Shown here: positions 1-64,000 of the stretch, piece by piece
How positions within the stretch are numbered: position 1 is the first letter of the stretch
How the letters are laid out: the number at the start of each line of letters is the position of its first letter
From: an uncultured Candidatus Saccharibacteria bacterium
GTDB lineage: Bacteria > Patescibacteriota > Minisyncoccia > Phycocordibacterales > Zambryskibacteraceae
Reading direction: 5' to 3'
Length of the DNA: 64,000 nt
Assembly (NCBI GenBank): GCA_964582295.1
Contig: CAZOQP010000001.1
Coordinates: 84,754 to 148,753, forward strand
Made by a program: the position numbers and the translations under genes
The notes under the pieces: generated by a model
The model's input: only the letters and a program-made list of their open reading frames with translations
What the model was told of the DNA's origin: nothing
Database searches by the model: none

Positions 1-551
1 AATGGTCGTGCCGGAGAGAATACTTTGGAAAGTGCCTGTATCTCTTTTTCAAATTGAAGACCGACATAACTTGGGAGAAATTTGGGTATTGAAACTATAG
101 AAGCGTGCGCCCGGTGAGAAACAGAAAATGCTTCGTTCACATAAACATCCGCGTATGAAGCCAGGTGCTTTGCAAAAACTTCGTCATTTCCTTTTTCCTC
201 TCCGTACTCACGCAAGTTTTCAAGAACAACTATCTTTCCTTCTGAAAAAGCTTCATCTATTTGAGGGTTTTTAGCCGGAAAATAATCTTTTACGAACGAA
301 ACAGGAAAATACTCCTGAAGGAGTGCCACGACCGGAGCCATGGTCGTGGCACCTTCACCATGATTTCCTTCAATATGGCTGGCAATTATTATTTGGGCCC
401 CCGCCTCTTTCAAAAAGGATATGGTGGGCAAGAGCGCCTCTATACGAAAAGTATCTTTAACTCCACCTTCATCGATCGGCACATTAAGATCGGCGCGCAC
501 AAGCACTTTTTTCCCTGCAACAGCGCTTTTATTTTGACTAAGAAATTGCAT
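1..551 (-). CDS. pgk: phosphoglycerate kinase, N-terminal part (gene continues beyond window start)
   Basis: Reverse-strand translation from ATG at 551 gives MQFLSQNKSAVAGKKVLVRADLNVPIDEGG..., the typical PGK N-terminus. No stop before position 1. Overlaps the tpiA stop in a pgk-tpiA operon arrangement. Confidence 0.8.
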   Translation of the reverse strand, partial: MQFLSQNKSAVAGKKVLVRADLNVPIDEGGVKDTFRIEALLPTISFLKEAGAQIIIASHIEGNHGEGATTMAPVVALLQEYFPVSFVKDYFPAKNPQIDEAFSEGKIVVLENLREYGEEKGNDEVFAKHLASYADVYVNEAFSVSHRAHASIVSIPKFLPSYVGLQFEKEIQALSKVFSPARP

Positions 552-1311
552 TGAGTATCCCTTCTATCTCTTTTTTCTTCAAACCAGCCCGACCGACCAA
601 AAATCCCGAGATGTCACCACTTGAAATTATCTCCGCTGCGTTCGCGGGAAAAACCGAACCTCCGTAAATAATATTTAGAGCACGGGCTATCTTGCCGCCA
701 TACATATGAGACAAAATTTTCCTTATGAAAAGCGCTGTTTCAGGTATCTCCTTCGGAGACACGGCCCCTTTAGATTTTTCCCCGACTGCCCATACTGGTT
801 CATATGCAATTATCACTTTGGACACCAACTGTTTGGGTACACCTTTGAAAGATTCTTCCAACTGAACACGAAGCTCGTGCCAGAACTCTCCGGAATGATT
901 CCTTTCTTTTTCACCCACGCATACTATAGGCACAAGACCGGCCTGCAATGCCGTTTTTATTTTTCTTGCGATGGTGGCACTTGTCTCACCAAGAGCCCTT
1001 CTTTCCGAATGCCCCAAAATGACATGGCTCGCCCCCAGACCCAAGAGCTGAATAGGACTGACGAATCCCGTGAAAGCCCCCTCTTTTTCAAAAAAAACGT
1101 CCTGTGCACCCAAAAAAAGATTCCTGGGTCTTTTAGTATCGGCCAAAAGACCTAAGAACGGCATAGGCGGGAATGCCGCAAGAAATATCTTTACCCCGCT
1201 CTTCCCCCCAAAACGCTTGGCAAGCGACACATAATCCTTGAAAAGTCCGCGAGCATCGTCGGCAGAGACCGGGTTCATCTTCCAGTTCCCAGCAAAAAGG
1301 ATTTTTTTCAT
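538..1311 (-). CDS. tpiA: triosephosphate isomerase
   Basis: ORF 538..1362. The likely true start is MKKILFAGNWKMN at 1311, preceded by a GAAGGA Shine-Dalgarno. The upstream extension would overlap repeat element A1. Confidence 0.9.
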   Translation of the reverse strand: MKKILFAGNWKMNPVSADDARGLFKDYVSLAKRFGGKSGVKIFLAAFPPMPFLGLLADTKRPRNLFLGAQDVFFEKEGAFTGFVSPIQLLGLGASHVILGHSERRALGETSATIARKIKTALQAGLVPIVCVGEKERNHSGEFWHELRVQLEESFKGVPKQLVSKVIIAYEPVWAVGEKSKGAVSPKEIPETALFIRKILSHMYGGKIARALNIIYGGSVFPANAAEIISSGDISGFLVGRAGLKKKEIEGILNAIS

Positions 1312-1342
1312 TCCTTCAATTATACAAGGTTTATAACCTGGG

Positions 1343-1458
1343 TAGCGAGAGAATCCTGCCAAAAGAGACTAAGACTTGGGCAAACGCCCCGGAGTGGTCT
1401 CTTTTGGCAGGATTCCCGAGCGACTGCTGTTTGAAAAATGCTGTTGGGTGAGTGGCTT
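1343..1458. repeat. structured intergenic repeat element A, copy 1 (15-bp hairpin stem CCTGCCAAAAGAGAC...GTCTCTTTTGGCAGG plus conserved tail CCCGAGCGACTGCTGTTTGAAA)
   Basis: About 85% identical to 59625..59742. The outer stem differs between copies by compensatory changes. Lies immediately 3' of the pilB stop on the minus strand. Confidence 0.7.
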
Positions 1459-3207
1459 TTACTCAGAAATCCTAAAAACCTCCTCCAAACTTGTAAGTCC
1501 TTCTACTGCTTTAAAAACAGCATCTTCCACAATAGTAAGCATACCTTCGGCACGCGCCTGGCTTTCCACTTCTTCTGCCATATCTTTTGACCTTGCTTTG
1601 GTAATTATGCTTTGCACACCAGCCGATACATACAAAACCTCGTGCACTCCCACATATTCATCTGCTTCTTTATCCATACGCTCATGAAAAGCTTTTACAT
1701 CCTGCCACTCTGCCTTTTTCGCGACTACTTCCTCTTCTTTAAGTGCTGCGAGCACTCTATCCATATCCGCTATTTTATGAAGCGCCCGTAATTCTTCTTT
1801 GGAAATAAGGTGTGCTTCTTTTTCCTTGCCCAGGCGCTTCACTAATTTTCCGCACACCACCACTTTTACAGCGGTAGATACAAGAAACGGCGGTCCTCCC
1901 ATTTCAACCAGATGCGAAAGCGCCTCTGCTGCAGATCCTCCGTTCATTCCGGCAAAAATAGCCCGCCCCGCGAGCACTGCATTCAAAACAACCGAGAGTG
2001 TTTCTTTGTCTCTCAAGTCGCCCACCATCATTGCATCGGCATCTTGCTTCATAAGAGCCCGGAGCCCGAGAGCAAAAGAAAGTCCTGCATCTTCTTTCAC
2101 TTGTGTCTGGTTTATTCTCTCCATCTGATACTCCACCGGATCCTCAATGGTCGCAATATTCACGTTGGGTTTGTTCAAAATATCCAGGATAGTGTAAAGA
2201 GCGGTGGTCTTTCCGGAGCCGGGAGGGCCGGAAACAACTGTTGCACCGCTTCCGCTTTGCATCACGCGATGAAGGTGCTCAAGTCCTGCTCCGTGAAAAC
2301 CTAAAGTTTCCAGAGTAAAGCCCAAAGCTCCCGCTCCAAGCACCCGAAGCAGAACTTTTTCCCCGAAAAGAGTAGGAACTAGAGAAACCCTGAAGGCCGC
2401 CTTCTCATTTTCGTTTTCCATTCTGAAGCGGCCTTCCTGTGGCAGATTTTTTTCATGCAATTCAAGTCCCGCAAGGAATTTCAAGCGAAGGACGATGGGA
2501 AATGCGATCTTTTTCGGCAATACCAGCGCCTCATGAAGCATTCCCCCGATGCGATAGCGCACGCCAAGCTCTTTATCGCGCGGCTCAATATGAATATCTG
2601 CCGCGTGCTGAGCAAGAGCGTGGGAAAGTATCATGTCCACGATATGTGCAATGGCTTTATTATCTGCAAGTTTTTCAAGATCGGCTGCCGGAGAATCTGC
2701 ATCCCCTATCTCCGCCATGCTTTTTGCAAAAATAGCCGCTTCTTTTTCTATTTTCTCGCCAAATTCTTTTTTGAGAACTTTCTGATACACCAAAAGAGCG
2801 TGCTTCATTGAATAGCTGTCCGTAAGGCGCGGCAATATCTTCATCCCCTCTTTTTTCAGGAAGTCCAGAGCGGAAAGTTCTGTGAGATCAAGTAGGGCAA
2901 CCTCAAGCGAGTGCCCACTTTTTTTGAAAGCTACGATGTTTCTGGAGCGGCAAATGGGTTCCGGAACATTTTCCAGAGTTTCAAGGTTGAGAGTTTCTTT
3001 TTTTAGGTCAACGAACGGAATACCTAAAATATGAGCGTGGATGCGGCGAACATCATCCTCCGTCATCAGGCCCTCCTCTCTGAAAATAGAGGTGATATCT
3101 GTTCCCTTTTTCGCAGATTCCTTTTCCGCGCGCGAAAGCTCAGCTTTGGAAACCAATCCAGAGTCTAAAATAAATTCCTTGAACGCCTTTTCGTCAACGT
3201 GCATCAT
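1459..3207 (-). CDS. pilB: type IV pilus assembly / type II secretion ATPase PilB/GspE family
   Basis: N-terminal GspII_E_N-like domain. Walker A VSGPPGSGKTT and the IATIEDPVEY motif. Confidence 0.85.
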   Translation of the reverse strand: MMHVDEKAFKEFILDSGLVSKAELSRAEKESAKKGTDITSIFREEGLMTEDDVRRIHAHILGIPFVDLKKETLNLETLENVPEPICRSRNIVAFKKSGHSLEVALLDLTELSALDFLKKEGMKILPRLTDSYSMKHALLVYQKVLKKEFGEKIEKEAAIFAKSMAEIGDADSPAADLEKLADNKAIAHIVDMILSHALAQHAADIHIEPRDKELGVRYRIGGMLHEALVLPKKIAFPIVLRLKFLAGLELHEKNLPQEGRFRMENENEKAAFRVSLVPTLFGEKVLLRVLGAGALGFTLETLGFHGAGLEHLHRVMQSGSGATVVSGPPGSGKTTALYTILDILNKPNVNIATIEDPVEYQMERINQTQVKEDAGLSFALGLRALMKQDADAMMVGDLRDKETLSVVLNAVLAGRAIFAGMNGGSAAEALSHLVEMGGPPFLVSTAVKVVVCGKLVKRLGKEKEAHLISKEELRALHKIADMDRVLAALKEEEVVAKKAEWQDVKAFHERMDKEADEYVGVHEVLYVSAGVQSIITKARSKDMAEEVESQARAEGMLTIVEDAVFKAVEGLTSLEEVFRISE

Positions 3208-3273
3208 TCTAATTTTACATCAAAACACGTCCGATATGTCGGACGTGTTTTGTAAAAAACTTTTAAGAGAGAT

Positions 3274-5022
3274 TTAGAATTCCTGGAAGACCGGCTTCAC
3301 GTTCACTTGGAGCTGGGATGTGGGGCACTGGGCAGTGGCACCGGTGCCGTCGTTGTCACGCACTGTCACTTGGGCGGTCTTTGAGCCGGTGGTCTGATAA
3401 GTGAATGGGAACGGATTGCTAGATGGTGCGGGATTTGTCGGGAAGTTGGTGCCTGCCCATGTGTATGTGTATCCCGGAGTGCCACCGGCAACCACTGCTG
3501 TCCATGTTACGGGCTGTCCAACCACTGCGGGCGAAGGCGAAGGATTGCATGCTATGGAGAGGATTGGAGATGGATTAATGGTCAAGTTGAATTGAGTGGT
3601 GTGCACAGGAGCTCCCGTTGCGGAGCCGGCAACCGTTATCTGATGAGTCCCCGTTGGAGCGGATGGCTGAACGGTGAATGTAAGAGTGGATGAACAAGTA
3701 GATGTGCACGGATTGTTTGAGGTTGAGACGGAAACTCCTGAAGGTAATCCTGAAATCAGAAGCGAAACGGGCGCCTGCACACCAGAGATGGCGGTACGGG
3801 TCACAGTGTTGGTTGCAAACACATTCGTAGAACTCTTGTCCACGGATTTGTTGCCTCCGTTTGAAAGAGCGTAATCAAAACCGGAACCGGAAGAATAAGT
3901 GATGGTGAAGGATTTACTGTTGCCTGGCAGAAGGTTAAGAGTGGTACCTCCTCCGTCAGAGTTGGTGACGAGAGTTGTGAAATTCGGAATATTGCTTGCG
4001 CTTATGCTGTATGTGGTGCCACCAGACGACGGAAGAAGCTGATACGAACCGGATGTTCCGGAACCTGCGTGGTTCCCTGGATTTATGGTCCAAGAAGAAG
4101 CGGCGTTGTTGGTAAAGACTGAAATGGTACCTGCAGTTTCCGAGCTCACACATTCAAGGCCGTTCCACTCCGTGCCTGCTGGGCATGCACATGTATTTTC
4201 CGTAACATACCAATCTCCCCATCCACAGCCGGGGTATTCTCCTTTGTTCCTCTGATAATCTATTTGTCCCTCCTGATTAGCAGGGCAGGATTCGGTTGAA
4301 GTTTCAGAAAGAGGTTCTTCACACTGCTCTTCCTCGATCGGCATACAGGTGTTTGAAACAGTTTGCCATGTTCCCCACGCAACAGATTCTTCACTGCTCC
4401 AGCATGCCGGCGGATCATTTTTTGTCCTCTCCTGATCTATCTGACCAGTCTCTCCTTCAGCACAAGAGAGAGTTTGGGTGTCTGTTGTAGGAGGTTCACA
4501 TGGGCAGCTTTCTTCATCGACAATACCATCACCATTTATATCTGTTTTGGGAGTCACACCATCTGAACATGTGTCTGGCGGAGGATTACATTCAGGGTTT
4601 AATCCGTCTCCACAAGTTCCCCCACAACTATTATCGCCGCCGCACATGTCCGTACATTGTGGTGTACAGCTTCCACCATCTCCGGGATCATCCTCTAATT
4701 CTTCGCAATACCAATTATGACAATAACCAAATGTCCCATCCGGATCATTCGGGTCTGGTTCATAAGAATAGTAGCTGTCATCTGTCCCGTCAGGATCATC
4801 ACAGTAGCTGTTATGTGTATACCAAATGTCTTCGTAACAAGAATCACCGTCCTCGTTTTGCAAAGCCGTAAGGGCAAATGCTGGAGTGGCTCCAACTGCC
4901 AGAAAATTCGCGGCAATAACGATCGCGATTGCTATTAAAAATGAGAAGAAAAGAGTGAACCCTTTTGGATTCTTTTTTATGTACTGCATATTGAAATTAT
5001 ATATGGGTTTACGCAGAAGCAA
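3274..5022 (-). CDS. secreted Cys/Asp-rich protein with thrombospondin-type-3-like Ca-binding repeats and C-terminal PKD/Ig-like domains
   Basis: N-terminal hydrophobic signal/anchor. DxDxDG-type motifs (DINGDGIVDEE). Two internal Cys-rich modules (SCxxGQIDxxRxK...ENTC). C-terminal YTWAGTNF...VRDNDGTG PKD-like signature. Confidence 0.55.
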   Translation of the reverse strand: MLLRKPIYNFNMQYIKKNPKGFTLFFSFLIAIAIVIAANFLAVGATPAFALTALQNEDGDSCYEDIWYTHNSYCDDPDGTDDSYYSYEPDPNDPDGTFGYCHNWYCEELEDDPGDGGSCTPQCTDMCGGDNSCGGTCGDGLNPECNPPPDTCSDGVTPKTDINGDGIVDEESCPCEPPTTDTQTLSCAEGETGQIDQERTKNDPPACWSSEESVAWGTWQTVSNTCMPIEEEQCEEPLSETSTESCPANQEGQIDYQRNKGEYPGCGWGDWYVTENTCACPAGTEWNGLECVSSETAGTISVFTNNAASSWTINPGNHAGSGTSGSYQLLPSSGGTTYSISASNIPNFTTLVTNSDGGGTTLNLLPGNSKSFTITYSSGSGFDYALSNGGNKSVDKSSTNVFATNTVTRTAISGVQAPVSLLISGLPSGVSVSTSNNPCTSTCSSTLTFTVQPSAPTGTHQITVAGSATGAPVHTTQFNLTINPSPILSIACNPSPSPAVVGQPVTWTAVVAGGTPGYTYTWAGTNFPTNPAPSSNPFPFTYQTTGSKTAQVTVRDNDGTGATAQCPTSQLQVNVKPVFQEF

Positions 5023-5041
5023 TGCGAGCTATGCACATACG

Positions 5042-5085
5042 AAAAAAGCCCCACACGCTGGAATGCGTGGGGGCTTTTGTTTTTC
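5042..5085. terminator. bidirectional rho-independent terminator
   Basis: Hairpin GCCCCACACGC-TGGAA-GCGTGGGGGC flanked by A-run and T-run. Lies downstream of the minus-strand gene 5096..6346. Confidence 0.6.
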
Positions 5086-5095
5086 ATCGACACAA

Positions 5096-6346
5096 CTACT
5101 GGGAACGGGCAACTTCGAAACTTGCTGCTCCGCCCATTGTTATTTCCATGAGCCGAACCTCGCGAACGAGGTGGAACATGGCAACATCCCCGACTGAAAT
5201 CCCGGAGGATGCTTCAGATGCGGAGCACCCTACTGTGGACATGTTGGTCTGCCAACTGCACGTGTGACCGAAGCCAAGTGCATGGAACAACTCGTGAGCT
5301 ACCGTCCTTCGCAAGAGGGGCGGCAATAACCCACCAAACTCGGCATAGAACGGACTCGTGGGAGTGTGCTGATAGGAAGCATTCCACGCCCAACCTTCAC
5401 TCCCCCTAGCACTGTTAAACCTGATATACGCACGACAATTGATGCCATACGTACCAGGTTTGAACATTTGCATACCGAGTTTGGTGTGCAGATGTTCCTC
5501 GATTGCTCCCCAGATGATCGTGGAATCCTGACCTGTGATTGTCTGGTTAGACGCCCCCCTGTTGAAACAGAGAAAATGCGGAAAGTCGGCTACTCCGTGG
5601 ATTGGAGGTTCAGTGGAGCCTGTTGAGAACATCCATGATGTCATGGGCACTCCCTGACTGGGATCGCCCACCATCCGATACATCCCATCTACGGACACAG
5701 GGAATGTCTGCCCTGCGCCGAGCCCCATCGGAGTAACGTACGCCTTTGGGATCATTACGAAGCGATATTCCGCTCCGTTTGTGATGGAGACATCCGTTCG
5801 CGATTCGTCATAACGAGAATCGCCGAACACCCGTACAGTTGCTATAGCGACATTTGCCGGTACCGTGAGAGTCGCCCTGCCATCCGCTCCGATAGGAGCT
5901 TCGACAGAAACGAAACCCGAAGTGATGCGAGCTGTCATACCGATCGGGAACAGCCCCTGGATGAGACCGACCCGCACGGACACGACTTTGTCCTGTGGAA
6001 CGACGACCGGTGTTACCACCACGAAGACGGTTGCCTTGTGGCTCGCGTCTTCCGCCCATGAGGCGGTGATGGTGGTGTTCCCTGTAGTGATACAGGAAAC
6101 CTGGCCGTTCAGTACTGTGGCAACACCAGAATTACTAGTCCCCCACATGATTTGCTGGGAAACGTTCGTCGGTGTTACGGTCGCGGTGAGCGTGATGCTC
6201 TTCCCTGCCTCACAAGACACGGAGGTTTGGGAAACACGGACGGTGACAGGTACTGGATTTGGTCCGGTACCACCATCGCCACTACAGGCCGAGAGACTCA
6301 TGATCGCGCTCGCGATCACAAGGATCGGCAGAGTACGGTAGTTCAT
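5096..6346 (-). CDS. lipoprotein zinc metalloprotease (metzincin-type HExxHxxGxxH) with Big_2 Ig-like domains
   Basis: Lipobox-like N-terminus (SAIMSLSAC). Ig-like repeats. VAHELFHALGFGH motif near the C-terminus. Confidence 0.6.
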   Translation of the reverse strand: MNYRTLPILVIASAIMSLSACSGDGGTGPNPVPVTVRVSQTSVSCEAGKSITLTATVTPTNVSQQIMWGTSNSGVATVLNGQVSCITTGNTTITASWAEDASHKATVFVVVTPVVVPQDKVVSVRVGLIQGLFPIGMTARITSGFVSVEAPIGADGRATLTVPANVAIATVRVFGDSRYDESRTDVSITNGAEYRFVMIPKAYVTPMGLGAGQTFPVSVDGMYRMVGDPSQGVPMTSWMFSTGSTEPPIHGVADFPHFLCFNRGASNQTITGQDSTIIWGAIEEHLHTKLGMQMFKPGTYGINCRAYIRFNSARGSEGWAWNASYQHTPTSPFYAEFGGLLPPLLRRTVAHELFHALGFGHTCSWQTNMSTVGCSASEASSGISVGDVAMFHLVREVRLMEITMGGAASFEVARSQ

Positions 6347-6577
6347 GAAGTCTCCTTGATGGGCTGTTAGTTTGTTGTTGTGTCAAATGACAAAGAACGG
6401 GTTTTGCGCCCTCTATTGTTAGAAGACGCCTCCCTAGGGCCTATTTGACCCTCCTATGGATACTATACACCCAAAGACCATATTTGTCAAGTGTCAAGCT
6501 GTGCCTGGGGATAAGTACCAAAATATGGCTATAAATATAGATTTTTTACTGATGAAGTAAGGTGTTTTTATTGTATA

Positions 6578-6608
6578 GAAAAAGCGACCGGGAATCCCGA
6601 GTCGCTTA
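6578..6608 (-). terminator. rho-independent terminator after tRNA-His
   Basis: Minus-strand hairpin AAGCGACTCGGG-ATT-CCCGGTCGCTT followed by TTTTTC. Confidence 0.55.
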
Positions 6609-6621
6609 ACTACGAAAGGCA

Positions 6622-6694
6622 GGGGTAGGACGGGGCTTGAACCCGCAACCTCCGGATCCACAATCCGGCGCTCCACCAGTTGAGCTACCTACCC
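6622..6694 (-). tRNA. tRNA-His (anticodon GTG)
   Basis: Cloverleaf GGGTAGG..GCTC/GAGC D-arm, anticodon loop TTGTGGA, T-arm GCGGGTTCAAGCCCCGT, perfect 7-bp acceptor stem. Discriminator C; no G-1 and no CCA encoded. Lies directly downstream of hisS on the same strand. Confidence 0.8.
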
Positions 6695-6709
6695 AAACCT
6701 TTTGTAGAA

Positions 6710-8041
6710 TTAAAGAGCCAAAATTCGCTTTACAGTTTCCGGCACGTTTGCGAACGGGACCATTTCTTGCAAACGATCCTTCAATCCTTTGACTTGTGCG
6801 GTACCGGATTCTTTCTCCCTTCCTCCGATAATTACAACTGCCTGGAAGTCACGGCTCACACCGTAGGAAAGCTGTCCTTTAAGCGTAGCTTCCCTGCCAA
6901 GATAGATCTCGGCCGGAATGCCTGCCCTGCGAAGATCTGCAACGACCCCGGCACACAAAGCTTCACATTCGGGATCGAAGTTCAGCACTAGCACTTTGGC
7001 CGTATTCCTCTCTCGCTTTACGAGATCGAGTTTCTCCATCGCCGCGAAGAGACGATCGACGCCGACAGATGCACCTACAGCAGGAACATTTGCCGAACCG
7101 AAACGCTCGACCAGATCATCGTACCGGCCTCCGGAAAAAACACTTCCGATCGCCGGCAAATCCGTGAGGATTGCTTCGAAAACAGGTCCTGTGTAATACC
7201 CCAGTCCGCGGGCAACGGACAAATCTATTGCCCACTTGTCGGCGGGTACACCCATGCCATCCAAGAGGTTGGAGATCTCCTCCAACTCTTTGATTCCCTC
7301 CATTGCCATCGGAGAATTGGACATGAGTGACCTCACGCCGCTTATCGTGTCTCCCTTGCTACCGGATCGAAGTTTGAGGAATCGATCGATAGATGAGATT
7401 TGATCAGCGTTGAAGCCGAGCTCGCTTTCCATATCTTTCGATATCTGGTCCCACTCAACCTTGTCGAGCTTGTCGATAAGACGCAGGACATCGAGTGCTT
7501 TTTCAGACGGAAAGCCTGCGTATTCTGACAGGCCGTTCAGGATTTTGCGGTTGTTGACCCGGATGAGAAAATTCTCAAAACCGAGTTTCCGCATCGTCTC
7601 GTACATGATAGACACGATCTCGGCATCAGCAGTCATTCTGTTTGAGCCGACGATATCCGCATCGAACTGCACGAATTCACGGAAACGTCCCGCTTGCGGT
7701 TTTTCACCGCGCCAAACCTTTCCAGTCTGATAACGCTTGAACGGCCGCACAATCCTGTCTCCATACTGGGCGACGACCCGTGCCAGAGGCACTGTCAGGT
7801 CATATCGGAGAGCGCTCGTTTCATCTTCCGTACCTCGCAACCCTGCCCGGAAAATTTGCATCCGGAAATTAGGGTCGGCGCCTGTGAGAGTTTCTTCGAG
7901 CTCCAAGCCCGGAGTGTCAAGCGGCACAAAACCGAACAGTTCGAATACCGCGCGAATGACATCGAGCATTTTCTGCCGAGGAATCATATCTTCGGGCAGA
8001 TAATCCCGAGTTCCGCCTACTAGCCGTGGTTCAATTGACAT
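6710..8041 (-). CDS. hisS: histidine--tRNA ligase
   Basis: Class II aaRS motifs. N-terminal RDYLPEDMIPRQKMLDVIRAVFELFGF is typical of HisRS. Confidence 0.9.
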   Translation of the reverse strand: MSIEPRLVGGTRDYLPEDMIPRQKMLDVIRAVFELFGFVPLDTPGLELEETLTGADPNFRMQIFRAGLRGTEDETSALRYDLTVPLARVVAQYGDRIVRPFKRYQTGKVWRGEKPQAGRFREFVQFDADIVGSNRMTADAEIVSIMYETMRKLGFENFLIRVNNRKILNGLSEYAGFPSEKALDVLRLIDKLDKVEWDQISKDMESELGFNADQISSIDRFLKLRSGSKGDTISGVRSLMSNSPMAMEGIKELEEISNLLDGMGVPADKWAIDLSVARGLGYYTGPVFEAILTDLPAIGSVFSGGRYDDLVERFGSANVPAVGASVGVDRLFAAMEKLDLVKRERNTAKVLVLNFDPECEALCAGVVADLRRAGIPAEIYLGREATLKGQLSYGVSRDFQAVVIIGGREKESGTAQVKGLKDRLQEMVPFANVPETVKRILAL

Positions 8042-8218
8042 ACAATGAACTCCTATTATGAATGGTTTTCCTGTTGAATTCCACTACATTGATCTTTTTT
8101 AACTTTATCACAAAGAACTCTTCTTGTCAAAATAGTCAGCTGATAATTGACGTGAACGTTTTATATATGTAGATTTGGATTTAGAAAAGGACATTCACAG
8201 ATACATTAGGAGCATCTC

Positions 8219-9064
8219 ATGCAAAAGAAAGGGCTGATCCTGCTCGATATCGACCAGACCATTGTTGACGAACAATATGCCCTGACGGAGGATCTGGGAA
8301 TATTCCGGGCAGAGATCGCCGCTACCCAGTCGGCAGGATTTGAGATCGGCCTTAGTTCTGATTCCGCCATGAGTACGATAAAGAGGTACGCGAAACTTTG
8401 GGGAATAGACGGGCCGTTCGTGGCGGAGCGAGGAGCAATCATTTCCCACGATCACCAATCACCTGATCAGTTTCTGAACAAAACAACAAACAAATTCCCC
8501 GATCTCCGACATAAGTTCATAAGAACACTCATTGACGCCAGCAGTTACGGAGAGACTTTGGTTGTATGCGGGGATGTTAATGAGTTTTCTCACAATCTTC
8601 CTCTACTCTCTGTCGGCGGACATAGTGTAAAGACCGCGATCCTAATCAACGGAATGAGGAGAGCAAGTATTTCATTCTACATTCGCACTCACGAAGAAAG
8701 CGGATGGAGAAAAGATGGTGATACATTGGCTACGACCATTGATCTGTTGAGGCGTTGCATAAGCGATTTTTCTGAGTTGCGGCATACGCATGAGATAGAG
8801 GTGAACGATCTGCATGGACTTTGCATCGTGCATCACCAGGAGACCAAAAAATCTCTTGCTGTAGAGCACCTGTGCCGTTCGTATCCTGATACTCCGATAT
8901 TCATGATCGGTGATAGTGTTTCCGATTTGCTTGGCCATCAGTCTGTCAGGCAATGCGCTGTCGGCAACGCACAACCTGAGTACAAAGAAAGCTGCACCAT
9001 CGTGTCTCACAAAAACATCACCGGAGGAGTAATCGAGCTTCTCGGGAAAATCAGAGATATCTGA
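8219..9064 (+). CDS. HAD-superfamily hydrolase (Cof-like)
   Basis: N-terminal DIDQT (DxDxT) HAD motif I. Size and layout fit the HAD-IIB family. Confidence 0.55.
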   Translation: MQKKGLILLDIDQTIVDEQYALTEDLGIFRAEIAATQSAGFEIGLSSDSAMSTIKRYAKLWGIDGPFVAERGAIISHDHQSPDQFLNKTTNKFPDLRHKFIRTLIDASSYGETLVVCGDVNEFSHNLPLLSVGGHSVKTAILINGMRRASISFYIRTHEESGWRKDGDTLATTIDLLRRCISDFSELRHTHEIEVNDLHGLCIVHHQETKKSLAVEHLCRSYPDTPIFMIGDSVSDLLGHQSVRQCAVGNAQPEYKESCTIVSHKNITGGVIELLGKIRDI

Positions 9065-9065
9065 A

Positions 9066-9797
9066 TTATACGCCCCCCATCTCGTCACGATGGGGGGTTT
9101 GATTTTGGCGGATAAATTTCGCAGTAAGCCTGGTGGCATACTTTACGCTTTCCGTCACTTTTTTCCCTTTAATAAATGATGAGATGAAATAAGCAAAGAA
9201 AGTATCTCCCGCACCTATGGTGTGTCTCGTGCCAATGACGGTCTCAGCTGGCACCTGGGTTGAAGCACTATTTTCAAAAACCGTACAGCCGTTCCTGCCT
9301 TCGGTCATGAGTAATATTTTATTTTTTTGCATGTCCATAAAATCTAAAGGTATGAATTGCGATTCCTGTTTAGTGCATTTGAGACATACGATATTACTAG
9401 TAATATTTTTGGAAGGAACCCATTCTTTTTTCTTGCCAAAATCAACTCCATTCCTCACGTATCCTTGAGCATCAAGGAATATTTGCCCTTTATATTCGCT
9501 AATATTACTTAAATCGAAATCATCTAGAACACTCGAGATGAGGAGGAAAGGCGTTTTTATGGAAGAAAAATCGACCTGCATTGAGGGAAACTCCCTATTC
9601 ATTTTTCCGAACTCCTCGCCATCCTTCAAGAGAATGTCCACACTTAGAACCGGCGGTGAAATCATGGAAAATTCGACATTCTCCTTCTGAAGTGCGGCGG
9701 AAATAAAAAATGCCGGTCCTCCGTTCCGGGATTCAAGCGCGGCGCCAGTCTCGTCTACCAGCTTATCTTCAGCAGATGTCGCCAAAACAGTCAGCAT
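9066..9797 (-). CDS. PfkB-family carbohydrate/nucleoside kinase (short)
   Basis: C-terminal PfkB signature TIGAGDTFFAYF. Confidence 0.55.
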   Translation of the reverse strand: MLTVLATSAEDKLVDETGAALESRNGGPAFFISAALQKENVEFSMISPPVLSVDILLKDGEEFGKMNREFPSMQVDFSSIKTPFLLISSVLDDFDLSNISEYKGQIFLDAQGYVRNGVDFGKKKEWVPSKNITSNIVCLKCTKQESQFIPLDFMDMQKNKILLMTEGRNGCTVFENSASTQVPAETVIGTRHTIGAGDTFFAYFISSFIKGKKVTESVKYATRLTAKFIRQNQTPHRDEMGGV

Positions 9798-9807
9798 CTT
9801 TTTCCTC

Positions 9808-10338
9808 TTATTGTGCTGAAAGTTCCAGAGCTAAAGCGACTGCCTCATCGGGTGTTTTGGCTGACCGTACCTTGAATCTCTGTCTATCATCAATATAAGT
9901 GTCTACCAATTTATCGGCCCAGCCGCCTGTCCCTGCAATTGCAATAACGGGAATATTCAATTGATACGCAATCGCTGCTTCAGTTAAAGTCCCCGACCCT
10001 CCGGACAGGATAATAACGACATCACAAGAATTCACGAGAACGAATTCTCTTCCCCCTCCGCGCTCAAGCCCGCTTGAAATTATGACGTCGGTATTGTTCT
10101 CTTTGTCCCATATATCTTTCCCCTTTCCATATGTTACGCCAACAGTAAGACCACCCGCGCTTTTCGCTCCGCGTGCAGCAGCAGTGGAAAGAGAATCATA
10201 ATCTTTTTCCGCACCATAAATAGTGATGTTGCCAGTCTCGGCGATGCGTTTGCCAATTTCAAAAGCTATTTTTTCTATATCTTTTGTGTACTGGAGATCG
10301 GCAGCCGATCCCATGACACCAATCTGAATTTTTCTCAT
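9808..10338 (-). CDS. LOG / TIGR00725 family Rossmann-fold nucleotide-binding protein
   Basis: IGVMGSA N-terminus and SGGSGTLTE motif resemble the LOG-family GGxGTxxE motif. Confidence 0.55.
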   Translation of the reverse strand: MRKIQIGVMGSAADLQYTKDIEKIAFEIGKRIAETGNITIYGAEKDYDSLSTAAARGAKSAGGLTVGVTYGKGKDIWDKENNTDVIISSGLERGGGREFVLVNSCDVVIILSGGSGTLTEAAIAYQLNIPVIAIAGTGGWADKLVDTYIDDRQRFKVRSAKTPDEAVALALELSAQ

Positions 10339-10413
10339 AAGATGTATTATTCACAAAATTTTCCCAAAAACAAACACCCTCCGCAATCAATAGCAAAGGG
10401 TGTCTGGTAACTC

Positions 10414-11370
10414 TTACAACGCGTCCACCGCTAACTGAAGTGTAGACAAGATCGGTACCATGTCATTGTTCCATCCGAGCGGGCGTCGATCGATATCCCG
10501 ATTGTAGACGACACGCGAAGAAACCAACTGAATTGTCCTCCACAAGTCTATCGACTGATGGAGACAGAAGAGCGACCACTCCCTCACTTTTTCAGGAGGA
10601 ATACTCGCCCACTTCTCCACATCACCAAATGGATGAACATACGACGCCCCCATTTCTGGTACATCAGGGACCGGCTCTCCATTGATCATACGCCCGACAA
10701 GTCGTCCGGAAAGAGGCACGCCGGGATAAAAATCACGCTCGCAGACTTCATCAATGACATTGCCAAGATGGATCGCGGAGTGAATTTTGAGACCTGGATT
10801 ATCCTCACTGCACGAAGTGAGAATATTTTCCTTGCCATCACCGATGGATACCGCCGCGACAATCCGGCCGACCTTGACTCCCGCTTGGTTGAACAGCTTC
10901 ACAACATCAATGATGTTATCTCCGCTGAATACAACATCATCGACGAGCTGGATGTGTTGCCCTGGCGGAAGTTGCTGAACGATACGTTCAATCTGGTCGG
11001 AGATTGATTCTCCGCTTCTGGAACCGTGTCCGATTGGCGTTTTCTGCGAGTCGGCAATCCTGGTCCAGCGGAAATAGTGCCCCCTATCTGTATATACGCG
11101 ATCGAGAGAAATGGTTGGACAGTGCCCATCGACGATCAGGGAATCGAAAGCTTCCATGATTTCTTCCGCTGACAGGAGAACAATCCTGTAATCAGGGAAG
11201 ATACTGGCAAGCTTCGCTTTCATTCTGCGCCGGAGAGCTCTGAAAACCTCATTGCCGGGGCATATGAATCCCCTCTTCTTGCACCACCGCGCCAACAAGA
11301 TATCAATGTCTTGTGACACTACATACTGTTGACGATGGTCATCCTCCTGTATCGAAGTTCTGTAATCCAC
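10414..11370 (-). CDS. phosphoribosyltransferase-domain protein
   Basis: PRT-like motif LVDDVVFSGDN. The remainder is of unknown function. Confidence 0.4.
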   Translation of the reverse strand: MDYRTSIQEDDHRQQYVVSQDIDILLARWCKKRGFICPGNEVFRALRRRMKAKLASIFPDYRIVLLSAEEIMEAFDSLIVDGHCPTISLDRVYTDRGHYFRWTRIADSQKTPIGHGSRSGESISDQIERIVQQLPPGQHIQLVDDVVFSGDNIIDVVKLFNQAGVKVGRIVAAVSIGDGKENILTSCSEDNPGLKIHSAIHLGNVIDEVCERDFYPGVPLSGRLVGRMINGEPVPDVPEMGASYVHPFGDVEKWASIPPEKVREWSLFCLHQSIDLWRTIQLVSSRVVYNRDIDRRPLGWNNDMVPILSTLQLAVDAL

Positions 11371-11487
11371 TGATCTACCCTCCTTCGGGGCTTGTGTTAC
11401 AAGTGACGAATGACGACGAGCAAAAGAGGCCCGTAGGACTCTCGTTTTCTACATCAAGAGTACGGCGATATTGAACATTTGTCAATA

Positions 11488-13005
11488 CTATATGGCTAAG
11501 TTCCTCATCACCTCTCTGACCTTCTCGATATCCTTATGCAGTTCTCTATCATGACTCAAAAAAGGAACTTTCCTGCGGATCGCTTTATAATAAATTTTTG
11601 TGAGTTTGCCCAATTTTTTAGGATTCCTGAAATCTATAGCCTGGCAAGCGGTAAGGAACTCAATTGCCAAAACATTTTCAACATTCTCAATAATCTTAAC
11701 CGCTTTCCGTACAGCAATAGTTCCCATGCTCACATGATCTTCCTGGTTTGCCGATGTTGGTATGGAGTCAACGGAAGCAGGATGGGCAAGAACTTTATTT
11801 TCCGATACCAATGCTGCTGCAGTGTATTGCGAGATCATGAGTCCGCTATGAAGACCCGCCTTGTCAGGCGAGATCAAAAAAGCAGGGAGTCCGTTGCTGG
11901 TTGATGGATCTATGAGTTTTGCAGTACGTCTTTCCGAGATGTTTGCTATCTCAGAAATTGCTATTGCAAGAGTATCGAAAGCGATAGCGATAGGTTCACC
12001 ATGAAAGTTACCTCCCGAGATCGCCTGATCCGGGTTTTGGAATATGAGTGGATTATCGGTTACGGAATTCAGCTCCCTGACGACCGTCTCCTCTACATAT
12101 GCGATGGCGTCTCTCGATGCACCGTGAATTTGAGGTGTGCAGCGTAAAGAATAAGAGTCCTGTATTCTCCCGGGAACCGAATCGATCAGTCGGGAGCCAG
12201 CTATGAATTTCCTTATATTTTCTGCGACCAGTTTTTGGCCGGGATGCGGTCGAAGGTTATGGATGCGTTTATCAAAAGCGGAAGAAACGGCACATGATGC
12301 TTCAAGGGTAAGAGCACATCCGACATCGGCCAGATTTACGAGTTTTTTTGTCTTTACCAAAGCAAGAGCGGCAAGCCCCGTCATTACAGATGTCCCGTTA
12401 TTAAATGCCAAACCCTCTTTTGCAGCCAAAACTGTAGGACTCAAACCGGCTTTTTTCATAGCCGTGCCGCCGGGCATGAGCTTTCCTTTATAAAAAGCCT
12501 TTCCTTCTCCCATAAGTACCAAACCGATATGAGACAAGGGGGCCAAATCTCCGGAGGAGCCCACTGAACCTTGCGATGGTACTGCAGGAATTACATTTCT
12601 ATTGATCATTTCGCAAAACAACTCCAGGAATTCCAGACGTACACCGGAATATCCCTGTGCGAGGGAGTTGAGGCGAACAAGCATGGCCGCTTTTACTTGT
12701 TCTATGGAAAAAAGTTCACCTACTCCTGTCGAATGACTCCTGATCAGATTTTTCTGCAATTCTTCCACATCCTCTGCTGAGATCAACTTGTCCTTAAAAC
12801 TGCCGAAGCCGGTGGTAATTCCATAAACGACTTTCCTCCCTTTCAACATCCTCTCAACTACATCTCTGGATTTTTTGATGCGTCTTTTGGCGATAGCAGA
12901 TAGTTTTACTTTCGCTTTGACGTTATGAGCAACGAGATCTACAGCTTCAGGGGACAGATGGTGGTCTGGGCCAATTTCCAGGTTGCTTGTAGCCATTTTT
13001 ATCAA
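11488..13005 (-). CDS. hutH: aromatic amino acid ammonia-lyase family (histidine ammonia-lyase-like)
   Basis: Lyase_aromatic fold. The MIO-forming region reads GSVGSSGDLAPL, i.e. SSG in place of the canonical ASG. Confidence 0.75.
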   Translation of the reverse strand: MIKMATSNLEIGPDHHLSPEAVDLVAHNVKAKVKLSAIAKRRIKKSRDVVERMLKGRKVVYGITTGFGSFKDKLISAEDVEELQKNLIRSHSTGVGELFSIEQVKAAMLVRLNSLAQGYSGVRLEFLELFCEMINRNVIPAVPSQGSVGSSGDLAPLSHIGLVLMGEGKAFYKGKLMPGGTAMKKAGLSPTVLAAKEGLAFNNGTSVMTGLAALALVKTKKLVNLADVGCALTLEASCAVSSAFDKRIHNLRPHPGQKLVAENIRKFIAGSRLIDSVPGRIQDSYSLRCTPQIHGASRDAIAYVEETVVRELNSVTDNPLIFQNPDQAISGGNFHGEPIAIAFDTLAIAISEIANISERRTAKLIDPSTSNGLPAFLISPDKAGLHSGLMISQYTAAALVSENKVLAHPASVDSIPTSANQEDHVSMGTIAVRKAVKIIENVENVLAIEFLTACQAIDFRNPKKLGKLTKIYYKAIRRKVPFLSHDRELHKDIEKVREVMRNLAI

Positions 13006-13324
13006 TACTAATCCTTGACAAGGTAAAAATCAAATGCCAGACATAATCAAAAATCTGGAATGCAGATAACTTGATTTTTTCGAAAAAATCAGCATAATCA
13101 ATACTGATGCATTACATGCACACAAAACTGAATAATCAGTGGATGACCCCGGCCTACCGTGGTCTTTTCTCCATTGTCTGCGATTGCAGAAACATTTTAT
13201 TCAGCCGTGATAGTTGTAGCGTATAACTCCCCTATCTTTTCTCTCTAGAAAAATCTCGGCTGGATGAAAAAGCCGAGATTTTTCATTTAGCAATGTTCTT
13301 TCTTAAAACTTCACAGGAGAAAAA

Positions 13325-13918
13325 ATGGGGAAGAAAACTGCTGTTCCTAGGATTGTGTTTCGCATGGGTCGGCGTATTTATCTGCGTCCGGTACTCATGG
13401 AAGACATCCCACTTATCACAGTATGGATCAATGATCAGGATGTCACTCAATTCCTGATGGCTTCTATTCCTCTTACACCAGAAGCAGAAGAAACATGGAG
13501 AAAAAATCTGCAAGCAAAAGAAGACCAGGTAATTTTCGCTATCGTCTTGAAAAAAACGGATGAGATCATCGGAATCATGGGACTTCACCATATCAACCAC
13601 AAACACGGAACTGCCACCACTGGCTCTTTCATTGGACGCAAAGATCTATGGAGCAAAGGATACGGTACAGAAGCGAAGATGATAGTTCTCGAGTACGCAT
13701 TCAACACTCTTAATCTCCGAAAAATTTCATCCTCAGTAGCTGATTTCAATCCCCGAAGTAAAAGGTGCTTGGAAAAGTGTGGTTACAAAGTTGAAGGAAC
13801 ACAAAAAGCAGAATACTTCCGTAACGGAAGATATGTGGACAAAATCCTTCTCGCGGTTTTCAAGGATGAATTTCTTCCGTTCTGGAAAAAGTACAAAAAG
13901 GAATTCCTGAAAAACTAA
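13325..13918 (+). CDS. GNAT-family N-acetyltransferase (RimJ/RimL-like)
   Basis: Acetyl-CoA binding region with a GNAT fold pattern. Confidence 0.65.
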   Translation: MGKKTAVPRIVFRMGRRIYLRPVLMEDIPLITVWINDQDVTQFLMASIPLTPEAEETWRKNLQAKEDQVIFAIVLKKTDEIIGIMGLHHINHKHGTATTGSFIGRKDLWSKGYGTEAKMIVLEYAFNTLNLRKISSSVADFNPRSKRCLEKCGYKVEGTQKAEYFRNGRYVDKILLAVFKDEFLPFWKKYKKEFLKN

Positions 13919-13921
13919 AAG

Positions 13922-13955
13922 AAAAACACCGGTTCTCGGCCCGGTGTTTTCTCTT
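13922..13955. terminator. bidirectional terminator between convergent genes
   Basis: AAAAACACCGG-TTCTCGG-CCGGTGTTTT hairpin followed by a T-rich tract. Confidence 0.55.
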
Positions 13956-13971
13956 TGGTATTTTTGCAAAC

Positions 13972-14502
13972 CTACAAAGCTCTATTTATAGAAATGCTTA
14001 CTTCGCGGGTAGCTTCCTCAAGACTTGCGATAGCAATGATTACAGTAGTGCTTACATTCTGAACAGTGCGCCTTGCAAAAATAGTGGCACGTGAGCCGTC
14101 AACCTGGCTTGATGTTACCTCAAAGCCATTCTTCCTCATATATTCAAGATACGCTTCAAAAAGTCCGTTAGAGCTTGAGCTTGTCTTGTAGGTAGTTACA
14201 TAAACATCTGCCATGCGACCGTCTTTTGCCGTAGCGATAGAGTGATGCGAGCGGCTGATGTCCGCATCTTTTACCAAAATAAGATCTTTACTGAATCCCT
14301 CAACCAATTTTCCTGCTGGTGCTGTGTCCTGCAACTGAAGATTGAAATACCTCCCCTCTCCTTTGCCCCACCAGAAACCGGCAGCAATAAGAGCGATGAT
14401 GACTGCAAGAAGAATGAGAAGGGCCGGAACAGGGGATTTCTTCGGCTCTTCTTTGACCGGGGCGAAGCTGCCCATATTCATATTGTTAACTTGAGGTTCC
14501 AT
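13972..14502 (-). CDS. membrane-anchored hypothetical protein
   Basis: ORF 13972..14571. A single TM (PVPALLILLAVIIALIAAGFWW) follows a Lys-rich segment. The start is uncertain; MEPQ at 14502 is used here. Confidence 0.4.
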   Translation of the reverse strand: MEPQVNNMNMGSFAPVKEEPKKSPVPALLILLAVIIALIAAGFWWGKGEGRYFNLQLQDTAPAGKLVEGFSKDLILVKDADISRSHHSIATAKDGRMADVYVTTYKTSSSSNGLFEAYLEYMRKNGFEVTSSQVDGSRATIFARRTVQNVSTTVIIAIASLEEATREVSISINRAL

Positions 14503-14588
14503 ACTACATCCAGTGTAACACCGCCTGAAGTGTGCAATGTTTTTAATCCACAGGTACTTGGGGTAAAGCACCGAAATTCAGTGCCCAG

Positions 14589-14616
14589 TTGACAAAAAAC
14601 ATCGTATGTGTATAAT
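14589..14616 (+). promoter_or_regulatory. sigma70-type promoter for nusA (TTGACA - 16 nt - TGTGTATAAT)
   Basis: Consensus -35 and extended -10 elements, about 65 nt upstream of the nusA ATG. Confidence 0.55.
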
Positions 14617-14634
14617 GCTCACATTAATAGTAAT

Positions 14635-14665
14635 GGTTCGCCCGAAAGGGCGGGCCATTATTTTT
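14635..14665 (+). promoter_or_regulatory. leader hairpin with GAAA tetraloop followed by AUUAUUUUU (possible attenuator) in the nusA 5' leader
   Basis: 9-bp stem GGTTCGCCC/GGGCGGGCC with a GNRA loop and a U-tract. Sits between the promoter -10 and the start codon. Confidence 0.4.
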
Positions 14666-14679
14666 AGACAAAATAAAAC

Positions 14680-15951
14680 ATGTTTGACCTAAAAGTCATC
14701 AATTCAGTGCTCCAGGAGCTTGAAGAAACCCGCGGCATACCGCGTGAAAAAGTTATAGAAGCCATTGAAGCCGCGCTTGCGACCGCCTACCGAAAAGAAT
14801 TCGGCAAGCGCGGCCAGGTTGTGCGCGCCAAATTTGATATTACTACCGGAAAGGTGGACTTTTTCCAGGTGAAAACAGTGGTGGACGACAGCCGTGTGGT
14901 GATGACGGACGAAGACCTCGCCATTGAACGCGTGGAAAATCCTGAATCTCTGCGTGTGCTTTTCAATCCGGAACACGACATCATGATAGATGACGCACGC
15001 CTTATAAAAAGAGATGCGGAAATAGACGGCGAGATAGTCTTCCCTCTTGAAGCCAAAGCTGATTTCGGACGCATCGCATCCCAAACAGCAAAGCAGGTCA
15101 TCATGCAGAAGATCCGCGAAGCTGAAAAAGTATCGGTCGTTGGTGAATTCGGCAAGAGAGAAGGAGAGATTATTTCCGGCACCGTGCAAAGAATTGAACG
15201 CGGCAATATTTTCCTTGACCTCGGGCGTGCCACCGGCCTTCTTTCATACGACGAAAGAATACCAGGCGAACATTTCACACAAGGCGAAAGAGTGCGCGCA
15301 TATCTTTACCGCGTAGAGGAAAGTCCTCGCGGAGTTTTCCTGCGCCTTTCGCGTTCTCATCCTAAATTCGTGGAGAAACTTTTTGAACTTGAATCGCCCG
15401 AAGTGGCAAACGGCACTGTGGTAGTGAAAGCTGTGGCACGAGAAGCCGGCTCCCGCACCAAAATAGCCGCATCTTCAGAAGACCAGCATGTTGACCCAGT
15501 GGGCTCAATGGTTGGCCAGCGCGGCGTGCGTGTTTCAACTGTAATGTCCGAAATAGGCGGAGAAAAAATAGACATCATAGAGTGGTCTGCAGATGCAAAA
15601 CGCTTCATAGAAGACTCTCTTTCCCCTGCAAAAGTCATGAACGTGGAAGTGGACGAGGAAAATCGCCAGGCAACGGTTGAAGTTTCGGAAGACCAGCAGT
15701 CGCTTGCCATCGGCCGCGGCGGGCAGAATGTACGCCTAGCTGCAAAACTCACCGGCTTCAAACTTGATATTCATTCATTGGGCGGTATGGAACTTGCTCA
15801 CGCAGATGTTACCCCCGATGCAACAATTGAGCCGGCACCTATTGCACAAGATATCCATGGAGAAGCGCCTGTAATAGAAGAGACGCTCAAGGACGTGAAG
15901 GAAGCACTTGAAGATTCTAAGGGAGCTTCAGGGGAGGAAACCAAGGCCTAA
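14680..15951 (+). CDS. nusA: transcription termination/antitermination factor NusA
   Basis: NusA N-terminal domain, S1 and KH domains. The MFDLKVINSVLQELEETRGIPREKVIEAIEAAL N-terminus is typical. Confidence 0.9.
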   Translation: MFDLKVINSVLQELEETRGIPREKVIEAIEAALATAYRKEFGKRGQVVRAKFDITTGKVDFFQVKTVVDDSRVVMTDEDLAIERVENPESLRVLFNPEHDIMIDDARLIKRDAEIDGEIVFPLEAKADFGRIASQTAKQVIMQKIREAEKVSVVGEFGKREGEIISGTVQRIERGNIFLDLGRATGLLSYDERIPGEHFTQGERVRAYLYRVEESPRGVFLRLSRSHPKFVEKLFELESPEVANGTVVVKAVAREAGSRTKIAASSEDQHVDPVGSMVGQRGVRVSTVMSEIGGEKIDIIEWSADAKRFIEDSLSPAKVMNVEVDEENRQATVEVSEDQQSLAIGRGGQNVRLAAKLTGFKLDIHSLGGMELAHADVTPDATIEPAPIAQDIHGEAPVIEETLKDVKEALEDSKGASGEETKA

Positions 15952-16033
15952 TTGCGCCCAAGTCTCATAGAGATATAATGTATGCGATACATTGGTATCG
16001 CGCTCTTACCCGCTAACTACCCTACTTAAACTT

Positions 16034-16786
16034 ATGAAAATACAGCCGTTCGTAATAACCGCCGCCATCGCCCTTTCCTTCGCAGTCGCATCGGCCGCAT
16101 TCGCACAGGAGGAAGAAACAAGACCTGAAAGCATAAAAACACCTTTCCGCTCCGCTATTGAAACTGTAAAGGAGAACTTCAAAGCTTCAACCGAACCATT
16201 GCGAAAGGATTTGGATGTACAAAGAGAAGAGGCCAAGAAAAAACTTGAAGCCAGCCGGGCAGAGGTGAAAGAGAAAACAGAGGCCCAAAGAGCAGATATG
16301 AAGCAGAAAGTGGATACCCTGAAGACCGAAAGAAAAGTAGAATTCAGGAAGATCCGTGAAGAAGATAAGGATGTCTCGCGCAAGAATGTAGAGAAGAACC
16401 TTACAAAATACATCGGAAATGCAGTAGAGAGATTGAGCAATGCCGTTACCAATCTTGAAAATGTAGTAACTCGCCTCAATGAACGCATTGAACTTCTTAA
16501 CAATGACGGCAAAGATACCACCGTGGCCTCCGCATTGGTAGCTGAGGCTGTAGCCAAAATAGAATCTGCCAAAACAGGCATTGCGGCTCTTCCTGCGCTT
16601 CAAACAGACGGCTTGCAGGCAGAAAAGCTTTCCGAAGGAATAACTGTTGTCAGGGAATCTCTCAAAAATATCCAGGACGACCTGAAATCTGCTAAAGAGT
16701 CTCTTATAAAGGCACTTCGGGAGGTAAAAGGACTTGGGCCGATAGAGAAAATAGAGGCAGATGCAGGATCTCAAGCAGCAGAATAA
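16034..16786 (+). CDS. secreted coiled-coil protein, hypothetical
   Basis: ORF 15992..16786; the likely start is MKIQPFVITAAIALSFAVASAAFAQ (signal peptide). The rest is Lys/Glu-rich coiled coil. Confidence 0.4.
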   Translation: MKIQPFVITAAIALSFAVASAAFAQEEETRPESIKTPFRSAIETVKENFKASTEPLRKDLDVQREEAKKKLEASRAEVKEKTEAQRADMKQKVDTLKTERKVEFRKIREEDKDVSRKNVEKNLTKYIGNAVERLSNAVTNLENVVTRLNERIELLNNDGKDTTVASALVAEAVAKIESAKTGIAALPALQTDGLQAEKLSEGITVVRESLKNIQDDLKSAKESLIKALREVKGLGPIEKIEADAGSQAAE

Positions 16787-16804
16787 ACTTAAAAATAAAT
16801 CAAC

Positions 16805-17074
16805 ATGTACACACCAGACTACAACAACGCAATGATGCAGAGTGAGCCGGAGGGCGGTTCGTGGGGTTCTCTTATTGCGATAATCGTCATAATAGCGATC
16901 ATCGTTCTCGGAGGAGTATACTTCTGGGGCAAGAATAAAGCGGGTGTCCCAAACGAAGCGAACAACTCGTCTTTAACTACAGATCCGGAAGATATTGAAG
17001 CGGACCTCAATAACACCGACTTAGATATTGAAGCGGACTTGAATGCGATAGATGCTGGCGTACTGGGAAGCTAA
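16805..17074 (+). CDS. small single-TM protein with acidic repeat tail
   Basis: One TM (LIAIIVIIAIIVLGGVYFW) and a repeated DIEADLN motif. Confidence 0.35.
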   Translation: MYTPDYNNAMMQSEPEGGSWGSLIAIIVIIAIIVLGGVYFWGKNKAGVPNEANNSSLTTDPEDIEADLNNTDLDIEADLNAIDAGVLGS

Positions 17075-17094
17075 CTGGAAAAGAAAATAATGGG

Positions 17095-17133
17095 CACACA
17101 AAAAATAGCGACATGTCGCTATTTTTTGTGTGC
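17095..17133 (+). terminator. rho-independent terminator
   Basis: Perfect palindrome AAAAAATAGCGACATGTCGCTATTTTTT followed by GTGTG. Confidence 0.6.
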
Positions 17134-17164
17134 TGGCTTGTGTTTTTAGGTAGTACATTGTAGG

Positions 17165-18205
17165 TTGTCTGTTGTAAGTCAAATACTTATGGCAAAAGCA
17201 TATAAAAAAGTCAGCCTCCAAAAAAGCGACGGTTCCCGCATAAAAATAGCGGCCTCGGTTGAGTGGAAAAAACTTGAAGAGAAGGCCCAGGAAGCCCTGC
17301 AGGCAATGCTCCTATCTGCCGAGCTTCCGGGATTCAGAAAGGGTAAAGTCCCGAAAGACGTTTTCATTGAAAAGGTAGGTGAAATGACCATCCTTGAAGA
17401 AGGTGCCGAAAGAGCTATTGCGGATGCATATCCTGAAATAATCCGCGACCAAAAACTTCTGCCGGTATCACGCCCGATCATTCGCATCACAAAACTGGCT
17501 GCCAAGAACGACCTTGAATTTGAAGCCGAAGTTGAAACCATGCCAGACATTGAACTCCCAGATTACAAAAACATCGCCAAAAGCGTACCCACAGAAGCTC
17601 CGGACACAACTGTTACAGACGAGGAAGTGGACACGGTGCTTCACAATCTCCAGCACCAGGTAATGAAAACCGCGGATGAAAAAGAAAATCATCCAGAGAT
17701 CAATGACGAATTCGCAAAGAAGGTGGGCAATTTTTCATCCCTTGATGAATTGAAAAAACACATCCGTGAAAATATCGTGGTTGAAAAAGAACTGCGCGCA
17801 AAAGACAAACGTCGCGCCGCCATCGCCGAAAAACTCATTTCAGAAACTAAAGGAGATCTGCCGAGTGTTCTTCTAGACGACGAAGCCCGTGCCCTTTTGG
17901 AAAGACTGAAATTTGATCTTGGGAACGCCGGAGTGAAATGGGACGAGTATCTGAAAAATATAAACAAGACCGAACAAGAAATTCTAAAAGAAGTGCGTCC
18001 TGATGCTGAAAAAAGAGTGCGATTGGAAATTGCAGTTGCAAAAATAGCCAAAGCCGAAAAACTTGAGCCCAAAGCGGAAGAAATAAAGGGTGAGGTTGAT
18101 AAAATATTGAAAATGCACGCAAGTGCCGACCCTATCCGCGCCGAAGAATATGTGCGCTCCGTTCTAATGAACAGAGATGTTTTCCGTTTTTTGGAAACTC
18201 TTTAA
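17165..18205 (+). CDS. tig: trigger factor (short form)
   Basis: PGFRKGKVP trigger-factor signature in the N-terminal ribosome-binding domain. Shorter than canonical TF; no obvious PPIase domain. Confidence 0.75.
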   Translation: MSVVSQILMAKAYKKVSLQKSDGSRIKIAASVEWKKLEEKAQEALQAMLLSAELPGFRKGKVPKDVFIEKVGEMTILEEGAERAIADAYPEIIRDQKLLPVSRPIIRITKLAAKNDLEFEAEVETMPDIELPDYKNIAKSVPTEAPDTTVTDEEVDTVLHNLQHQVMKTADEKENHPEINDEFAKKVGNFSSLDELKKHIRENIVVEKELRAKDKRRAAIAEKLISETKGDLPSVLLDDEARALLERLKFDLGNAGVKWDEYLKNINKTEQEILKEVRPDAEKRVRLEIAVAKIAKAEKLEPKAEEIKGEVDKILKMHASADPIRAEEYVRSVLMNRDVFRFLETL

Positions 18206-18220
18206 TTTTTTGTAATGAGG

Positions 18221-18255
18221 AAAGTCCGCCACAACATCGTGAGCGGACTTTTTAC
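18221..18255. terminator. terminator between convergent tig and 18252..18839
   Basis: AAAGTCCGC-loop-GCGGACTTTTT hairpin. Confidence 0.55.
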
Positions 18256-18839
18256 TCGGATGGATGATTCTCCACGTACCCTGCTGGAAGTACTTGTGTC
18301 ATGAGACAAACGGAGTCACCGAACATATTTTCTACCTTGTTTTCTCCGTCTCGGGAAACCCTGTTCTCATGCTCATAGTAGGCCGCGGTATCCAAACGAA
18401 GGAATCTCTGGGACTCTGTTCCTTCAAGACATGGAAGGAGCGGGCCATACTCACTAGCGACAGGATTGCCCAAAGCGAAGATCCTTTGTTCCTTTTGAAG
18501 TTTTGGGAGAAGTTCCGCCAATGCAAGAAGCTCCCATATGGAAGACTTGCGTAACGGCTTCTTCATCTTCCTGCGCAATCTCATGACACTCCGAATTTCC
18601 TTCTGTACTTCGCTCCAAGAAGGCCTGAGCTGGCCTAGAGGAATGAGCTCCAAGCCAACAGAATCTACCCTTTCCCCCCTGCGAGGGAAAAGATCGGAAG
18701 TGAACATTCCTGTCGGAGAATCCTTTGTCCTCCCGGTGATGAGGTCGAAACGCCCCCGTGCCACAACTTCTTCTATTGTTTTCTGCCAGTCAACAACAGC
18801 CGAGTACTCAAGGAACAAACTCCCTATCTTTGTAGGCAT
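18252..18839 (-). CDS. hypothetical protein
   Basis: ORF only. No recognisable motifs. Confidence 0.35.
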   Translation of the reverse strand: MPTKIGSLFLEYSAVVDWQKTIEEVVARGRFDLITGRTKDSPTGMFTSDLFPRRGERVDSVGLELIPLGQLRPSWSEVQKEIRSVMRLRRKMKKPLRKSSIWELLALAELLPKLQKEQRIFALGNPVASEYGPLLPCLEGTESQRFLRLDTAAYYEHENRVSRDGENKVENMFGDSVCLMTQVLPAGYVENHPSE

Positions 18840-18908
18840 ATATCTCTCCTGGAAAAGATCTTCCTACGCTCATTAAATGCCTTTTAGCGGGCGGGGTCAA
18901 CCCCGTAA

Positions 18909-19619
18909 TCAATCAATAGGCGACAGCAGGAAAAGTGCAGCCCCCGCTATAGAAGCCGTTTCAGCCCGGAGGACAGATGGTGAGATTGAAAGCACTTCCA
19001 CTTCCTTTATTTTTGAAACGCTCACTTCCCTCTCGGTGAAACCGCCTTCGGGTCCGATGATAAGACCGACAGGCCCTTCTCCTTTTATATGCGCACTTGA
19101 AATATCTTCTCCTGCCGGATGAAGAAGCATAAGCTTCATGCCTTTGGACTCCGCAAAAACGTTCTCAAAATCTATGGGTTCACGAACTATTGGTATCTCG
19201 GCCCGGCCCGCCTGTTCTGCCGCTTCGCGAACGATCGCAAGCGCACGTTCACGCTTGAATCCTTTTTTCTCGCTCCTATCGGAAACAAATGGCAGGAAAC
19301 GTGAAACTCCGAGCTCTGTTCCCTTTTGAAGGACCCACTCCATGTTGTCCTTTTTTATAAGAGAGAAGATGAGGGTGAGTTCCCGGCGCGGTGCTGTTCT
19401 GCTTTTAGATGCAGAGAGTATCTCGCAGGTTATGGCGTTGTATCCCGCCTCCACGATAAAAGCCATGTATTCATTGCCGGAGCCGTCAAGAAGGATGAGC
19501 TGGCCTCCCACTGTCATCCGTAAGACATTCCTTATCTGGTGCACAAGCTCAGGCTCGCGAAGAATGACCCGCTTGGCCCCGCTCATATCCTCTCCTATGA
19601 AAAAACGATTAAAGCGCAT
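18909..19619 (-). CDS. rsmE: 16S rRNA (uracil1498-N3)-methyltransferase
   Basis: RsmE family N-terminal PUA-like region and C-terminal SPOUT region. Length 236 aa. Confidence 0.75.
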   Translation of the reverse strand: MRFNRFFIGEDMSGAKRVILREPELVHQIRNVLRMTVGGQLILLDGSGNEYMAFIVEAGYNAITCEILSASKSRTAPRRELTLIFSLIKKDNMEWVLQKGTELGVSRFLPFVSDRSEKKGFKRERALAIVREAAEQAGRAEIPIVREPIDFENVFAESKGMKLMLLHPAGEDISSAHIKGEGPVGLIIGPEGGFTEREVSVSKIKEVEVLSISPSVLRAETASIAGAALFLLSPID

Positions 19620-19702
19620 GAGCCTAACTTACAACAAATAACGCATAACGAAAACACATTTGCTTTTGTACGTCATCTGTTATAAGTTTTAGGTTCAAAT
19701 AT

Positions 19703-20302
19703 ATGCTTATACCAACTGTTATAGAAAAAGCTTCCGGAGGAGAGCGCGCTTACGACATATATTCGCGTCTTTTGAAGGAGCGCATCATTTTCCTCGGGGG
19801 GCACATAAACGATGAGGTGGCCAACCTCATCGTGGCCCAGCTTCTTTACCTTGCCAATGAAGATTCCAAAAAAGATATTTCTCTTTATATAAACTCTCCC
19901 GGTGGCTCGGCTTCAGCAACACTTGCCATGATAGACACTATCAACCACATCAAGCCGGATGTTTCGACCGTTTGCGTGGGCTTTGCGGCATCAGGTGGTG
20001 CGTGGCTTCTTTCTTCAGGAGCAAAGGGAAAACGCTACGCCCTCCCAAATGCGGAGATAATGATCCACCAGCCGCTTGGAGGTGCGGAAGGCCAGGCATC
20101 AGACATTGAGATACAGGCAAGGCAGATCCTTGGGCTTAAGGAACGCCTGGCGCGCATAATGTCTAACAACACCGACCAGCCGATAGAAAAGATCCGCAAG
20201 GATATAGAGCGTGATTACTTTATGACGGCGGACGAGGCCGTGAAATACGGAGTGATAGACAAGGTCTACAACGGAAAAGCAAAAATAGATAGTTCAAAAT
20301 AA
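19703..20302 (+). CDS. clpP: ATP-dependent Clp protease proteolytic subunit
   Basis: Typical ClpP sequence ([20 protein letters not shown]..., catalytic Ser/His region). Confidence 0.9.
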
Positions 20303-20463
20303 GTAAAAATTGACTTTAGAGAATAGTTCAAGTAGTGTGAAGAAGTTACTCGTAATTGGCGCCAATTCTTTATTTCCCTCCGCAATACCGACCCTCTGAC
20401 AGAGATTTTGTCTCTTCTGAAAGTCCCTAGCCCGCCCGAAAGAAATATAGGCCGTTAAACAAT

Positions 20464-21993
20464 ATGTCACTTAAGTTAGTGCTTCTCGCGGTCGCTTTGT
20501 CGGCCACAGCGGGAATCGCTTTCGGTTACTTCCTGCGCTGGGTAATTTCTCTAGGCCGCCGCGGCTCAATGGAATTCGACATCAAGCAGATGATGCTTGA
20601 GGCCAAGGAGGAATCCACAAAGATAGTATCCGAAGCGGAAAACAAAGCTGCCGAACTTTTGGAAGAAAGCAGGCAGACAGTAAAAGAAAAAGAAGAAAAG
20701 GCCCTCAAAACAGAGGACCGTCTTTTGAAGCGCGAAGAATTCCTGGACAAGCGTCAGCTTGATCTTGATTCGGAAGCAGGAACGCTTGATGAAAAAATAA
20801 CCGACGCGGAAAAGCTTAAGGAAGAAGCAGAAACCCTTCTTCTTGAAAGGCAGGCGCGGCTTGAAAAGGTCTCGGGGCTCAATCGTGAAGAAGCAAGGAG
20901 CGAGGTCCTGAAGCTCGTGGAAAAACAAGCCGAAGAAGATATAAACTCACGCATGCAGAAGCTTGAGCGCGAAGGTGTTGAAAAACTGGAATACAGGGCG
21001 CGCGACATTCTAGCTTCAAGCATTCAGCGCTTGGCAACCTCCGTGCCCGCCGAACTCCTGACGACCAACGTCCCCATTCCATCCGAGGAAGTGAAAGGTA
21101 AGATCATCGGCAAGGAAGGACGCAACATCAAAACCTTTGAACGTCTCACGGGAGTTGAGGTCATTATTGATGACACCCCGGGCTCTATTACACTCTCCTC
21201 TTTTGATCCGGTACGCAGGCAAATAGCTCGTGTAGCTTTGGAGGAGCTCATAGAGGACGGGCGCATTCAGCCGGCGCGCATTGAAGAAATGATCGCCAAA
21301 GCGGAAGAAGAGATACAGAAGATAATAAAAGAGAAGGGCGACGAAGCCTGCTACGAATGCGGAATACTCAATCTTGATCCACGTGTAGTTTCAATTCTGG
21401 GGCGTCTTCATTTTCGCACCAGCTACGGGCAGAACGTGCTTCAGCATTCCATAGAAATGTCCCACATCGCCCGCATGCTTGCGGAGGAATTAGGAGCAGA
21501 TGCGGCTGTTGCAAAAACCGCAGCTCTTCTTCATGACATAGGCAAAGCCCTGGACCATGAAGTGCCCGGTACCCACGTGGAGATAGGCCGCAGGATATTG
21601 CAAAAATTCGGCGTATCAGAGCCGGTAATAAAGGCCATGCAGGCCCACCACGGAGAATACCCATTTGAAACAGTTGAATCTATTATCGTTGAAGTGGCAG
21701 ACCATATTTCCGGAGGCCGCCCGGGAGCACGCCGCGATACGGTTGAAAACTATGTGAGGCGCCTGAAGGAACTTGAGGCCATTGCTCAGGAATTCCCGGG
21801 AGTTGAGAAATCCTACGCACTACAGGCAGGGCGCGAGATAAGGGTTTTCGTCTCCCCTACTGATGTTTCAGACATTGATGCCAAGCAGTTGGCCAGAAAC
21901 ATCGCCCTGAAAATAGAGCAATCCCTTAAATACCCGGGTGAAATAAAAATAACCGTCATCCGCGAAACGAAAGTAACGGAATACGCAAGATAA
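20464..21993 (+). CDS. rny: ribonuclease Y
   Basis: N-terminal TM, coiled coil, KH domain (IIGKEGRNIKTFERLTGVEVIIDD) and HD domain (LLHDIGKA). Confidence 0.9.
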   Translation: MSLKLVLLAVALSATAGIAFGYFLRWVISLGRRGSMEFDIKQMMLEAKEESTKIVSEAENKAAELLEESRQTVKEKEEKALKTEDRLLKREEFLDKRQLDLDSEAGTLDEKITDAEKLKEEAETLLLERQARLEKVSGLNREEARSEVLKLVEKQAEEDINSRMQKLEREGVEKLEYRARDILASSIQRLATSVPAELLTTNVPIPSEEVKGKIIGKEGRNIKTFERLTGVEVIIDDTPGSITLSSFDPVRRQIARVALEELIEDGRIQPARIEEMIAKAEEEIQKIIKEKGDEACYECGILNLDPRVVSILGRLHFRTSYGQNVLQHSIEMSHIARMLAEELGADAAVAKTAALLHDIGKALDHEVPGTHVEIGRRILQKFGVSEPVIKAMQAHHGEYPFETVESIIVEVADHISGGRPGARRDTVENYVRRLKELEAIAQEFPGVEKSYALQAGREIRVFVSPTDVSDIDAKQLARNIALKIEQSLKYPGEIKITVIRETKVTEYAR

Positions 21994-22149
21994 TAGGAAA
22001 TAGTATGCCGGTTTGGTCAATGTTCACAGCAAAAAGACGGCTGTCTTGCGCGCTTCTTTAGGAAAAGTACAATAAGACCATCCTAGATCCTCCCTTTTGG
22101 CGGAGACGGGAAAGCGGGTCGACTTAAAAGGATAATAAGTTGCCACAAA

Positions 22150-22422
22150 ATGAACAAAGCTACTATTGTTGAACAGGTTTACGCAAAGATCGGCGGAACG
22201 AAAGTTGCAGCCGAACAGGCAGTTGAAACAGTCATTGACTGCATCGTTAACACTTTGAAAAAGGGCGGCGAAGTGTCCATGGCGGGCCTCGGTATCTTCT
22301 CCACGAAGACCAGAGCCGCAAGGCAGGCACGCAATCCGCGCACAGGCGCCACGATTTCAGTTCCGGCTATGCGCGTGCCCAAGTTCAGAGCGGCCAAAGC
22401 CCTCAAGGACGCGGTCAGATAA
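22150..22422 (+). CDS. hup: DNA-binding protein HU
   Basis: 90 aa HU/IHF fold with a conserved arm (RNPRTGATISVPAMRVPKFRAAKALKD). Confidence 0.9.
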   Translation: MNKATIVEQVYAKIGGTKVAAEQAVETVIDCIVNTLKKGGEVSMAGLGIFSTKTRAARQARNPRTGATISVPAMRVPKFRAAKALKDAVR

Positions 22423-22442
22423 TCGCTCCCGCTTTCCAAAAG

Positions 22443-22475
22443 AAAAACCCGCCAACATCTGGTGGGTTTTTCTTT
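22443..22475 (+). terminator. rho-independent terminator after hup
   Basis: AAAAACCCGCCA-ACATC-TGGTGGGTTTTT hairpin followed by a T-tract. Confidence 0.6.
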
Positions 22476-22481
22476 TATCTG

Positions 22482-22552
22482 TGCGGGACGGGAGAATCGG
22501 ACTCCCACCTACAGTTTGGAAAACTGTCGTTCTACCACTAAACTAGTCCCGC
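22482..22552 (-). tRNA. tRNA-Gly (anticodon TCC)
   Basis: GCGGGAC acceptor stem, anticodon loop TTTCCAA, T-arm GGGAGTCCGATTCTCCC. Confidence 0.85.
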
Positions 22553-22574
22553 TTTATGAGCTTTTGAATTATAA

Positions 22575-22862
22575 CTACTCTGCCAATTTCTGCACCTCTT
22601 CAAAATTATCTTCCGGCCGTATGGCCGCATTTCGTTTGAAGCCGCATGAGATGCATTTGTGAATGATCGCAATAGCCACTCCCCCTTTCGTTTCCACCCC
22701 CACCGGTTTCATCATCCCTTCACATAGCTCTGCCCTGTCTCCGGGGTCAACATCCACATGCTTAGACCAGAGGCATTTCGGACAATGGTTGGTATACCCA
22801 TTCCCCTTCACCTCATTCCCGCAATTTTCGCAAATAAAATTTTCTTTGGTCCTTAAAAACAC
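22575..22862 (-). CDS. RNHCP-domain zinc-ribbon protein
   Basis: ORF 22575..22907 contains CENCG...YTNHCPKCLWSKH...CISCG. The track's TTG start lies inside tRNA-Gly(GCC), so the true start is probably the GTG at about 22862. Confidence 0.45.
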   Translation of the reverse strand: MFLRTKENFICENCGNEVKGNGYTNHCPKCLWSKHVDVDPGDRAELCEGMMKPVGVETKGGVAIAIIHKCISCGFKRNAAIRPEDNFEEVQKLAE

Positions 22863-22867
22863 TTTGT

Positions 22868-22938
22868 GCGGCCAGGGAGAATCGGACTCCCATCTCGTCC
22901 TTGGCAAGGACGCGTTCTACCACTAAACCATGGCCGCG
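22868..22938 (-). tRNA. tRNA-Gly (anticodon GCC)
   Basis: GCGGCCA acceptor stem, anticodon loop TTGCCAA, T-arm GGGAGTCCGATTCTCCC. Confidence 0.85.
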
Positions 22939-22987
22939 CATTAAGAACTCTAGCAAAAAAGCACTCCCCTCTCAATTATCAATTATG

Positions 22988-23058
22988 TCGGGCTGCTGGG
23001 AATCGAACCCAGTTCTTGCGAACCCGAATCGCATATACTACCGGTGTACTACAGCCCG
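22988..23058 (-). tRNA. tRNA-Pro (anticodon CGG)
   Basis: CGGGCTG acceptor stem, anticodon stem-loop TGCGA-TTCGGGT-TCGCA, T-arm CTGGGTTCGATTCCCAG. Confidence 0.8.
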
Positions 23059-23144
23059 TCTGTAGAACCTTCAGAATATATCACACAGGCCTTAAATAAA
23101 CATAAATTGAGAGTTTATCGGCTGTAACGTATGATGGCTCACAC

Positions 23145-23216
23145 GCACCCGTGGTGAAATGGATATCACAACGGTCTTCGGAACCGTTGTTGTGGGTTCG
23201 AATCCTGCCGGGTGCA
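23145..23216 (+). tRNA. tRNA-Arg (anticodon TCG)
   Basis: GCACCCG acceptor stem, anticodon stem-loop ACGGT-CTTCGGA-ACCGT, GGGTTCGAATCC T-loop region. Confidence 0.75.
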
Positions 23217-23237
23217 CACGCGAGAAAAACGCACTAG

Positions 23238-23308
23238 CGGGATGTAGTATAGCGGCAGTATTTACCCATGGGGTGGGTAAGGCCCGGGTTCAATTCCCGG
23301 CATCCCGA
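23238..23308 (+). tRNA. tRNA-Pro (anticodon GGG)
   Basis: CGGGATG acceptor stem, anticodon stem-loop TACCC-ATGGGGT-GGGTA, T-arm CCGGGTTCAATTCCCGG. Confidence 0.8.
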
Positions 23309-23358
23309 AATATCTAATTCCGTGCGCTCATGCCAAAACTTTGGCACTATGTAGGCAG

Positions 23359-23429
23359 CGGGACGTAGTATAGTGGCAGTATATATGCTTTGGGAGCATA
23401 GGGTCCGAGTTCGATTCTCGGCGTCCCGA
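23359..23429 (+). tRNA. tRNA-Pro (anticodon TGG)
   Basis: CGGGACG acceptor stem, anticodon stem-loop TATGC-TTTGGGA-GCATA, T-arm CCGAGTTCGATTCTCGG. Confidence 0.8.
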
Positions 23430-23660
23430 AATCAGAAAACAGAATGTGTCCGATTGGTGTCCTAAAGAAAAATGAACCTTTTCACTCCCCTTCCGGAAAA
23501 ACGGCTCTACAGCAAAGAAATTCCACAATATATTCTTTATTTGGGAATGGAATCTGTGGATAAACTTGGGGACATGTGTATTAGAAAGCTTGACTGTCCT
23601 ATAGCTTTATTGCAAAAAGTGGCTGTGGTTAGCCATTTTTGCTTTTGGGTCTCTCACATA

Positions 23661-23676
23661 TGTTTCACGTGAAACA
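23661..23676. promoter_or_regulatory. parS site 1 (TGTTTCACGTGAAACA, perfect, inside a 24-bp palindrome)
   Basis: 16/16 match to the ParB-binding parS consensus TGTTNCACGTGAAACA. Intergenic, upstream of the yraN-like gene. Confidence 0.7.
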
Positions 23677-23722
23677 TATGAGTAATGGTCATTACTAGCT
23701 ATGTAGACGCTCTACTCAACCA

Positions 23723-24106
23723 ATGCTTACACCTAAGAAAATCATAGGTAATAAGGGGGAGGAGCTCGTGGCAAAGTTTCTCGTGAAACAAGGATTCAAG
23801 ATTATGGAGAGAAACTACTTGAGACCATGGGGTGAGATAGATATTGTGGCTAAAAATAAGGGGATTGTGCACTTTATAGAGGTCAAAGCGCAGGAGGTTT
23901 CACATGAAACAGCCGGCCGTAAAGGCTGCTACAGGCCTGAAGATCATATGCACCCATGGAAAGTAAAGAGGTTTAAAAGGATCATAGAAACATGGATTAT
24001 GGACAAGGACTATGAAGGGGAATGGCAGTTAGCCGTAGCCATCGCCTACGTTTCTGAAGATCCAACTCTGCAGTCGATAGAAATGTTCTGGGATGTTGTA
24101 TTCTAG
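23723..24106 (+). CDS. yraN: YraN-family (UPF0102) endonuclease-like protein
   Basis: GNKGEELVAKFLVKQGFKIMERNYLRPWGEIDIVAKNKGIVHFIEVK matches the YraN family pattern. Confidence 0.65.
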   Translation: MLTPKKIIGNKGEELVAKFLVKQGFKIMERNYLRPWGEIDIVAKNKGIVHFIEVKAQEVSHETAGRKGCYRPEDHMHPWKVKRFKRIIETWIMDKDYEGEWQLAVAIAYVSEDPTLQSIEMFWDVVF

Positions 24107-24116
24107 CTAGAGAAAT

Positions 24117-25586
24117 ATGGCAACTTTTCCAATACCCGAACCTGTTTCACGTGTAACAAAAACCCTTACGGATAAGGGTTTTGAGGCATACCTTGTAGGC
24201 GGATGTGTGCGCGATTTATTCCGCGGAGAAACCCCAAAAGACTGGGACGTGGCCACCAATGCAGTGCCTGAAGAGATAGTTGCCATTTTCCCTAAGACTT
24301 TTTATGAAAATTCCTTTGGCACTGTAAGCGTAGTTCAGGAGGATGTAGTAGATGAGCGCCTGAAGGTGATAGAAGTCACCCCTTACCGCACTGAAGGGCC
24401 CTACACAGACAAAAGGCGGCCAGACACCGTATCTTTTGCAAAGCATTTAGAAGATGACCTGTCCCGAAGGGATTTCACTATAAACGCTTTAGCATATTCA
24501 GTGGAGAAAGATGAGCTTATAGACCTCTTTGAAGGGCGAAAAGACCTTATTTCAGGCCATATAAGGGCAGTGGGGAATGCAAAGGAACGCTTCAATGAAG
24601 ACGCCTTGAGAATACTCAGAGGAATACGTCTTCATGCAGAACTTGGGTTTGGTATAGATCCAGAAACCCTCACTGCAATGGGAGAAACTTCAGAACTTTT
24701 GTCTTTTATAGCTAAGGAGCGCATAAAGGACGAATTTAGCCGCATCATCAATTCTCCCAATCCGTCTTTGGGATTAATTTTGTCCGATAGGGTAGGGGCC
24801 CTGACATATATCATTCCAGAGCTTTTGGAAGCCAAAGATATAGCCCAGAACCAGGCACATTCCTTTGATGTTTTCACTCATCTTATGAAATCTTTGGATC
24901 ATGCCGCCCATAAGAAGTATGAGTTTCACGTGAGACTTTCTGCCCTCCTTCACGATATAGGCAAGCCGGCTTCCCGTAGGTGGAGTGATGAGAAAGGGGA
25001 CTGGACTTTCTATGGCCACGAGGTGGTAGGGGCAAGAATGGCTAAAAATATACTTGAAAGACTGAAGTTTTCACGTGAAACAATCACAAAAGTTGTTACC
25101 TTGGTGCGCTGGCATATGTTTTTCTCTGATACGGAGCAGATAACCCTTTCGGCCGTCAGGAGGCTTGTATCTAACGTTGGCAAGGATTTGGTGTGGGACC
25201 TCATTGCAGTGCGCCAGTGCGACAGAATAGGCACAGGGAGGCCCAAGGAAAGCCCTTATCGCCTGCGCAAGTTCCAGTCAATGATAGAGGAAGTGATGAG
25301 AGACCCTGTTTCCGTAGGTATGCTTGCAGTGGATGGAAAAGACCTTATGGAAACGTTTGAGGAGAAGCCGGGCCCTCGCATCGGCTTTATACTTCACGCC
25401 CTTTTGAATGATGTTCTGGACGACCCTTCTAAAAATACAAAGGAAACCCTTATTAAACAGGCAGAAAAATATCACACCCTTGATGATGAGACCCTGAAAA
25501 AACTAGGGGATGAGGGGAAGATGGCTAAAAGCAAGGAGGAGATGGAGGAATTGGCAAAAATACGTTCTAAATACAAGGTTTCTTAA
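24117..25586 (+). CDS. cca: CCA-adding tRNA nucleotidyltransferase / poly(A) polymerase family with HD domain
   Basis: YLVGGCVRDLFRGETPKDWDVATNA nucleotidyltransferase head, followed by an HD region. Confidence 0.85.
   Translation: MATFPIPEPVSRVTKTLTDKGFEAYLVGGCVRDLFRGETPKDWDVATNAVPEEIVAIFPKTFYENSFGTVSVVQEDVVDERLKVIEVTPYRTEGPYTDKRRPDTVSFAKHLEDDLSRRDFTINALAYSVEKDELIDLFEGRKDLISGHIRAVGNAKERFNEDALRILRGIRLHAELGFGIDPETLTAMGETSELLSFIAKERIKDEFSRIINSPNPSLGLILSDRVGALTYIIPELLEAKDIAQNQAHSFDVFTHLMKSLDHAAHKKYEFHVRLSALLHDIGKPASRRWSDEKGDWTFYGHEVVGARMAKNILERLKFSRETITKVVTLVRWHMFFSDTEQITLSAVRRLVSNVGKDLVWDLIAVRQCDRIGTGRPKESPYRLRKFQSMIEEVMRDPVSVGMLAVDGKDLMETFEEKPGPRIGFILHALLNDVLDDPSKNTKETLIKQAEKYHTLDDETLKKLGDEGKMAKSKEEMEELAKIRSKYKVS
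24143..24158. promoter_or_regulatory. parS site 2 (TGTTTCACGTGTAACA, 15/16)
   Basis: Located inside the cca coding sequence. Confidence 0.55.
24922..24937. promoter_or_regulatory. parS-like site 3 (AGTTTCACGTGAGACT, 13/16)
   Basis: Located inside the cca coding sequence. Confidence 0.4.
25067..25082. promoter_or_regulatory. parS site 4 (GTTTTCACGTGAAACA, 14/16)
   Basis: Located inside the cca coding sequence. Confidence 0.5.
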
Positions 25587-25614
25587 AATCCCAGGATAAA
25601 CCTGGGATTTTGGG
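25586..25614 (+). terminator. rho-independent terminator after cca
   Basis: AAAATCCCAGG-ATAAA-CCTGGGATTTT hairpin. Confidence 0.6.
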
Positions 25615-25978
25615 ATTGGATGGGAGATTAAGTTTCACATTGTTTCTACCGTTTCACACTAAACATACATAAACAAAACACCCGCCGCAGTTGCGACAGG
25701 TGTGGTGGAAGGGCGATCGAGATAGGTGCAGGTGCACTCTCTGCGACCCAAAAATTTTAGATGTTTGACGGTGCTGTGAGTTTAAGCGCCCGACATATCA
25801 AGATCGTCTTCCGGCGCGATCGGGCCATAAGGATCTACTGCGTTGGCGATCCTTGAGGGATTGGGTCTCAATTTCTGCCAAGCTTCTAGCCAACATGATA
25901 TACCTAAAGGACAAAATGTCTATGTGGATAACTCAAGGATAAAAGACATTTTGTCCTTTAAATCTAAAAGACGGGCGA

Positions 25979-26755
25979 CTATATTTTTACCTCAAGCTCT
26001 ATAGGACAGTGATCTGAACCGTATATGTTGCTCCACATAAAGCTGTTCTTCACTTTAGGCATTAGCTCTTTAGTAACCACAAAGTAGTCTATTCTCCAGC
26101 CAACATTGCGGTCTCTGGAAAAGCTTTTTTGGTCCCAGTATGTATAAGCCTGCTTTTCATCCGGATGAAGGTGGCGAAAAGTGTCTATGTATCCATGGGA
26201 AAGGAATTTACTCATCCAGGCACGCTCAATAGGGAGAAATCCCACGTGATTGGCATTCTCCTTGGGGCGAGCGATGTCTATTTCGGTATGGGCCACGTTC
26301 ACGTCGCCGCAAACTATGATGTTCTTGTGCTTTTTCCGGAGTTTTTCAGTGAATTTCAAAAATGCTTCGTAAAATTCCAGTTTGTATTTGAGGCGCTCCG
26401 CTGGGCCGCCTCCATTCGGGAAGTAGGTATTTATAAGTACGAAATCCTCATAAATGGCAGTGAGCATCCGACCTTCTTTGTCTAATTTTTCAATACCCAA
26501 GCCGTAAATTACTTCTTTGGGTCTTTCTTTGCTGTATATAGCTACTCCGCTATAGCCCTTTTTCTCTTTAGGCCAGTCAAAAAAAGTGAAGTAACCCTCG
26601 GGCGATGCAAGTTCCGGTGGTATCTGATCAACGCTCGCCTTGGTTTCCTGGAGGCAAATGATGTCCGGAGATTGTTTGAAGAACCACGCGAAGTCGTCGT
26701 TTTTGTGGCTTGCACGTATACCATTCACATTCCAGGAGATGATGCGCATAGGCAT
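25979..26755 (-). CDS. xthA: exodeoxyribonuclease III
   Basis: MRIISWNVNGIRA N-terminus and the ExoIII/EEP family signature. Confidence 0.9.
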   Translation of the reverse strand: MPMRIISWNVNGIRASHKNDDFAWFFKQSPDIICLQETKASVDQIPPELASPEGYFTFFDWPKEKKGYSGVAIYSKERPKEVIYGLGIEKLDKEGRMLTAIYEDFVLINTYFPNGGGPAERLKYKLEFYEAFLKFTEKLRKKHKNIIVCGDVNVAHTEIDIARPKENANHVGFLPIERAWMSKFLSHGYIDTFRHLHPDEKQAYTYWDQKSFSRDRNVGWRIDYFVVTKELMPKVKNSFMWSNIYGSDHCPIELEVKI

Positions 26756-26848
26756 AACTTACCGAAATAACTAACAACTAACAACCTGTAATACAAAACA
26801 ACAGGGGCCGGGCCTCTGTTGTTTTGTTAAAAACGAAAGTTGTCGTGA

Positions 26849-29047
26849 TTAATTGGAAGATGGATTGAGGGACTGGAGCAGAACTTTTAGAGCCTGGTAG
26901 ACACCAGCGATACCTGCTGAAAGGGATGGTCTTGAAGAAACTTCCAGAAGTTGGTCTTCTTCTTCCGAACCAGAGGATGGGTCTTCTGTTGGAGTAGTGC
27001 CTTGGGGGGAAACATTTACCGCCACACTATCTGAAACTGCTGTGCCGTTTGTACCCGAGCATGAGACTGCGAATACTCTGGTGCTGTAGAGGGAGGGTGA
27101 TGTACCGGATTGCGAAACTGTTGGTCCTGAATTGGATACGAAGGTGAGAGGATTGCTGCAGTAGGTAACATTGCTTGCCGTCCAAGACACGCTTACCATG
27201 CCACCGTACGCAACCGTAGCGGTGTTATCCGAACCATTTATTTTGAGGTCAATTGTAGGTCCGGAAGTTGTCGTGGTTTGCGAAGCAACATTCGCAACAA
27301 CACTTCTCGATGCGGATTGTCCGGCTGAATTCACACAGGTAAGAGTGATAGTGGTCGTCTGGGTAAGGGGACCGAACTGGAAACCGAATGCACTTAGATC
27401 TACTGTGTCGTACAGGTGAGAGGCGTTGAGGGAACACGAAGTGGCATTCGACGAGCTCCAGTTGAGAGGCGTGTAGCCATTGTATGGAGTGACGCTTGAT
27501 GACCCGAGAGTGAAGTAGCTAATGGAAGGAGCGGGAACATTTGTGGTTGGCGGCGAAGTAGTTGGAGGGGGGGGTGTTGTTGAAGATATAACGGCCACCG
27601 TTACAGATTTACTTGCCGATACCCCAACACTGTTGAAGCACGTCACCGTGTAGGTGGTCGTCTGGGACGGGTAGACATGGCTGATACCTGTGGTTTTTCC
27701 TGATTCCAAGCCAAAATTACTTGAGGAACAATAGCTCGCATTACTTGAATAAAAAGACAATGCAGATGACTGTCCGAGTGTAACTGTCGTTGGACTAGCT
27801 GTAAGGGTGACGAATGGCACAAGGAAAGTAGGGGTGCGAGTTGGCTCGGTAGCAAGAGAGACACGCACACTGTCTGACACTGTCTCTACAAGGAAACCGC
27901 GCGAATCAAACTTTTTGCAATCTATTGTGTAGGTGGTGTAGCCGTTCGGGTTCCACGATACATTTCCTACCGGATAGAAGCTTGAGCCCGCCGCATAGGC
28001 CGCAGTGTTGTTGTATTGTGCCGTCACCCCAGTTGCGAAAGCACCACTGATGACAGGATGTCCGCTCAAAGTACAGGCGCTTATGCCAGAGGATGCGGAC
28101 CACGCGAGATTAAGTGCTTGTCCTGAAGATAAAGTGACTGGCCCGTCCAAACCATTAGCTTTTATGTCTGCAGAAGATGCTGTGTTAGGAGTAGCTGGTG
28201 GAATTATAGTGGTTGGAGGGTTTGCTGGGGGAGTAGCGGGAGGAGTGGCTGGGGGAGTAGCGGGAGGAGTGGCTGGGGGAGTCGCGGGGATTACGGTTTC
28301 GCCCGGATGTAGATTCTGTCTGTCGAGGAAACTTTCAGAAACCCAGCCGTCCGCACCACCTACGAAGTCTATTCTCCACCATATATGACCGTCTCTTGTT
28401 ACCGGGCCTTGTATAACAGTGCCCCATCTGCCTGCCGGCTGCACACCAACTCGCGCAAAGCCAAGGCCAGAAGCGCTGCGCACATTCACCTGGTCATTGG
28501 TCTTCACAATGTCGCCAATCAGGAATTTAGCGGCGGTGCTAGTAACAGCCGGATTAGCGGGCGCTGTGCCGCTTGAAGTGTTGGCACACGCGAGCTCTTT
28601 CATTTTGGCGAGAGTGGCGGGGCCGGCTGTACCTCTTGCCTCCGTCCCAGATGACAAAGATACATTGACGCTGTAGGCGGTCTGGAAGTTACTTACGGCA
28701 GCATTCGTGTAAATACCGTAATATCCTGTCATGTTATCGGCAGTGAGAAGCCCTAGCGAATTCAGGAAACGCTGGAGATTAGTGACGCTTGCCCCACGAG
28801 AACCAATGGACAGGGTTTGCGTAGGGATGAGTTCGCACATAGATGAACCACCCACTGTAGGCCCCACCAAACCTTGCGCATCTGCAGCGGGAGCGGCCGC
28901 ACCAAACAGCATTACCGAAAGAACAAGGATGAGAGAGAATCGGTTGATAAGTTTCATAATAATTTTTGGCTGCTTATGGCCTCTGGCCTTATTTGTATTT
29001 TTATATTGTACTATCAAGCTCTCACCCAAGATTATTCCTGTCCCCAC
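26849..29047 (-). CDS. large secreted cell-surface protein with peptidoglycan-binding domain, SH3b-like domain, PATPP repeat linker and Ig-like repeats
   Basis: Signal peptide. PG_binding_1-like region (ASVTNLQRFLNSLGLL...GYYGIYTNAAVSNFQ). SH3b-like region (VNVRSASGLGF...WWRIDF). (PATPP)x5. Thr/Ser-rich beta domains. Confidence 0.55.
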   Translation of the reverse strand: MGTGIILGESLIVQYKNTNKARGHKQPKIIMKLINRFSLILVLSVMLFGAAAPAADAQGLVGPTVGGSSMCELIPTQTLSIGSRGASVTNLQRFLNSLGLLTADNMTGYYGIYTNAAVSNFQTAYSVNVSLSSGTEARGTAGPATLAKMKELACANTSSGTAPANPAVTSTAAKFLIGDIVKTNDQVNVRSASGLGFARVGVQPAGRWGTVIQGPVTRDGHIWWRIDFVGGADGWVSESFLDRQNLHPGETVIPATPPATPPATPPATPPATPPANPPTTIIPPATPNTASSADIKANGLDGPVTLSSGQALNLAWSASSGISACTLSGHPVISGAFATGVTAQYNNTAAYAAGSSFYPVGNVSWNPNGYTTYTIDCKKFDSRGFLVETVSDSVRVSLATEPTRTPTFLVPFVTLTASPTTVTLGQSSALSFYSSNASYCSSSNFGLESGKTTGISHVYPSQTTTYTVTCFNSVGVSASKSVTVAVISSTTPPPPTTSPPTTNVPAPSISYFTLGSSSVTPYNGYTPLNWSSSNATSCSLNASHLYDTVDLSAFGFQFGPLTQTTTITLTCVNSAGQSASRSVVANVASQTTTTSGPTIDLKINGSDNTATVAYGGMVSVSWTASNVTYCSNPLTFVSNSGPTVSQSGTSPSLYSTRVFAVSCSGTNGTAVSDSVAVNVSPQGTTPTEDPSSGSEEEDQLLEVSSRPSLSAGIAGVYQALKVLLQSLNPSSN
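28197..28290. repeat. in-frame tandem 24-nt repeat encoding the (PATPP)n linker
   Basis: GGGAGGAGTGGCTGGGGGAGTAGC repeated about 3.5 times within the CDS 26849..29047. Confidence 0.7.
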
Positions 29048-29048
29048 T

Positions 29049-29969
29049 CTATTTGCGTCTTCCGTGGAACTTCTTATGTATTTCTTTCAAATGACTGTCA
29101 GTAAAGTGTGTATATATTTGTGTAGTGGAAATACTGGCATGGCCGAGAAGCATCTGAACGGAACGCAGGTCGGCCCCGTTCGAGAGTAGATCCGTGGCAA
29201 ACATGTGCCGCAAGACATGCGGAGTAACCTTCTTAGAGATACCGGCTTGGATTGCTCTATCCTTGATAATACGTTCAACGGAGCGACTTCCCAAGGGGCC
29301 TGCTACTTTCCCCATTTGAGTAATCCTCACTAGAAGCGCTTCTTCCATGTCCTTGCGAGCTTTCAAATAATCTTTGATAGCTTTGAGTGCCCCCTCGGAG
29401 ATAAAGACCACGCGGATTTTGCCACCCTTACCCTTGATAGGGAACTCGCCAGCCTGGAAATCAATATCTGTCGTGAGCGAACAAAGCTCGGAAACTCGCA
29501 AGCCGGTAGAAAAGAGCAATTCAAGAATTACTCGGTCCCGTAAATTCTTAATATCATCTCCTTTAGGTGAGTCCATGAGCCGGGCAAGCTCGGCGGGAGA
29601 GATGAGATCTAGATGTCTCTCGCTAACCTTAGCGAGGTCGATGTATTCTGCTGCTAGAGTCTTCACTCCCTGTTTGGCTAAGTACTTGAGGAAGGCCCTA
29701 AGAGCAATGAGGTAGTAGTTCTGGGTCTTCCTAGACAGAGTTTCATTGTGTGGCGACTTGTGGCCCGTAGATTGCCTGTTGAGCCAGAGGCGGAATTCCC
29801 GCACTGAATCAGCAGAAATATCCGAAGCATTCTTTATTTTGGAATGTTCCAGAAACCTTGAAAGGTACCTGTCGTAATTTTCAATAGTTTTGAGACTCCG
29901 GCCCTTTTCTATTTCCGTATATTCCAGAAATTGGCGCTTTAATTTTTCAAGTTCGGTTTGAGATGTCAT
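29049..29969 (-). CDS. xerC: tyrosine site-specific recombinase XerC/XerD family
   Basis: C-terminal catalytic region HVLRHMFATDLLSNGADLRSVQMLLGHASISTTQIYTH, carrying the RHRY-type residues. Confidence 0.8.
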   Translation of the reverse strand: MTSQTELEKLKRQFLEYTEIEKGRSLKTIENYDRYLSRFLEHSKIKNASDISADSVREFRLWLNRQSTGHKSPHNETLSRKTQNYYLIALRAFLKYLAKQGVKTLAAEYIDLAKVSERHLDLISPAELARLMDSPKGDDIKNLRDRVILELLFSTGLRVSELCSLTTDIDFQAGEFPIKGKGGKIRVVFISEGALKAIKDYLKARKDMEEALLVRITQMGKVAGPLGSRSVERIIKDRAIQAGISKKVTPHVLRHMFATDLLSNGADLRSVQMLLGHASISTTQIYTHFTDSHLKEIHKKFHGRRK

Positions 29970-30068
29970 GCTTGCCCGTCCATAGCTTCGGCGAAGGAGG
30001 GTCGCACAATATTATAACCTCCACATTAAGACCTTGCAAAAAGGGGTTATGTATGCTATCGTTTAGGG

Positions 30069-30344
30069 GTGATAGCGAAGACCAAAAAGCAGAAAATCAT
30101 CTCGGAAACCCAAATCCACGAAACGGACAGCGGTTCTCCGGAGGTACAGATCTCCCTACTTACAAAGAGAATAGAGGAGCTTGCTTCACATTTGAAAAAA
30201 CACGCTCAGGACCATCATTCGCGTCGCGGTCTTTTGAAAATGGTTTCCATGCGCCAGAAGCACATGAAATATCTGGAAAAGAAAAGCCCGAAGCGTTTTT
30301 CTGCACTCGCCAAAAAGCTCGGGATGAAGAAAAAGACAGGCTAA
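30069..30344 (+). CDS. rpsO: 30S ribosomal protein S15
   Basis: GTG start. The HLKKHAQDHHSRRGLLKMVSMRQKHMKYL stretch is the typical S15 core. Confidence 0.9.
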   Translation: MIAKTKKQKIISETQIHETDSGSPEVQISLLTKRIEELASHLKKHAQDHHSRRGLLKMVSMRQKHMKYLEKKSPKRFSALAKKLGMKKKTG

Positions 30345-30408
30345 CACCCTACAACTGGCAACAAAATAAGATAATCAATTTTCATAATTTTGCTCCCAGT
30401 CGTTCGTT

Positions 30409-31047
30409 GTGAGTCATTTATCAAGAACTTTAAATAATTTTATGTCAGTAGTAAAACATGCAGAACAGCGCGTGGCCGTGCTCATAGACACGCAGAATCT
30501 TTATCACAGTGCGAAGAATCTTTACAGAGCTAAAGTCAATTTCAAGAACGTTCTTGAAGAATCGGTAGCTGGAAGGATCATTATCAGAGCAGTGGCTTAT
30601 GTCATTACCACAGAAGGAGGCGAGGAAAAGCCCTTTTTTGAGGCGCTTGAAAAGAACGGAATAGAGACAAAGACCAAGAACCTTCAAATATTCGCAGGTG
30701 GTGCCAAAAAAGCCGACTGGGATGTAGGCCTTGCGATAGATGCGGTCAAACTCGGGCCAAAAGTGGATGCGCTAGTGATAGTTTCAGGCGACGGCGATTT
30801 CGTGCCGCTCGTTGAATACTTAAAAAACACCCATGGATGCCAGGTTGAGGTAGCCGCTTTCGGCCGCTCAACATCTGCGCGCCTTATAGAAGTGGCAGAC
30901 GACTTCATAGACCTTGATGACAACCCTAAGAAATTTCTAATGCGTATGGGACCGTTACGTGGAGGAATGAAAAGGACACAGGATAATATTTCTGCTCCTG
31001 CCGAAGAAATGGATGGTGAGGCAGCAGAGAACGTCGTGTTAGAATAG
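30409..31047 (+). CDS. NYN-domain (LabA/YacP-like, PIN-related) protein
   Basis: VAVLIDTQNLYHS ... VIVSGDGDFVPLVEYL pattern of the NYN family. Confidence 0.65.
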   Translation: MSHLSRTLNNFMSVVKHAEQRVAVLIDTQNLYHSAKNLYRAKVNFKNVLEESVAGRIIIRAVAYVITTEGGEEKPFFEALEKNGIETKTKNLQIFAGGAKKADWDVGLAIDAVKLGPKVDALVIVSGDGDFVPLVEYLKNTHGCQVEVAAFGRSTSARLIEVADDFIDLDDNPKKFLMRMGPLRGGMKRTQDNISAPAEEMDGEAAENVVLE

Positions 31048-31052
31048 AGAGA

Positions 31053-32459
31053 ATGAATGGCGATAATACTCGCGAAAACACAGGACCTTCGGATGGTGCG
31101 AAAGAAATAAAACCCGTTTCCGGCACACCTCAATTTGAAGATGACACTGTGCAGGCGCTTCTCGCCAAAGCACGGGAAGAAGCTCAAAAAAGGGCTCGCA
31201 TAACAGAGCAAAGCGGGGGAGTAATGCCAAATGTGGTGCCTGGGGTAAGAACACAGATCCGTGAGGAAGCGCCGGGAGCAAAGATCGCCTCTCCGGCGGA
31301 ACCTGAACCGCAAACTATTGTTATTGAGAGTGAAGAGGTAAAAGAGCCGCAACCAAAGGCGCCTTTGGTTGCGGCTCAAACCCCGCCCCCGCCTTCTGTA
31401 CAAGAAATTCCCTCTATACCAACAGAGTCTCCAGTTGCCGCAGAGCCGGCATACAAATCTCCCCTTAAAAATCTGCGCACTTACCAGGGAGATGTGGCGG
31501 AGGCCCTGAAGGACAGCAATGCTTCAATGCTCTCTATCTCCCTTGCGGCACGAAAGAAAAAAGAAAAAGAGCCGCCACCCACACAAACACCAATTGAAAG
31601 AAAGCGGGAGAAGAAAAACACCATGCTTGCATTGAGTTCGGCACTCCTTTTGGTCATCGGCCTTTCAATATTGGGAAGTTTGTATTACGTACATGTCCAA
31701 AATCTTCCGGTGCCTGTCATTGAGCCGCCGCGAAGCATCATTAGTTTTGACAGAGAGACGGAAATTCTTTCGAATGGACTGACAAAAGAAAAATTCCTTT
31801 CTGTAGTGGAGGATATAAAGAACGACCCCAAAGAAAAAAATAAACCGGCCAGCAGCATCACCTATCTTCATATAGTAAAGCGCGCAAGCACTACTCCAAC
31901 TATCATCGTTACTGATTCCATAAACGGATCAGAATTTTTATCTTTACTGAAAAGCCGCGCCCCTATTTCACTTACGAGATCTTTCGTATCCTCTTTCATG
32001 CTCGGCCTTTATCGCGGCAGAAATAACGACGCTTTCATTCTTATAGAACTGTCTTCCTACGAAAATGCTTTTGATGGGATGCTTTCGTGGGAAAAAAATA
32101 TGTGGGGAGACATAGGTGCCTTGATGTCTCCGAAAATTATTTCTGTGGTGAGCGCACCGAATGCGCCTCTTGCAACAACAACCGCGAGCACTACAGCTGT
32201 TGCCACAACCACACCTGGGACAGTCGCCACAACAACAGCAACTACTACTCCTATAGTTCCTTTAGTCCCCGTAATATCAGTGAAAGAATCCTTCATTGAT
32301 AAGGTCATATCAAACAAGGACACAAGGGTGCTTTCCACTTCCTTCGGGGAAACTGTCCTGGTTTACGGCTTTGTAACCAAGGACCTCCTTCTCATAGCAT
32401 CATCGGAGGAAACCTTTAAAGCTATACTTGACAGGGCTTTCGCCGCAGAAGCCCAATAG
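31053..32459 (+). CDS. membrane-anchored hypothetical protein with Pro-rich N-terminus and Thr-rich segment
   Basis: Single TM (LALSSALLLVIGLSILGSLYYV). Low-complexity ATTTASTTAVATTT region. Confidence 0.4.
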   Translation: MNGDNTRENTGPSDGAKEIKPVSGTPQFEDDTVQALLAKAREEAQKRARITEQSGGVMPNVVPGVRTQIREEAPGAKIASPAEPEPQTIVIESEEVKEPQPKAPLVAAQTPPPPSVQEIPSIPTESPVAAEPAYKSPLKNLRTYQGDVAEALKDSNASMLSISLAARKKKEKEPPPTQTPIERKREKKNTMLALSSALLLVIGLSILGSLYYVHVQNLPVPVIEPPRSIISFDRETEILSNGLTKEKFLSVVEDIKNDPKEKNKPASSITYLHIVKRASTTPTIIVTDSINGSEFLSLLKSRAPISLTRSFVSSFMLGLYRGRNNDAFILIELSSYENAFDGMLSWEKNMWGDIGALMSPKIISVVSAPNAPLATTTASTTAVATTTPGTVATTTATTTPIVPLVPVISVKESFIDKVISNKDTRVLSTSFGETVLVYGFVTKDLLLIASSEETFKAILDRAFAAEAQ

Positions 32460-32515
32460 CAAAGCAAATAATAAAGGTAGAGCAGAATGCTTTTCCAATC
32501 TGGTATCATAATAAA

Positions 32516-32875
32516 ATGGATCAAACATCACACATGGAACTGAAAAATAAACTTGAGGAGGAGAAAAAGCTCCTGGAAAAAGAGCTTGGCGCAGTTGCCA
32601 AAAGAGACCCTGAAAATCCGGGGGACTGGGTTCCTGCAGTAGGAATGAAAGACCAATCAACTGCAGATGAGAATACGGTAGCGGACACTTTTGAAGAACT
32701 TGAGAACAATACAGGTGTGGTCACGCGCCTGGAGAACCGCCTCACCGATGTAACGGACGCTCTCACAAAAATACAAAACGGCACTTACGGAATATGTGAA
32801 AAGGGGGATCACCCCATAGAAGCCGACAGACTGGAAGCCAATCCTGCAGCCCGCACCTGCAAGGAGCATATGTAG
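32516..32875 (+). CDS. DksA/TraR-family C4 zinc-finger protein
   Basis: N-terminal coiled coil and C-terminal GICEKGDHPIEADRLEANPAARTCKEH zinc-finger pattern. Confidence 0.55.
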   Translation: MDQTSHMELKNKLEEEKKLLEKELGAVAKRDPENPGDWVPAVGMKDQSTADENTVADTFEELENNTGVVTRLENRLTDVTDALTKIQNGTYGICEKGDHPIEADRLEANPAARTCKEHM

Positions 32876-32895
32876 GTAACCTGCATAAACCAAAA

Positions 32896-34458
32896 ATGAG
32901 CTTTGCGAAAGTACACAGCGCTCAAACAAGAATGCTTTCCGCAGACATCATTGATGTAGAAGTGGATCTTTCGCGCGGACTTCATTCATTTTCAATAGTG
33001 GGCTTGCCCGACAAAGCAACCGAAGAAGCCAAGGACCGCATAAGTGCCGCCATAAAAAATTCCGGTTTCACTTCTCCCAAACAGAAAAATCAGAAAATAG
33101 TCATTGCACTCGCCCCGGCCGAGATAAAGAAAGAGGGTTCAGGTTTTGATGTGGCGATGGCGCTCGGATATCTGATGGCAATAGGCGATCTTGAAGAGAG
33201 TATGGAAAAAGATGCATTGTCGGCGGAAGAAGTGCTGAAGAAAACAGTATTTTTGGGAGAGCTTTCTCTAGATGGCATCTTGCGGCCTGTCAAAGGAGCT
33301 ATTGCCCTTGCGCAAGTAGCCCGCACCAACGGTTTCGCGGAAGTAGTGGTTCCTTTTGAGAACAGGGAGGAAGCGGCGCTCATTGACGGCATAAATGTCA
33401 TCCCTGCTCGCACGCTCACTGACGTTATTAATCATGTGCGCGGCGAAAAGATTCCGACACAGCCAAAGACCGAAGTGAAATTCCCGGAACGAGAAGAAGA
33501 AATAACATTTGATGATATCGCAAGCCAGGAAAGTGCAAAAAGAGCCCTTCTCATAGCGGCGGCAGGCATGCATAACATTGGCCTTTACGGCCCGCCCGGC
33601 ACAGGAAAAACCATGCTCGCGAAAGCTTTCCGTTCTCTTTTGCCACCGCTCTCTGACGACGAGATATTGGAAGCCACGAGTATTCATTCCATTGCCGGCA
33701 CTTTGAAAGAACCGTATATGGTGGAGCCGCCTTTCCGCTCTCCGCATCACACAGCATCTTACGTGGCGCTTGTTGGCGGTGGAGCAAATGTGAGACCGGG
33801 TGAGATTACTTTGGCGCACAGAGGGGTTCTGTTTTTGGATGAATTCGCAGAATTTGAAACACGCGTACTTGAAACTTTGCGTGAGCCGCTTGAAGAAAGA
33901 AAAATTTCCGTATCACGAGCAAAAGGAAGCGCCGTTTTTCCCGCGCATTTCATATTGGTAGCAGCTCTCAATCCATGCCCTTGCGGAAACCGGGGATTCA
34001 AAGGACCTGCGTGCGTCTGCGCAGGGAAAGATCTGATGCGATATGAAAGAAAGATATCAGGGCCGATACTTGACCGTATTGATATGTGGATTTCAGTACC
34101 GCGAATAGAGCATGAAAAACTGCTTTCAAAAAATGAGAACAAAGAAAATGAAAGGTTCAAAGAGGAAGTGAAAAAAGCGAGAGCGAAGCAAAGAGAAAGG
34201 GCAGGAAAATTAGGCTTGCAGGGTATGTGGAACGGAGCTTTAGGGGTGCGAGACGTGGTGAGGCATCTCACTTTGTCTGAAAACATTAAAAATGTTCTGA
34301 ACAATGCGGCAAAAACAATGAATCTTTCGCCGCGCGGATATCACAAAGTGGTAAAACTCGCGCGAACCATTGCGGATGTTAAAGAAAGAGAAAATATAGA
34401 AGAAGAGGACATTTTGGAAGCGCTAAGCTTCAGACCTCCGAAGACTGCTTTGGGATGA
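32896..34458 (+). CDS. comM: Mg-chelatase-like AAA+ ATPase YifB/ComM family
   Basis: Lon-like N-domain, Walker A GPPGTGKTMLAKA, Mg-chelatase subunit ChlI-like core and C-terminal domain. Confidence 0.85.
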   Translation: MSFAKVHSAQTRMLSADIIDVEVDLSRGLHSFSIVGLPDKATEEAKDRISAAIKNSGFTSPKQKNQKIVIALAPAEIKKEGSGFDVAMALGYLMAIGDLEESMEKDALSAEEVLKKTVFLGELSLDGILRPVKGAIALAQVARTNGFAEVVVPFENREEAALIDGINVIPARTLTDVINHVRGEKIPTQPKTEVKFPEREEEITFDDIASQESAKRALLIAAAGMHNIGLYGPPGTGKTMLAKAFRSLLPPLSDDEILEATSIHSIAGTLKEPYMVEPPFRSPHHTASYVALVGGGANVRPGEITLAHRGVLFLDEFAEFETRVLETLREPLEERKISVSRAKGSAVFPAHFILVAALNPCPCGNRGFKGPACVCAGKDLMRYERKISGPILDRIDMWISVPRIEHEKLLSKNENKENERFKEEVKKARAKQRERAGKLGLQGMWNGALGVRDVVRHLTLSENIKNVLNNAAKTMNLSPRGYHKVVKLARTIADVKERENIEEEDILEALSFRPPKTALG

Positions 34459-34468
34459 AGACGTCGCT

Positions 34469-34634
34469 CAGATAATACCCTTTTTCACACAGCAGTCGCT
34501 CGGGGTGATGACGAAAAGAGTACGCATAAAAATCTGCTGATTTTTTGCTCACCCTCGCGCCGTCGCGCTGCACAGCCTCTTTTCGTCATCACCCCTCGCT
34601 CTAAATAACTCTAGTGTGAAAAAGGGTATTATCT
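34469..34634. repeat. nested palindromic MITE-like repeat element B, copy 1 (outer IR AGATAATACCCTTTTTCACAC/GTGTGAAAAAGGGTATTATCT; inner 25-bp stem GTCGCTCGGGGTGATGACGAAAAGAG)
   Basis: Inner 108 bp is 98% identical to 59469..59576. The left edge CACACAGCAGTCGCTCGGG is shared with the reverse complement of element A. Confidence 0.7.
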
Positions 34635-34666
34635 TCGCTTCTTAAGTACCAGAACTTAAAGCGAGG

Positions 34667-34699
34667 AAAATATACGTAGGACAGTCCTACGTATATTTT
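34667..34699. terminator. bidirectional terminator (serves the M23 peptidase gene on the minus strand)
   Basis: ATATACGTAGGAC-AGT-CCTACGTATAT hairpin with T-tracts on both strands. Confidence 0.55.
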
Positions 34700-34733
34700 G
34701 TAGCGGAGGACATGACTCGCTCCTTAAGTAAAA

Positions 34734-35729
34734 CTAAAATGGATTCTTCGCGCCACGAACTTCAAAGTGGAGGTGGGGGCCGGTGGTTTTTCCGGTTAAT
34801 CCAACATATCCGATGACCTGGCCTTTATTTACAGATTCACCGGCGGATACGCTGTTTGAGCGATTGTGTGAATACAAAGTCTGAGTGCCGTTCGGATGTT
34901 CAATAACGATGTAATTTCCATATCCGCTGTTCCAGCCACCCTGGCGGGAAATGATAACGCGGCCTGCAGCTGCTGCCACGATAGGTGTACCAACGGGGGA
35001 AGCGAGGTCAACACCGTTGTGGCCGTGAATGCCCTGGGTGCGACGGCCAGGAACGGGCTTCATATAGTATCCGCTTGCAACATTGCTGGTGGTTTCCACG
35101 AACCTTACGGGGGTAGTAGCTGAAGTGGTTACAAGTTCGCCGTCAGGAACGATAACAACATCTCCCACGGCAAGTTTTGTTTCATTCGTAATGTCGTTGT
35201 ACGTCAAAATGTCGTCAATGCCAGCTTTGTATATCTTGGAGATGGATTGTGCTGTGTCTCCTTTCTTCACTACGTGGCGCACGCCCGATACAGGCAAAAT
35301 GGTAAGTGTTTGACCTTCTGAAATTACACTTCCTTTAAGATCGTTCGCCCAGCGAATAGTGTTCACTGACACATTAAACATTTGTGCGATAACTGAAAGA
35401 GTGTCGCCCTTTCGCACAACATATACGGAGATCTGATCAGAAGAAGGTCTGTCCTTAAGGTTTTCAGCAAGACCTCCAGCGGGAGAATCCTGCGCTACCA
35501 GCGCTCCGCCCTGCACTAATATTTCAGCGCCACCGGTGTTAGGTGCTGTATCAATGTTCAAAGGTGCCTGAAGCAGGGGAAGGTTCTGCGAATTGTAAGA
35601 CTTCACCACTTGAGCTTCGGCTGGTTTGAAAATACCACTTATGAATTCAACAAGGCCCGCGTGTGTAGCCGCGGGAGAAATGGAAAAGAGAGAGGCCGAA
35701 AGAAGGGCGGAAAAAATAGAACGCCTCAA
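34734..35729 (-). CDS. M23-family peptidoglycan endopeptidase with LysM domains
   Basis: Two LysM repeats (YVVRKGDTLSVIAQMFNVSVNTIRWAN; HVVKKGDTAQSISKIYKAGIDDILTYN). C-terminal M23 motif (HNGVDL...HLHFEV). Confidence 0.85.
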   Translation of the reverse strand: MRRSIFSALLSASLFSISPAATHAGLVEFISGIFKPAEAQVVKSYNSQNLPLLQAPLNIDTAPNTGGAEILVQGGALVAQDSPAGGLAENLKDRPSSDQISVYVVRKGDTLSVIAQMFNVSVNTIRWANDLKGSVISEGQTLTILPVSGVRHVVKKGDTAQSISKIYKAGIDDILTYNDITNETKLAVGDVVIVPDGELVTTSATTPVRFVETTSNVASGYYMKPVPGRRTQGIHGHNGVDLASPVGTPIVAAAAGRVIISRQGGWNSGYGNYIVIEHPNGTQTLYSHNRSNSVSAGESVNKGQVIGYVGLTGKTTGPHLHFEVRGAKNPF

Positions 35730-35973
35730 AACTCTGGATATGGTCCGGCGGTTCTTAGGAGAACGACCGGGCTTCGCGGGGGTGGAAGAAATAAAGTCTT
35801 TTTATATGGTAACTCTCCCGGGCGGGCGTGTAGGACGTTCGGCGTATCTGAAGAGTTACATTATAACCCTTCCATACCTGTTTTCAATTGACAAAGGGCA
35901 CAAATACGGTGGAGAAAGGCCAAAAAATGGCTTAAATGCTGGATTTTATGAAAATTTGCCGTAAGATGCCTTT

Positions 35974-37923
35974 ATGGACACCACCCCCAGCACCTTAAAT
36001 CCCCACCAGAAAGAGGCCTCCGAACACCTGGAAGGCCCTCTTCTTATATTGGCGGGTGCCGGAGCAGGCAAAACCAAGACCATTACGGAGAGGATAGCCA
36101 ACCTTATAAGGCACGGAGTTGCAGCCGAATCAGTCCTTGCCATCACTTTTACAAATAAAGCCGCCAAAGAAATGCGGGAAAGAGTGCTTACACGGCTGGG
36201 ACGCGAGATGCCACGCTCATTTGAGGCGTATGGAGCTTTCGGGATACCCTTCGTCTCCACTTTTCATTCCCTTTGCGTTTTCATATTAAGGAACGAGTAC
36301 GAAGCTGTCGGCATCCCTCGGCATTTCAAGATATTTGATAAAGCTGATCAGAAAAAAGCCGTAAAGGATGCCCTCATTAAAATAGATGTTGACCCGAAAG
36401 AATATGAGCCGGGGCGCATCGCCTCCATCATCTCCAGAATGAAAAATGATTTCCTGACGCCCGACCAGGCGCGGGAAAAAGCAGAAAGCAATATATCAGA
36501 GGTCGCGGCCTCCGCTTATGCGCAGTACGAAAAAATACTCCGTGAAGAAAAAGCTCTGGATTTTGACGATCTTCTTTTCAAAACTGCAACGCTTTTCAGG
36601 AAACACGAAAATATTCTTGAACGTTATCAAAATAAATGGCTTTACATCCATATAGATGAATATCAGGACAGCAATGAAGTGCAATACGAGCTTGCACGCA
36701 TGCTTTCACTCAAGAGCCGCAACTTGTGCGTGGTCGGAGATGCGGACCAGAATATTTATTCATGGCGCGGAGCGAGTCTGAAACACATCCTGCGTTTTGA
36801 AAAAGATTATCCGGAAGCTAAAGTGATAGTTCTTGAGGAAAACTACCGCTCAACCAAACGCATTTTAGATGCCGCGAACACCGTTATCGCAAAAAATGTA
36901 CTTCGCAAAGAAAAGAATCTCTTCACCAAAAATTCTGAAGGGGAGCTTATAGGAGTGCTCGCTGCTTTTGATGAAGCGACGGAAGCGCGTTTCGCGGCGG
37001 AAACCGCTTCTTCCCTGATACGGCAGGGCACGCCACCCGAAGATATCGCCGTGCTTTACCGCGCAAACTTCCAGTCGCGGCCATTAGAGGAAGCTTTCAT
37101 ACATAATTCAGTTCCATACGAGCTGGTGGGTACAAAATTCTTTGAGCGCGAGGAAGTGAAGCATGCAGTGGCTTATATGCGCCTGCTTCTTGAGGAAACT
37201 CCCGCCGATCTAACACGTGTTGCAAACGTACCAGCACGAGGTCTCACTAAAGTTTCAGTGCTTAAAATTTTGGGCGGACAGGAAGAAGCTCTTTCACCTG
37301 CAGCTAAAAAATCCCTGGCAACTTTCAGAAATCTCATATCAAGCGGCCGCGCGTTTCTTCAGAACCACACGCCTAAAGAAACTTTGGAGCATATGCTGAA
37401 CATCTCCGGATTGGCTAACTATTACGAGGAGCGGGGCCGCGCCGGCTTAGCGGAAGATGAAGAGAAGTTTTACAACCTCCGCGAACTCGTGAACTTATCC
37501 TCGCGCTTTGAAGGGACGGGTATGGATCCTCTTATGAATTTCTTGTCCGAAGCTGCATTGCAAACGGGAGAAGACGATGCGAAAGGGGAAGGAGTGCGAC
37601 TGATGACAGTTCATTCCGCCAAGGGATTGGAGTTCTCATATGTTTTCATTGTCGGCCTTGAGGAAGGCCTTTTCCCTCACGAAAGGATGCATGAGGAGCA
37701 TCTTTCGGAAGAAGAGCGCGAGGAAGAGCGCCGCCTTTTTTACGTAGCTCTAACGCGCGCCAAGCAGAAACTTTATCTCACCTGGGCACAGACCCGCCTG
37801 GTGTTCGGATCGCGCGAAGTGAATATTCCTTCTTCATTCCTTCTTGATATTCCTTCCGAACATCTGGAAACCATTGAAAGCGAGTACGGCGGTCGCAAAT
37901 CTCTTCTCTCAATAGATTTCTAA
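35974..37923 (+). CDS. uvrD: ATP-dependent DNA helicase UvrD/PcrA family
   Basis: Walker A AGAGAGKTKTI and helicase motifs I-VI of SF1 UvrD/Rep. Confidence 0.9.
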   Translation: MDTTPSTLNPHQKEASEHLEGPLLILAGAGAGKTKTITERIANLIRHGVAAESVLAITFTNKAAKEMRERVLTRLGREMPRSFEAYGAFGIPFVSTFHSLCVFILRNEYEAVGIPRHFKIFDKADQKKAVKDALIKIDVDPKEYEPGRIASIISRMKNDFLTPDQAREKAESNISEVAASAYAQYEKILREEKALDFDDLLFKTATLFRKHENILERYQNKWLYIHIDEYQDSNEVQYELARMLSLKSRNLCVVGDADQNIYSWRGASLKHILRFEKDYPEAKVIVLEENYRSTKRILDAANTVIAKNVLRKEKNLFTKNSEGELIGVLAAFDEATEARFAAETASSLIRQGTPPEDIAVLYRANFQSRPLEEAFIHNSVPYELVGTKFFEREEVKHAVAYMRLLLEETPADLTRVANVPARGLTKVSVLKILGGQEEALSPAAKKSLATFRNLISSGRAFLQNHTPKETLEHMLNISGLANYYEERGRAGLAEDEEKFYNLRELVNLSSRFEGTGMDPLMNFLSEAALQTGEDDAKGEGVRLMTVHSAKGLEFSYVFIVGLEEGLFPHERMHEEHLSEEEREEERRLFYVALTRAKQKLYLTWAQTRLVFGSREVNIPSSFLLDIPSEHLETIESEYGGRKSLLSIDF

Positions 37924-37924
37924 T

Positions 37925-38719
37925 ATGAAACATTTTCCTAAAAAATACTTGGGTCAGCATTTTTTGAGATCAGACCCAGCTCTGAAAGCGATCGCGGATG
38001 CGGGAGAGGTGGGCAGGCAGGATGTTGTTCTTGAAATAGGGCCGGGTGAAGGAGCTCTCACTCTAAAACTTTTGCAAAAAGCCGGGAAAGTGTTCGCTGT
38101 CGAGAAAGATATTCAGTTGGTGGCCATGCTCCAGGAAAAATTTTCAACGGAAATAAATAACGGCGAACTGGAAGTTTTACATACTGATATACGTAATTTT
38201 GATCCCGCCAAAGAATTCACAGATAAGGAATACAAGCTCATTGCCAACATTCCGTATTACATAACAGGGGAAATATTGAGAATGTTTTTGGAAACAAAAA
38301 AGCAGCCGGAAAAAATGGTTCTTCTGATACAGAAAGAAGTGGCTCAAAGGATCATGGCACGCGACGGAAAAGAAAGCATTCTCTCTATTTCTATAAAAGC
38401 GTACGGAACTCCTAAAATAATAAAAACGGTTAAGGCCGGTTCATTCCATCCGGCGCCAAAAGTTGATTCGGCGATACTTGCCATTGAAAAAATATCCAAA
38501 GACAAATTTCACGCGGCCGGAGTATCCGAAAAAAGTTTTTTTGAAGTCGTCAAAAAAGGGTTCTCGAGCAAACGCAAAAAACTTTCATCAAATATGGATG
38601 TCGGAAAAGAAAAATGGACGGAGATTGCTGGGAAATTAAAAATCCGAGAGGACATCCGCGCGGAAAATGTTTCCCTTGAGGAATGGTTTGAAATAACCTC
38701 TCTTATCTTAAAAGCCTAA
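37925..38719 (+). CDS. rsmA: 16S rRNA (adenine1518/1519-N6)-dimethyltransferase
   Basis: KKYLGQHFL...VLEIGPGEGALT, the KsgA/Dim1 family SAM motif. Confidence 0.9.
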   Translation: MKHFPKKYLGQHFLRSDPALKAIADAGEVGRQDVVLEIGPGEGALTLKLLQKAGKVFAVEKDIQLVAMLQEKFSTEINNGELEVLHTDIRNFDPAKEFTDKEYKLIANIPYYITGEILRMFLETKKQPEKMVLLIQKEVAQRIMARDGKESILSISIKAYGTPKIIKTVKAGSFHPAPKVDSAILAIEKISKDKFHAAGVSEKSFFEVVKKGFSSKRKKLSSNMDVGKEKWTEIAGKLKIREDIRAENVSLEEWFEITSLILKA

Positions 38720-39133
38720 GAATGCGGGGCGACTGGTACCAACCCGGAACATAACCCCGAGATCGGGAAGAGGGACGCAGGAGGTAAGTAGACCAAATAG
38801 ACCAGTAGGCACCAAAATTAAACAAGTGTTAGTGATAGGAAAATAATCCCCCAGGTACCAAATGCCTGGGATGCCTGCCAGTCCATGTGCGTAAGGAATA
38901 CTTGGGCCTGTGGGCACAGGTCTATATGTGAGGGCCCCTCCAGGAATAAACTTGTTCCCCCCGAGATAAAGTAGCTCATATTGAACCCAAATACCGCCAG
39001 AACATGTACATGGAACGATTTTGGTCGCAAATCCACCGAAAGGTAGAGCAAGAGAGGTCGCAAAAGTGGACACAGGGAGGAGGCATAACACGCAAATGCA
39101 CAAAAAACGTATGAATGAGGGGCGAAATATCAT
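38708..39133 (-). CDS. small Cys/Gly/Pro-rich secreted hydrophobic protein, hypothetical
   Basis: Signal-like N-terminus (FLCICVLCLLPVSTFA) and a second hydrophobic segment. Fills an otherwise 450-nt gap. Could be spurious. Confidence 0.3.
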   Translation of the reverse strand: MIFRPSFIRFLCICVLCLLPVSTFATSLALPFGGFATKIVPCTCSGGIWVQYELLYLGGNKFIPGGALTYRPVPTGPSIPYAHGLAGIPGIWYLGDYFPITNTCLILVPTGLFGLLTSCVPLPDLGVMFRVGTSRPAFLGF

Positions 39134-39175
39134 TTTCGTTTCCTCATTCTAGCATGAGCGTGATATTCTTTATTC

Positions 39176-39991
39176 ATGAAGAACCTCCTTTCAGACAAGA
39201 TAACGGTGGCACTTTCCGCATCAATACTCATTTTGAGCGGAAGCACCGGCTATGCGATAGCACAAAGCCCCCGTTCCGACACCTCTCCTTTGGGGATCCG
39301 GACCGAAAATGAAAAGCAGGACATTGGAAGCCTTATAAGCGCAGAAAACGTGGAAAACTCGGTAAGCGATAACTCATCGCTTTTCACTCCAAGCACTTTC
39401 ACGGCACGTTTCGGCCAAAACGCTTTTTCCCGATTTGTACAAGCATCTCAAAGAGAGGAGGAGGTAAATGCTTCCGACATCATGGAGATCTCTAACAAGG
39501 TGGCTTCAGATCTGGCAGCAAACAGCAATATTAAGTTTACAGAATACTCCTTGGTAGACCTCTCCATAATTTCTGCTCCTACCACAAGCGACTGGCAGAA
39601 ATTCATTTCTGACATAAACACAATACGCAGCAAATATGCTTCGATATTCCGCTCTTCCACAAATTTAGGAGGTCTGGCGACACTTGGCCCAAATAATATC
39701 CCCTCAATACTCAAGGCCGGAGATCTATATTCTCAAATGGCCGAGGAGCTTTTGACAACCCCGGTGCCCGCGCCGGCCTTACAAAGTTTTTTAAAGTTGG
39801 TAAATGCTTATTCAAAAGCGGCTGCAGGACTACCCGCGTTTAAATATCTATCTGATGATCCAGTAAGAGTGATCCCCGGCCTAAGTTTGTATTCGGAAAG
39901 CCAAGACGATGAGTCCGCAGCGCTTAGTGAAATCCAGGTTCTTCTTATAAGCAATGGTATAATTTTTTCTGGGACATACCTCGCTCCCTAA
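39176..39991 (+). CDS. secreted hypothetical protein (first gene of T4SS-like operon)
   Basis: Signal peptide MKNLLSDKITVALSASILILSGSTGYAIAQ. No known motifs. Confidence 0.4.
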   Translation: MKNLLSDKITVALSASILILSGSTGYAIAQSPRSDTSPLGIRTENEKQDIGSLISAENVENSVSDNSSLFTPSTFTARFGQNAFSRFVQASQREEEVNASDIMEISNKVASDLAANSNIKFTEYSLVDLSIISAPTTSDWQKFISDINTIRSKYASIFRSSTNLGGLATLGPNNIPSILKAGDLYSQMAEELLTTPVPAPALQSFLKLVNAYSKAAAGLPAFKYLSDDPVRVIPGLSLYSESQDDESAALSEIQVLLISNGIIFSGTYLAP

Positions 39992-39994
39992 AGC

Positions 39995-41812
39995 ATGAAA
40001 AAGAAAATTTTACTTTTTATACTCTTATTCTCTATATTGGGAAGTCTTTTAATTCCATCAACTACCCAGGCCCAGGGAATAAATATCCCACCACTTACCG
40101 GACTTAGCGAAACTATTCCTCCTGTACCCGTAGGAGATGCTGCCATAAGGAAAAAAGAGGTGGGCTTTACTATTTTTGGAATAGACACGGGTATTTCATG
40201 GGACAGCATAGTGATTATGCTTGGCAGGGCGATGCTAGACAACATATTTGACAGTATGACCGACTGGGTGAACCGCGGATTTGAAGGCAATCCGACTTTC
40301 GCAACAGATCTTAATGATTATTTGTCTAAGGTTGGGGATGTTGTGATAGGAGACGCCTTGAATGAAATAACCAACGGCTTCGCCTGTGAGCCTTTTCGCC
40401 TGGAGATAAGAGCTGCCATAGAAAGAGACTTCGGGGCCGGGGGGCAAGGCAAAATTTTCAAAAACTCCTGCACTTTGAGCGAGATAGAAGCGAACGTGGA
40501 TAATTTTTTGGATGGAAGTTTTGTTGATGGCGGGTGGCCGGCATGGTTCAGGATAACCCAAGTTGATGAGAACAATCCTTACGGCTCATATTTAGAAGCA
40601 AGAGGCGCCATCACTGCAAGTATTGAAGGAGCGCGAAGTGTGGAGCTTGCTAAATTAAGCTGGAGCCAGGGATTCATAGATACACGTGAATGCCTGGAAT
40701 ATCAGACGACCGTAATGATGACAGCGGCAGGTCCTGTTCCTGTTCCTACACAGATATGTAATAAATGGGGGCCGGTAAAAACCCCCGGTGCAGTTATTGC
40801 AAACCAGGTAAATAAACAATTCGGAGCATCAACAGATCAGTTAATAACTGCAGACGAATTGGACGAATTTTTCGCGGCTGTCGTAAACCAGCTCCAGAAC
40901 ATGGTGTTCAGTAGAGATGGAATATTCCGTACGGGAGGAGCACCAAGAATTTCAGGAGCGGCAGGAGATTACAATAGACAGCCGTTCGATCTAGGAACAG
41001 GAGCTTGCACAGTCGAACCCCCCGCACCGATCGTGGTAGGTAGTGACACCACATGGAGAATAACAACTGCCGTAAACGGATCGAATCCTCAATATGTATG
41101 GAGTGGTACGGATATGAGTTCCACCACCAACGCATCCTCGCTAAAGGTTTCTTACTCAATACCCGGCGACAAAAATATGTCGGTTACCCTTTCATATGAC
41201 GAGATCGATCAATCTCAAAGTCCTGATCCAACAACTGGTCAGTATCCGACAACACGAAAAACCCAGAATGTTTCTTGCCCCACCATTCTCGTAACCCCAC
41301 CACCTCTTGCTATTTCATGCATATTAGCTCCACTGGTTATAAACTCTCCTTCCTCTACAAATCATCGTATCTCCCCTACAGATCAAAATGACAGCGTGTG
41401 GGATGGCCCGAATGATCCGGATAATATGTATGCGAGGTACAGGAACGGCACCCTTACGGAAACTGATAAAAAATATCTGGTGGTCTGGCAGGTCACTATC
41501 TCGGGCGGCTCAGGCAAACTTGACCGTATTACTGTCGAAAAGGATAGCGGTATCAATATTGGTGTGAACAGCCAGCTCCCTCCATATCTTCCGAGCCTTA
41601 ATTACTCCCCGGCAGCCGGTATCCCTGTTCAAGGCAACCCCCCATCTATCACCTTAAGACTGCCGGCCTGGTATGAAGAGAGTAATATATTTGCAAGACA
41701 GAACTTAAATGTTGATAAAACCTTAAGAATAAGCGTTCTTGATTCAGATCAGAGCATTGCGAACGGCTTTGTGAACCAATCCTGCCAATCCGTTAAAGTA
41801 ATAGGCCCATAG
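39995..41812 (+). CDS. secreted hypothetical protein, 605 aa
   Basis: Signal peptide MKKKILLFILLFSILGSLLIPSTTQAQG. Gap of 4 nt from the upstream gene. Confidence 0.4.
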   Translation: MKKKILLFILLFSILGSLLIPSTTQAQGINIPPLTGLSETIPPVPVGDAAIRKKEVGFTIFGIDTGISWDSIVIMLGRAMLDNIFDSMTDWVNRGFEGNPTFATDLNDYLSKVGDVVIGDALNEITNGFACEPFRLEIRAAIERDFGAGGQGKIFKNSCTLSEIEANVDNFLDGSFVDGGWPAWFRITQVDENNPYGSYLEARGAITASIEGARSVELAKLSWSQGFIDTRECLEYQTTVMMTAAGPVPVPTQICNKWGPVKTPGAVIANQVNKQFGASTDQLITADELDEFFAAVVNQLQNMVFSRDGIFRTGGAPRISGAAGDYNRQPFDLGTGACTVEPPAPIVVGSDTTWRITTAVNGSNPQYVWSGTDMSSTTNASSLKVSYSIPGDKNMSVTLSYDEIDQSQSPDPTTGQYPTTRKTQNVSCPTILVTPPPLAISCILAPLVINSPSSTNHRISPTDQNDSVWDGPNDPDNMYARYRNGTLTETDKKYLVVWQVTISGGSGKLDRITVEKDSGINIGVNSQLPPYLPSLNYSPAAGIPVQGNPPSITLRLPAWYEESNIFARQNLNVDKTLRISVLDSDQSIANGFVNQSCQSVKVIGP

Positions 41813-41818
41813 GACAAT

Positions 41819-44149
41819 TTGTGTGGACGGCGCGTCCAATTTTTGTCCTTTATCGGATACTATAGGAGTATGAGTTCTTCATGGAAAATACTAATTTCCT
41901 GCTTTTTGGTGTTTTCAATGGCAACAATAGTTTTCCTTCCTTTACCCGCCCACGCTCTATCTCTATTCGGTTTTGCTGCGGGGGCTATCGAGAGTGCGGT
42001 CGCGACACTTGCAAACATGGTTTTGAAGTTCTTTGCTTTCCTGTTGGGAATATGCGCTGTACTACTAGATTACTCCTTGAATCTTACGGTAGTACAGCTA
42101 AGTGAAAACCTCAAAAGTCTTACTGCTATAAACGAAACATGGTCCACCATAAGAGACTTAATAAACCTTTCATTCATATTCATTCTCCTCTTCGCAGCAA
42201 TACGCACAATTCTTGGGCTGGAATCTCCTGTAAAAGTAATAAAAAATATTGTACTCGCTGCGCTCTTCATAAATTTTTCCATGTTCTTCACGCGCGTGAT
42301 GATAGACGCCTCAAACTCTGTAGCCCTGTTCTTTTATGAACGTATAACTTCGGCAATTGTTGACACGAGTGGTTTGGGATCCGCAGCAAATATGTTATTG
42401 AGCGAGCGAGGGAAAACTTTAAGCGCCCTGTATGCCAATCCGCTTAGACTGGGAACTTTATACAAAGCGGCAGACGGAACCGCATCCCAGGTCGTAAATT
42501 CCACAAACATATACACTATCGGACTTATGGGCTCTATGATGCTCGCTTTAGTGGCTTTCGTATTTTTAACCATAGCCATAATGTTTGTTATCCGCTATGC
42601 CGCACTTATTGTTCTTCTGATATTTTCGCCGCTTGGTTTCATAAGCAAGGATCTGCCGATGATAGGGGAGTACAACCAGCAATGGTGGGGTATGCTCAAA
42701 TCACAACTCTTGTTTCCGCCCGTGTTCATGATAATGACCTGGATAACGATCAAGGTCATAAACTCGCCAGGCATTCTGGGGATATGCAAGGACCCGGGAG
42801 ATTGTAATTTTAGAGGCGCTTTGGCAGCAAGCGGGGATATTCCTGATGTGAGTGGAGTGGGCCTCATGATAAATTTTGCGGTAATAATGGCGCTCATCGT
42901 GATGTCTCTTCTTATATCAATTCAGACCGCATCCAAGGGAGCGGAGGCATTTTCAGGTCTCTACAAAAAGGCCAGCAAATGGGCAGGAGGTGCCATGTTT
43001 GGCGGCGCATCTCTTATCGGAAGACAGACGTTTGGTAGGGGATCGGAGATGCTGAAAAATACCAATATGTACACGAAGTGGGAGGCGAAATCTAAGGACA
43101 GTATGATGGCCCGTCTTGCTCTGAACACGGTAGACCAGACCAGGACCGGTTCCATGGACACGCGTGGTTCAAAGTTTGGAAAAGCATTTGCCGGGATGAC
43201 GGGCCTTGATGCGGGAGAAGCTGTGGGACAAGGTGGATTTGAAGCAGATAGAAAGGCCTACAAAGAATATTTTGCAAGACCTGGCTCAGAAGCTAAAAGG
43301 GAGAGGGACGAAAGAGCGGCTAAAGCTACGGCCGTGCTCGACATTGAGGCAGCTCAGGATCTTGATCCGGCTCAAATTGATGCAATAAGAGCTCTCGTAG
43401 GACCTCGAACACCCGACCAGCAGGAAATGGTAGATAAGATGGACAAAATGGAAAAAGCCCTTGCACGCATGACGGATAAGGAGGTGGAGGCAATAGTATC
43501 AAGCAACAAGAAACTTCTTGATAAAGAAGCATTTGCTCAAAAATTAAGCGTTCAACAACTGGAAACTATAAATAAGAGCGATAAATTCTCGGATGAAGAA
43601 AAGAGGGTCTTCAACGACAACCGCTTCAAGCAAATATCCTCAATTATTGAGGCCGCCCAAAGGACTGGAACACCAATTAGTTCTACTGATGCCAAAAAGA
43701 TTGCTGGACTTACAGATAAAGAACTTGAATACGTACCTTCAGACATCATCAACAATAAAAACTTCGTCGGAGCGTTGCGATCTTCACATATGGACTACGT
43801 AAAGAAGAGCACCAAATTCACATCTTCACAGAAAGATGCGATTAAGAATTCTCGCCAGGACGCTCTATTAGGTAGAGTCCAAACTACTCCGTCAGAAATA
43901 GCTAAATTAGATCCAAAAGACGTGGCCAGTCTATTTGACCGGGGAGTACTTACGGATCCTATATATCTAGAACATCTTAATCCTAAAAAGTTAAAGAGTA
44001 TTGGTAAGGAAATAGACGATGAGAGGAAAATAGATCAGATAAAAGCCGCAATTACTGCAGCACCTGGAGGCCCGGCAGGAGGCCCTCCAACAGGAATAGA
44101 TAGATTACAGACATGGCAAGGAAGCCCGGACTATCAAAATAATTTCTAA
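41819..44149 (+). CDS. VirB6/TrbL-like (TcpH/ConG-type) polytopic membrane protein with large C-terminal hydrophilic coiled-coil domain
   Basis: About 8 predicted TM helices in the first ~400 aa. A ~370-aa charged C-terminal region ends in a Pro/Gly-rich tail. This architecture is typical of Gram-positive T4SS VirB6 homologs. Confidence 0.5.
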   Translation: MCGRRVQFLSFIGYYRSMSSSWKILISCFLVFSMATIVFLPLPAHALSLFGFAAGAIESAVATLANMVLKFFAFLLGICAVLLDYSLNLTVVQLSENLKSLTAINETWSTIRDLINLSFIFILLFAAIRTILGLESPVKVIKNIVLAALFINFSMFFTRVMIDASNSVALFFYERITSAIVDTSGLGSAANMLLSERGKTLSALYANPLRLGTLYKAADGTASQVVNSTNIYTIGLMGSMMLALVAFVFLTIAIMFVIRYAALIVLLIFSPLGFISKDLPMIGEYNQQWWGMLKSQLLFPPVFMIMTWITIKVINSPGILGICKDPGDCNFRGALAASGDIPDVSGVGLMINFAVIMALIVMSLLISIQTASKGAEAFSGLYKKASKWAGGAMFGGASLIGRQTFGRGSEMLKNTNMYTKWEAKSKDSMMARLALNTVDQTRTGSMDTRGSKFGKAFAGMTGLDAGEAVGQGGFEADRKAYKEYFARPGSEAKRERDERAAKATAVLDIEAAQDLDPAQIDAIRALVGPRTPDQQEMVDKMDKMEKALARMTDKEVEAIVSSNKKLLDKEAFAQKLSVQQLETINKSDKFSDEEKRVFNDNRFKQISSIIEAAQRTGTPISSTDAKKIAGLTDKELEYVPSDIINNKNFVGALRSSHMDYVKKSTKFTSSQKDAIKNSRQDALLGRVQTTPSEIAKLDPKDVASLFDRGVLTDPIYLEHLNPKKLKSIGKEIDDERKIDQIKAAITAAPGGPAGGPPTGIDRLQTWQGSPDYQNNF

Positions 44150-44157
44150 AATAATCC

Positions 44158-44787
44158 ATGATAATCTCCAAAGAAAAAAGACGAGCTGCATACCAACAAC
44201 TTCCTGAAAAAATCAGAGAATATATTTCATCTGGCGGCAGTATAGAAAAAACAGATACCCTAGCGCAAAAATTTTCCTTAACCCCAAATCAGGACATTGT
44301 CCTTGATGACGAGATCACTCTTGTTCTTATGGGACTTGAAACGAAAGACGATATGCTTGCATCACTTCAGGAAAAGACGGGGATTGGAAAGAACAAGTGC
44401 CTGGAAATAATAATGGAAGCTGATAAATTTATTTTTCAGCAATTCAAACAGTGGATACCAAAACAAAATCAGGGGGCAATTAAACTAAATGCCCTAGAAC
44501 AATTGCCTCAACAACTGAAAACAATAAAGCTCCCAGATGGAGCAGCGGGTTCTTTGCCGGACCACGAAGAGATAATTAAAAATCCTATCGTAATGCCATC
44601 CAATCCTGTAATTGCAGCTGCACCAGTACCCCAAAAACCTGAAGCATCTAAGAATCTGCCTCCGATAGATAATCTTTCATGGGAAGAGAGGAAAAAGCGT
44701 GCTGAAGAAGCCCTGAAAAACATAGCGCCTACGGAAAACAAAAAGTACCCAGGCGGAGCAGATCCCTACAGGGAGCCAATCTCGTAA
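44158..44787 (+). CDS. hypothetical soluble protein in T4SS-like operon
   Basis: ORF only, tightly packed in the operon. Confidence 0.4.
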   Translation: MIISKEKRRAAYQQLPEKIREYISSGGSIEKTDTLAQKFSLTPNQDIVLDDEITLVLMGLETKDDMLASLQEKTGIGKNKCLEIIMEADKFIFQQFKQWIPKQNQGAIKLNALEQLPQQLKTIKLPDGAAGSLPDHEEIIKNPIVMPSNPVIAAAPVPQKPEASKNLPPIDNLSWEERKKRAEEALKNIAPTENKKYPGGADPYREPIS

Positions 44788-44802
44788 GCAGAGCTTACGA
44801 GA

Positions 44803-45261
44803 TTGGCGGGTTATAATATCTTTATGCGTTTTCAAGTACCACAGTTCATTGAAGTTGAAGACAAGATATTCGGACCCTTCACGTTCAAACAATTCGTTTA
44901 TCTTGCAGGTGGGGCAGGGATGATAGCTATTGCCTTCACGTTTCTTCCTAAGTTCTTGGCTTTTCTTGTAGCCCTTCCTATTGCAGGACTTGCGGCAGCC
45001 CTTACTTTTTACAAAGTGAATAACCGTCCTTTCATTTACACACTGGAGGCATACCTCAACTATCTGCTCACTAAAAAACTTTTCGTATGGAAAACCAGGC
45101 AAAGGACGGCGCAAGCCCATCCTTCGGCCGACACAAATTCTGAAAGACCGCAGGTGCAAGTGCCTAAAATTTCAGGGAGCAGACTTCGCGACCTTACATG
45201 GGATCTGAGCGTTAAAGGACGGACCGACATAAATCAAACAAAAGACACGGATACCGTTTAA
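44803..45261 (+). CDS. VirB3-like / TcpE-like small 2-TM protein
   Basis: FGPFTFKQFVYLAGGAGMIAIAFTFLPKFLAFLVALPIAGLAAALTFY. Two TM helices, directly upstream of the VirB4 genes as in Gram-positive T4SS. Confidence 0.4.
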   Translation: MAGYNIFMRFQVPQFIEVEDKIFGPFTFKQFVYLAGGAGMIAIAFTFLPKFLAFLVALPIAGLAAALTFYKVNNRPFIYTLEAYLNYLLTKKLFVWKTRQRTAQAHPSADTNSERPQVQVPKISGSRLRDLTWDLSVKGRTDINQTKDTDTV

Positions 45262-45291
45262 TACTATAATTACGGCTGGAGAATATTCACA

Positions 45292-45924
45292 ATGCCAATA
45301 TCCGCACAATCTACACAAGACTTCGTACCTATAAAAGACGTGCGCGACGGAGTCGTCATTTTAAAAGACGGAGGATTGAGAAGTATCCTGATGACATCAT
45401 CTGTCAATTTTTCCCTGAAGTCGGAGGACGAGAAGACCGCCATCATTTATCAGTTCCAGGATTTTCTGAATTCCCTTGATTTCTCAGTGCAAATACTGAT
45501 GCAGTCCCGCAAGCACGACATCAGACCTTACTTGGCTCTCCTTGAAGGCCGCAAAAAAGAGCAGATGAACGATCTTTTGAAGATCCAAATACAGGAATAC
45601 ATAGAGTTCATAAAAACTTTTACAGAACGCCAGAACATAATGACGAAAAGTTTTTTCGTGGTAGTGCCCTATACTCCGAATGCCCTTAATAACTCCAATT
45701 TCATGCAGAAAGTCATGCCTGGAAAAGGAACACCCACCCAAAAGAAAGAAGGGAAATTTGAAGAGGACGTCGTTCAGCTTGATCAGCGCCTCTCTGTTGT
45801 AATGCAGGGGCTTTCGCGCTGCGGCTTGCGAGCAGTTCGCCTTGGCACAGAAGAGGTAATCGAGCTTTTCTACAAAGTTTTCAACCCCGGGGAAACAGAG
45901 AAGCCGATCCAGATGCAATCATAA
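45292..45924 (+). CDS. VirB4-family N-terminal domain protein (separate ORF)
   Basis: FVPIKDVRDGVVILKDGGLRSILMTSSVNFSLKSEDEKTAIIYQFQDFLNSL resembles the N-terminal region of Gram-positive VirB4/TrsE/ConE ATPases. Ends with TAA 2 nt before the next ATG, in a different frame. Confidence 0.45.
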   Translation: MPISAQSTQDFVPIKDVRDGVVILKDGGLRSILMTSSVNFSLKSEDEKTAIIYQFQDFLNSLDFSVQILMQSRKHDIRPYLALLEGRKKEQMNDLLKIQIQEYIEFIKTFTERQNIMTKSFFVVVPYTPNALNNSNFMQKVMPGKGTPTQKKEGKFEEDVVQLDQRLSVVMQGLSRCGLRAVRLGTEEVIELFYKVFNPGETEKPIQMQS

Positions 45925-45926
45925 AT

Positions 45927-47765
45927 ATGTCTTTCCTAGATATTTTCAAATCAAAAAATAAAGAGGGGAATGCACCAGCGCCCGGCAATATTCTTCCTAA
46001 AGAAGTGTACGACTCAAGTGTGCTTGACCTTAAAGACATCATCGCACCAAGCGCTCTTAAGATAGGCCAGAAGCATCTTGATCTCGGAGACAAAGTGGTT
46101 AGAAGTTTTTTCGTAATTTCTTATCCGCGCTTTCTTGCAGAAGGATGGTTCGCCCCCATCATCAATCTGGACAAGGTTTTTGACGTTTCCATATTCGTAC
46201 ACCCAGCTGAAACCTCAACCGTATTAAGGCAATTCCAAAAGAAAGTGGCTGAAGTCCAAAGCCAGATACACGAAAGGGAGGAGAAGGGCCTGGTTCGCGA
46301 TCCTATGCTTGATGTGGCTTACCAGGACCTTGAAAATCTCCGCGATCAGCTTCAGCAGGCGCAGGAACGCCTCTTTGATGTCGGCCTTTACATCTCTATT
46401 TACGCGGACAATGAATCAGAGCTAGACAAAATAGAATCCGAGATGAAATCCATCCTTGAAGCGAAGATGGTGTATATTAAGCCCGCACTTTTCCAGCAGA
46501 ATGACGGCTTCGCTTCCTCTCTTCCTATCTGCGAAGATGCACTCAAAGTAAACCAGAAGCTCAATTCTTCGCCTTTATCATCTCTTTTCCCGTTCATTTC
46601 CTTTGACCTCACATCAGACCGCGGCGTACTTTACGGAATAAACCGCCACAATTCATCCCTCGTCTTGTTTGATCGCTTCTCTCTTGAAAACTACAACTCC
46701 ATCACCTTCGCAAAATCCGGTGCCGGAAAATCTTATGCGACCAAGCTTGAAATATTGCGCTCCCTTATGTTCGAGACCGATGTCATTGTCATTGATCCGG
46801 AGCGTGAATACGAATACCTGGCAGAAGCCGTGGGTGGGCGCTACTTCAACATTTCCCTCAATTCGGAGCACCACATAAACCCCTTTGAATTGCCGCTTCC
46901 CGGGCCTGATGAATCGGCTGCAAGCGTTTTGCGTTCAAACATTGTGAATCTGGTGGGGCTTTTCCGACTAATGCTCGGAGGACTTACCCCAGAAGAGGAT
47001 GCTCTTATAGACAGAGCATTAAGCGAAACATATGCCCTCAAAGACATCACTCCCGATTCCGATTTCAGAAATATAGAGCCACCACTTCTTTCAGACTTTG
47101 AGCTGGTGCTTTCAGGGCTTGAGGGAGGAGAATCTCTTGCACAGCGCCTTTCCAAATACACCAAAGGAACTTGGGCTGGCTTCATCAACCGCCCTTCTAA
47201 TGTGGATATCAACAAAAAATTCGTGGTCTTTTCTCTCCGCGATATGGAAGATGAACTGAAGCCTATTGCCATGTACATCGTGACCCACTTCATATGGAGC
47301 GCCGTCAGAAAGGAGTTGAAGAAACGCCTGCTTGTCATAGACGAGGCATGGTGGATGATGAAATCAGAAGACACAGCATCTTTCCTTTTGAACATGGCAA
47401 AACGTGGCAGAAAATATTTCCTGGGGCTTGCAACCATCACCCAAGACGTTGACGACTTCCTGAAATCGCCCTACGGAACGCCTATTATCACAAACTCGTC
47501 CATTCAAATACTTTTAAAACAATCCCCGACGGCAATCGACCGTCTTCAGGAGGTCTTCAATCTGACAGATGAAGAAAAATATCTCCTTCTTGAATCAGGG
47601 GTAGGAGAGGGCATTTTCTTCGCAGGTCTCAAGCATGTCGCCATAAAAATAATCGCCTCCTACACAGAAGACCAGATAATCACTTCCGACCCATCACAGC
47701 TCCTCGCTATCGCAAAATCAAAACAGGAAGCTAAAAATACAAATGAAGGAACGGCGATTCTCTAA
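45927..47765 (+). CDS. virB4: type IV secretion VirB4-family ATPase
   Basis: YPRFLAEGW N-domain motif, Walker A AKSGAGKSY, Walker B LLVIDEAWWMM (the VirB4 DEAW motif), and the C-terminal ATPase core. Confidence 0.8.
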   Translation: MSFLDIFKSKNKEGNAPAPGNILPKEVYDSSVLDLKDIIAPSALKIGQKHLDLGDKVVRSFFVISYPRFLAEGWFAPIINLDKVFDVSIFVHPAETSTVLRQFQKKVAEVQSQIHEREEKGLVRDPMLDVAYQDLENLRDQLQQAQERLFDVGLYISIYADNESELDKIESEMKSILEAKMVYIKPALFQQNDGFASSLPICEDALKVNQKLNSSPLSSLFPFISFDLTSDRGVLYGINRHNSSLVLFDRFSLENYNSITFAKSGAGKSYATKLEILRSLMFETDVIVIDPEREYEYLAEAVGGRYFNISLNSEHHINPFELPLPGPDESAASVLRSNIVNLVGLFRLMLGGLTPEEDALIDRALSETYALKDITPDSDFRNIEPPLLSDFELVLSGLEGGESLAQRLSKYTKGTWAGFINRPSNVDINKKFVVFSLRDMEDELKPIAMYIVTHFIWSAVRKELKKRLLVIDEAWWMMKSEDTASFLLNMAKRGRKYFLGLATITQDVDDFLKSPYGTPIITNSSIQILLKQSPTAIDRLQEVFNLTDEEKYLLLESGVGEGIFFAGLKHVAIKIIASYTEDQIITSDPSQLLAIAKSKQEAKNTNEGTAIL

Positions 47766-48102
47766 AAATACCAGGAGGATACTTTTTACCGCCGCCATCA
47801 TCCTTGAGCTTGCTCAATTCTCCGTACAAGCGCTTCCTGTAGTCGGGCAGGTAATGGGTTCAGTAATTGGAGGAGTATTTTTTGCTTTTTCTTTTATAGT
47901 GGCAAAAGTTCACGGCATCAAATTCGTAAAGCCGAAAAAGGTTTTAGGGCTGGGTGTCGTTACTTTTATTGAACTCATGCCCCTCATAGGCGCTCTGCCC
48001 GGATGGACCATATATGTGTGGAGATTAGTTGCAGATAACAAGAAAAACACAGAGCCACCTGTGGGGGAAAAGACGGCGGCGCAAGAAACAAACAGGATAT
48101 AA
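47743..48102 (+). CDS. small 3-TM membrane protein in T4SS-like operon
   Basis: Hydrophobic helices ILFTAAIILELAQF, VIGGVFFAFSFIVA, LGVVTFIELMPLIGALPGW. Overlaps the virB4 3' end by 23 nt. Confidence 0.4.
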   Translation: MKERRFSKNTRRILFTAAIILELAQFSVQALPVVGQVMGSVIGGVFFAFSFIVAKVHGIKFVKPKKVLGLGVVTFIELMPLIGALPGWTIYVWRLVADNKKNTEPPVGEKTAAQETNRI

Positions 48103-48109
48103 TAGAAAT

Positions 48110-49111
48110 ATGAGATCGCTCTTCACTTTAGGCGCGTGCCTCTTCATATTTTTTTCATCGTCTGTAAATGCCAACGCCCAGATTGATGGGGCAACCATCA
48201 AAACCATAAGAGAGAATGGTATAACTCTTTCCGCCCGGCCGGAATTCCCTAAACCCGGGGAAACCGTAGTGGTTTCGCTTTCCGCCACTTCAGTAGATTT
48301 AGATAGCGCCACCATCACGTGGTTCGTAAACGAGAGAGTGATAGTTAAAGGTATAGGGGAAAAACAAGTGAGCATATCCGCTCCTTCGGCAGGAACTATA
48401 ACTTCCGTGAGGGTTTCCATATCAAGCGGAGGATTCATATACGAAAAAAGTACCACTGTAAATGGGGCCGGGGTTTCTCTTATATGGGAGGCCCGCTCCT
48501 ATGTTCCGCCTCTTTTCTACGGCAAAGCGCTCCCTACCCGCGGTTCTTTCATTGTGTTGCAGGCCATTCCGCATTTCAAAAGCGGGGGCGTATCCGTCAG
48601 TCCTCAAAATCTTGTCTTTACCTGGAAACAGGATGGGGCTGTCATTCAAAACCGTTCCGGCTACGGAAAAGATTCTTTCAACTTCATGAACGACAGTTTC
48701 AAGGACACAACAACGATAGAGGTTTCGGCCAAAACTCTTGATGATAGATTTACCGCGTCTGATTCAATAACCATCACGCGCCAAAACCCTCGCATAGGCC
48801 TTTACCGCTTTTCTCTTCTTTACGGCAGTCTTTTGCAAGAAGAAGAATCTAACCAGAACCTGGTGGGGGAAAGGGAGATCGGAATCCGTGCTGTGCCATG
48901 GTACTCTCCCATTAATCCGTCTTTCCGTTTTCAAGTCCCGAATCTGAATTGGATGGTGGGGAAAACCAGTGCCAGCAATAACGGCCTTACGTATCTAATG
49001 ATAGAGAACCGAAATGGAACGGCCAATACGGGAACTGTTTCGGTATCCATCAAAGAACCAAAGCATTTTGGTGAAGACAAAGTTTCTTCGGTCAATCTGC
49101 AATTTGAGTAA
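48110..49111 (+). CDS. secreted beta-rich hypothetical protein
   Basis: ORF 48029..49111. Likely start MRSLFTLGACLFIFFSSSVNANAQ (signal peptide) at 48110. Confidence 0.4.
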   Translation: MRSLFTLGACLFIFFSSSVNANAQIDGATIKTIRENGITLSARPEFPKPGETVVVSLSATSVDLDSATITWFVNERVIVKGIGEKQVSISAPSAGTITSVRVSISSGGFIYEKSTTVNGAGVSLIWEARSYVPPLFYGKALPTRGSFIVLQAIPHFKSGGVSVSPQNLVFTWKQDGAVIQNRSGYGKDSFNFMNDSFKDTTTIEVSAKTLDDRFTASDSITITRQNPRIGLYRFSLLYGSLLQEEESNQNLVGEREIGIRAVPWYSPINPSFRFQVPNLNWMVGKTSASNNGLTYLMIENRNGTANTGTVSVSIKEPKHFGEDKVSSVNLQFE

Positions 49112-49112
49112 T

Positions 49113-50081
49113 ATGAAAAAATTACATACTAAAATACTTATCTCTTTCGTACTACTGTCTTTAGTGTTCGCGTTCACCACGGCAGTGCAGGCACAAAATA
49201 CTCCGGAGCCTATAAAATATGTACCCCTTGAACAAGTGCCGGGTTTAACTGTAGGATCGGGAGAAACTGCTTACATTGACCTTGCTCAATATCTTCCAAA
49301 TCTAATTAAGTTGGCCATAGGCCTTGCCGCGGCGCTTTCTGTTATTTACATAATCGTAGGAGGGTTCCAGTATCTTTCAACGGACGCTATTTCAGGCAAA
49401 AGCGAGGGGAAGGAAAAAATACAGAATGCTCTCTGGGGTTTGGCTCTTGCCATCGGCTCGTGGGTGATACTCAATACTATTAACCCGGCCTTGGTAAATA
49501 TAAATTTGGATATTCAGCCAACAGCTCCATTAGCCGCCCCATCTCCTGGAGAAACTATTGGGGGCGGCCCGGGAGATTCATGCCCGCGTATGCAGGGGGG
49601 CAGTACCGAACCATGTATATGTGTTGATTGTGTGGACGGTCCAATTGGAGTTAGATTCAAATCGGCAGGGCATAAAATGAATGCCAGCCTCGCCACCAAA
49701 TTACAAAGGGCAATGGAAGGTTTTTTCCTTGAAGGACCCACTTCAGCAGATGAACCTGTCCCAACAAAGATACCTATAGAGTGGTGGGTAACTGAAGCTT
49801 GGGCCCCCAGATCAGCACATCAAAGCAGATGCCACTACAATGGTGCATGTATTGATCTCAATACTATCCCCGGGTTCACATCCGGCTCTACCCCAACAAG
49901 AGTGCTCGCCGAAAAACTTAATATAATAGCTGATGAGCTTAAAAGTGAGGGCCTTAGCGTTGTAATTTTTGAAGTGAAGACACAGCAAGACATGGACCGT
50001 TTAACTGGAGTGGGAGTAAGAAGAGATTTCTTACGTTTAAATCCAGGGGCATCGGAATCTCATTTCCATATTGGACTGTAA
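49113..50081 (+). CDS. VirB2/TrbC-like pilin domain fused to Cys-rich C-terminal extracellular domain
   Basis: Signal peptide, then two hydrophobic helices (LIKLAIGLAAALSVIYIIVGGFQYL; LWGLALAIGSWVILNTINPAL) separated by a charged loop (SGKSEGKEKIQNA). C-terminal ~200 aa carry CPRMQGGSTEPCICVDCVDG...RCHYNGACID. Start at MKKLHTK (49113). Confidence 0.45.
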   Translation: MKKLHTKILISFVLLSLVFAFTTAVQAQNTPEPIKYVPLEQVPGLTVGSGETAYIDLAQYLPNLIKLAIGLAAALSVIYIIVGGFQYLSTDAISGKSEGKEKIQNALWGLALAIGSWVILNTINPALVNINLDIQPTAPLAAPSPGETIGGGPGDSCPRMQGGSTEPCICVDCVDGPIGVRFKSAGHKMNASLATKLQRAMEGFFLEGPTSADEPVPTKIPIEWWVTEAWAPRSAHQSRCHYNGACIDLNTIPGFTSGSTPTRVLAEKLNIIADELKSEGLSVVIFEVKTQQDMDRLTGVGVRRDFLRLNPGASESHFHIGL

Positions 50082-50087
50082 ATTATC

Positions 50088-51284
50088 GTGAACAAAAAAC
50101 TTATAATTTTAATTCTTGTTGTGATCCTCATCGGGGGAGGAATTTCGTTTTTCTTTCTCTCTAAAAATACGACGACGGCACCCGCTGTAGTTACCGGGAC
50201 TGACAGTCCTTTTGGTGTGGGGAGAGCGGGGGAAAGGGCGGGCGAGCCGGCAGAGCAAAATAATAATGAGAATACTAATTCAATATCCGTAAATCAGGAC
50301 GGAGTGGTCATAAAGAAAATAGTTTCAGAGCCGGTAGCCGGTTTCATATTTATAGGCAAAGGAGCTTCAACTACTATCCGGTATGCCGAACGCGGGAGCG
50401 GACGCGTGAATGATATTTCTCTAGGTACCACTCCTGAAACCCAAAAAGTAACAGGTGACACCCAATCTCGCATCGTATCTGCTGTATTCCTAGAACAAGG
50501 GAAAGGTCTTTTGAGGTTCAAAGAAACCGATACGGGATCAGTTACCGCCTTGTATTCAAAAGTAGCCACATCCTCAGTAAGTAAGGAGATATCAGGAACT
50601 ATTTTAGACCTTGATGTCACAGCGGATGGGAATAAAGTCATATTCGTATTTGAAGACGAACTTGGCTCTGCCATAACAACCGCGAACGGGGACGGGACAG
50701 GCGCCCAAGTGGCATGGAGAAGCTCTCTTCAGGAATGGCTTGTGCAAGGTCTTAATAAAAATGTCATCTCTATTCAGACAAAGTCCGCAAGGGGTATGCC
50801 TGGATCAGCATTTATTATTTCGGGCGGCGCCTCCGAATTATATCTTTCAGGGCAAAGCGGTTTCAGAGCCATGGTAAGCCCAGACGGAATGTTCGCGGTC
50901 TTCAGCGACTATACAAACACGGCTTCGCCCGTGCAGATTTATGATAAAGAGGCGGAAGAAAAACGCGGACTATTTCTCAATACTCTTCCTGAAAAATGCG
51001 TGTGGTCCAATATAAAAGCAGACGGTCTTTATTGCATAGAATTCGCCGGACGGAACACTGGTCTTCCGGACATTTGGTACAGAGGAGAAATATTTTTGAA
51101 TGCAGGCAAAGTGTGGAGAATATCCGCCAAGACAAACATTGAAGAATCTTTGGCCGACCTCGGAAGCTTGAATGAAGCTATTGATGCGATAGAGCTTGGC
51201 TTATCTTCAGACGAACAGTGGCTCGGATTTATGAATAAAAGAGATTACTCTCTGTGGGTGATAGATCTCTCGGGAGCTAACTAG
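50088..51284 (+). CDS. membrane-anchored exported protein, beta-propeller-like, hypothetical
   Basis: N-terminal TM anchor (LIILILVVILIGGGISFFFL). TolB/WD40-like segments (VSPDGMFAVFSDY). Confidence 0.4.
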   Translation: MNKKLIILILVVILIGGGISFFFLSKNTTTAPAVVTGTDSPFGVGRAGERAGEPAEQNNNENTNSISVNQDGVVIKKIVSEPVAGFIFIGKGASTTIRYAERGSGRVNDISLGTTPETQKVTGDTQSRIVSAVFLEQGKGLLRFKETDTGSVTALYSKVATSSVSKEISGTILDLDVTADGNKVIFVFEDELGSAITTANGDGTGAQVAWRSSLQEWLVQGLNKNVISIQTKSARGMPGSAFIISGGASELYLSGQSGFRAMVSPDGMFAVFSDYTNTASPVQIYDKEAEEKRGLFLNTLPEKCVWSNIKADGLYCIEFAGRNTGLPDIWYRGEIFLNAGKVWRISAKTNIEESLADLGSLNEAIDAIELGLSSDEQWLGFMNKRDYSLWVIDLSGAN

Positions 51285-52008
51285 TCGCAACAGTTATATT
51301 TTGTCCGCCAGCTGGCGGAGCAAATTTTTTCTTTAGATAAAGATCCTGAATGATGGTTAAAATATTTGAAGTCGTCCAATAAAGACCAACTACGCCGGAT
51401 ATCTGCCACGACACAACGAAAGCAAGGATGGGGAATATCACTCTCATTTGGATTTTCATCATGCGCGCAAGCGCTTCGTTCTTGCCTCCTATATCCTGGG
51501 CCGCGCTTGAAAGATGTATCTGGATGTAGCTCGTAATACCTGCAAGGATAGCAAGGACGAGACTTTTCTCAGTAAGCACTGCTAGCCCTAAGAAAGACAT
51601 ATCTATAGCCGCAGGATACGGAATGAAGCTATACAGAAGGTCAGCATTAATAACAGGTAAACCGGACTGGACCAGAATGTAGTAGAGGCCGAAGATGATC
51701 GGTATCTGGAGAAAAAGAACCACGATGCCGGAGAATGGATTGGTTTTTGATTCCGAATAAACCTCCATTATTTTTTTTGCCTGCATTTCCTTATCGTTGG
51801 GGTACTCGGCTTTGATGGCTTCCATCTTCGGCTGGAGACGTTTCATTTCCATTTGCGAGCGATAAGCTTTTTTTGAAAGAGGGAAGAGTATGAGACGCAC
51901 TATAAAAGTGAAAATGATGACCAGAAATCCTGCATCAAGAGCCGGGAAGAGGTCCGCGAGAAGAATGAAGATGTTGTAGAGCGGCTGGGATATAAGGGTG
52001 CGGAACAT
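51277..52008 (-). CDS. yidC: membrane protein insertase YidC (short Gram-positive type)
   Basis: YidC/Oxa1 core helices. Position immediately downstream of rnpA. Confidence 0.85.
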   Translation of the reverse strand: MFRTLISQPLYNIFILLADLFPALDAGFLVIIFTFIVRLILFPLSKKAYRSQMEMKRLQPKMEAIKAEYPNDKEMQAKKIMEVYSESKTNPFSGIVVLFLQIPIIFGLYYILVQSGLPVINADLLYSFIPYPAAIDMSFLGLAVLTEKSLVLAILAGITSYIQIHLSSAAQDIGGKNEALARMMKIQMRVIFPILAFVVSWQISGVVGLYWTTSNILTIIQDLYLKKKFAPPAGGQNITVATS

Positions 52009-52015
52009 ATATGTA

Positions 52016-52351
52016 TTATGTATTTTTTACGGAAAGAAGTCCTGCGGAGCGGAGAAGATCTATTGCATCTTTCTCAAGAACTTCTCTTTCAGCACGGGAT
52101 TGTATGGAAAAGAAAATACGGGCGAGAGGAATATCTTTTTTCACGGAAGCGATGGCCCTATAGACGGCGCGCCTCATGCGATTCCTCGCCACTGCCGACT
52201 TTGCCACTTTTTTTGAAACGGAAACTCCGGCCTGAAGAACGTTTGCCGGAGAAACGTATTTCAAAAAAAGAACTTTTCCGCGTAAAGACCTGCCGCGTGA
52301 GACCACACTAAGGACATCTTTTCTCGACAGACGATTTTTCTTTGCGAGCAT
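52016..52351 (-). CDS. rnpA: ribonuclease P protein component
   Basis: KKNRLSRKDVLSVVSRGRSLRGKVLFLKY ... RNRMRRAVYRAI is the typical RnpA sequence. Confidence 0.85.
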   Translation of the reverse strand: MLAKKNRLSRKDVLSVVSRGRSLRGKVLFLKYVSPANVLQAGVSVSKKVAKSAVARNRMRRAVYRAIASVKKDIPLARIFFSIQSRAEREVLEKDAIDLLRSAGLLSVKNT

Positions 52352-52485
52352 TAGACGGAGAGGCTCTTTCTGCCCTTTCTCCTCCGGCGAAGGAGGGTTT
52401 TTCGGCCTCCGGGGGTTGCCTTGCGGGTCAAAAACCCGTGGCTTCGCTTTCTTTTTTTCTTTTTAGGCTGGTATGTCTGCGACAT
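52351..52485 (-). CDS. rpmH: 50S ribosomal protein L34
   Basis: Not in the ORF track (44 aa). Manual translation gives [44 protein letters not shown]. Its stop overlaps the rnpA start (TAATG). Confidence 0.85.
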
Positions 52486-52613
52486 GTTGTCTTGATTTAA
52501 GAGTTATGTTGTTATTTTCTTATGCACATTTCGTCCACACATTATTACCACAATTAACGGATATCTTCAACTGTACGTGGCGTCTCCCACCTATATACTT
52601 AACGTCCAAGATT

Positions 52614-53954
52614 ATGGACACCCGAGTACTCTGGAACAACATTTTAAACGATATCGAGCTAGCTGTCTCCAAAGCCACTTTCAATACATGGTTCCGGGAC
52701 ACTTTCATACTCAAGTATGACGACGGCACCGTTTCCGTAGCTGTCCCCAACAATTTTGTAGAAGAGTGGCTCAAAACCAAGCATCACGGCCTTATTTTGA
52801 AGCTCCTACGCACTAAAGATGACTCCGTGCACGCACTGGAATACGTGATCGCCAAGGATGATCGCCTGAAGAGAAGGGAAAAGGAGATGCGTATAGACAG
52901 AGAGTCGTCTTCTCTCCCTCTAGGCGACCTTATAAACCGGGATGACAACCTCAACCCACGTTATACATTTGATTCATTTGTCATCGGACCGTTCAATGAG
53001 CTTGCTCACGCCGCAGCACAAGCCATCATTCGCCAGCCAGGCCTCACATACAACCCCCTTTTCATATACGGCAACACTGGCCACGGCAAAACCCACCTTA
53101 TCCAATCAATAGGCAACGCCCTCAAGGCCGCACACAAAGAAAAGAGAGTTCTTTACATCACGTCGGAACGCTTCGCATCAGACATCACAAGCTCCATTCA
53201 GACGGGCAAGATTGCCCAAGTGAAGGATAAGTACCGCACCTTTGATACTTTGATCATGGACGACATCCAATTTTTTGCGAACAAGGAAAAAACCCAAGAA
53301 GAACTTTTTCATCTTTTCAATTCCCTATACGACAACAACAAGCAGATAGTCTTTTCATCAGACAAGCACCCGAATCTCATCCCGAACCTTGAAGACCGGC
53401 TGAAATCGCGCTTTGCTCAGGGAATGACCGTTGACATCCAACCACCTGATTTTGAATCACGTCTGGCGATCCTTGCTAAAAAAGCGGAGCTTATGGGTTT
53501 TTGCCTCGGGGAAGAGGTGTGCGGATTCCTTGCGAACACCATTACGGGAAATATCCGGGAGCTTGAAGGTATTTTAAACTCCATTGTCATGCAGACACAG
53601 CTTAAGGGAAAGGAGCTCACCATAAACGACATCCGCAACCTTGTGAAAAGCAACCTGAAACCAAAGAGAATGATCGCTCCTAAGGAAGTAGTGAAGATGA
53701 TCGCAGATTTTTATCATGTGGAAGAGGAAAGCATCTATGAAAAGACACGCAGGAAGGAAGTTATAAAGCCGAGGCAGATAGCCATGTACATTTTGCGCGA
53801 GGATTTCAATATTTCTTATCCGTCCATTGGAGAGAAGCTTGGTGGAAGGGACCATACCACAGTCATACACTCGTGCGAGAAAATAAAAAATGACATCAAG
53901 CTCAATACGGAGCTTTTGGAGGAGATAAACCAACTCCGCACCATGATCACCTGA
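52614..53954 (+). CDS. dnaA: chromosomal replication initiator protein DnaA
   Basis: ORF 52473..53954. Likely start MDTRVLWNNILNDIELAVSKATFNTWF (domain I). AAA+ Walker A GNTGHGKTHL. C-terminal DNA-binding domain IV. Confidence 0.9.
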   Translation: MDTRVLWNNILNDIELAVSKATFNTWFRDTFILKYDDGTVSVAVPNNFVEEWLKTKHHGLILKLLRTKDDSVHALEYVIAKDDRLKRREKEMRIDRESSSLPLGDLINRDDNLNPRYTFDSFVIGPFNELAHAAAQAIIRQPGLTYNPLFIYGNTGHGKTHLIQSIGNALKAAHKEKRVLYITSERFASDITSSIQTGKIAQVKDKYRTFDTLIMDDIQFFANKEKTQEELFHLFNSLYDNNKQIVFSSDKHPNLIPNLEDRLKSRFAQGMTVDIQPPDFESRLAILAKKAELMGFCLGEEVCGFLANTITGNIRELEGILNSIVMQTQLKGKELTINDIRNLVKSNLKPKRMIAPKEVVKMIADFYHVEEESIYEKTRRKEVIKPRQIAMYILREDFNISYPSIGEKLGGRDHTTVIHSCEKIKNDIKLNTELLEEINQLRTMIT

Positions 53955-54190
53955 TAAAAATGTGTGTATAGGGTGTGGAAAGGTGGGGGTACTCACGGTG
54001 TGGAAATTCTTGATAAAAAAAGTAAGGTGGGGAAGGGGGTTGTAAGATTTATTCTTCTCAACCGTCTTACACTCCCTAATCACCACCAAGACAGATTGAG
54101 TTAGATGATAAAAACGGCTTAAAATATAGGTATTACAGAATTATCCACACATCCACACCCCTAAGAGTAGTAATTATCTTCTTATATAAA
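53955..54190. other. candidate oriC (dnaA-dnaN spacer with DnaA boxes and AT-rich unwinding region)
   Basis: Perfect TTATCCACA at 54141..54149. Box-like TGTGGAAAG/TGTGGAAAT at about 53973 and 54000. AT-rich tract just before dnaN. Confidence 0.5.
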
Positions 54191-55288
54191 ATGAAAATAG
54201 AATGTATTAAAGAAAAGATTTTGGATGCAGTAAGTAAAGCTGAAAGATTTACTGGTAGGAATGCTACCCTTCCTACTCTTTCAGGAATTCTTCTTGAGGC
54301 ATCAGAGGGAGAATTAAAAATAAAAGCTACGAACCTTGATCTTGGTGTGGAAATATCCATTCCATGCAAGGTTCTGAAAGAAGGAAAAGTTTTGGTGCCT
54401 GGTACCCCTTTTCTACAATTCCTTTCCCATGTCCGTGGAGAAAAGAATGTTGTCCTAGAACTCAAAAACGATGTGCTTTCATTTTCTTCACAACTTGAAG
54501 ATGTGAAATTTAAAACACTTTCTCATGAAGATTTCCCTGTTATTCCAAGAACTCAAACTTCTTCCATTCTCTCCATTGATGCCAATCTCCTTTCTTCGGG
54601 CTTAAAAGGGGCCGCCTTTGCAGCTTCGCCCTCCAGTATGAAGCCGGAGCTGTCGAGCGTTTATTTGTACGGTGAAGGGGAGAATGGAGTGTGTGTAGGC
54701 ACCGACTCTTTCCGTCTCGCTGAAAAGAAAGTGAAGCTTAAGGATTCTTTTGATGGTGCCATTCTTATCCCATTCAAAAACGTTACAGAACTTTCCCGCA
54801 TTCTTGATTCAATGCACGGAAAAGTGGATCTTGGTATCTCAAAAAATCAGATATCCCTTGAAGCCGATGGGGTTTATGTGGTTTCCCGCACAGTTGAAGG
54901 ATCTTATCCTGATTACCGACAGATAATTCCCAAGGAGCCGACCACTGAAATAGTTTGCCTCAGAGAAGACTTGGAAGACGTGCTTAGAGCGGCAAGCCCC
55001 TTCACTGATAGGTTCCACCAAATCACTTTTGAAGTTGATCCGAAACAGAAACAATTCTCCATTTCAAGCCGAAGCCAGGACACGGGTGAATTAACGGAGA
55101 AAATAGAAGCCGCAATTTCGGGTGACCCTATAACCATTCATTTTAACCACAAGTATGTTTCAGATGGTCTGCAGGCCGTAACCGGCGACAGCGTGTCTAT
55201 TTCCCTTAATGGCGCAGGCAAGCCGGCTATTCTCAAAGGAGTGGGGGACCAGAATTTCCTATATGTAATGATGCCGATGAATCGGTAA
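54191..55288 (+). CDS. dnaN: DNA polymerase III beta sliding clamp
   Basis: Three-domain clamp. N-terminus MKIECIKEKILDAVSKAERFTGRNATLPTLSGILLEA. Confidence 0.9.
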   Translation: MKIECIKEKILDAVSKAERFTGRNATLPTLSGILLEASEGELKIKATNLDLGVEISIPCKVLKEGKVLVPGTPFLQFLSHVRGEKNVVLELKNDVLSFSSQLEDVKFKTLSHEDFPVIPRTQTSSILSIDANLLSSGLKGAAFAASPSSMKPELSSVYLYGEGENGVCVGTDSFRLAEKKVKLKDSFDGAILIPFKNVTELSRILDSMHGKVDLGISKNQISLEADGVYVVSRTVEGSYPDYRQIIPKEPTTEIVCLREDLEDVLRAASPFTDRFHQITFEVDPKQKQFSISSRSQDTGELTEKIEAAISGDPITIHFNHKYVSDGLQAVTGDSVSISLNGAGKPAILKGVGDQNFLYVMMPMNR

Positions 55289-55300
55289 GAAAAGGAAAGC

Positions 55301-55555
55301 ATGGAACCTATTTCAAAATTCCTAGAACGTTTCAAGAAAGTCCTTGTAACAGCACAGGGTACAGAAGATTCATTTAGGCAGGCAGCCGAGCTTGTGATAG
55401 GGGTTGATATCGGTTTTTTCTCTCTTACCCAAAAAGGTAATATTTTGATGATACGCGCCACTCCGGCCGCTAAAAACGCCATCCTTATGAAGCAAGACAA
55501 GATCCTTGAAGAGTTCAAGGTACGCTCCGGGCTTTCTTTTTCAGAAATAAAATAG
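55301..55555 (+). CDS. small DUF721-like (possible DciA-like) protein downstream of dnaN
   Basis: 84 aa. GNILMIRATPAAKNAILMKQDKILEEF resembles DUF721, and the position after dnaN fits. Confidence 0.35.
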   Translation: MEPISKFLERFKKVLVTAQGTEDSFRQAAELVIGVDIGFFSLTQKGNILMIRATPAAKNAILMKQDKILEEFKVRSGLSFSEIK

Positions 55556-55564
55556 GAAGAAGAT

Positions 55565-57733
55565 CTAGATACCGAATCCGTTCTGAATTGCCCACAGTCT
55601 TACACCGTATTCCCATAATCTGAACTGAGGGTCGCCTTGAGGATTTAGTGGGTATGGCCCCCGTGGGTTGTCTTTGTCCACCCAGTAAAGAATTGAATGC
55701 ACTCCACCCGAAAGACTTTCGTTAGGTGAGATTGAAATGTTGGTTCCTGGTATGAACACGGGAGCTGTTGATGTGAAAGATGCAATACCTCCCTGCCATT
55801 GTCCGCGAAGGACGGGCTTTAAGCTTGATGGGTCGTCGCGCACTATTGCCGGGAAAGATTCGTTCGGAAGACGAGAGAGAATGAAATCCATATATGCCCG
55901 CCACATCGGAGCTACAATGAAGCCCGCCACTTTTTTCTCCATTGGAGTGTTGTCGTTGTTGCCGGCCCAGGCGCCCAAAACTACGGACGGAGTGTATCCG
56001 ATTATCCAGGCATCCCTGTAATCGTTGGTAGTTCCTGTTTTCACAGCCACATCCCTGTCCGAAAAATGAAGCGCTGAAGTTTCTCCGAACGCAGGTGCTC
56101 GTGCCACGTTGTCTGAAAGAATGTCTGATATCAAAGATGCAACCTCTTGCGGTATCACCCGGCGGGTTTTTTCTTCATATTTTTCAAGAACGCTTCCGCG
56201 ACCATCCCGCACTTCAATTATGGGAGTCGGATTATTGCGCACACCGCCTGATGCGAACACTCCGTAAGCACCCGTCATTTCAAGAGGAGAAACTTCGCCG
56301 CCTCCAAGTACCAGAGTGAGACCGTATTGTGACGCATCTCCCAAACTTGAAACTCCCATATTGCGTGCAAGGGTCAGAGAGTCTTCAAGCCCTGCAAGAT
56401 ATAAAGTTTTGACGGATGTAATGTTTATTGATTGAGCTAGCGATTCCCGCATGGAGACAGGTCCGCGGAATTTGCCGTCGTAATCAACGGGAGAGTAGCA
56501 GCCGTTCTCGCTTGTGTAATTGTCAGGAGCGCAGGCCGAGGCGAACTGTGTGCGCACGTCAAAAAGCATTGTTTCGGGGGTGTAGCCCTTTATAAAGGCC
56601 TCTGCGTACACGAATGGCTTGAAGGTTGAGCCCGGCTGGCGTTTGGAGGTTGCTACATTGAAATTACCCTGTATGCGGTTGTCAAAATAATCCCGCGAAC
56701 CGATCATGGCGAGTATCTGGCCGCTTCTAGGGTCTATAACCACGAAGGCAGCATTTTCTGCGTTGAAGGTCTTTTCATTTTCCAAAGCGTAATCCCTGGC
56801 TATTTCCTCGCCTCTTTCCTGTATCTCCGCATCAAGTGTCGTAACCACTCTCAATCCCCCTGATTCAAGCACGTCCTCCCCGTATTTTCTTTGAAGATAA
56901 TCAGTTACATAAAAAACAAAGTGGGGTGCACGGATACCAGCTGTTTGTTTTGTTTGGAACTTAACGTCTTCACTCAATGCTTTCTGGTACTCCTCCTCAA
57001 TGATGAAACCGGACTCTTTCATTTCCGCAAGCACCAGATTTTTTCTATCATCAAGTTTGTCGCGGTTTTCTCCGTGCGGCGAATAATAAGTGGGAGCTTG
57101 GGGGATAGCTGAAATATATGCCGCTTCGGCTAGCGTTACATCGGAAGCGTTCTTACCGAAAAAAGATTGTGCGGCTTCTTCCACTCCGTAAATGCTTCCT
57201 CCGTATGGTATTTCATTGAAATAAAGTGTGAGTATCTCGTCCTTTGAGATGGCGCGCTCGAGCTTGAGCGACAAAACTATCTCTTTAAGTTTACGGGTGA
57301 TAGTTTTGTCGCTTGAAAGAAGAACGTTCTTTACCACCTGCTGGGTGATGGTTGAGCCGCCTTGGCTAAATCCGAAAGAAGTGAGGTTCGCAATGACCGC
57401 TCTCATGAAAGAAGAAATGCGTATACCTTTGTGAGTGTAGAAGGCCTTGTCTTCTATTGCTATCGTGCCTCTTTGGATGTAGGGAGATATCTCGGATAGA
57501 GCGACACTGGTACGACGGCTGTTCTTTGAAACGTCATAAAGCAAAACTTCACCGGTGCGGTCGTATATCTTGGTGGACTGCTCTATGCGGCGCGAGACCA
57601 CCCCTTGAAGTGTTGGAAGGGAAAGATTTGAAAGCCAGAAAAGGGAAAGTCCTAGGAAAACGAGGGCCACACTTGCGATCGCGAGGGTGCGCGTCTTTAG
57701 CCGTTTTTTTCTCATATAAGCCAATAATACCAT
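55565..57733 (-). CDS. mrcA: class A penicillin-binding protein (transglycosylase/transpeptidase, PBP1A)
   Basis: N-terminal TM, GT51 motifs (EDKAFYTHKGI; GGSTITQQ), and a transpeptidase domain. Confidence 0.85.
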   Translation of the reverse strand: MVLLAYMRKKRLKTRTLAIASVALVFLGLSLFWLSNLSLPTLQGVVSRRIEQSTKIYDRTGEVLLYDVSKNSRRTSVALSEISPYIQRGTIAIEDKAFYTHKGIRISSFMRAVIANLTSFGFSQGGSTITQQVVKNVLLSSDKTITRKLKEIVLSLKLERAISKDEILTLYFNEIPYGGSIYGVEEAAQSFFGKNASDVTLAEAAYISAIPQAPTYYSPHGENRDKLDDRKNLVLAEMKESGFIIEEEYQKALSEDVKFQTKQTAGIRAPHFVFYVTDYLQRKYGEDVLESGGLRVVTTLDAEIQERGEEIARDYALENEKTFNAENAAFVVIDPRSGQILAMIGSRDYFDNRIQGNFNVATSKRQPGSTFKPFVYAEAFIKGYTPETMLFDVRTQFASACAPDNYTSENGCYSPVDYDGKFRGPVSMRESLAQSINITSVKTLYLAGLEDSLTLARNMGVSSLGDASQYGLTLVLGGGEVSPLEMTGAYGVFASGGVRNNPTPIIEVRDGRGSVLEKYEEKTRRVIPQEVASLISDILSDNVARAPAFGETSALHFSDRDVAVKTGTTNDYRDAWIIGYTPSVVLGAWAGNNDNTPMEKKVAGFIVAPMWRAYMDFILSRLPNESFPAIVRDDPSSLKPVLRGQWQGGIASFTSTAPVFIPGTNISISPNESLSGGVHSILYWVDKDNPRGPYPLNPQGDPQFRLWEYGVRLWAIQNGFGI

Positions 57734-57762
57734 TCTGCCGCCGCCATATCCTTTGTGTTAGG

Positions 57763-59175
57763 ATGGAAAGAATGCTGTTAAAAAAGAAAGACGCCGTAGT
57801 GGAGGATCTCCTTTCACGCGGAGTGGAGACTTTTGTTGATCCGGAAGGACTTTTTGAGAAAAAGCTTCTGGAAAACCCCTCGGAACTCGTGATAAAGCTC
57901 GGGGCCGATCCGACAAGGCCGGACCTTCACCTTGGCCACGCAGTCGTCCTACGGAAGCTCCGCCAGCTTCAAGACAGGGGCGCCAGAGTAATATTTGTTC
58001 TCGGCGATTTCACTGCCCGCATAGGCGACCCAACAGGCAAAGATAAAACCAGGCCTGAGCTTACCCATGAACTTATAGAAAAAAATTCGGAAACCTATCG
58101 CAAGCAGGTGGGGAAGATACTTCGTACAGACCCGGAAGTTTTCACTATTATAAAAAACTCGGACTGGTATACCAATATTACAGATATGTCCGCTCCTCCC
58201 GGCACAGCTGTTAAGGTTTCCGTGTCCGGTCCGTCGGGCCAGACGGAAATCCCTTTTGATGCCAACTCTTTTATAGGCAAGGCCATTCTTTATGAAGAAT
58301 CGCGCATGCAGGTGAAGGATCTTAAGATGAAGCAAGGCATCGCCGTCGTAACTCTGCGAACACTTTTTGAAACGCTTCGCCGTATTACTCATGCCCGCCT
58401 TATTGAACGCGATATGTTCGCGGAGCGTCTGGCAAAAGGCGGCGAGCTTTATCTTCATGAAATGCTTTACCCTGTGATGCAGGCCATTGACTCGGCTGTT
58501 ATCCATATGATATTCGGCTCGTGTGATATGGAAATAGGCGGCACCGACCAGACTTTCAACATGCTTCTCGGGCGTGATGTAATGCGTTCAAACGATCAGC
58601 CACCGCAGGCCGTGATGTCCATGCGCATTCTCACAGGATTAGACGGCAAAGAGAAAATGTCTAAAAGCTTGGAAAATTATATTTCGGTTACGGATGAGCC
58701 CAATGATATGTACGGCAAGGTGATGTCAATTCCGGATGCTTTGATGCCCGAATATTTTGAACTGGCCACCTATGCTCCGCGCGCCGTTTTTGAGAAAACT
58801 TTGAACGATCTTTCTTCAGGAAAGCTTCATCCTAAAAAAGCTAAGATGCGCCTCGCACACGAAATCACTTCCATTTATCACGGCGAAGCAGCGGCGGAAA
58901 AAGCCGGAAAATCTTTTTCCGAAACTTTCTCCGAAAAGAAAACCCCTTCGGACATGCCTTCTGTAAAGGCGTCCAAGGGGGCTCTCTTGGGAGAAGTTCT
59001 AAAAAACAACTCTCTCGTGCCGTCGCTCTCCCAGTTCAGGCGGCTTATTTCGCAAGGAGCGGTAGAAGATGTAGAAAAAGGAGAAAAGATATCCGATGCG
59101 GATTACGTTCTCACTCATTCCATAAAACTTCGTATAGGTAAAAAGACTTTCGTATCAGTCGTTGTTGAGGAATAG
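57763..59175 (+). CDS. tyrS: tyrosine--tRNA ligase
   Basis: ORF 57457..59175. Likely start MERMLLKK at 57763. HLGH and KMSKS motifs; C-terminal S4-like domain. Confidence 0.85.
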   Translation: MERMLLKKKDAVVEDLLSRGVETFVDPEGLFEKKLLENPSELVIKLGADPTRPDLHLGHAVVLRKLRQLQDRGARVIFVLGDFTARIGDPTGKDKTRPELTHELIEKNSETYRKQVGKILRTDPEVFTIIKNSDWYTNITDMSAPPGTAVKVSVSGPSGQTEIPFDANSFIGKAILYEESRMQVKDLKMKQGIAVVTLRTLFETLRRITHARLIERDMFAERLAKGGELYLHEMLYPVMQAIDSAVIHMIFGSCDMEIGGTDQTFNMLLGRDVMRSNDQPPQAVMSMRILTGLDGKEKMSKSLENYISVTDEPNDMYGKVMSIPDALMPEYFELATYAPRAVFEKTLNDLSSGKLHPKKAKMRLAHEITSIYHGEAAAEKAGKSFSETFSEKKTPSDMPSVKASKGALLGEVLKNNSLVPSLSQFRRLISQGAVEDVEKGEKISDADYVLTHSIKLRIGKKTFVSVVVEE

Positions 59176-59179
59176 CTTC

Positions 59180-59416
59180 CTATACCTCGTCTTCGTCCTT
59201 GCCGAAGCCGTGGCCGAACTGGTCTTTCTCATCATCGTCATCCTCTTCATCAAGCTCTTTCGCGATGACTTCGTCTATATCAACAATCTCCGGGTCATCA
59301 AGGTCGCCCGGTAGGACCTCATCGGCTTCTTCCTCTTCCTCCTCTTCTTCTGCCTGAAATTCTGGTATATCGTTGTCGCTCATATTTTTATTTTTAAGGG
59401 TTTCCCCGTACGCCAT
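59180..59416 (-). CDS. small highly acidic hypothetical protein
   Basis: ORF 59180..59503; the upstream part overlaps repeat B2, so the start is probably MAYGE (59416). Poly-Glu/Asp stretch EEEEEEEEADE...DEEDDDDEKD. Confidence 0.35.
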   Translation of the reverse strand: MAYGETLKNKNMSDNDIPEFQAEEEEEEEEADEVLPGDLDDPEIVDIDEVIAKELDEEDDDDEKDQFGHGFGKDEDEV

Positions 59417-59468
59417 TTGTATCAAACGAGTACCATTTTGCAATAGAGATAAAGAGGGGGTGTGGATT

Positions 59469-59576
59469 ACGTCGCTCGGAGTGATGACGAAAAGAGTACG
59501 CATAAAAATCTGCTGATTTTTTGCTCACCCTCGCGCCGTCGCGCTGCACAGCCTCTTTTCGTCATCGCCCCTCGCT
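59469..59576. repeat. repeat element B, copy 2 (inner palindrome only)
   Basis: 106/108 identical to 34493..34601. Confidence 0.7.
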
Positions 59577-59624
59577 CCTTGAGAATTTTAAAGCGAAGCC
59601 AACAACATCTTTCATACTAGAGCT

Positions 59625-59742
59625 ATTTAGAGTGAGAGAGTCCCACTAAAAGAGACTAAGACCCGGGGCACGCCCCGGAGTGGTCTCTTTTAGTGGGACT
59701 CCCGAACGACTGCTGTTTGAAAGATACTGTTGGCTGAGCGAC
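59625..59742. repeat. structured intergenic repeat element A, copy 2 (17-bp stem GTCCCACTAAAAGAGAC/GTCTCTTTTAGTGGGAC)
   Basis: Matches 1343..1458 with compensatory stem changes. Ends at the ruvC stop codon. Confidence 0.7.
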
Positions 59743-60228
59743 TTACCTAGCACACGCACTGTGGGTCAAGGCAACTGCAATAGCATCGTATTCATCATCA
59801 AGGCGTTTCTTTTTGGTGTCTGGCATTTTTATCATGCGCGGAATGAGAGCCATCATCTGGTGCTTGTCCGCTTTGCCGTAGCCTGTGAGACCTATTTTTA
59901 CTTCCTGCGGAGAATATTCAAATACCGGAAGTCCTGCTTCTGCTGCAGCTGCGATGATGACCCCTCTTGCTTCAGCCACTTTCAAAGCGCTGGTGGTGCT
60001 TTGATTGAAAAACATCTTTTCTATACATAGCACCTTCGGCTCAAATTCTTTAATCGTTTTTTTTATTTCGCGCGCTATCTGCCCCAAGCGCTCCGCGTGC
60101 GTATCTTTTCTGTTCGTCACGATGCAGAATGAATGAAGGAGTGTTTCCTTGCTTCGTGCGCCTTCTATTATGGCAACACCTACTCGATCAAAACCCGGAT
60201 CTATTCCGATAATTCTATTCTCCCGCAT
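59743..60228 (-). CDS. ruvC: crossover junction endodeoxyribonuclease RuvC
   Basis: IIGIDPGFDRVGVAIIE...CIEKMFF RuvC catalytic core. ORF 59743..60291; the start probably lies near 60228, overlapping the yebC end. Confidence 0.8.
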   Translation of the reverse strand: MRENRIIGIDPGFDRVGVAIIEGARSKETLLHSFCIVTNRKDTHAERLGQIAREIKKTIKEFEPKVLCIEKMFFNQSTTSALKVAEARGVIIAAAAEAGLPVFEYSPQEVKIGLTGYGKADKHQMMALIPRMIKMPDTKKKRLDDEYDAIAVALTHSACAR

Positions 60229-60748
60229 TGGTGTAAACATCCTGAACGTCATCAAGTTCATCCAAATCCCCGATAAGAGTTTCAAGTACACTTTTATCCG
60301 TATCAGATAAAGGCACTGTCATAGTGGGGGAATATCCGTCTTCTCCTTTTGAAAATGCCCAGGCCGCAGAGCCCGGTGCCGCTAATTCAAAACCATTTTT
60401 TGAAAGGGCATGTTTCACTTCCTGCGCCGCGCGATTGCGATTATCTGTAAGTGCCTCTATTAAAATTGCGCATCCTCCTGGGCCATACGCCTCGTACACC
60501 ACTCCTTCCAGATTGTCGCTTTCGCCTCCAGCGCCTTTCTTCACCGCGCGGTCAATATTATCATTCGGCATGTTCTCGGCCTTTGCGCGCTCAATGACTG
60601 CTTTAAGAGACGGAGAATTCACATTGCCAACCACCTTTTTGGACTCCAGTGCGATAAGTCGCGCGTATTTCCCGAAAATCTTGGATTTCTGCCCATCCGT
60701 GACGGCTTTCCTATTCTTTATTTTTGACCACTTATTATGTCCGGACAT
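60215..60748 (-). CDS. yebC: YebC/PmpR-family transcriptional regulator (short form)
   Basis: MSGHNKWSKIKNRKA ... YEAYGPGGCAILIEALTDNRNRAAQEV is the typical YebC sequence. Confidence 0.8.
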   Translation of the reverse strand: MSGHNKWSKIKNRKAVTDGQKSKIFGKYARLIALESKKVVGNVNSPSLKAVIERAKAENMPNDNIDRAVKKGAGGESDNLEGVVYEAYGPGGCAILIEALTDNRNRAAQEVKHALSKNGFELAAPGSAAWAFSKGEDGYSPTMTVPLSDTDKSVLETLIGDLDELDDVQDVYTNAGE

Positions 60749-60752
60749 ATTT

Positions 60753-61793
60753 TTATAAAAGTTTTCCAGGCCTAGTTTTAACTCCGTGTTTTTTCATATG
60801 CTCTTCGGCGGCAGATGTGGCCGCCCGGCCGCGCGGCGTGCGTTCAATGAATCCTATTTGCAGAAGATATGGCTCATTGAATTCTTCAATAGCATCTTCA
60901 TCTTCAGAAAGTGCGGCTGCGATGGTGCCAAGTCCCACAGGCCCGCCCGAGAATTTTTCTATGATCGCTGAAAGCAATTGGCGGTCGGAAGGAAAAAGCC
61001 CTCTGTCGTCAACACCAAGCATTAAAAGGGCGCCGTGAACAGTTTCTTCAGAAACCGGCATTTCTTTAACCTGTGCAAAATCGCGCACTCTTTTCAAAAG
61101 ATAATTCGCCGTTCTTGGAGTGAAGCGGCTTCTGCCCGCCACTATTTGCGCCGCTTTTTCAGGAATGGTGAGCCCGAGAATTTTTGCCGAACGCGAAACG
61201 ATGCGCGCTATCTCTTCTTCGGTATAAAAATCCAGACGGAAAACTCCTCCTGAAAAACGACTGCGAAGGGGAGAGGAAACCATGGCGATACGCGTGGTGG
61301 CGCCGATAAGAGTGAAAGGGGGCAGTGGAAGCTCTATCGTGCGTGCTGAAGGGCCTTTGCCTATCACGATATCAAGAGAGCCAGATTCCATTGCCGGATA
61401 AAGAACTTCCTCAATGGTTTTATTGAGGCGGTGTATCTCATCTATGAAAAGTATTTCTCCAGGCGTGAGATTGGTAAGGATAGAAGCGAGGTCGGCTACG
61501 CGCTCAATTGCGGGGCCAGAGGTAGCGCGCATGGAAGCGCCAGTCTCCTTTGCCACTAGATGGGCAAGGGTGGTTTTTCCGAGGCCGGGGGGGCCATAAA
61601 AAAGCAGGTGTTCCGGCGGGTGGTTTCGCTGTTTTGCGGCTGTCAGGAGAACGGAGAGGTTTTCCTTGAGATTTTCCTGGCCTACGTAGTCTGCAAAGGT
61701 GTCGGGGCGTAGTTCCGCATCAATACGCTGGATATCCTCCGGGGAAACATCCGGAATAGGCGTAAAAGGGGTCTTTGATTTGGCACTTGACAT
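60753..61793 (-). CDS. ruvB: Holliday junction branch migration ATPase RuvB
   Basis: AAA+ Walker A GPPGLGKTTLA and the RuvB winged-helix C-terminus. Confidence 0.9.
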   Translation of the reverse strand: MSSAKSKTPFTPIPDVSPEDIQRIDAELRPDTFADYVGQENLKENLSVLLTAAKQRNHPPEHLLFYGPPGLGKTTLAHLVAKETGASMRATSGPAIERVADLASILTNLTPGEILFIDEIHRLNKTIEEVLYPAMESGSLDIVIGKGPSARTIELPLPPFTLIGATTRIAMVSSPLRSRFSGGVFRLDFYTEEEIARIVSRSAKILGLTIPEKAAQIVAGRSRFTPRTANYLLKRVRDFAQVKEMPVSEETVHGALLMLGVDDRGLFPSDRQLLSAIIEKFSGGPVGLGTIAAALSEDEDAIEEFNEPYLLQIGFIERTPRGRAATSAAEEHMKKHGVKTRPGKLL

Positions 61794-62074
61794 ATAAAGG
61801 GCGTTATGATAGTATATAAAAAGCGCAGTATTTGAGCAAGTTCTCTAAAGCCCCGAAAGCCGATCTATGAATCGAGGGCATAAATTTCCCAAGCAACGTC
61901 CCGCTCCGGCGGGGTTAAGAGTCTTGACGAGGATGTTTCTGGTTACCCTTGTGGTCTCTGGTTCTCTCCTTAGTGAAGCTAGTAGCTTTTTGAAGGAATT
62001 TGGAAAGTGCTGCTTGGGAAATTTATACTCTTGATCTATCTCTCATTATTCATGCCCCGTTTACTCGTGCAATA

Positions 62075-62118
62075 GTTTTTCTGAAGAAAACACACATTTG
62101 GCTTCACTGCCAAATGTG
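62075..62118. terminator. strong hairpin terminator downstream of the second pilB-like gene
   Basis: GAAAACACACATTTGGC-TTCACT-GCCAAATGTGTGTTTTC followed by TTTTACT on the plus strand. Confidence 0.5.
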
Positions 62119-62127
62119 TGTTTTCTT

Positions 62128-63855
62128 TTACTCAATCGCGAATTTACTGAGGTCCACTACGCGCTCAAGCTCGGAGAGGGAAGTGCGGCCCTGAAGGACT
62201 TTCAAAATACCGTCTTCAGGAAGAGAAAGTATCTTCTGGGGGCGGGCCGCATCGGCTATTTCCCTTTCGCTCGGATTGTCCCTCACCGCTTTTTCTATCG
62301 TTTCATCCATGATGATGCCTTCATATATGCCGATGCGGCCCTTGTAGCCAGTATGATTGCACGCGGCGCACCCTTCTCCCGGCTCAAATGCTTTGTCTGT
62401 CGCAACGCCTTCAAAAAAGCTTTTATCAGGCACTCCCGCAATTACTTTCTCCACCATTTTTTTCTGAACACCTTCCAAAGTCACTTCTTTCCTGCATTCC
62501 GTGCAAAGAGTTCTCACTAATCTCTGAGCGATAGCTATGTTTATTGCAGAAGAAAGAATTTTCGGATTAATACCAAGATCTATAAGGCGCGGGAAAGTGC
62601 CCGCAGCATCATTTGTATGCAAAGTGGAAAAAACGAGGTGACCAGTGAGCGCCGAGTTTATGGCGATCTCCGCGGTTTCTTCATCACGAATTTCTCCGAC
62701 CATTATCACGTCCGGGTCTTGGCGAAGGGCGCTTCTCAAGCCCTCGGCAAAGGTGTATCCGGTGTCTGTATTGGTCTGGGTCTGCACGATGCCAGGCAGG
62801 TGATATTCAATAGGGTTTTCAATGGTTATTATTTTCACGCCGGGCGCATGTATTTTTTTGAGGAATGCATAAAGGGTAGTGGTTTTTCCGGAGCCAGTAG
62901 GGCCTGTTGTGAGTATCATCCCGTTCGGTTTAGCTATCTCTTTCATTAAAATATCCAGGAGATGCGGATGAATGCCGAGATTTTCAAGAGACACCGAGAT
63001 GGAGCGAGGGTTAAGTACGCGAAGAACTATTGATTCAAAATATGCGCCCGGCAAAAGGGAAGTTCGTATCTCTATATCCCCCTCGGGAAGTTTTATGGAA
63101 AAGCGCCCGTCTTGGGATGAACCCACATTAAGTTTCAGATTTGAAATAAGTTTCACCCGTGAGACCAAAAGCTTGTATGTGTCGCGGTCAAAGGTCAGAA
63201 CGTCCTGCAAAACCCCGTCCAGGCGGTAACGCAGGCGCACATAATCTTCCTCGGGCTCCAGGTGAACGTCGGATGCGTTCAAAGCGAGCGCTCCTGCAAT
63301 GATAATCTCCAAAATGCGGGAGATGCGATAGCTTTTTTTTGCGGATAGGACCGTTTGTATGAGCTCTGTAATATCTTTCAGAGTTGAAGTTTTTTTCAGA
63401 AGGTCGGTTATCTCTTCGTTTGAAATATCAAGCGCTCCGGAATGCGTTTCAAAAGAATATGAAAGATCTTTATACCTGTCCCACACTTTGTTCATGCTCT
63501 GATGCGAGACCATAAAAAGGGTAGGGGCGTATCCTTCTTTCTTCAGGTTTTCTATCGCCTCAAGTGTTTTAGGATTATTGGGCGAGATAATGGCGACATC
63601 CAGTTTTTTATCAACTTCGTTGAAAACGGCAATATCCGCTTCCCGTGCCGCATCTTCATGAATGAGGCGGAGCGCGTCTATATTTATTGGCTGAAGTGAA
63701 AGATCTAAATATCCGAGGCCATATTTTTGGGCAAGAACCCGCGCGAGTTCCTCCTCCTCGTGTTTTTTTAGGTCTTCCACGCGGCGAAGCTGTTTTTCCT
63801 CCGGAAATTGAGCGTGGCCGTCGCCAGAATTAGTTGACTGGTCGTTATCTGACAT
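62128..63855 (-). CDS. second PilB/GspE-family secretion ATPase
   Basis: GspII_E_N-like N-domain, Walker A TTGPTGSGKTTT, ITIENPIEY motif, and a C-terminal CxxC...CxxC zinc motif (CTECRKE...CAACNHTGYKGR). Confidence 0.85.
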   Translation of the reverse strand: MSDNDQSTNSGDGHAQFPEEKQLRRVEDLKKHEEEELARVLAQKYGLGYLDLSLQPINIDALRLIHEDAAREADIAVFNEVDKKLDVAIISPNNPKTLEAIENLKKEGYAPTLFMVSHQSMNKVWDRYKDLSYSFETHSGALDISNEEITDLLKKTSTLKDITELIQTVLSAKKSYRISRILEIIIAGALALNASDVHLEPEEDYVRLRYRLDGVLQDVLTFDRDTYKLLVSRVKLISNLKLNVGSSQDGRFSIKLPEGDIEIRTSLLPGAYFESIVLRVLNPRSISVSLENLGIHPHLLDILMKEIAKPNGMILTTGPTGSGKTTTLYAFLKKIHAPGVKIITIENPIEYHLPGIVQTQTNTDTGYTFAEGLRSALRQDPDVIMVGEIRDEETAEIAINSALTGHLVFSTLHTNDAAGTFPRLIDLGINPKILSSAINIAIAQRLVRTLCTECRKEVTLEGVQKKMVEKVIAGVPDKSFFEGVATDKAFEPGEGCAACNHTGYKGRIGIYEGIIMDETIEKAVRDNPSEREIADAARPQKILSLPEDGILKVLQGRTSLSELERVVDLSKFAIE

Positions 63856-63920
63856 ACGGAAATTGTAACATGCAAAAAACGCCCATTTTCAGGGTTATTT
63901 TAGGTATCCGGAGGGTCTAC

Positions 63921-63949
63921 TTGACAAACAGTCTGAATGGGTGTATAAT
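63921..63949 (+). promoter_or_regulatory. consensus sigma70 promoter (TTGACA - 17 nt - TGTATAAT) for a plus-strand gene starting at about 63996
   Basis: Perfect -35 and -10 hexamers. GGAGG Shine-Dalgarno and an ATG at the window end. Confidence 0.55.
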
Positions 63950-64000
63950 GGAAAAAGATACAGGATAAGGTAAACAATCTACCTACGGAGGGCGCCATGC

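Follow-up and report, generated by a model that had tools for sequence, protein, structure and literature searches.

The 11-gene cluster described here encodes the chromosomal, origin-proximal machine resembling a type IV secretion system (T4SS) that is already known from Patescibacteria (CPR), and the main finding is its rediscovery in a genome belonging to Paceibacteria (Parcubacteria). Considered as a whole, the locus is very probably a resident, non-conjugative Patescibacteria T4SS for macromolecule exchange between epibiont and host; contact-dependent exchange with a host cell would be its most likely role. A relaxase-less, origin-proximal T4SS of Patescibacteria is described by Quinonero-Coronel et al. 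(2025, Microb Genom 11:001409; PMC12102498), and the T4SS appeared in print earlier as genes SEML1_0006-0019 (Wang et al., 2023, Cell 186:4803; PMC10633639). These two papers present a monoderm-type T4SS with a rarely adjacent coupling protein (T4CP) and a repurposed, non-conjugative role, and the Patescibacteria T4SS has been reviewed (PMC12857230; PMC11665869). The first-pass annotation had interpreted the locus as a T4SS; profile searches and synteny supported this, and both papers had already published it.

Eleven co-directional plus-strand ORFs had been reported at 39176–51284 of the window (the whole 64-kb stretch of DNA analyzed), and all were real and found where they had been placed (Table 1). 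The gaps between them had been given as 2–30 nt: the tight packing was borne out, but the actual range with revised starts was −23 to +57 nt. Gene spacing suggests that the cluster, packed like an operon, is one. The starts of g3 (41870), g9 (48110), and g10 (49113) were better placed downstream of the earlier ORF calls, and the starts used for g8–g11 agreed with those annotated on a public contig encoding an identical g10 protein (119, 333, 322, and 398 aa, respectively). The g2-g3 gap (57 nt) was unusually long compared with the median of 6 nt across orthologous loci, and g3 had an alternative TTG start at 41819. The position of the cluster beside rpmH-rnpA-yidC-dnaA was borne out by Pfam matches and ORF calls of the flank.

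Table 1. Features of the T4SS-like locus and its surroundings (window coordinates)
Feature	Position	Strand	Description
Tyrosine recombinase	29049-29969	-	phage-integrase family; Pfam 4e-43; XerC/XerD size and domain layout
g1	39176..39991	+	271 aa; N-terminal signal or anchor segment
g2	39995..41812	+	605 aa; secreted; signal peptide
Terminator-like hairpin	41824..41838	+	g2-g3 gap; consensus scan
g3	41870..44149	+	759 aa; polytopic membrane protein, "extended VirB6"-like
g4	44158..44787	+	209 aa; soluble; helical N-domain, Pro-rich linker, C-terminal DPYREP motif
g5	44803..45261	+	152 aa; two TM segments; PrgI family (VirB3 equivalent)
g6	45292..45924	+	210 aa; TrsD-like, free-standing VirB4 N-terminal domain
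g7	45927..47765	+	612 aa; VirB4-family ATPase
g8	47743..48102	+	119 aa; membrane protein, 3-4 hydrophobic segments
g9	48110..49111	+	333 aa; secreted; Ig-like repeats
g10, N-terminal part	49113..49520	+	signal peptide and VirB2/TrbC-like pilin helical hairpin, ~residues 1-130
g10, C-terminal part	49605..50081	+	Hedgehog/DD-peptidase (LAS) zinc-peptidase fold domain
g11	50088..51284	+	398 aa; N-terminal TM anchor; probable TolB-like beta-propeller
rpmH-rnpA-yidC operon	51277..52485	-	flank, convergent with g11
yidC	51277-52008	-	Pfam 60KD_IMP 5e-42
rnpA	52016-52351	-	Pfam Ribonuclease_P 2e-11
rpmH	52351-52485	-	reading frame identified
dnaA and dnaN	beyond rpmH	+	Pfam DnaA and DnaN domains

VirB4, its N-domain protein, PrgI/VirB3, and the pilin were borne out by profile searches. 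The g7 protein matched P-loop_TraG (2.1e-27), AAA_10 (5e-11), and DUF87 in Pfam, as well as the Thermoanaerobacter VirB4 structure 4ag5 (7.2e-42) and R388 TrwK (1.2e-7) in PDB. Its motifs, Walker A AKSGAGKS and Walker B LLVIDEAW, agreed with the Pfam and 4ag5 matches and with the earlier call of a VirB4 ATPase containing GAGKS and DEAW. It had more than 8000 homologues, the best 120 of which were 80–91% identical; the named sources among these 120 were Paceibacterota, Parcubacteria, Zambryskibacteria, or the Patescibacteria group. By homologue ranking and the 80 species-level Paceibacteria genomes (loci) of our comparison set, the nearest VirB4 relatives were all Paceibacteria. The median identity of VirB4 was 80% against 60% for DnaA, and VirB4 was the higher in 39 of 39 loci; the conservation figure for VirB4 is inflated by the choice of loci as best VirB4 matches. 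The g6 protein, called a VirB4 N-domain ORF in the first-pass annotation, matched NCBIfam VirB4_plasma (2.2e-11), TrsD (1e-7), and CD1110 VirB4 (3e-6), in each case on the N-terminal part of the VirB4 profiles. It occurred in 78 of the 80 loci (median identity 62%). The split between g6 and g7 was conserved: across 70 loci, the distance separating the two genes had a median of 8.5 nt. The VirB3-like protein g5 matched Pfam PrgI PF12666 above the cut-off (2.9e-10; 41 bits vs. 27) and the PrgI protein of pCF10 (hhalign E 1.2e-3), and was found in 77 of the 80 loci.

The g3 protein comprised a TM domain (~residues 1–351) with at least six hydrophobic segments, followed by a charged, coiled-coil-like C-terminal half. 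It had been called VirB6/TcpH-like. At the family level the call drew weak support: the Pfam TrbL/VirB6 profile matched 7 of 56 orthologues (6e-5 at best), and one orthologue matched TrbL_4. The window protein itself gave no significant Pfam TrbL/VirB6 match. The best partner of g3 among 12 pCF10 proteins was PrgH (hhalign E 9.4e-3, 114 columns, 4% probability). Judged by sequence, g3 is a probable extended VirB6 channel protein. No VirB8-like protein was recognized in sequence-level comparisons of g1, g4, g8, and the other cluster families with PrgL and PDB.

In g10, a signal peptide and a hairpin of two hydrophobic helices accompanied a match to the pilin profile, as in VirB2/TrbC pilins, and T4SS_pilin matched 45 of 47 orthologues; the pilin was present in nearly all loci. 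A disordered Pro/Gly-rich linker joined it to the C-terminal domain. The pilin fusion stood as first described, and the domain called Cys-rich at first pass has an LAS zinc-peptidase fold with H-x6-D and H-x-H zinc-binding motifs. The last His of H-x-H was replaced by Ser in 14 of 47 homologues, so some copies of the family may be inactive. Pfam M15 gave sequence-level matches in only 2 of 47 orthologues, and VanY, SLT, NlpC/P60, or CHAP domains took the place of the LAS-fold domain in pilin orthologues or homologues. The domain differs from the LAS zinc peptidases MepA, VanX, VanY, and LdcB and from the Hedgehog N-domain in being tethered to a T4SS pilin.

Among the remaining proteins, the fast-evolving slots g1, g4, and g8 were occupied in nearly every locus. 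The g1 protein had no match in Pfam, NCBIfam, PHROG, or PDB and was detected by tblastn in 18 of 80 loci; the ksgA-g2 interval held an ORF of 250–410 aa in all 46 of 46 loci, nearly always with one hydrophobic segment. The g4 slot was filled by a soluble ORF in 62 of 62 loci. It had no family match in Pfam, NCBIfam, PHROG, or PDB-type profile searches, and the DPYREP motif was near-universal at its C-terminal end: D[PA][YF]RE lay within the last 25 residues in 57 of the 62, and four more had one-residue variants. The g8 gene, whose first 23 nt lie within the 3′ end of virB4, matched no Pfam or NCBIfam family; a small ORF with 1–6 hydrophobic segments lay 3′ of virB4 in 61 of 78 loci. The g11 protein had been described as a membrane-anchored, beta-propeller-like protein, in agreement with one strong TM segment (residues 5–23), weak PDB profile matches (12 of 13 to TolB, best E 0.013), and, among 50 orthologues, weak PD40 and DPPIV_N matches in two each and a DUF5050 match in one. 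These matches point to a probable TolB-like beta-propeller. It was found in 61 of 80 loci, its absence reflecting mainly contig ends.

In the g2 protein, the N-terminal domain (~300 aa) is conserved and contains four conserved Cys (C131 and C159 invariant, C233 and C255 near-invariant), and the C-terminal part consists of variable Ig-like repeats. The family was very large (6382 representatives of 50%-identity clusters at E ≤ 1e-3), and the N-domain had no Pfam or PDB match. The repeats matched phage T4 Hoc at 7e-5, and domains of the F5/8 type C or Bact_surface_Ig-like kind occurred in some orthologues. AF2 modelled the N-domain with low confidence and an Ig-like domain (338–445) with pLDDT ~90. 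The secreted, beta-rich character ascribed to g9 was confirmed as Ig-like repeats by Pfam matches among 51 orthologues (BiPBP_C in 10, Ig_3 in four, PKD_3 in two); g9 also weakly matched T4 Hoc and was found in 78 of 80 loci. One explanation of these parts is an organelle mainly for attachment, in which a VirB2-like pilus and Ig-like or lectin-like proteins grip the host and nothing is translocated. It accords with the near-ubiquitous pilin, the Ig-like g2 and g9, and the discoidin-type carbohydrate-binding domains of some g2 orthologues. However, type IV pili for adhesion are already encoded in the genome, and VirB6, VirB3, and the hyper-conserved VirB4 are all retained. In other T4SSs these three form the translocation channel, VirB4 being needed also for pilus assembly. 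We consider an organelle of this kind quite unlikely.

A housekeeping machine, exporting the cell's own surface proteins or remodelling its wall and not directed at a host, would fit the embedding among yidC, PBP1, ksgA, and dnaA in all relatives, the extreme conservation of VirB4, and the fusion of a peptidoglycan peptidase fold to the pilin. However, both the fast evolution of the extracellular parts (27–38% median identity) and the exchange of hydrolase and lectin domains resemble adaptation to varied external targets. We know of no T4SS with a housekeeping role in envelope biogenesis, which also counts against this explanation, and we regard it as improbable.

The order uvrD-ksgA-[g1..g11]-yidC-rnpA-dnaA-dnaN-PBP1 was common to the 80 species-level genomes. 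The absence of VirD4 and relaxase from the window, noted at first pass, was corroborated in two ways: a Pfam scan of the 35 window ORFs of at least 120 aa found neither a VirD4-like protein nor a relaxase, and the T4CP, relaxase, and MobC of pCF10 had no tblastn match in the window or in any of the 80 loci (±10 kb). The accompanying statement that the window lacked an integrase was wrong, since a tyrosine recombinase lies 9 kb upstream of the cluster amid housekeeping genes. This error leaves the conclusion of a resident machine unchanged. An ICE, or a decayed ICE remnant, might have come to lie near the origin by chance, with its relaxase, T4CP, and integrase just outside the cluster; VirB4, PrgI, and TrsD do have homologues among the proteins that monoderm plasmids and ICEs use for conjugation, and a recombinase is at hand. 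However, all 80 species showed the same position and gene order, with housekeeping genes immediately adjoining the cluster on either side, base composition was uniform across the cluster, and VirB4 was more conserved than DnaA, unlike in mobile elements. The recombinase, the only one in the window, is Xer-like, and the genes for ComM, a LysM-M23 peptidase, UvrD, and KsgA lie between it and the cluster. The ICE explanation is largely refuted and has only a very slight chance of being correct. Because the order is fixed in 80 species and relaxase and T4CP were undetected nearby, the locus was judged, as in the first-pass annotation, to be resident rather than a conjugative element. The genome might still encode a coupling protein beyond the window; VirD4 homologues lie far from virB4 in many Patescibacteria (PMC12102498).

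The locus shares with the Patescibacteria clade its VirB4 relatives, TrsD, PrgI, and pilin genes near virB4, the lack of a relaxase next to virB4, and an origin-side location. Compared with the published descriptions of that clade, the core (VirB4, TrsD, PrgI/VirB3, probable VirB6, and VirB2-like pilin) showed no differences; the lack of an adjacent relaxase or T4CP and the position beside dnaA, dnaN, rnpA, rpmH, and ksgA in Paceibacteria were also the same. One pilin gene was present here, as against the arrays of 2–11 described there for Saccharimonadia and Microgenomatia. Southlakia epibionticum is reported to depend on the essential genes SEML1_0006-0019 for its epibiotic growth (PMC10633639). 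This essentiality concerns one Saccharibacterium only, whose accessory genes are unlike the Paceibacteria locus.

Among Gram-positive MPF_FATA systems, the g7 VirB4 was 27–28% identical to PrgJ of pCF10 over ~560 residues, and PrgJ aligned with it only from PrgJ residue 220 on. A PrgI family protein was shared, as was a TrsD-type detached N-domain like that of pGO1 Trs, and prgH-prgI-prgJ-prgK paralleled the window order of VirB6, VirB3, VirB4, and a hydrolase-bearing gene. However, pCF10 has the T4CP PcfC, the relaxase PcfG, the VirB8-like PrgL, and an LPXTG adhesin, none of which was detected at the window locus. The window locus has a pilin, which Gram-positive systems lack, and its putative wall hydrolase has an LAS fold fused to that pilin, whereas pCF10 encodes the SLT/CHAP hydrolase PrgK as a protein of its own.

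Helicobacter pylori ComB (DNA uptake), Bordetella Ptl, and Brucella VirB are likewise driven by VirB4 without a coupling protein or relaxase, but they belong to diderms, have an outer-membrane core made of VirB7/9/10, and carry known substrates. To our knowledge, none of the three is essential for growth. ComB sets a precedent for operating with neither relaxase nor T4CP. A ComB-like machine would run in reverse, taking up DNA from the host or the environment to obtain nucleotides, and would need neither of the two. According to PMC11665869 and PMC12102498, Patescibacteria are unable to make nucleotides and S. epibionticum can grow without ComEC, so the T4SS is left as a candidate route for DNA. 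However, no DNA-binding or nuclease component was recognized in the cluster (Pfam, NCBIfam), the type IV pilus ATPases and ComM encoded in the window suggest a conventional competence route, and no experiment is known to tie any Patescibacteria T4SS to DNA. DNA uptake is thus a possible but unlikely function.

For the preferred explanation, exchange between epibiont and host, we propose the following mechanism. The parts identified by the searches include a core in the cytoplasmic membrane, made up of the VirB4 ATPase g7, the detached TrsD g6, the PrgI/VirB3 anchor g5, and the probable extended VirB6 g3, and the Sec-exported VirB2-like pilin g10, which bears the LAS zinc-peptidase-fold domain at its C-terminus. 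Powered by VirB4, a short pilus or conduit would be assembled across the cell's own wall, where the putative peptidase tethered to the pilin might cut peptidoglycan peptide links as a VirB1 substitute; it could possibly cut the host wall as well. The exported Ig-like g2 and g9 and the probable propeller g11, together with lectin-like proteins, would supply wall-spanning and host-contact parts, and the soluble DPYREP protein g4 may dock on the cytoplasmic face. The apparatus, presumably not conjugative, would move macromolecules between epibiont and host, either taking in host material or delivering effectors.

In the available portions of Wang et al. (2023) and Quinonero-Coronel et al. (2025), neither the pilin-LAS fusion nor the DPYREP protein is mentioned, nor are the g2, g9, and g11 families. 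Compared with those portions, the LAS fold and hydrolase swapping, DPYREP, the g2 family, and the conservation of VirB4 above DnaA are undescribed details of the Paceibacteria version. That they jointly make up a lineage-specific 11-gene T4SS, with pilin subunits each carrying a swappable hydrolase, DPYREP docking, and host contact through g2, is a tentative proposal that we hold at well below even confidence. If it is true, the swappable hydrolase (LAS here; VanY, SLT, NlpC/P60, or CHAP in relatives) would give a pilus that cuts walls and might penetrate the envelope of the host, g4 would be an adaptor, plug, or substrate docking by its invariant C-terminal DPYREP peptide, and the very large secreted g2 family would supply the host-contact part.

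The system itself matters, since the role of the T4SS ranks among the main open questions on the life of ultrasmall CPR bacteria on other cells. The window contained no new kind of system. It contributes an inventory of the components of the T4SS as present in Paceibacteria, a class with almost no cultured members. This inventory offers experimental handles: a pilin-tethered putative peptidase amenable to activity assays, an invariant DPYREP tail usable as bait, and the g7 VirB4, one of the lineage's most highly conserved proteins.

Eleven forward-strand ORFs (g1-g11) spanned 39176-51284, as the first-pass annotation had stated, and downstream starts were preferable for three of them (g3, 41870; g9, 48110; g10, 49113). 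For g8-g11, the starts agreed with those annotated on a public contig that encodes an identical g10 protein. With these starts, the intergenic gaps ranged from -23 to +57 nt, a spacing compatible with a single operon. A consensus scan yielded 25 promoter-like sites against a shuffled expectation of 20 ± 5 and 24 terminator-like sites against 14.3 ± 3.7, which was overall close to expectation. At 57 nt, the g2-g3 gap (41813-41869) was wider than in relatives (median 6 nt) and enclosed a terminator-like hairpin (41824-41838) that could be an internal attenuator. Divergent from g1, a 141-aa ORF on the reverse strand (38708-39133) encoded a signal peptide and several Cys; it overlapped the ksgA 3′ end by 12 nt, was conserved in 11 of 80 relatives' loci and matched no family.

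Features of the cluster, its flanks and the rest of the window (window numbering)
Feature	Position	Strand	Remarks
LysM-M23 peptidase, uvrD, ksgA			Upstream flank of the cluster
g2	39995-41812	+	N-domain of ~300 aa, four conserved Cys
g4	44158-44787	+	Soluble; between the VirB6-like and PrgI genes; DPYREP motif at ~44758-44775
g7 (VirB4)	45927-47765	+	
g10, C-terminal LAS-fold peptidase domain	49605-50081	+	
yidC, rnpA, rpmH			Downstream flank, convergent with the cluster
dnaA, dnaN, class A PBP	dnaA 52614-53954		Beyond yidC-rnpA-rpmH
PilB/T2SSE ATPases (type IV pilus or T2SS)	1459-3207; 62128-63855	-; -	Near the two ends of the window
tRNA-His	6622-6694		Beside hisS
Six tRNA genes (Gly x2, Pro x3, Arg)	22481-23429	both	
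732-aa protein with PG_binding_1 domain	26849-29047	-	Adjoins the recombinase
Tyrosine recombinase, 306 aa	29049-29969	-	Phage_integrase 4e-43
TIM, HisRS, NusA, trigger factor, ClpP, RNase Y, CCA enzyme, ComM, RuvB			Elsewhere in the window

The core of the apparatus had been read as a VirB4 ATPase, a separate VirB4 N-domain ORF and a VirB3-like protein, and profile searches upheld all three. The g7 protein matched Pfam P-loop_TraG (2e-27), AAA_10 and DUF87, and its closest solved structure was Thermoanaerobacter VirB4 (4ag5, 7e-42), with R388 TrwK behind at 1e-7. PrgJ of pCF10, whose Prg/Pcf apparatus is an MPF_FATA conjugative T4SS of monoderms, was 27-28% identical to g7 in an alignment starting at PrgJ residue 220. 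The g6 protein matched the TrsD family and, of the VirB4 profiles, the N-terminal part alone. Because g6 covers only this part, VirB4 is split into two genes, and the split was conserved in 70 loci. PHROGs yielded nothing beyond a spurious terminase match of g6. The g5 protein belonged to the PrgI family (VirB3-like), with a Pfam score above the cut-off. An exact-sequence look-up of the g7 protein gave no match; that of g10 did. A 216-kb NCBI contig encodes g2 and g10 proteins identical to those of the window.

Scanning a single genome from each species recovered 80 loci (L001-L080) with VirB4 at 76-91% identity, and the source-named VirB4 homologues were labelled Paceibacterota, Parcubacteria or Zambryskibacteria. 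The synteny comparison proposed in the first-pass annotation found the order uvrD, ksgA, g1-g11, yidC, rnpA, dnaA, dnaN, PBP1 constant wherever the contig was long enough (tblastn, all window proteins). Genes g1, g4 and g8 were rarely detected by tblastn yet present by position: an ORF of 250-410 aa, nearly always with one hydrophobic segment, preceded g2 in 46/46 loci, a soluble ORF lay between g3 and g5 in 62/62, and a small membrane ORF followed virB4 in 61/78. Among the 39 of these 80 loci that held all markers, median identity was 80% for VirB4 versus 60% for DnaA, 50% for KsgA, 44% for YidC and 43% for DnaN. VirB4 exceeded DnaA in all 39, a contrast somewhat inflated by the choice of loci as best VirB4 matches. 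The extracellular cluster proteins were the least conserved (median identity 27-37%).

These loci also bear on the rival explanation that the cluster is an ICE or the remnant of one. The coupling protein (T4CP), relaxase and MobC of pCF10 had no tblastn match in any of the 80 loci, so an ordinary ICE was ruled out, and the ICE hypothesis was rejected on this result and on the constant gene order. Conjugation genes were absent from the neighbourhood of the cluster, and its chromosomal inheritance was fixed. The window had been said to hold no integrase, which was wrong: a tyrosine recombinase was found, with five unrelated genes between it and the cluster. Of Xer-like size and domain layout, it is probably a housekeeping gene.

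The g10 protein combined two modules. Its N-terminus was a VirB2-type pilin, as previously proposed; the window protein itself fell slightly below the T4SS_pilin cut-off, and the profile matched 45/47 orthologues (best 3.8e-12). In the AlphaFold2 model (61-sequence alignment, mean pLDDT 84), the pilin formed a helical hairpin, residues 131-152 were a disordered linker, and pLDDT exceeded 90 in the C-terminal domain. The pilin fusion proposed in the first-pass annotation stood, and the reading of the C-terminus as a Cys-rich domain of unknown nature was rejected, since this domain had the LAS fold (Hedgehog/DD-peptidase zinc-peptidase fold) and metal-ligand motifs (H241-x6-D248 and H317-x-H319, plus conserved E228). 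An HMM of the domain matched 29/58 orthologues, and other pilin orthologues or homologues bore Peptidase_M15_4, VanY, SLT, CHAP or NlpC/P60 in its place. As VanY, SLT, CHAP or NlpC/P60 occurred on the same pilin in other Paceibacteria, the wall-hydrolase module has been swapped.

The g3 protein was polytopic, as first described, and its C-terminal half was long and charged; its assignment to VirB6 held only weakly. The TrbL profile matched 7/56 orthologues, and the best partner among 12 pCF10 proteins was PrgH (hhalign, weak), which points to VirB6 at the family level only. A plasmid tblastn with the g3 TM domain gave no match. No family counterpart of PrgL, PrgK or PrgF was found by hhalign of family profiles against single pCF10 proteins, negatives that are weak because even the genuine PrgI pairing scored just 19% probability in this low-powered comparison. 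PDB profile searches with the g10, g3, g2, g1 and g4 families returned noise or Ig-like repeats only. Ig-like repeats made up g9, and g11 carried an N-terminal anchor and weak yet consistent TolB, PD40 and DPPIV_N beta-propeller signals; g1, g4 and g8 matched no family.

The g4 protein was fast-diverging (detected by tblastn in only 12/80 loci), and its slot was marked by a short, almost invariant tail. The motif D[PA][YF]RE, usually DPYREP, lay 2-4 residues ahead of the stop in 57/62 loci, with one-residue variants in four more; six frames of all loci contained only 69 occurrences in total. The tail resembles a docking motif, and no literature on this peptide was found. The secreted g2 family was large: 6382 representatives of 50%-identity clusters matched at E<=1e-3. 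Its N-domain had no match in Pfam or PDB and was not confidently folded by AF2 (22 sequences, pLDDT below 50).

The remaining window genes were also housekeeping. Beside the first PilB gene, at 3274-6346, lay genes for a 582-aa family-less protein and a Big_2 protein. The genome, otherwise reduced, also encoded a full-length aromatic amino acid (histidine) ammonia-lyase (11488-13005, reverse strand; Pfam 3e-197). The label "origin-proximal" rests only on the dnaA/dnaN/rpmH gene set, because DnaA boxes did not cluster anywhere in the window (21 matches versus 13 ± 4 expected) and the cumulative GC skew over positions 1-64000 reached its minimum at ~13-15 kb, whereas dnaA lies at 52.6 kb.

The locus is very probably the Patescibacteria T4SS. 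One study describes a clade of VirB4 proteins from Patescibacteria that is related to MPF_FATA. TrsD, PrgI/VirB3, VirB6 and VirB2-like pilins are encoded close to virB4, relaxases are almost absent and the T4CP is rarely adjacent; Paceibacteria loci adjoin dnaA, dnaN, rnpA, rpmH and ksgA, and the authors suggest that the system was repurposed for a non-conjugative function, for instance importing host macromolecules (Quinonero-Coronel et al., 2025; PMC12102498). In Southlakia epibionticum, a Tn-seq study showed T4SS genes SEML1_0006-0019, pilins included and coupling and relaxase proteins lacking, to be essential for epibiotic growth (Wang et al., 2023; PMC10633639). Two reviews restate these findings and call the role of the system unknown (PMC12857230, PMC11665869). 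The T4SS-like, non-conjugative interpretation was correct and, the system being already in print, a rediscovery: the feature is real and known as a kind. The pilin-peptidase fusion, the DPYREP protein and the g2 family were not found in the sections consulted of PMC12102498 and PMC10633639, and a literature text search found no pilin-hydrolase fusion elsewhere. The interest is modest and lies in these undescribed components, predicted by sequence analysis and structure modelling.

We propose that VirB4/TrsD, PrgI and the VirB6-like protein would form a membrane translocon, with g4 docking at the cytoplasmic face, and that the pilin would assemble into a filament or conduit outside the cell. 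The pilin termini of solved conjugative pili point outward, so the fused g10 domain could sit on the filament exterior. The tethered peptidase would cut peptidoglycan cross-links, standing in for VirB1 in the wall of its own cell, and may act on the host's wall as well; g2, g9 and g11 would supply wall-spanning and host-contact parts. Rival explanations would make the cluster a ComB-like DNA-uptake machine, a device for adhesion only or a housekeeping export machine. A transport role at the host interface is somewhat favoured for this T4SS, with import and export about equally likely.

Follow-up and report, generated by a model that had tools for sequence, protein, structure and literature searches.

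Two adjacent reading frames in place of one virB4

Does a virB4 gene that appears as two adjacent reading frames represent two genuine genes, or one gene that has been broken? The question is raised by a locus in the 64,000-nucleotide stretch of DNA analysed here (the window), in which the following features were located.

44803..45261, + strand, gene for a PrgI-family (VirB3-like) small membrane protein, directly upstream of the ORF1/ORF2 pair
45292..45924, + strand, ORF1, ATG start, 210 aa, TAA stop at 45922-45924
45922..45929, + strand, junction as read from the sequence: ORF1 TAA, 2-nt spacer AT (45925-45926), ORF2 ATG
45900-45950, region around the junction, where the letters TAAATATG occur
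45927..47765, + strand, ORF2, ATG start, 612 aa, VirB4 core
37925-38719, ksgA
51277-52008, yidC
52473-53954, dnaA

The two ORFs have the coordinates originally predicted, with TAA plus two nucleotides between them, and their start positions are 2 apart modulo 3, placing them in different frames. Upstream of its own ATG, the frame of ORF2 contains no stop for 48 codons. No GGAG, GAGG or AGGA motif was seen when the approximately 20 nucleotides upstream of this ATG were read. The arrangement of stop and start codons at the junction looks typical of translational coupling. The motifs quoted in the original prediction were found in the translations (PIKDVRDGVVILKDGG, SLKSEDEKTAIIYQFQDFL, YPRFLAEGW, and the Walker A and B motifs, both in ORF2 and reading GAGKS and VIDEAW respectively), with one correction: INFSLK had been written where the sequence has VNFSLK.

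The product of the upstream gene matched Pfam PF12666 PrgI with an E value of 2.9e-10 and 41 bits, the cut-off being 27. The gene order in the window is prgI (virB3-like), ORF1, ORF2. Scanning of the nearby genes in the window revealed neither a relaxase nor a coupling protein.

ORF1 and ORF2 cover consecutive parts of VirB4

ORF2 matched the NCBIfam model for CD1110 family VirB4 (NF045971) with 367.2 bits and an E value of 1.7e-109, above the cut-off of 325. Residues 31-572 aligned with positions 183-733 of the 752 in the model, leaving the N-terminal 180 or so positions uncovered by this polypeptide. Pfam domains P-loop_TraG, AAA_10 and DUF87 were found in ORF2; residues 126-202 matched the end of TraC_F_IV, and residues 232-587 the VirB4 C-terminal domain of PDB 4AG5 (E 7e-42). 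ORF2 is thus laid out as the second half of the N-terminal domain (approximately residues 1-231) followed by the RecA-like ATPase C-terminal domain, and the break in VirB4 falls within the N-terminal domain rather than where the two domains meet. When ORF2 was aligned with PrgJ, the one-piece monoderm VirB4 of pCF10, its residue 31 fell on PrgJ residue 220; PrgJ has about 190 extra N-terminal residues, a segment the size of ORF1.

ORF1 matched three NCBIfam models of the VirB4 N-terminus or of TrsD. Residues 6-125 aligned with positions 102-233 of 894 in VirB4_plasma (E 2e-11), residues 6-127 with positions 13-144 of 201 in the TrsD model NF041427 (E 1e-7), and residues 9-130 with positions 2-125 of 752 in the CD1110 VirB4 model (E 3e-6). 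ORF1 and ORF2 are therefore colinear on the same 752-position model. The two VirB4 models were also matched by all 34 of the ORF1 homologues from related loci described below, and the TrsD model by 33 of the 34. ORF1 scored 32 bits against the TrsD/TraD family NF041427, for which the curated cut-off is 200, and the matches of its 33 relatives were below the cut-off too. On these scores ORF1 is a remote TrsD homologue outside the subfamily as NCBI delimits TrsD. In gene context it agrees with TrsD/TraD, being a stand-alone protein of approximately 200-230 aa encoded between VirB3-like and VirB4 genes. The Pfam entry PF26593, 'TraC-like', is present in the precomputed annotation of a protein 100% identical to ORF1 (P0001) and of the gene at one related locus (L041). 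An hmmscan of ORF1 against a local Pfam copy that may lack PF26593 gave no match at E ≤0.01, TraC_F_IV appearing faintly at E 0.06.

The fold of ORF1 was compared with known structures using an AF2 model (pLDDT 74). The best 14 Foldseek matches in the PDB were all TrwK/VirB4 chains, each with a probability of 0.99-1.00, while the fifteenth had a probability of 0.28; the output was given without the aligned part of TrwK. Searches of PDB sequences with phmmer, or with an HMM built from the 34 ORF1 homologues, gave nothing meaningful. Comparison by hhalign of the ORF1 profile, which is shallow (Neff 1.8), was marginal with the single sequence of pSK41 TrsD (E 0.06) and negative with that of PrgJ. 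Because of these hhalign results and the low TrsD score, the homology of ORF1 rests on the curated family profiles and the fold match. By that evidence ORF1 is homologous to TrsD and to the VirB4 N-terminus, and the resemblance of both ORFs to VirB4 is far beyond chance. ORF1 is best described as a stand-alone TrsD-like protein, annotated as 'TraC-like' (PF26593), which corresponds to the first half of the N-terminal domain of VirB4. The original prediction, in which ORF1 is the N-terminal extremity of a VirB4 of monoderm type and ORF2 all that follows, was accordingly upheld by the profile matches of both ORFs.

The split is conserved in related loci

To compare orthologous loci, as the original prediction had proposed, we used 34 related Patescibacteria loci from different species, 32 of which are not truncated by a contig end. 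In each of the 34, the gene immediately before the ORF1 homologue encodes a PrgI homologue, and the order PrgI, protein of ~210 aa, protein of ~600 aa is kept in every one of the 32 untruncated loci, across which ORF1 identity is 42-79%. Homologues of ORF1 number at least 7,977; each of the best 120 stands alone as a protein of 207-240 aa, and the nearest all come from Paceibacteria, Zambryskibacteria or Minisyncoccia MAGs. Spacer length between the ORF1 and ORF2 homologues in the 32 loci varies between 1 and 41 nt, and the spacer sequences are not alike. The spacers are no longer than 5 nt in 15 of the 32 (16 of 33 with the window included). In the 33 loci the spacer modulo 3 is 1 in 18, 2 in ten and 0 in five, so that all three relative frames occur. 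Invariant residues of ORF1 extend up to P205, five before the stop, and relatives of ORF2 share a conserved N-terminus of the type M-x-x-F-x-x-F-K.

Comparison of substitution rates gave pN values of 0.12-0.25 for ORF1 against pS values of 0.72-0.97, the synonymous sites being saturated. ORF1 evolves faster than ORF2, with dN of 0.13-0.31 and 0.09-0.18 respectively. The substitution pattern shows purifying selection on both genes.

These data bear on a rival explanation of the split, that a frameshift mutation, or an indel introduced by sequencing or assembly, broke a one-piece virB4 and left a pseudogene or an artefact. Neighbouring ORFs 2 nt apart and in different frames are the expected product of a 1-2 nt indel, and damage of this kind is real in public assemblies: in contig L039, for instance, the region has been broken up into calls of 328, 63, 103 and 142 aa. 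Nevertheless, the split recurs in all 32 untruncated loci with varied spacers and frames, and homologues of the first piece stand alone in their thousands. A chimeric query spanning the junction gave 2,660 matches and none was a full-length fused protein; the only matches that bridged the junction were four short singleton fragments, one of them in a visibly shattered locus, and these we judged to be assembly damage. In the window both ORFs are intact and under purifying selection, and the conserved residues come close to the junction from either side, up to P205 in ORF1 and from the N-terminus in ORF2. A sequencing indel is further opposed by an independent Logan assembly (SRR6868922_593), which matches the window without a difference along 1,109 nt that span the junction. 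A pseudogene would be expected to have relaxed selection and a disruption private to one genome, but here pN is far below pS and every untruncated related locus examined shares the split. We therefore regard a broken one-piece gene as extremely improbable.

Production of a single VirB4 from the two ORFs by programmed ribosomal frameshifting or stop-codon read-through was also considered. Frameshifting is formally possible, given the 48 open codons upstream of the ORF2 ATG, and in five of the 33 loci the two homologues are in the same frame, some with a single stop codon between them. The frame relation is not conserved, however, as all three offsets and unlike spacers are found, and in some of the in-frame loci (L022 and L029) two stop codons separate the genes. 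The ORF1 C-terminus is conserved in the ORF1 frame up to the stop, leaving no room for a shift site upstream, and no X_XXY_YYZ heptamer in register was seen at the junction. ORF2, moreover, begins with an ATG of its own that is conserved, as is its N-terminal motif. Of the two features by which a programmed frameshift gene would be recognized, a conserved frame relation was not found among the 33 loci, nor a slippery site at the junction as read, and fusion by recoding is hardly credible as an explanation of the pair.

The comparative data and the independent assembly thus refute the frameshift, pseudogene, programmed-frameshift and sequencing-indel options raised in the original prediction. 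The option that stands is that of a genuine two-gene VirB4, which is favoured by the conserved split, the stand-alone homologues, purifying selection and the identical junction in the second assembly. It is very probable, judging from the sequences compared, that the locus carries a genuine and conserved two-gene VirB4 on a Patescibacteria (CPR, Paceibacteria-type) chromosome, composed of TrsD-like ORF1 and of ORF2 as the remainder. None of the results obtained speaks against this reading.

Relation to the published Patescibacteria pair

The same arrangement, a TrsD-like gene followed by virB4, is normal, conserved and already published in Patescibacteria, and goes by the name TrsD/TraD + TrsE/VirB4. 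Quiñonero-Coronel et al. (2025, Microb Genom; PMC12102498) reported 2,272 TrsD homologues in this phylum, 1,664 of them adjoining virB4 and often near dnaA, and noted that TrsD resembles the VirB4 N-terminus. The TrsD homologue is reported there to be essential in Ca. Southlakia epibionticum. The T4SS itself is described in the literature as essential for epibiotic growth of this organism, in a role that is probably not conjugation. TrsD is not named in the main text of Guglielmini et al. 2014 (PMC4027160). The window agrees with the published pair in phylum, all related loci being from Paceibacteria/Zambryskibacteria-type MAGs, and also in context: the pair adjoins a PrgI/VirB3 homologue, has a pilin-like gene nearby, and is chromosomal and close to ksgA and dnaA. 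The window and 32 Patescibacteria loci all have a TrsD homologue adjoining virB4, with PrgI/VirB3. There is no substantive difference from the published pair, and the window is one more instance of it. The position of the breakpoint, the variation of spacer and frame, and the fold match are added here and are not discussed in PMC12102498.

Other split and one-piece VirB4 proteins

The staphylococcal conjugative plasmids pSK41 and pGO1 (the pGO1 subclass of MPF-FATA) also have a split VirB4, encoded as TrsD/TraD and TrsE/TraE. In pSK41 the order is trsC (VirB3-like), trsD (227 aa), trsE (672 aa), and VirB4 is broken at the same point, as residue 26 of ORF2 aligns with TrsE residue 28. The similarity is remote, however: ORF2 and TrsE are 23% identical (E 1e-32), a weaker match than that of ORF2 with one-piece PrgJ (E 1e-42), and pSK41 is equipped for plasmid conjugation with a relaxase and a coupling protein, whereas the cluster in the window is chromosomal.

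The closest relatives outside the CPR in the plasmid collection were clusters of the type found on Bacillus thuringiensis Bt407 BTB_502p and Clostridium perfringens pJFP838A, together with a pair on a Haloarcula pelagica plasmid. The two Firmicutes clusters have the order PrgI, hypothetical protein (312-328 aa), DUF87 ATPase (641-661 aa), with nearly the same split point as ORF1/ORF2. ORF2 matched the downstream ATPases with E values of 2e-81 and 6e-78 at approximately 30% identity, and the ORF1 profile matched the upstream proteins with E values of 1e-23 to 2e-25. In the Haloarcula pair (E 2e-11 and 3e-40) the split is offset by about 40 residues. The N-terminal pieces are longer than ORF1, with about 40 extra N-terminal and 100 extra C-terminal residues in the Firmicutes and about 340 more C-terminal residues in the haloarchaeal protein. 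Their genes are annotated only as hypothetical, and the plasmids are typed as non-mobilizable.

One-piece VirB4 proteins differ from the pair in being a single polypeptide. The pair otherwise resembles both the monoderm proteins (PrgJ and the CD1110 family NF045971), the CD1110 model being covered colinearly by its two ORFs, and the diderm protein TrwK of R388 (PDB 7O41/8RTD), whose chains resemble the ORF1 model and whose ATPase domain resembles ORF2.

A final alternative is that ORF1 is an independent accessory protein, for example a regulator or adaptor, sharing only ancestry with the VirB4 N-terminus. The faster evolution of ORF1 would be in keeping with this, as would the extra C-terminal sequence on the N-terminal pieces of the Firmicutes and haloarchaeal plasmids (328, 312 and 556 aa). 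TrsD is given no function in the literature, and TrsD homologues of Gracilibacteria do not adjoin virB4 (PMC12102498). Against it, ORF2 is without the N-terminal ~180-220 residues of a one-piece VirB4 such as PrgJ, and ORF1 supplies exactly that missing segment, in colinear order and with no overlap. Adjacency and order are also invariant in 32 loci, about half of which resemble the window in having very few nucleotides between stop and start. We consider a purely accessory role unlikely.

A proposed model for the two-gene VirB4

With the pair taken as a two-gene VirB4, ORF1 is the counterpart of the first ~180-220 residues in the one-piece VirB4 of monoderms, and ORF2 provides the remainder, namely the second half of the N-terminal domain and the ATPase domain. 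The tight stop/start spacing may couple translation of the two genes and so give roughly equimolar products, and the two polypeptides would then assemble non-covalently into a VirB4-like unit. The ORF1 piece may contact the VirB3-like PrgI and the membrane platform, by analogy with the N-terminal domain of VirB4 in the structure from R388.

A broader and more speculative reading, which we think possible but improbable, is that the 'TraC-like' N-module is an ancient autonomous subunit of monoderm and archaeal T4SSs with a role of its own, the two-gene state either having been inherited from the ancestor of a large branch of MPF-FATA or having arisen repeatedly at a structurally permissive seam. 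It is suggested by the break at or near the same point in the Patescibacteria, pSK41/pGO1-type, Bacillus/Clostridium and (about 40 residues off) haloarchaeal pairs, and by the closer similarity of ORF2 to other split ATPases than to one-piece PrgJ. One role that could be proposed for such a module is to regulate how the ATPase docks to VirB3 and the membrane.

For annotation, ORF1 (TrsD-like/TraC-like) and ORF2 (VirB4) should be kept as two genes, neither merged nor flagged as a pseudogene. The locus is a further copy of the origin-proximal T4SS of Patescibacteria and nothing new in kind; its consistent breakpoint and tight gene coupling nevertheless lead to a concrete hypothesis, that VirB4 may have a detachable N-terminal subdomain.

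Organization of the virB4 locus

ORF1 (the 210-aa TrsD-like gene) and ORF2 (the 612-aa VirB4 core) lie inside a run of + strand genes at 39176–51284. The features of the run and its flanks are:

35974–37923, uvrD-like gene, flank
37925–38719, ksgA, flank
41819–44149, + strand, 776-aa protein, N-terminal half with hydrophobic, apparently membrane-spanning segments (read from the translation)
44158–44787, + strand, 209-aa protein (ORF list)
44803–45261, + strand, PrgI (VirB3-like), upstream of ORF1
45292–45924, + strand, ORF1, ATG start, 210 aa, TAA at 45922–45924
45927–47765, + strand, ORF2, ATG start, 612 aa
47743–48102, + strand, small hydrophobic protein, 119 aa, overlapping the ORF2 stop by 23 nt
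49014–50081, + strand, 355-aa ORF with a weak match to T4SS_pilin
51277–52008, – strand, yidC, flank
52473–53954, dnaA, flank

The ORF list and raw sequence confirmed the original prediction as to the coordinates of both ORFs, the TAA followed by two nucleotides, and the different frames. The two spacer bases are AT, and the starts are offset by 2 modulo 3, placing the ORFs in different frames. All the motifs quoted in the prediction were found, one of them with a letter wrong (VNFSLK in the sequence, given as INFSLK). The stop/start spacing in the window is tight, and no Shine-Dalgarno-like motif was seen by eye in the window sequence ahead of the ORF2 ATG.

No Pfam matches were obtained for the run genes at 39176–39991, 39995–41812, 41819–44149, 44158–44787 and 50088–51284. 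The T4SS_pilin match (PF18895, E 0.001, under the cut-off) covers residues 96–156 of the 355-aa ORF, beyond which a long C-terminal region extends. This ORF and the 119-aa protein may correspond to the VirB2-like pilins reported from Patescibacteria. The housekeeping flanks indicate that the T4SS-like cluster is chromosomal and lies beside the probable replication origin. Its placement between uvrD-like/ksgA and yidC/dnaA is that given for Paceibacteria in a survey of Patescibacteria T4SS genes (Quiñonero-Coronel et al. 2025, Microb Genom, PMC12102498), in which virB4 of Paceibacteria and other classes is commonly near dnaA, dnaN, ksgA, rnpA and rpmH. Elsewhere the window carries six tRNA genes on both strands at 22481–23429 (Gly-TCC, Gly-GCC, Pro-CGG, Arg-TCG, Pro-GGG and Pro-TGG) and a lone tRNA-His at 6622–6694.

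ORF1 and ORF2 are jointly colinear with one-piece VirB4

Judged by its sequence, ORF2 is a VirB4-type ATPase. It matches NCBIfam model NF045971 (VirB4-like ATPase, CD1110 family) with 367 bits, over the cut-off of 325, residues 31–572 covering model positions 183–733 of 752. In Pfam it further matches P-loop_TraG, AAA_10 and DUF87, and also TraC_F_IV over the final ~75 positions of that model. Residues 232–587 align with the VirB4 C-terminal domain of crystal structure 4AG5 (E 7e-42), and residues 257–561 with TrwK of R388. In PrgJ of pCF10, a one-piece VirB4 of 796 aa, residue 220 pairs with ORF2 residue 31; PrgJ therefore has approximately 190 extra N-terminal residues, the size of ORF1.

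On its profile matches, ORF1 corresponds to the N-terminus absent from ORF2. It matches N-terminal positions of two VirB4 models, 102–233 of 894 in NF045975 (E 2e-11) and 2–125 of 752 in NF045971 (E 3e-6), as well as positions 13–144 of 201 in the TrsD/TraD model NF041427 (E 1e-7, far under the 200-bit cut-off). Both VirB4 models were matched by all 34 ORF1 homologues examined, and TrsD by 33 of them. The model coordinates show that the ORFs between them cover a single VirB4 model, in colinear order and with no overlap. The assignment, in the original prediction, of ORF1 to the N-terminal part of VirB4 and of ORF2 to the remainder is supported.

An AlphaFold2 model of ORF1 was built from the 34-sequence alignment (mean pLDDT 74, pTM 0.59) and compared with the PDB using Foldseek. 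Each of the top 14 matches was a TrwK/VirB4 chain from the R388 T4SS (probability 0.99–1.00, E 4e-4 to 1e-2, query TM-score 0.40–0.53), and the following match had a probability of only 0.28. Foldseek gives no aligned region of TrwK, and the placement of ORF1 in the N-terminal part comes from the profile coordinates. The end of TraC_F_IV falls at ORF2 residues 126–202, with the ATPase domain beginning near residue 232; the break therefore lies inside the VirB4 N-terminal domain and not at the boundary between the N- and C-terminal domains.

The split is conserved in Patescibacteria

A large protein database contained at least 7,977 ORF1 homologues, the best 120 of which are all stand-alone Patescibacteria proteins of 207–240 aa bearing the precomputed Pfam label PF26593, 'TraC-like'. 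Scanning species-representative genomes yielded 34 loci (ORF1 identity 42–79%), and the order PrgI, ORF1, ORF2 homologue was found in 32 of the 32 not truncated by a contig end. In these, ORF1 homologues of 206–246 aa and ORF2 homologues of 542–632 aa as called (mostly ~590–630) are separated by a stop codon and a spacer of 1–41 nt. With the window counted, division of the spacer by 3 leaves a remainder of 1 in 18 loci, of 2 in 10 and of 0 in 5, so every frame relation is represented; in some in-frame loci the genes are separated by two stop codons. A private indel and a conserved programmed frameshift are both excluded by this pattern.

The last invariant ORF1 residue is P205, five residues ahead of the stop, and ORF2 homologues share an N-terminus of the type M-x-x-F-x-x-F-K. 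In comparisons with eight relatives, synonymous differences have reached saturation (pS 0.72–0.97) and pN is low (0.12–0.25 for ORF1, 0.08–0.16 for ORF2), indicating purifying selection on both. A chimeric query of 230 aa placed across the junction matched 2,660 proteins, none of them a full-length fusion; the junction was bridged only by four singleton fragments of 189–328 aa. An independently built Logan assembly of SRR6868922 is identical to the window across 1,109 nt including the junction. The family-wide split, the purifying selection and the identical second assembly refute the frameshift, pseudogene and sequencing-indel options of the original prediction; the first of its options, that VirB4 is genuinely encoded by two genes, is supported by the conserved gene pair, homology and colinearity. 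ORF1 and ORF2 are thus two separate conserved genes.

The best bridging fragment, on ENA ERZ25039527 contig_92561, is a 328-aa ORF1 homologue extending ~110 residues into the VirB4 piece, with the remaining virB4 broken into calls of 63, 103 and 142 aa. This locus (3883–6387) looks like an indel-rich assembly or decayed copy, and exemplifies how genuine frameshift or assembly damage at virB4 appears. PrgI and an ORF1 homologue with 62% identity to that of the window were also present on DATGWK010000001.1, a 5.7-kb contig labelled 'Candidatus Nanoarchaeia archaeon', which is probably a Patescibacteria contig mis-binned in an archaeal MAG.

Two-gene systems on plasmids

Staphylococcus aureus pSK41 has the order trsC (VirB3-like), trsD (227 aa, annotated TrsD/TraD family) and trsE (672 aa, DUF87). 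TrsE residue 28 pairs with ORF2 residue 26 (E 1e-32), so the breakpoint is common to pSK41 and the window. A tblastn search of a plasmid collection with ORF1 gave 128 records. On both Bacillus thuringiensis Bt407 BTB_502p (328 aa; ATPase 661 aa) and Clostridium perfringens pJFP838A (312 aa; ATPase 641 aa) the match falls in a 'hypothetical protein' whose gene has a PrgI-family gene on one side and that of a DUF87 ATPase on the other. The ORF1 profile matches these Firmicutes N-pieces with E 1e-23 to 2e-25, and ORF2 aligns with the ATPases from near their N-termini (E 6e-78 to 2e-81), closer than to PrgJ (6e-42) or TrsE (1e-31). The same breakpoint is thus found in independent two-gene systems. 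The regions concerned are 124–7833 (BTB_502p) and 1745–7875 (pJFP838A), on unrelated megaplasmids both typed non-mobilizable; each plasmid also has a clpX gene a few kb upstream of the split pair.

A similar pair (556 aa and 761 aa) occurs at 4977–8929 of a Haloarcula pelagica plasmid, the ORF1-like domain being N-terminal in the 556-aa protein and the start of the VirB4-like ATPase overlapping it by 4 nt. The N-piece matches the ORF1 profile with E 2e-11 and the ATPase matches ORF2 with E 3e-40, its residue 77 pairing with ORF2 residue 36, ~40 residues off. From these alignments it looks like an archaeal split VirB4 with a much longer N-piece. The tblastn search also gave ORF1-like matches in further haloarchaeal plasmids.

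Discussion

The two-gene VirB4 arrangement is already known. Quiñonero-Coronel et al. (PMC12102498) counted 2,272 TrsD homologues across 2,221 assemblies, with virB4 associated in 1,664 cases, and point out that the one in Ca. S. epibionticum ML1 is listed as essential; a 2025 review (PMC12857230) takes the T4SS of Patescibacteria to be established and essential for growth. The window thus provides a further instance of an arrangement already described. Added here are the variability of spacer and frame, the match of the predicted N-piece fold to TrwK, and a breakpoint common to Patescibacteria, pSK41 and Firmicutes plasmids, with the haloarchaeal plasmid ~40 residues off.

Translation of ORF2 may be coupled to termination of ORF1, in which case their products would be made in matched amounts. 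The two polypeptides would assemble as a VirB4-like protomer. In the R388 structure the VirB4 N-terminal domain contacts VirB3 and the membrane platform; by analogy, the ORF1 piece would mediate contact with the VirB3-like PrgI and the membrane platform.

Follow-up and report, generated by a model that had tools for sequence, protein, structure and literature searches.

Organization of the locus

The 64-kb window, the whole stretch of DNA that was analyzed, carries a type IV secretion system (T4SS) locus in which the genes for PrgI, TrsD, and VirB4 adjoin yidC and dnaA. Two genes downstream of virB4 lies a gene whose product joins a pilin-type module to a large C-terminal domain. The genes of this locus abut or overlap, and the following features are relevant to its interpretation.

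34734-35729, - strand: M23+LysM hydrolase gene, ~3.4 kb upstream of the first + strand gene of the T4SS block (39176)
41819..44149, + strand: polytopic membrane protein of 776 aa, the first 375 of which contain 12 overlapping hydrophobic windows (~7-8 distinct segments); no Pfam match
44803..45261, + strand: PrgI family protein, VirB3-like (PF12666, E 2.9e-10)
45292..45924, + strand: TrsD/TraC-like protein, like the N-terminal domain of VirB4 (NCBIfam TrsD, E 1e-7; PF26593 in orthologues)
45927..47765, + strand: VirB4-like T4SS ATPase (PF19044, E 2e-27; AAA_10; weak match to CagE_TrbE_VirB)
47743..48102, + strand: g119, small polytopic membrane protein, overlapping the end of virB4 and detectably conserved in 17 related loci
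48110..49111, + strand: g334, secreted protein with a signal peptide and weak Ig-like matches; precedes the pilin gene in almost every related locus
49113..50081, + strand: the whole predicted pilin-peptidase fusion gene (ATG at 49113, stop at 50079-50081, 322 aa)
50088..51284, + strand: g398, N-terminally anchored protein; downstream neighbor kept whatever C-terminal domain the pilin has
51304..51319, + strand: terminator-like hairpin 3' of g398, the likely operon end (consensus match only)
55565-57733: class A PBP

The topology of the 776-aa polytopic protein makes it a candidate VirB6 analogue. Neither a relaxase nor a coupling protein was seen in the 64-kb window. The class A PBP encoded in the window indicates that the organism makes peptidoglycan. 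The nearest relative (L004, a Candidatus Paceibacterota MAG) has a VirB4 90% identical and a DnaA 83% identical to those of the window.

The product of the 322-aa reading frame is identical to the protein of an NCBI record (P0001). A search of a 5.8-billion-protein set returned 69 homologues of it, and 134 cluster representatives were obtained with the C-terminal domain alone. Among the 21 loci outside the window that carry the same Hedgehog-like (Hh-like) C-terminal domain, 20 keep the order PrgI-TrsD-VirB4-(g119)-g334-pilin-g398-YidC(-)-DnaA. The homologues, the domain representatives, and this synteny indicate that the reading frame is not due to chance, and a gene-calling or assembly artifact is ruled out by conservation and synteny. 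An alternative start (ATG at 49014) was rejected; it would run into the preceding gene, and the homologues all align from M1.

The pilin module

The protein can be divided into the following parts, in order from the N terminus.

49113..49193, + strand: signal peptide, residues 1-27 (KK n-region, hydrophobic core, predicted cleavage between AVQA and QN; hydropathy)
49194..49289, + strand: exposed N-terminal segment of the mature protein, with a conserved Y36-x-P-L...P43-G motif
49290..49379, + strand: hydrophobic helix 1 of the pilin module, residues 60-89 (hydropathy, AF2, PF18895 match over residues 63-123)
49380..49421, + strand: inter-helix charged loop STDAISGKSEGKEK, residues 90-103, strongly conserved in the homologue alignment
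49422..49496, + strand: hydrophobic helix 2 of the pilin module, residues 104-128 (hydropathy), ending with a conserved ILNTINP motif
49497..49577, + strand: flexible Pro/Gly/Ala-rich linker, residues 129-155 (~27 residues; composition, and pLDDT <50 over residues 130-153)
49578..50078, + strand: C-terminal domain of predicted LAS (Hedgehog N-domain/DD-peptidase) fold, residues 156-322 (AF2, Foldseek against the PDB, family profile)

The original prediction of a signal peptide followed by two long hydrophobic helices and a short charged loop is borne out by hydropathy and by the AF2 model, in which the helices of the module span residues 57-89 and 93-123. All 21 homologues in an alignment have Ala27, the residue before the predicted cleavage site; Y36, L39, and P43 are almost invariant in the homologue alignment, and in the loop STDAISGKSEGKEK D91 and G99 are invariant and K96 is present in at least 90% of homologues. 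The 194 aa after helix 2 comprise the low-confidence linker and a compact domain of 167 aa (pLDDT >90). Linker length differs among homologues, with 17-312 residues (median 38) between the end of the module and the CxxC of the C-terminal domain. Since a cleaved signal peptide is followed by two membrane helices, this domain is predicted to be extracytoplasmic, in agreement with the extracellular location first proposed for it.

Sequence comparison places the N-terminal part in the Patescibacteria T4SS_pilin family (PF18895). The target itself scores 19.8 bits (E 8.6e-4), under the curated cut-off of 26.6, and its module is 44-65% identical to the modules of relatives, several of which exceed that cut-off (38.7 bits in L011, 31.0 in L043, 30.9 in L053, and 29.7 in L046); the family model is matched by 50 of the 61 family members. 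Bare pilins of 123-137 aa fill the same slot of the locus in four genomes. The described Patescibacteria pilins of PF18895 have the same signal peptide, two hydrophobic helices, and conserved loop, and the loci that encode them resemble the one described here in having PrgI, TrsD, and VirB4 beside dnaA, rnpA, and ksgA. They are, however, short and often arrayed in 2-11 copies, whereas the target is a single gene, the one pilin-module reading frame of the 64-kb window, which holds no separate short pilin gene, and it carries an enzyme-like domain of 167 aa. Pilin-hydrolase fusions are not mentioned in either of two studies of these systems (PMC12102498; PMC10633639).

Classical VirB2/TrbC pilins (PF04956, of diderm MPF-T systems) offer a further comparison. 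They share the signal peptide and the helix-loop-helix and are likewise encoded with VirB3 and VirB4 homologues, but they are ~100-120 aa long (98-120 aa in the examples retrieved) with no extra domain, and they occur in diderms, whereas the organism here is a monoderm and the target has 322 aa with a globular domain. An hhalign comparison of 86 modules with eight annotated VirB2/TrbC proteins was colinear but not significant (E 0.051, probability 1%); the comparison genes had been fetched with a VirB2 sequence used as a probe only. Matches of relatives to the TrbC model stay sub-threshold (E 5e-4 and 1.7e-3; 20.6 bits, with the cut-off at 27.9; 3 of 61 members), and no solved conjugative pilin was matched at E≤10 by the family profile among PDB sequences. 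With no significant similarity to classical VirB2 and no solved pilin matched, the label "pilin" rests on Pfam family, topology, and gene context. The proposal of a VirB2/TrbC-like pilin holds for a T4SS pilin-type module, recognized as PF18895 through its relatives and encoded in a VirB4 locus. In TrbC and VirB2 the C terminus is processed, which offers a precedent for an extension that could be cleaved off.

The C-terminal domain

Both the family profile and the structural model indicate that the C-terminal domain has the Hedgehog/DD-peptidase (LAS, M15-like) zinc-peptidase fold. Against PDB sequences, the family profile gave 21 matches to Hedgehog N-domains, those of Sonic hedgehog (Shh) among them, with a best E of 2.1e-4; the first non-Hedgehog match followed at E 0.3. 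Only the family profile reached Hedgehog, as a phmmer search of PDB sequences with the single target protein returned nothing at E≤10. The full-length model was swamped in Foldseek by generic helical hairpins of the N-terminal module, and the domain was remodeled alone (AF2; pLDDT 92.7, pTM 0.87). When the PDB was searched with this model in Foldseek, the top 16 matches were all Hedgehog N-domains or LdcB/VanY-like LD-carboxypeptidases; VanXY and the Ply500 endolysin came next. The identity to the Hedgehog and LdcB/VanY-like matches is 9-17% (14-17% to the Hedgehog domains), and the model fits the architecture of ShhN, LdcB, and VanX, in which helices pack against an antiparallel sheet.

Existing family models did not recognize the domain. 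VanY (PF02557), Peptidase_M15 (PF01427), and HH_signal matched neither the target at E≤1 nor any of 61 family members at E≤0.01, and in NCBIfam and PHROGs no family and no peptidase model matched the target. The C-terminal domain family and the VanY class found fused to the same pilin module gave E 0.023 in hhalign. The lack of matches to these models and the distance to the VanY class mark the domain as a separate, unmodeled subfamily of the superfamily. This new group of LAS peptidases has its nearest sequence matches in animal Hedgehog N-domains and is absent from current domain libraries. One relative (P0063) bears the NCBI name "D-alanyl-D-alanine carboxypeptidase family protein".

The residues that would bind zinc and support catalysis can be located in the following motifs.

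49620..49631, + strand: CxxC (C170, C173), kept across the family
49833..49856, + strand: putative zinc-ligand motif H241-x6-D248 (CHYNGACID), aligned with Shh H141...D148
49971..49973, + strand: putative catalytic Glu287 (FEV), present in 142/142 sequences and aligned with the catalytic Glu177 of Shh
50061..50069, + strand: H317-F-H319 at the C terminus (H-x-H motif, predicted third ligand)

The DD-peptidase signature consists of H-x6-D, H-x-H, and a Glu, the last being E177 in Shh (PMC6027127). In the family profile alignment H236, H241, D248, and E287 fall on Shh H135, H141, D148, and E177. E228, H236, D248, and E287 are conserved in all 142 sequences of the family and H241 in 141, and the spacing of six between H241 and D248 is kept in 138. 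The terminal motif is more variable, with HxS in 81, HxH in 52, SxH in 8, and AxH in 1 of the 142 sequences; at least one His is always present, and the strict H-x-H is found in only 52. Although the profile alignment places E287 on E177, ~30 residues separate this putative catalytic Glu from the His motif, unlike in Shh. The positions equivalent to D130 and D132 of the Shh calcium site are not acidic, and a conserved P-P-T-type segment is found instead.

The target shares with LAS peptidases (Hedgehog N-domain, LdcB/VanY, VanX/VanXY, Ply500; MEROPS M15) the predicted fold, H-x6-D, H-x-H, a candidate catalytic Glu, and the equivalent of Shh H135, and differs from them by an extra N-terminal CxxC hairpin, two cysteines around the zinc motif, and the insertion of ~30 residues between Glu and His. 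As in bacterial Hedgehog-like proteins (PMC6027127), the domain forms the C-terminal part of a larger protein. A bacHh is defined by >50% identity to ShhN and identical zinc and calcium ligands (PMC6027127); with 14-17% identity to Hedgehog domains, and with the zinc ligands and Glu kept but not the calcium ligands, the target falls outside that group. The protein has six cysteines (157, 168, 170, 173, 240, and 246) rather than the seven first counted, although both sequence motifs quoted in the original prediction are present as written. Four of them, C170, C173, C240, and C246, are conserved, a pattern that suggests disulfides or a structural metal site.

Most likely, the domain is a putative enzyme acting on peptidoglycan peptides, as its predicted fold and motifs suggest. 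The tip- or adhesin-like domain suggested earlier gives way to a zinc-peptidase fold with its predicted catalytic residues intact. It is very improbable that this fold serves as a catalytically dead binding module that attaches the pilus to some ligand, much as Hedgehog N-domains themselves function as ligands. Hedgehog signaling domains are indeed its best matches in sequence and fold, with in vivo peptidase activity that is debated (PMC6027127), and the four conserved cysteines suggest a stabilized extracellular module. The predicted catalytic residues, however, are essentially invariant in 142 sequences, whereas Drosophila Hh, a known non-catalytic member, has lost its own (PMC6027127), and the partner domains found in the same slot of other loci are enzymes. 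A match to a common unrelated enzyme had been named as grounds for abandoning the pilin proposal. The fold is that of an enzyme but not of an unrelated one, because T4SSs are regularly accompanied by cell-wall hydrolases.

Exchange of C-terminal domains and possible roles of the fusion

The fusion is not confined to the window. Related fusions, which it had been suggested to look for, were found in other genomes, and the Hh-like domain occurs almost solely in this form (118 of 134 cluster representatives). VirB4 is encoded within 6 kb of the pilin module in 70 of 82 loci, and in ~70 genomes the pilin gene is fixed two to three genes after virB4. Across 80 species genomes the slot is occupied by the pilin module joined to the Hh-like domain, VanY/M15, YkuD, SLT (as in L068), NlpC/P60 (as in L054), or unknown domains; a bare pilin is rare. 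One of the unknown classes, c1 (21 loci), had no match among PDB sequences and aligned weakly with the Hh-like class in hhalign (E 0.005, probability 7%). The class of C-terminal domain can differ despite VirB4 proteins that are 95-98% identical, as between L008 and L011 and between L020 and L028. Among homologues, the C-terminal domain retains ~29% identity versus ~64% for the pilin module. For classes c0-c7, the presence of the enzyme as a separate gene near short pilins was ruled out within 6 kb.

These observations bear on whether the T4SS locus is incidental to the function of the protein. The two-helix module could be a mere anchor for a housekeeping wall enzyme, with a carboxypeptidase of the LdcB/VanY type trimming stem peptides during normal growth. 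The presence of LdcB/VanY-like LD-carboxypeptidases among the best fold matches, the name given by NCBI to P0063, and the lack of significant similarity to classical VirB2 are all in keeping with such a role. It is nevertheless improbable: the place after virB4 is constant in the ~70 genomes, no other part of the protein is as well conserved as the anchor, which also occurs as a stand-alone pilin in the same slot, and replacement by SLT, NlpC/P60, or YkuD between near-identical loci would not be expected.

The wall hydrolases of Gram-positive T4SSs (PrgK of pCF10, TraG of pIP501, TcpG, CwlT) and VirB1 are, like the target, extracytoplasmic proteins encoded in a T4SS locus with an N-terminal hydrophobic tether. 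By locus position, topology, and LAS fold, the characterized bacterial members of which act on peptidoglycan peptides, the target belongs with this class. Its tether differs, as the anchor of the Gram-positive hydrolases is no pilin module, and so does its catalytic domain: they use SLT, CHAP, NlpC/P60, LytM, or glucosaminidase domains, whereas the target has the Hh-like LAS domain, and Pfam detected no SLT, CHAP, or NlpC/P60 homology in it. Nor did the Pfam and NCBIfam scans reveal any sequence homology of the target to these enzymes. Classical VirB2 also has a wall hydrolase gene as a neighbor, with virB1, virB2, and virB3 adjacent in the eight plasmids examined.

We consider it probable, with some reservation, that the protein is a VirB2-like subunit of the Patescibacteria (Paceibacteria-type) T4SS that brings its own VirB1-like predicted peptidoglycan peptidase. 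After cleavage of the signal peptide, the two hydrophobic helices would enter the membrane as a hairpin with both ends outside, as the topology suggests, and the flexible linker of ~27 residues would tether the 167-residue LAS zinc peptidase, whose fold and catalytic residues are consistent with activity. The enzyme may then cut the stem peptides of peptidoglycan, or its cross-links, at the assembly site of the VirB4-driven machine, providing in cis a wall opening of the VirB1/PrgK type, a function otherwise apparently missing from these loci. As part of the subunit presumed to be extracted and polymerized by VirB4, the enzyme would also move outward with any pilus or conduit, where it could act on the wall of a host bacterium. 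As to whether the main target is the organism's own wall or that of the host, we lean slightly toward local action at the machine.

Patescibacteria make up a large share of bacterial diversity, and their conserved T4SS adjoins the replication origin without DNA-transfer components. According to a survey, these systems lie near dnaA and mostly have VirB2-like pilins but no recognizable VirB1, so that a wall hydrolase is perhaps unneeded (PMC12102498). The fusion suggests another answer for this lineage, a hydrolase built into the pilin-like subunit, with an enzyme head that is exchanged between genomes with nearly identical ATPases.

A pilus-displayed enzyme directed at the host is a tentative alternative. 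Here the module would polymerize into, or cap, a filament or conduit, and the peptidase outside would breach or remodel host peptidoglycan at the contact site, the slot thus combining a polymorphic delivery module with an interchangeable wall-attacking head. Evolved VgrG/PAAR effectors and modular type IV pilins are analogues. The differing domain classes beside VirB4 proteins of 95-98% identity, the greater divergence of the C-terminal domain than of the pilin module, the nearly constant fusion of the Hh-like domain to a pilin, and the absence of a separate short pilin gene from the window are consistent with it, as is a T4SS that has no relaxase or coupling protein and that, together with its pilins, is essential to epibiotic growth of the Saccharibacterium Southlakia epibionticum, the single species in which this has been examined (PMC12102498; PMC10633639).

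Several observations weaken the case for a host-directed enzyme. The exposed locus proteins g334 and g398 diverge as fast as the C-terminal domain, so the rate of divergence is not specific to it. The same two genes flank the pilin gene in every class of C-terminal domain, which rules out a class-specific immunity gene beside it. Hydrolases of Gram-positive conjugation systems have a similarly variable domain repertoire (PMC12102498), and the partner domain YkuD is no typical lytic weapon. A globule of 167 aa on every subunit may fit badly in a VirB2-type helical filament, and a pilus has not been seen in these organisms.

We would advance only tentatively that the T4SS pilin slot of Paceibacteria-type Patescibacteria houses a polymorphic, effector-like family, in which a highly conserved VirB2-like delivery module, extruded by a near-invariant VirB4 machine, bears interchangeable peptidoglycan-active heads, swapped among close relatives to match host walls. 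These heads would comprise the new Hedgehog-like LAS peptidase, a second unknown class, VanY, YkuD, SLT, and NlpC/P60. If true, this would be a previously undescribed use of a type IV secretion pilus as an enzyme-bearing opener of host walls. For the wall opening proposed at the machine itself, the M23+LysM hydrolase encoded upstream of the T4SS block could fill the VirB1 role in place of the fusion.

A pilin-type module joined to a compact C-terminal domain

The gene encodes a two-part protein, to which an identical NCBI record exists (P0001, on a 216-kb contig). A start at ATG 49014 was rejected, as it overlaps the preceding gene and the homologues all align from the Met at 49113.

Layout of the gene and its product
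ATG 49113 to stop 50079-50081, + strand: open reading frame, 322 aa
Residues 1-27: signal-peptide-like segment (KK, then a hydrophobic core, AVQA-QN)
Residues 60-89 and 104-128: hydrophobic helices with the conserved loop STDAISGKSEGKEK between them
Residues 129-155: Pro/Gly/Ala-rich stretch, pLDDT <50
Residues 156-322: compact C-domain (AF2 of the domain alone: pLDDT 92.7, pTM 0.87)

Ala27 is invariant in 21 homologues. This architecture agrees with the original prediction of a pilin topology followed by an extra C-terminal domain, except that the cysteines number six (157, 168, 170, 173, 240 and 246) and not seven.

The sole Pfam match, to PF18895 (T4SS_pilin; residues 63-123, E 8.6e-4), scores 19.8 bits and falls short of the curated cut-off of 26.6 bits. 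Homology to this family is nevertheless secure, because PF18895 matches 50 of the 61 family members (best E 6e-12), module-bearing relatives exceed the cut-off where scanned and share 44-65% module identity with the target, and bare module-only proteins of 123-137 aa, ending just past an ILNTINP motif, fill the same slot in four species genomes. Ties to the classical VirB2/TrbC proteins are looser. PF04956 (VirB2/TrbC) matches a few relatives, all under its cut-off; when profiles were compared, the module and eight annotated VirB2/TrbC proteins aligned colinearly over helix, loop and helix, but without significance (E 0.051), and the family profile matched no solved conjugative pilin. "Pilin" is thus here a family name backed by topology and context rather than a demonstrated property. 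No other pilin-module ORF occurs in the 64-kb window.

A divergent LAS-type zinc peptidase fold

The C-domain escapes every Pfam, NCBIfam and PHROG model, in the target as in all 61 relatives. Against the PDB sequence set, the family profile found 21 distinct Hedgehog N-terminal domain sequences (best E 2.1e-4) before the first unrelated match at E 0.3. The consensus W-x-V-T-E-A-W-P-P-T-x-x-H-x-x-x-C-H-x-x-G-x-C-V-D, which reads WVTEAWAPRSAHQSRCHYNGACID in the target, aligns to a segment of Sonic hedgehog (Shh), with Y-E-V opposite Shh Y-E-S. The structural model, which had been suggested as a check, yielded a compact domain whose top 16 Foldseek matches in the PDB are Hedgehog N-domains and LdcB/VanY-like LD-carboxypeptidases (probability 0.92-1.00, TM 0.35-0.55), followed by VanXY and the Ply500 endolysin. 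All belong to the LAS (lysostaphin / D-Ala-D-Ala carboxypeptidase / Sonic hedgehog) group, whose signature is H-x6-D and H-x-H around a zinc ion, plus a catalytic Glu (PMC6027127). The target carries H241-x6-D248, H317-F-H319 and E287.

Residue conservation in the family (142 distinct sequences)
E228, H236, D248, E287: 142/142
H241, C240, C246: 141/142
H-x6-D spacing of 6: 138/142
Terminal motif: HxS 81, HxH 52, SxH 8, AxH 1; at least one His in every sequence
CxxC (C170, C173): kept in all sequences with that region

From sequence and model, the C-domain is concluded to be a LAS-type zinc peptidase, divergent but probably active. Four family-specific cysteines probably staple the N-terminal hairpin to the catalytic segment, via disulfides or a structural metal. 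The adhesin-like role first envisaged fits poorly with this fold and its invariant residues, and a catalytically dead adhesin is highly improbable. The domain lies outside the Pfam families VanY, Peptidase_M15 and HH_signal. Nor is it a "bacterial Hedgehog" protein (PMC6027127), since it shares just 14-17% identity with Hedgehog domains and has not retained the calcium ligands.

Similar fusions, which the original prediction had suggested looking for in other genomes, were indeed found: 21 loci outside the window pair the pilin module with the Hedgehog-like domain. In a 1.84-billion-protein library, 118 of 134 C-domain cluster representatives carry the module upstream in the same protein, and the other 16 are mostly fragments of 100-200 aa, so this peptidase subfamily appears essentially confined to pilin fusions. 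A purely housekeeping carboxypeptidase fits the data poorly and is improbable. Some relatives (P0157, 823 aa; P0163, 1305 aa; L033, L059 and L060) have several hundred residues N-terminal of the pilin module besides the Hedgehog-like C-domain; in the three L loci some of these lengths may be inflated, as the ORF caller picks the most upstream start.

A fixed locus with interchangeable heads

The gene belongs to a compact block of closely spaced genes.

The T4SS block, 5' to 3', + strand
41819-44149: 776-aa polytopic membrane protein
Then a 209-aa protein, PrgI (VirB3-like) and a TrsD-like protein
45927-47765: VirB4
47743-48102: small membrane protein (g119)
48110-49111: secreted 333-aa protein (g334)
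49113-50081: the pilin-type gene
50088-51284: anchored 398-aa protein (g398), then a terminator-like hairpin

Beyond the block lie yidC and rnpA (-), then dnaA and dnaN. The arrangement is that of the Patescibacteria T4SS loci described in PMC12102498: near the origin, with ksgA, rnpA and dnaA close by and no relaxase or coupling protein.

The 119-aa polytopic product of g119, whose start lies inside the last 23 bases of virB4, is detectable in 17 related loci (~32% identity); it matches no family. The 776-aa protein and a 605-aa protein (39995-41812, +) head the block, and neither matches Pfam. The former, with 12 overlapping hydrophobic windows (~7-8 distinct segments) in its first 375 aa, may be a VirB6 analogue. 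The latter has a signal peptide; its homologues were undetected in related loci, whose flanks may be too short.

Relatives of the module occur in 482 genomes (one genome per species), and the best 80 loci come almost all from labelled Patescibacteria-type MAGs, chiefly Paceibacteria/Parcubacteria lineages. The position is fixed: of the 21 loci outside the window with the Hedgehog-like domain, 20 keep the order PrgI-TrsD-VirB4-(g119)-g334-pilin-g398-YidC(-)-DnaA, and at each of the best 80 loci a pilin-module gene sits between g334 and g398, with C-terminal parts of many unrelated classes.

C-terminal classes in the pilin slot
Hedgehog-like LAS domain: 22 genes (21 loci and the window)
Unmodelled class with invariant E, H-x7-D, E, H-x-H: 21 genes
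VanY/M15: 4 genes
YkuD: 3 genes
SLT: clusters c5 and c6, 2 genes each (c5 match weak)
NlpC/P60: 1 gene
Bare pilin: 4 genes
Remainder: other clusters without a Pfam domain besides the module, and unscanned singletons

Each recognisable partner is a peptidoglycan-active enzyme; this makes the best indirect case for the Hedgehog-like domain acting on peptidoglycan too. Modular exchange with other wall enzymes is evident; the class differs between genomes with 95-98% identical VirB4. The unmodelled class (L011:5911-6882 and 20 other loci; P0013, P0019 and P0007, alignment A3) has the LAS-like consensus TGGTEYWLH...H.PGG..VDL...HWHV; it gave no Pfam or PDB-sequence match and only a weak hhalign score against the Hedgehog-like class (E 0.005). 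The YkuD (L,D-transpeptidase) fusions (L053:6001-6951, E 1.7e-15; L050; L075) carry a fold for wall building or editing, not lysis.

Site of action and precedents

We consider it fairly probable that the protein is a VirB2-like T4SS subunit with a built-in wall-opening enzyme of VirB1/PrgK type. The signal peptide would be cleaved and the helix hairpin inserted, leaving outside the membrane a C-domain that would cut peptidoglycan peptides, zinc-dependently, at the T4SS. The organism makes peptidoglycan of its own, given its class A PBP (55565-57733). A LysM (two repeats) and Peptidase_M23 protein (34734-35729, -), ~3.4 kb upstream of the block's first gene (39176), is a candidate alternative provider of the VirB1 role.

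The main rival, display of the enzyme on an extruded filament, working on the host's wall, overlaps this reading in part and is rather unlikely. Swapping of head classes and the lack of a second pilin gene favour it. Caution is called for: flanking genes are the same for all classes, so no class-specific immunity gene was found there, Gram-positive conjugation systems also have diverse hydrolases, and neighbouring surface proteins evolve equally fast.

Identity between window and relatives
VirB4: 77-90%
DnaA: 58-83%
Pilin module: 44-65%
g334: 26-46%
C-domain: 25-35%
g398: 24-51%

This steep profile indicates that the exposed proteins of the locus are all fast-evolving; the pilin head is, in addition, swapped outright between genomes. 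Among species-level genomes VirB4 conservation is very strong and exceeds that of DnaA, with up to 98% identity between the related loci (L001-L082); the operon's secreted or anchored products (g334, g398, pilin C-domain) show only 24-51% identity. Stand-alone copies of the head classes were not found in the locus flanks.

LAS peptidases and T4SS wall hydrolases are known. In classical MPF-T plasmids the order lytic transglycosylase (virB1) - virB2 - virB3 is annotated in seven of eight (L083-L090), the upstream gene of the eighth (L086) being annotated merely "type IV secretion protein". On these plasmids the pilin gene sits next to the hydrolase gene; the Patescibacteria gene fuses the two in the opposite order. 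Patescibacteria T4SSs and their VirB2-like pilins have been described (PMC12102498, PMC10633639, PMC12857230); full-text literature searches, and these three papers when checked for the pertinent terms, yielded no description of pilin-hydrolase fusions. Individual relatives are labelled "pilin" or "D-alanyl-D-alanine carboxypeptidase family protein" in databases. The pilin-enzyme architecture is real, widespread, testable and built from known parts, and it bears on the role of these essential secretion systems.

Elsewhere in the window, six tRNA genes cluster on both strands at 22481-23429 (Gly-TCC, Gly-GCC, Pro-CGG, Arg-TCG, Pro-GGG, Pro-TGG), among them all three of the window's tRNA-Pro isoacceptors. 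At 26849-29969 (-), a 731-aa PG_binding_1 protein adjoins a tyrosine recombinase (Phage_integrase, XerC/D-like). The region 62128-63855 (-) encodes an ATPase of the T2SSE/PilB type bearing an MshEN domain (E 1e-113), the motor of a type IV pilus or type II secretion system and distinct from the T4SS.
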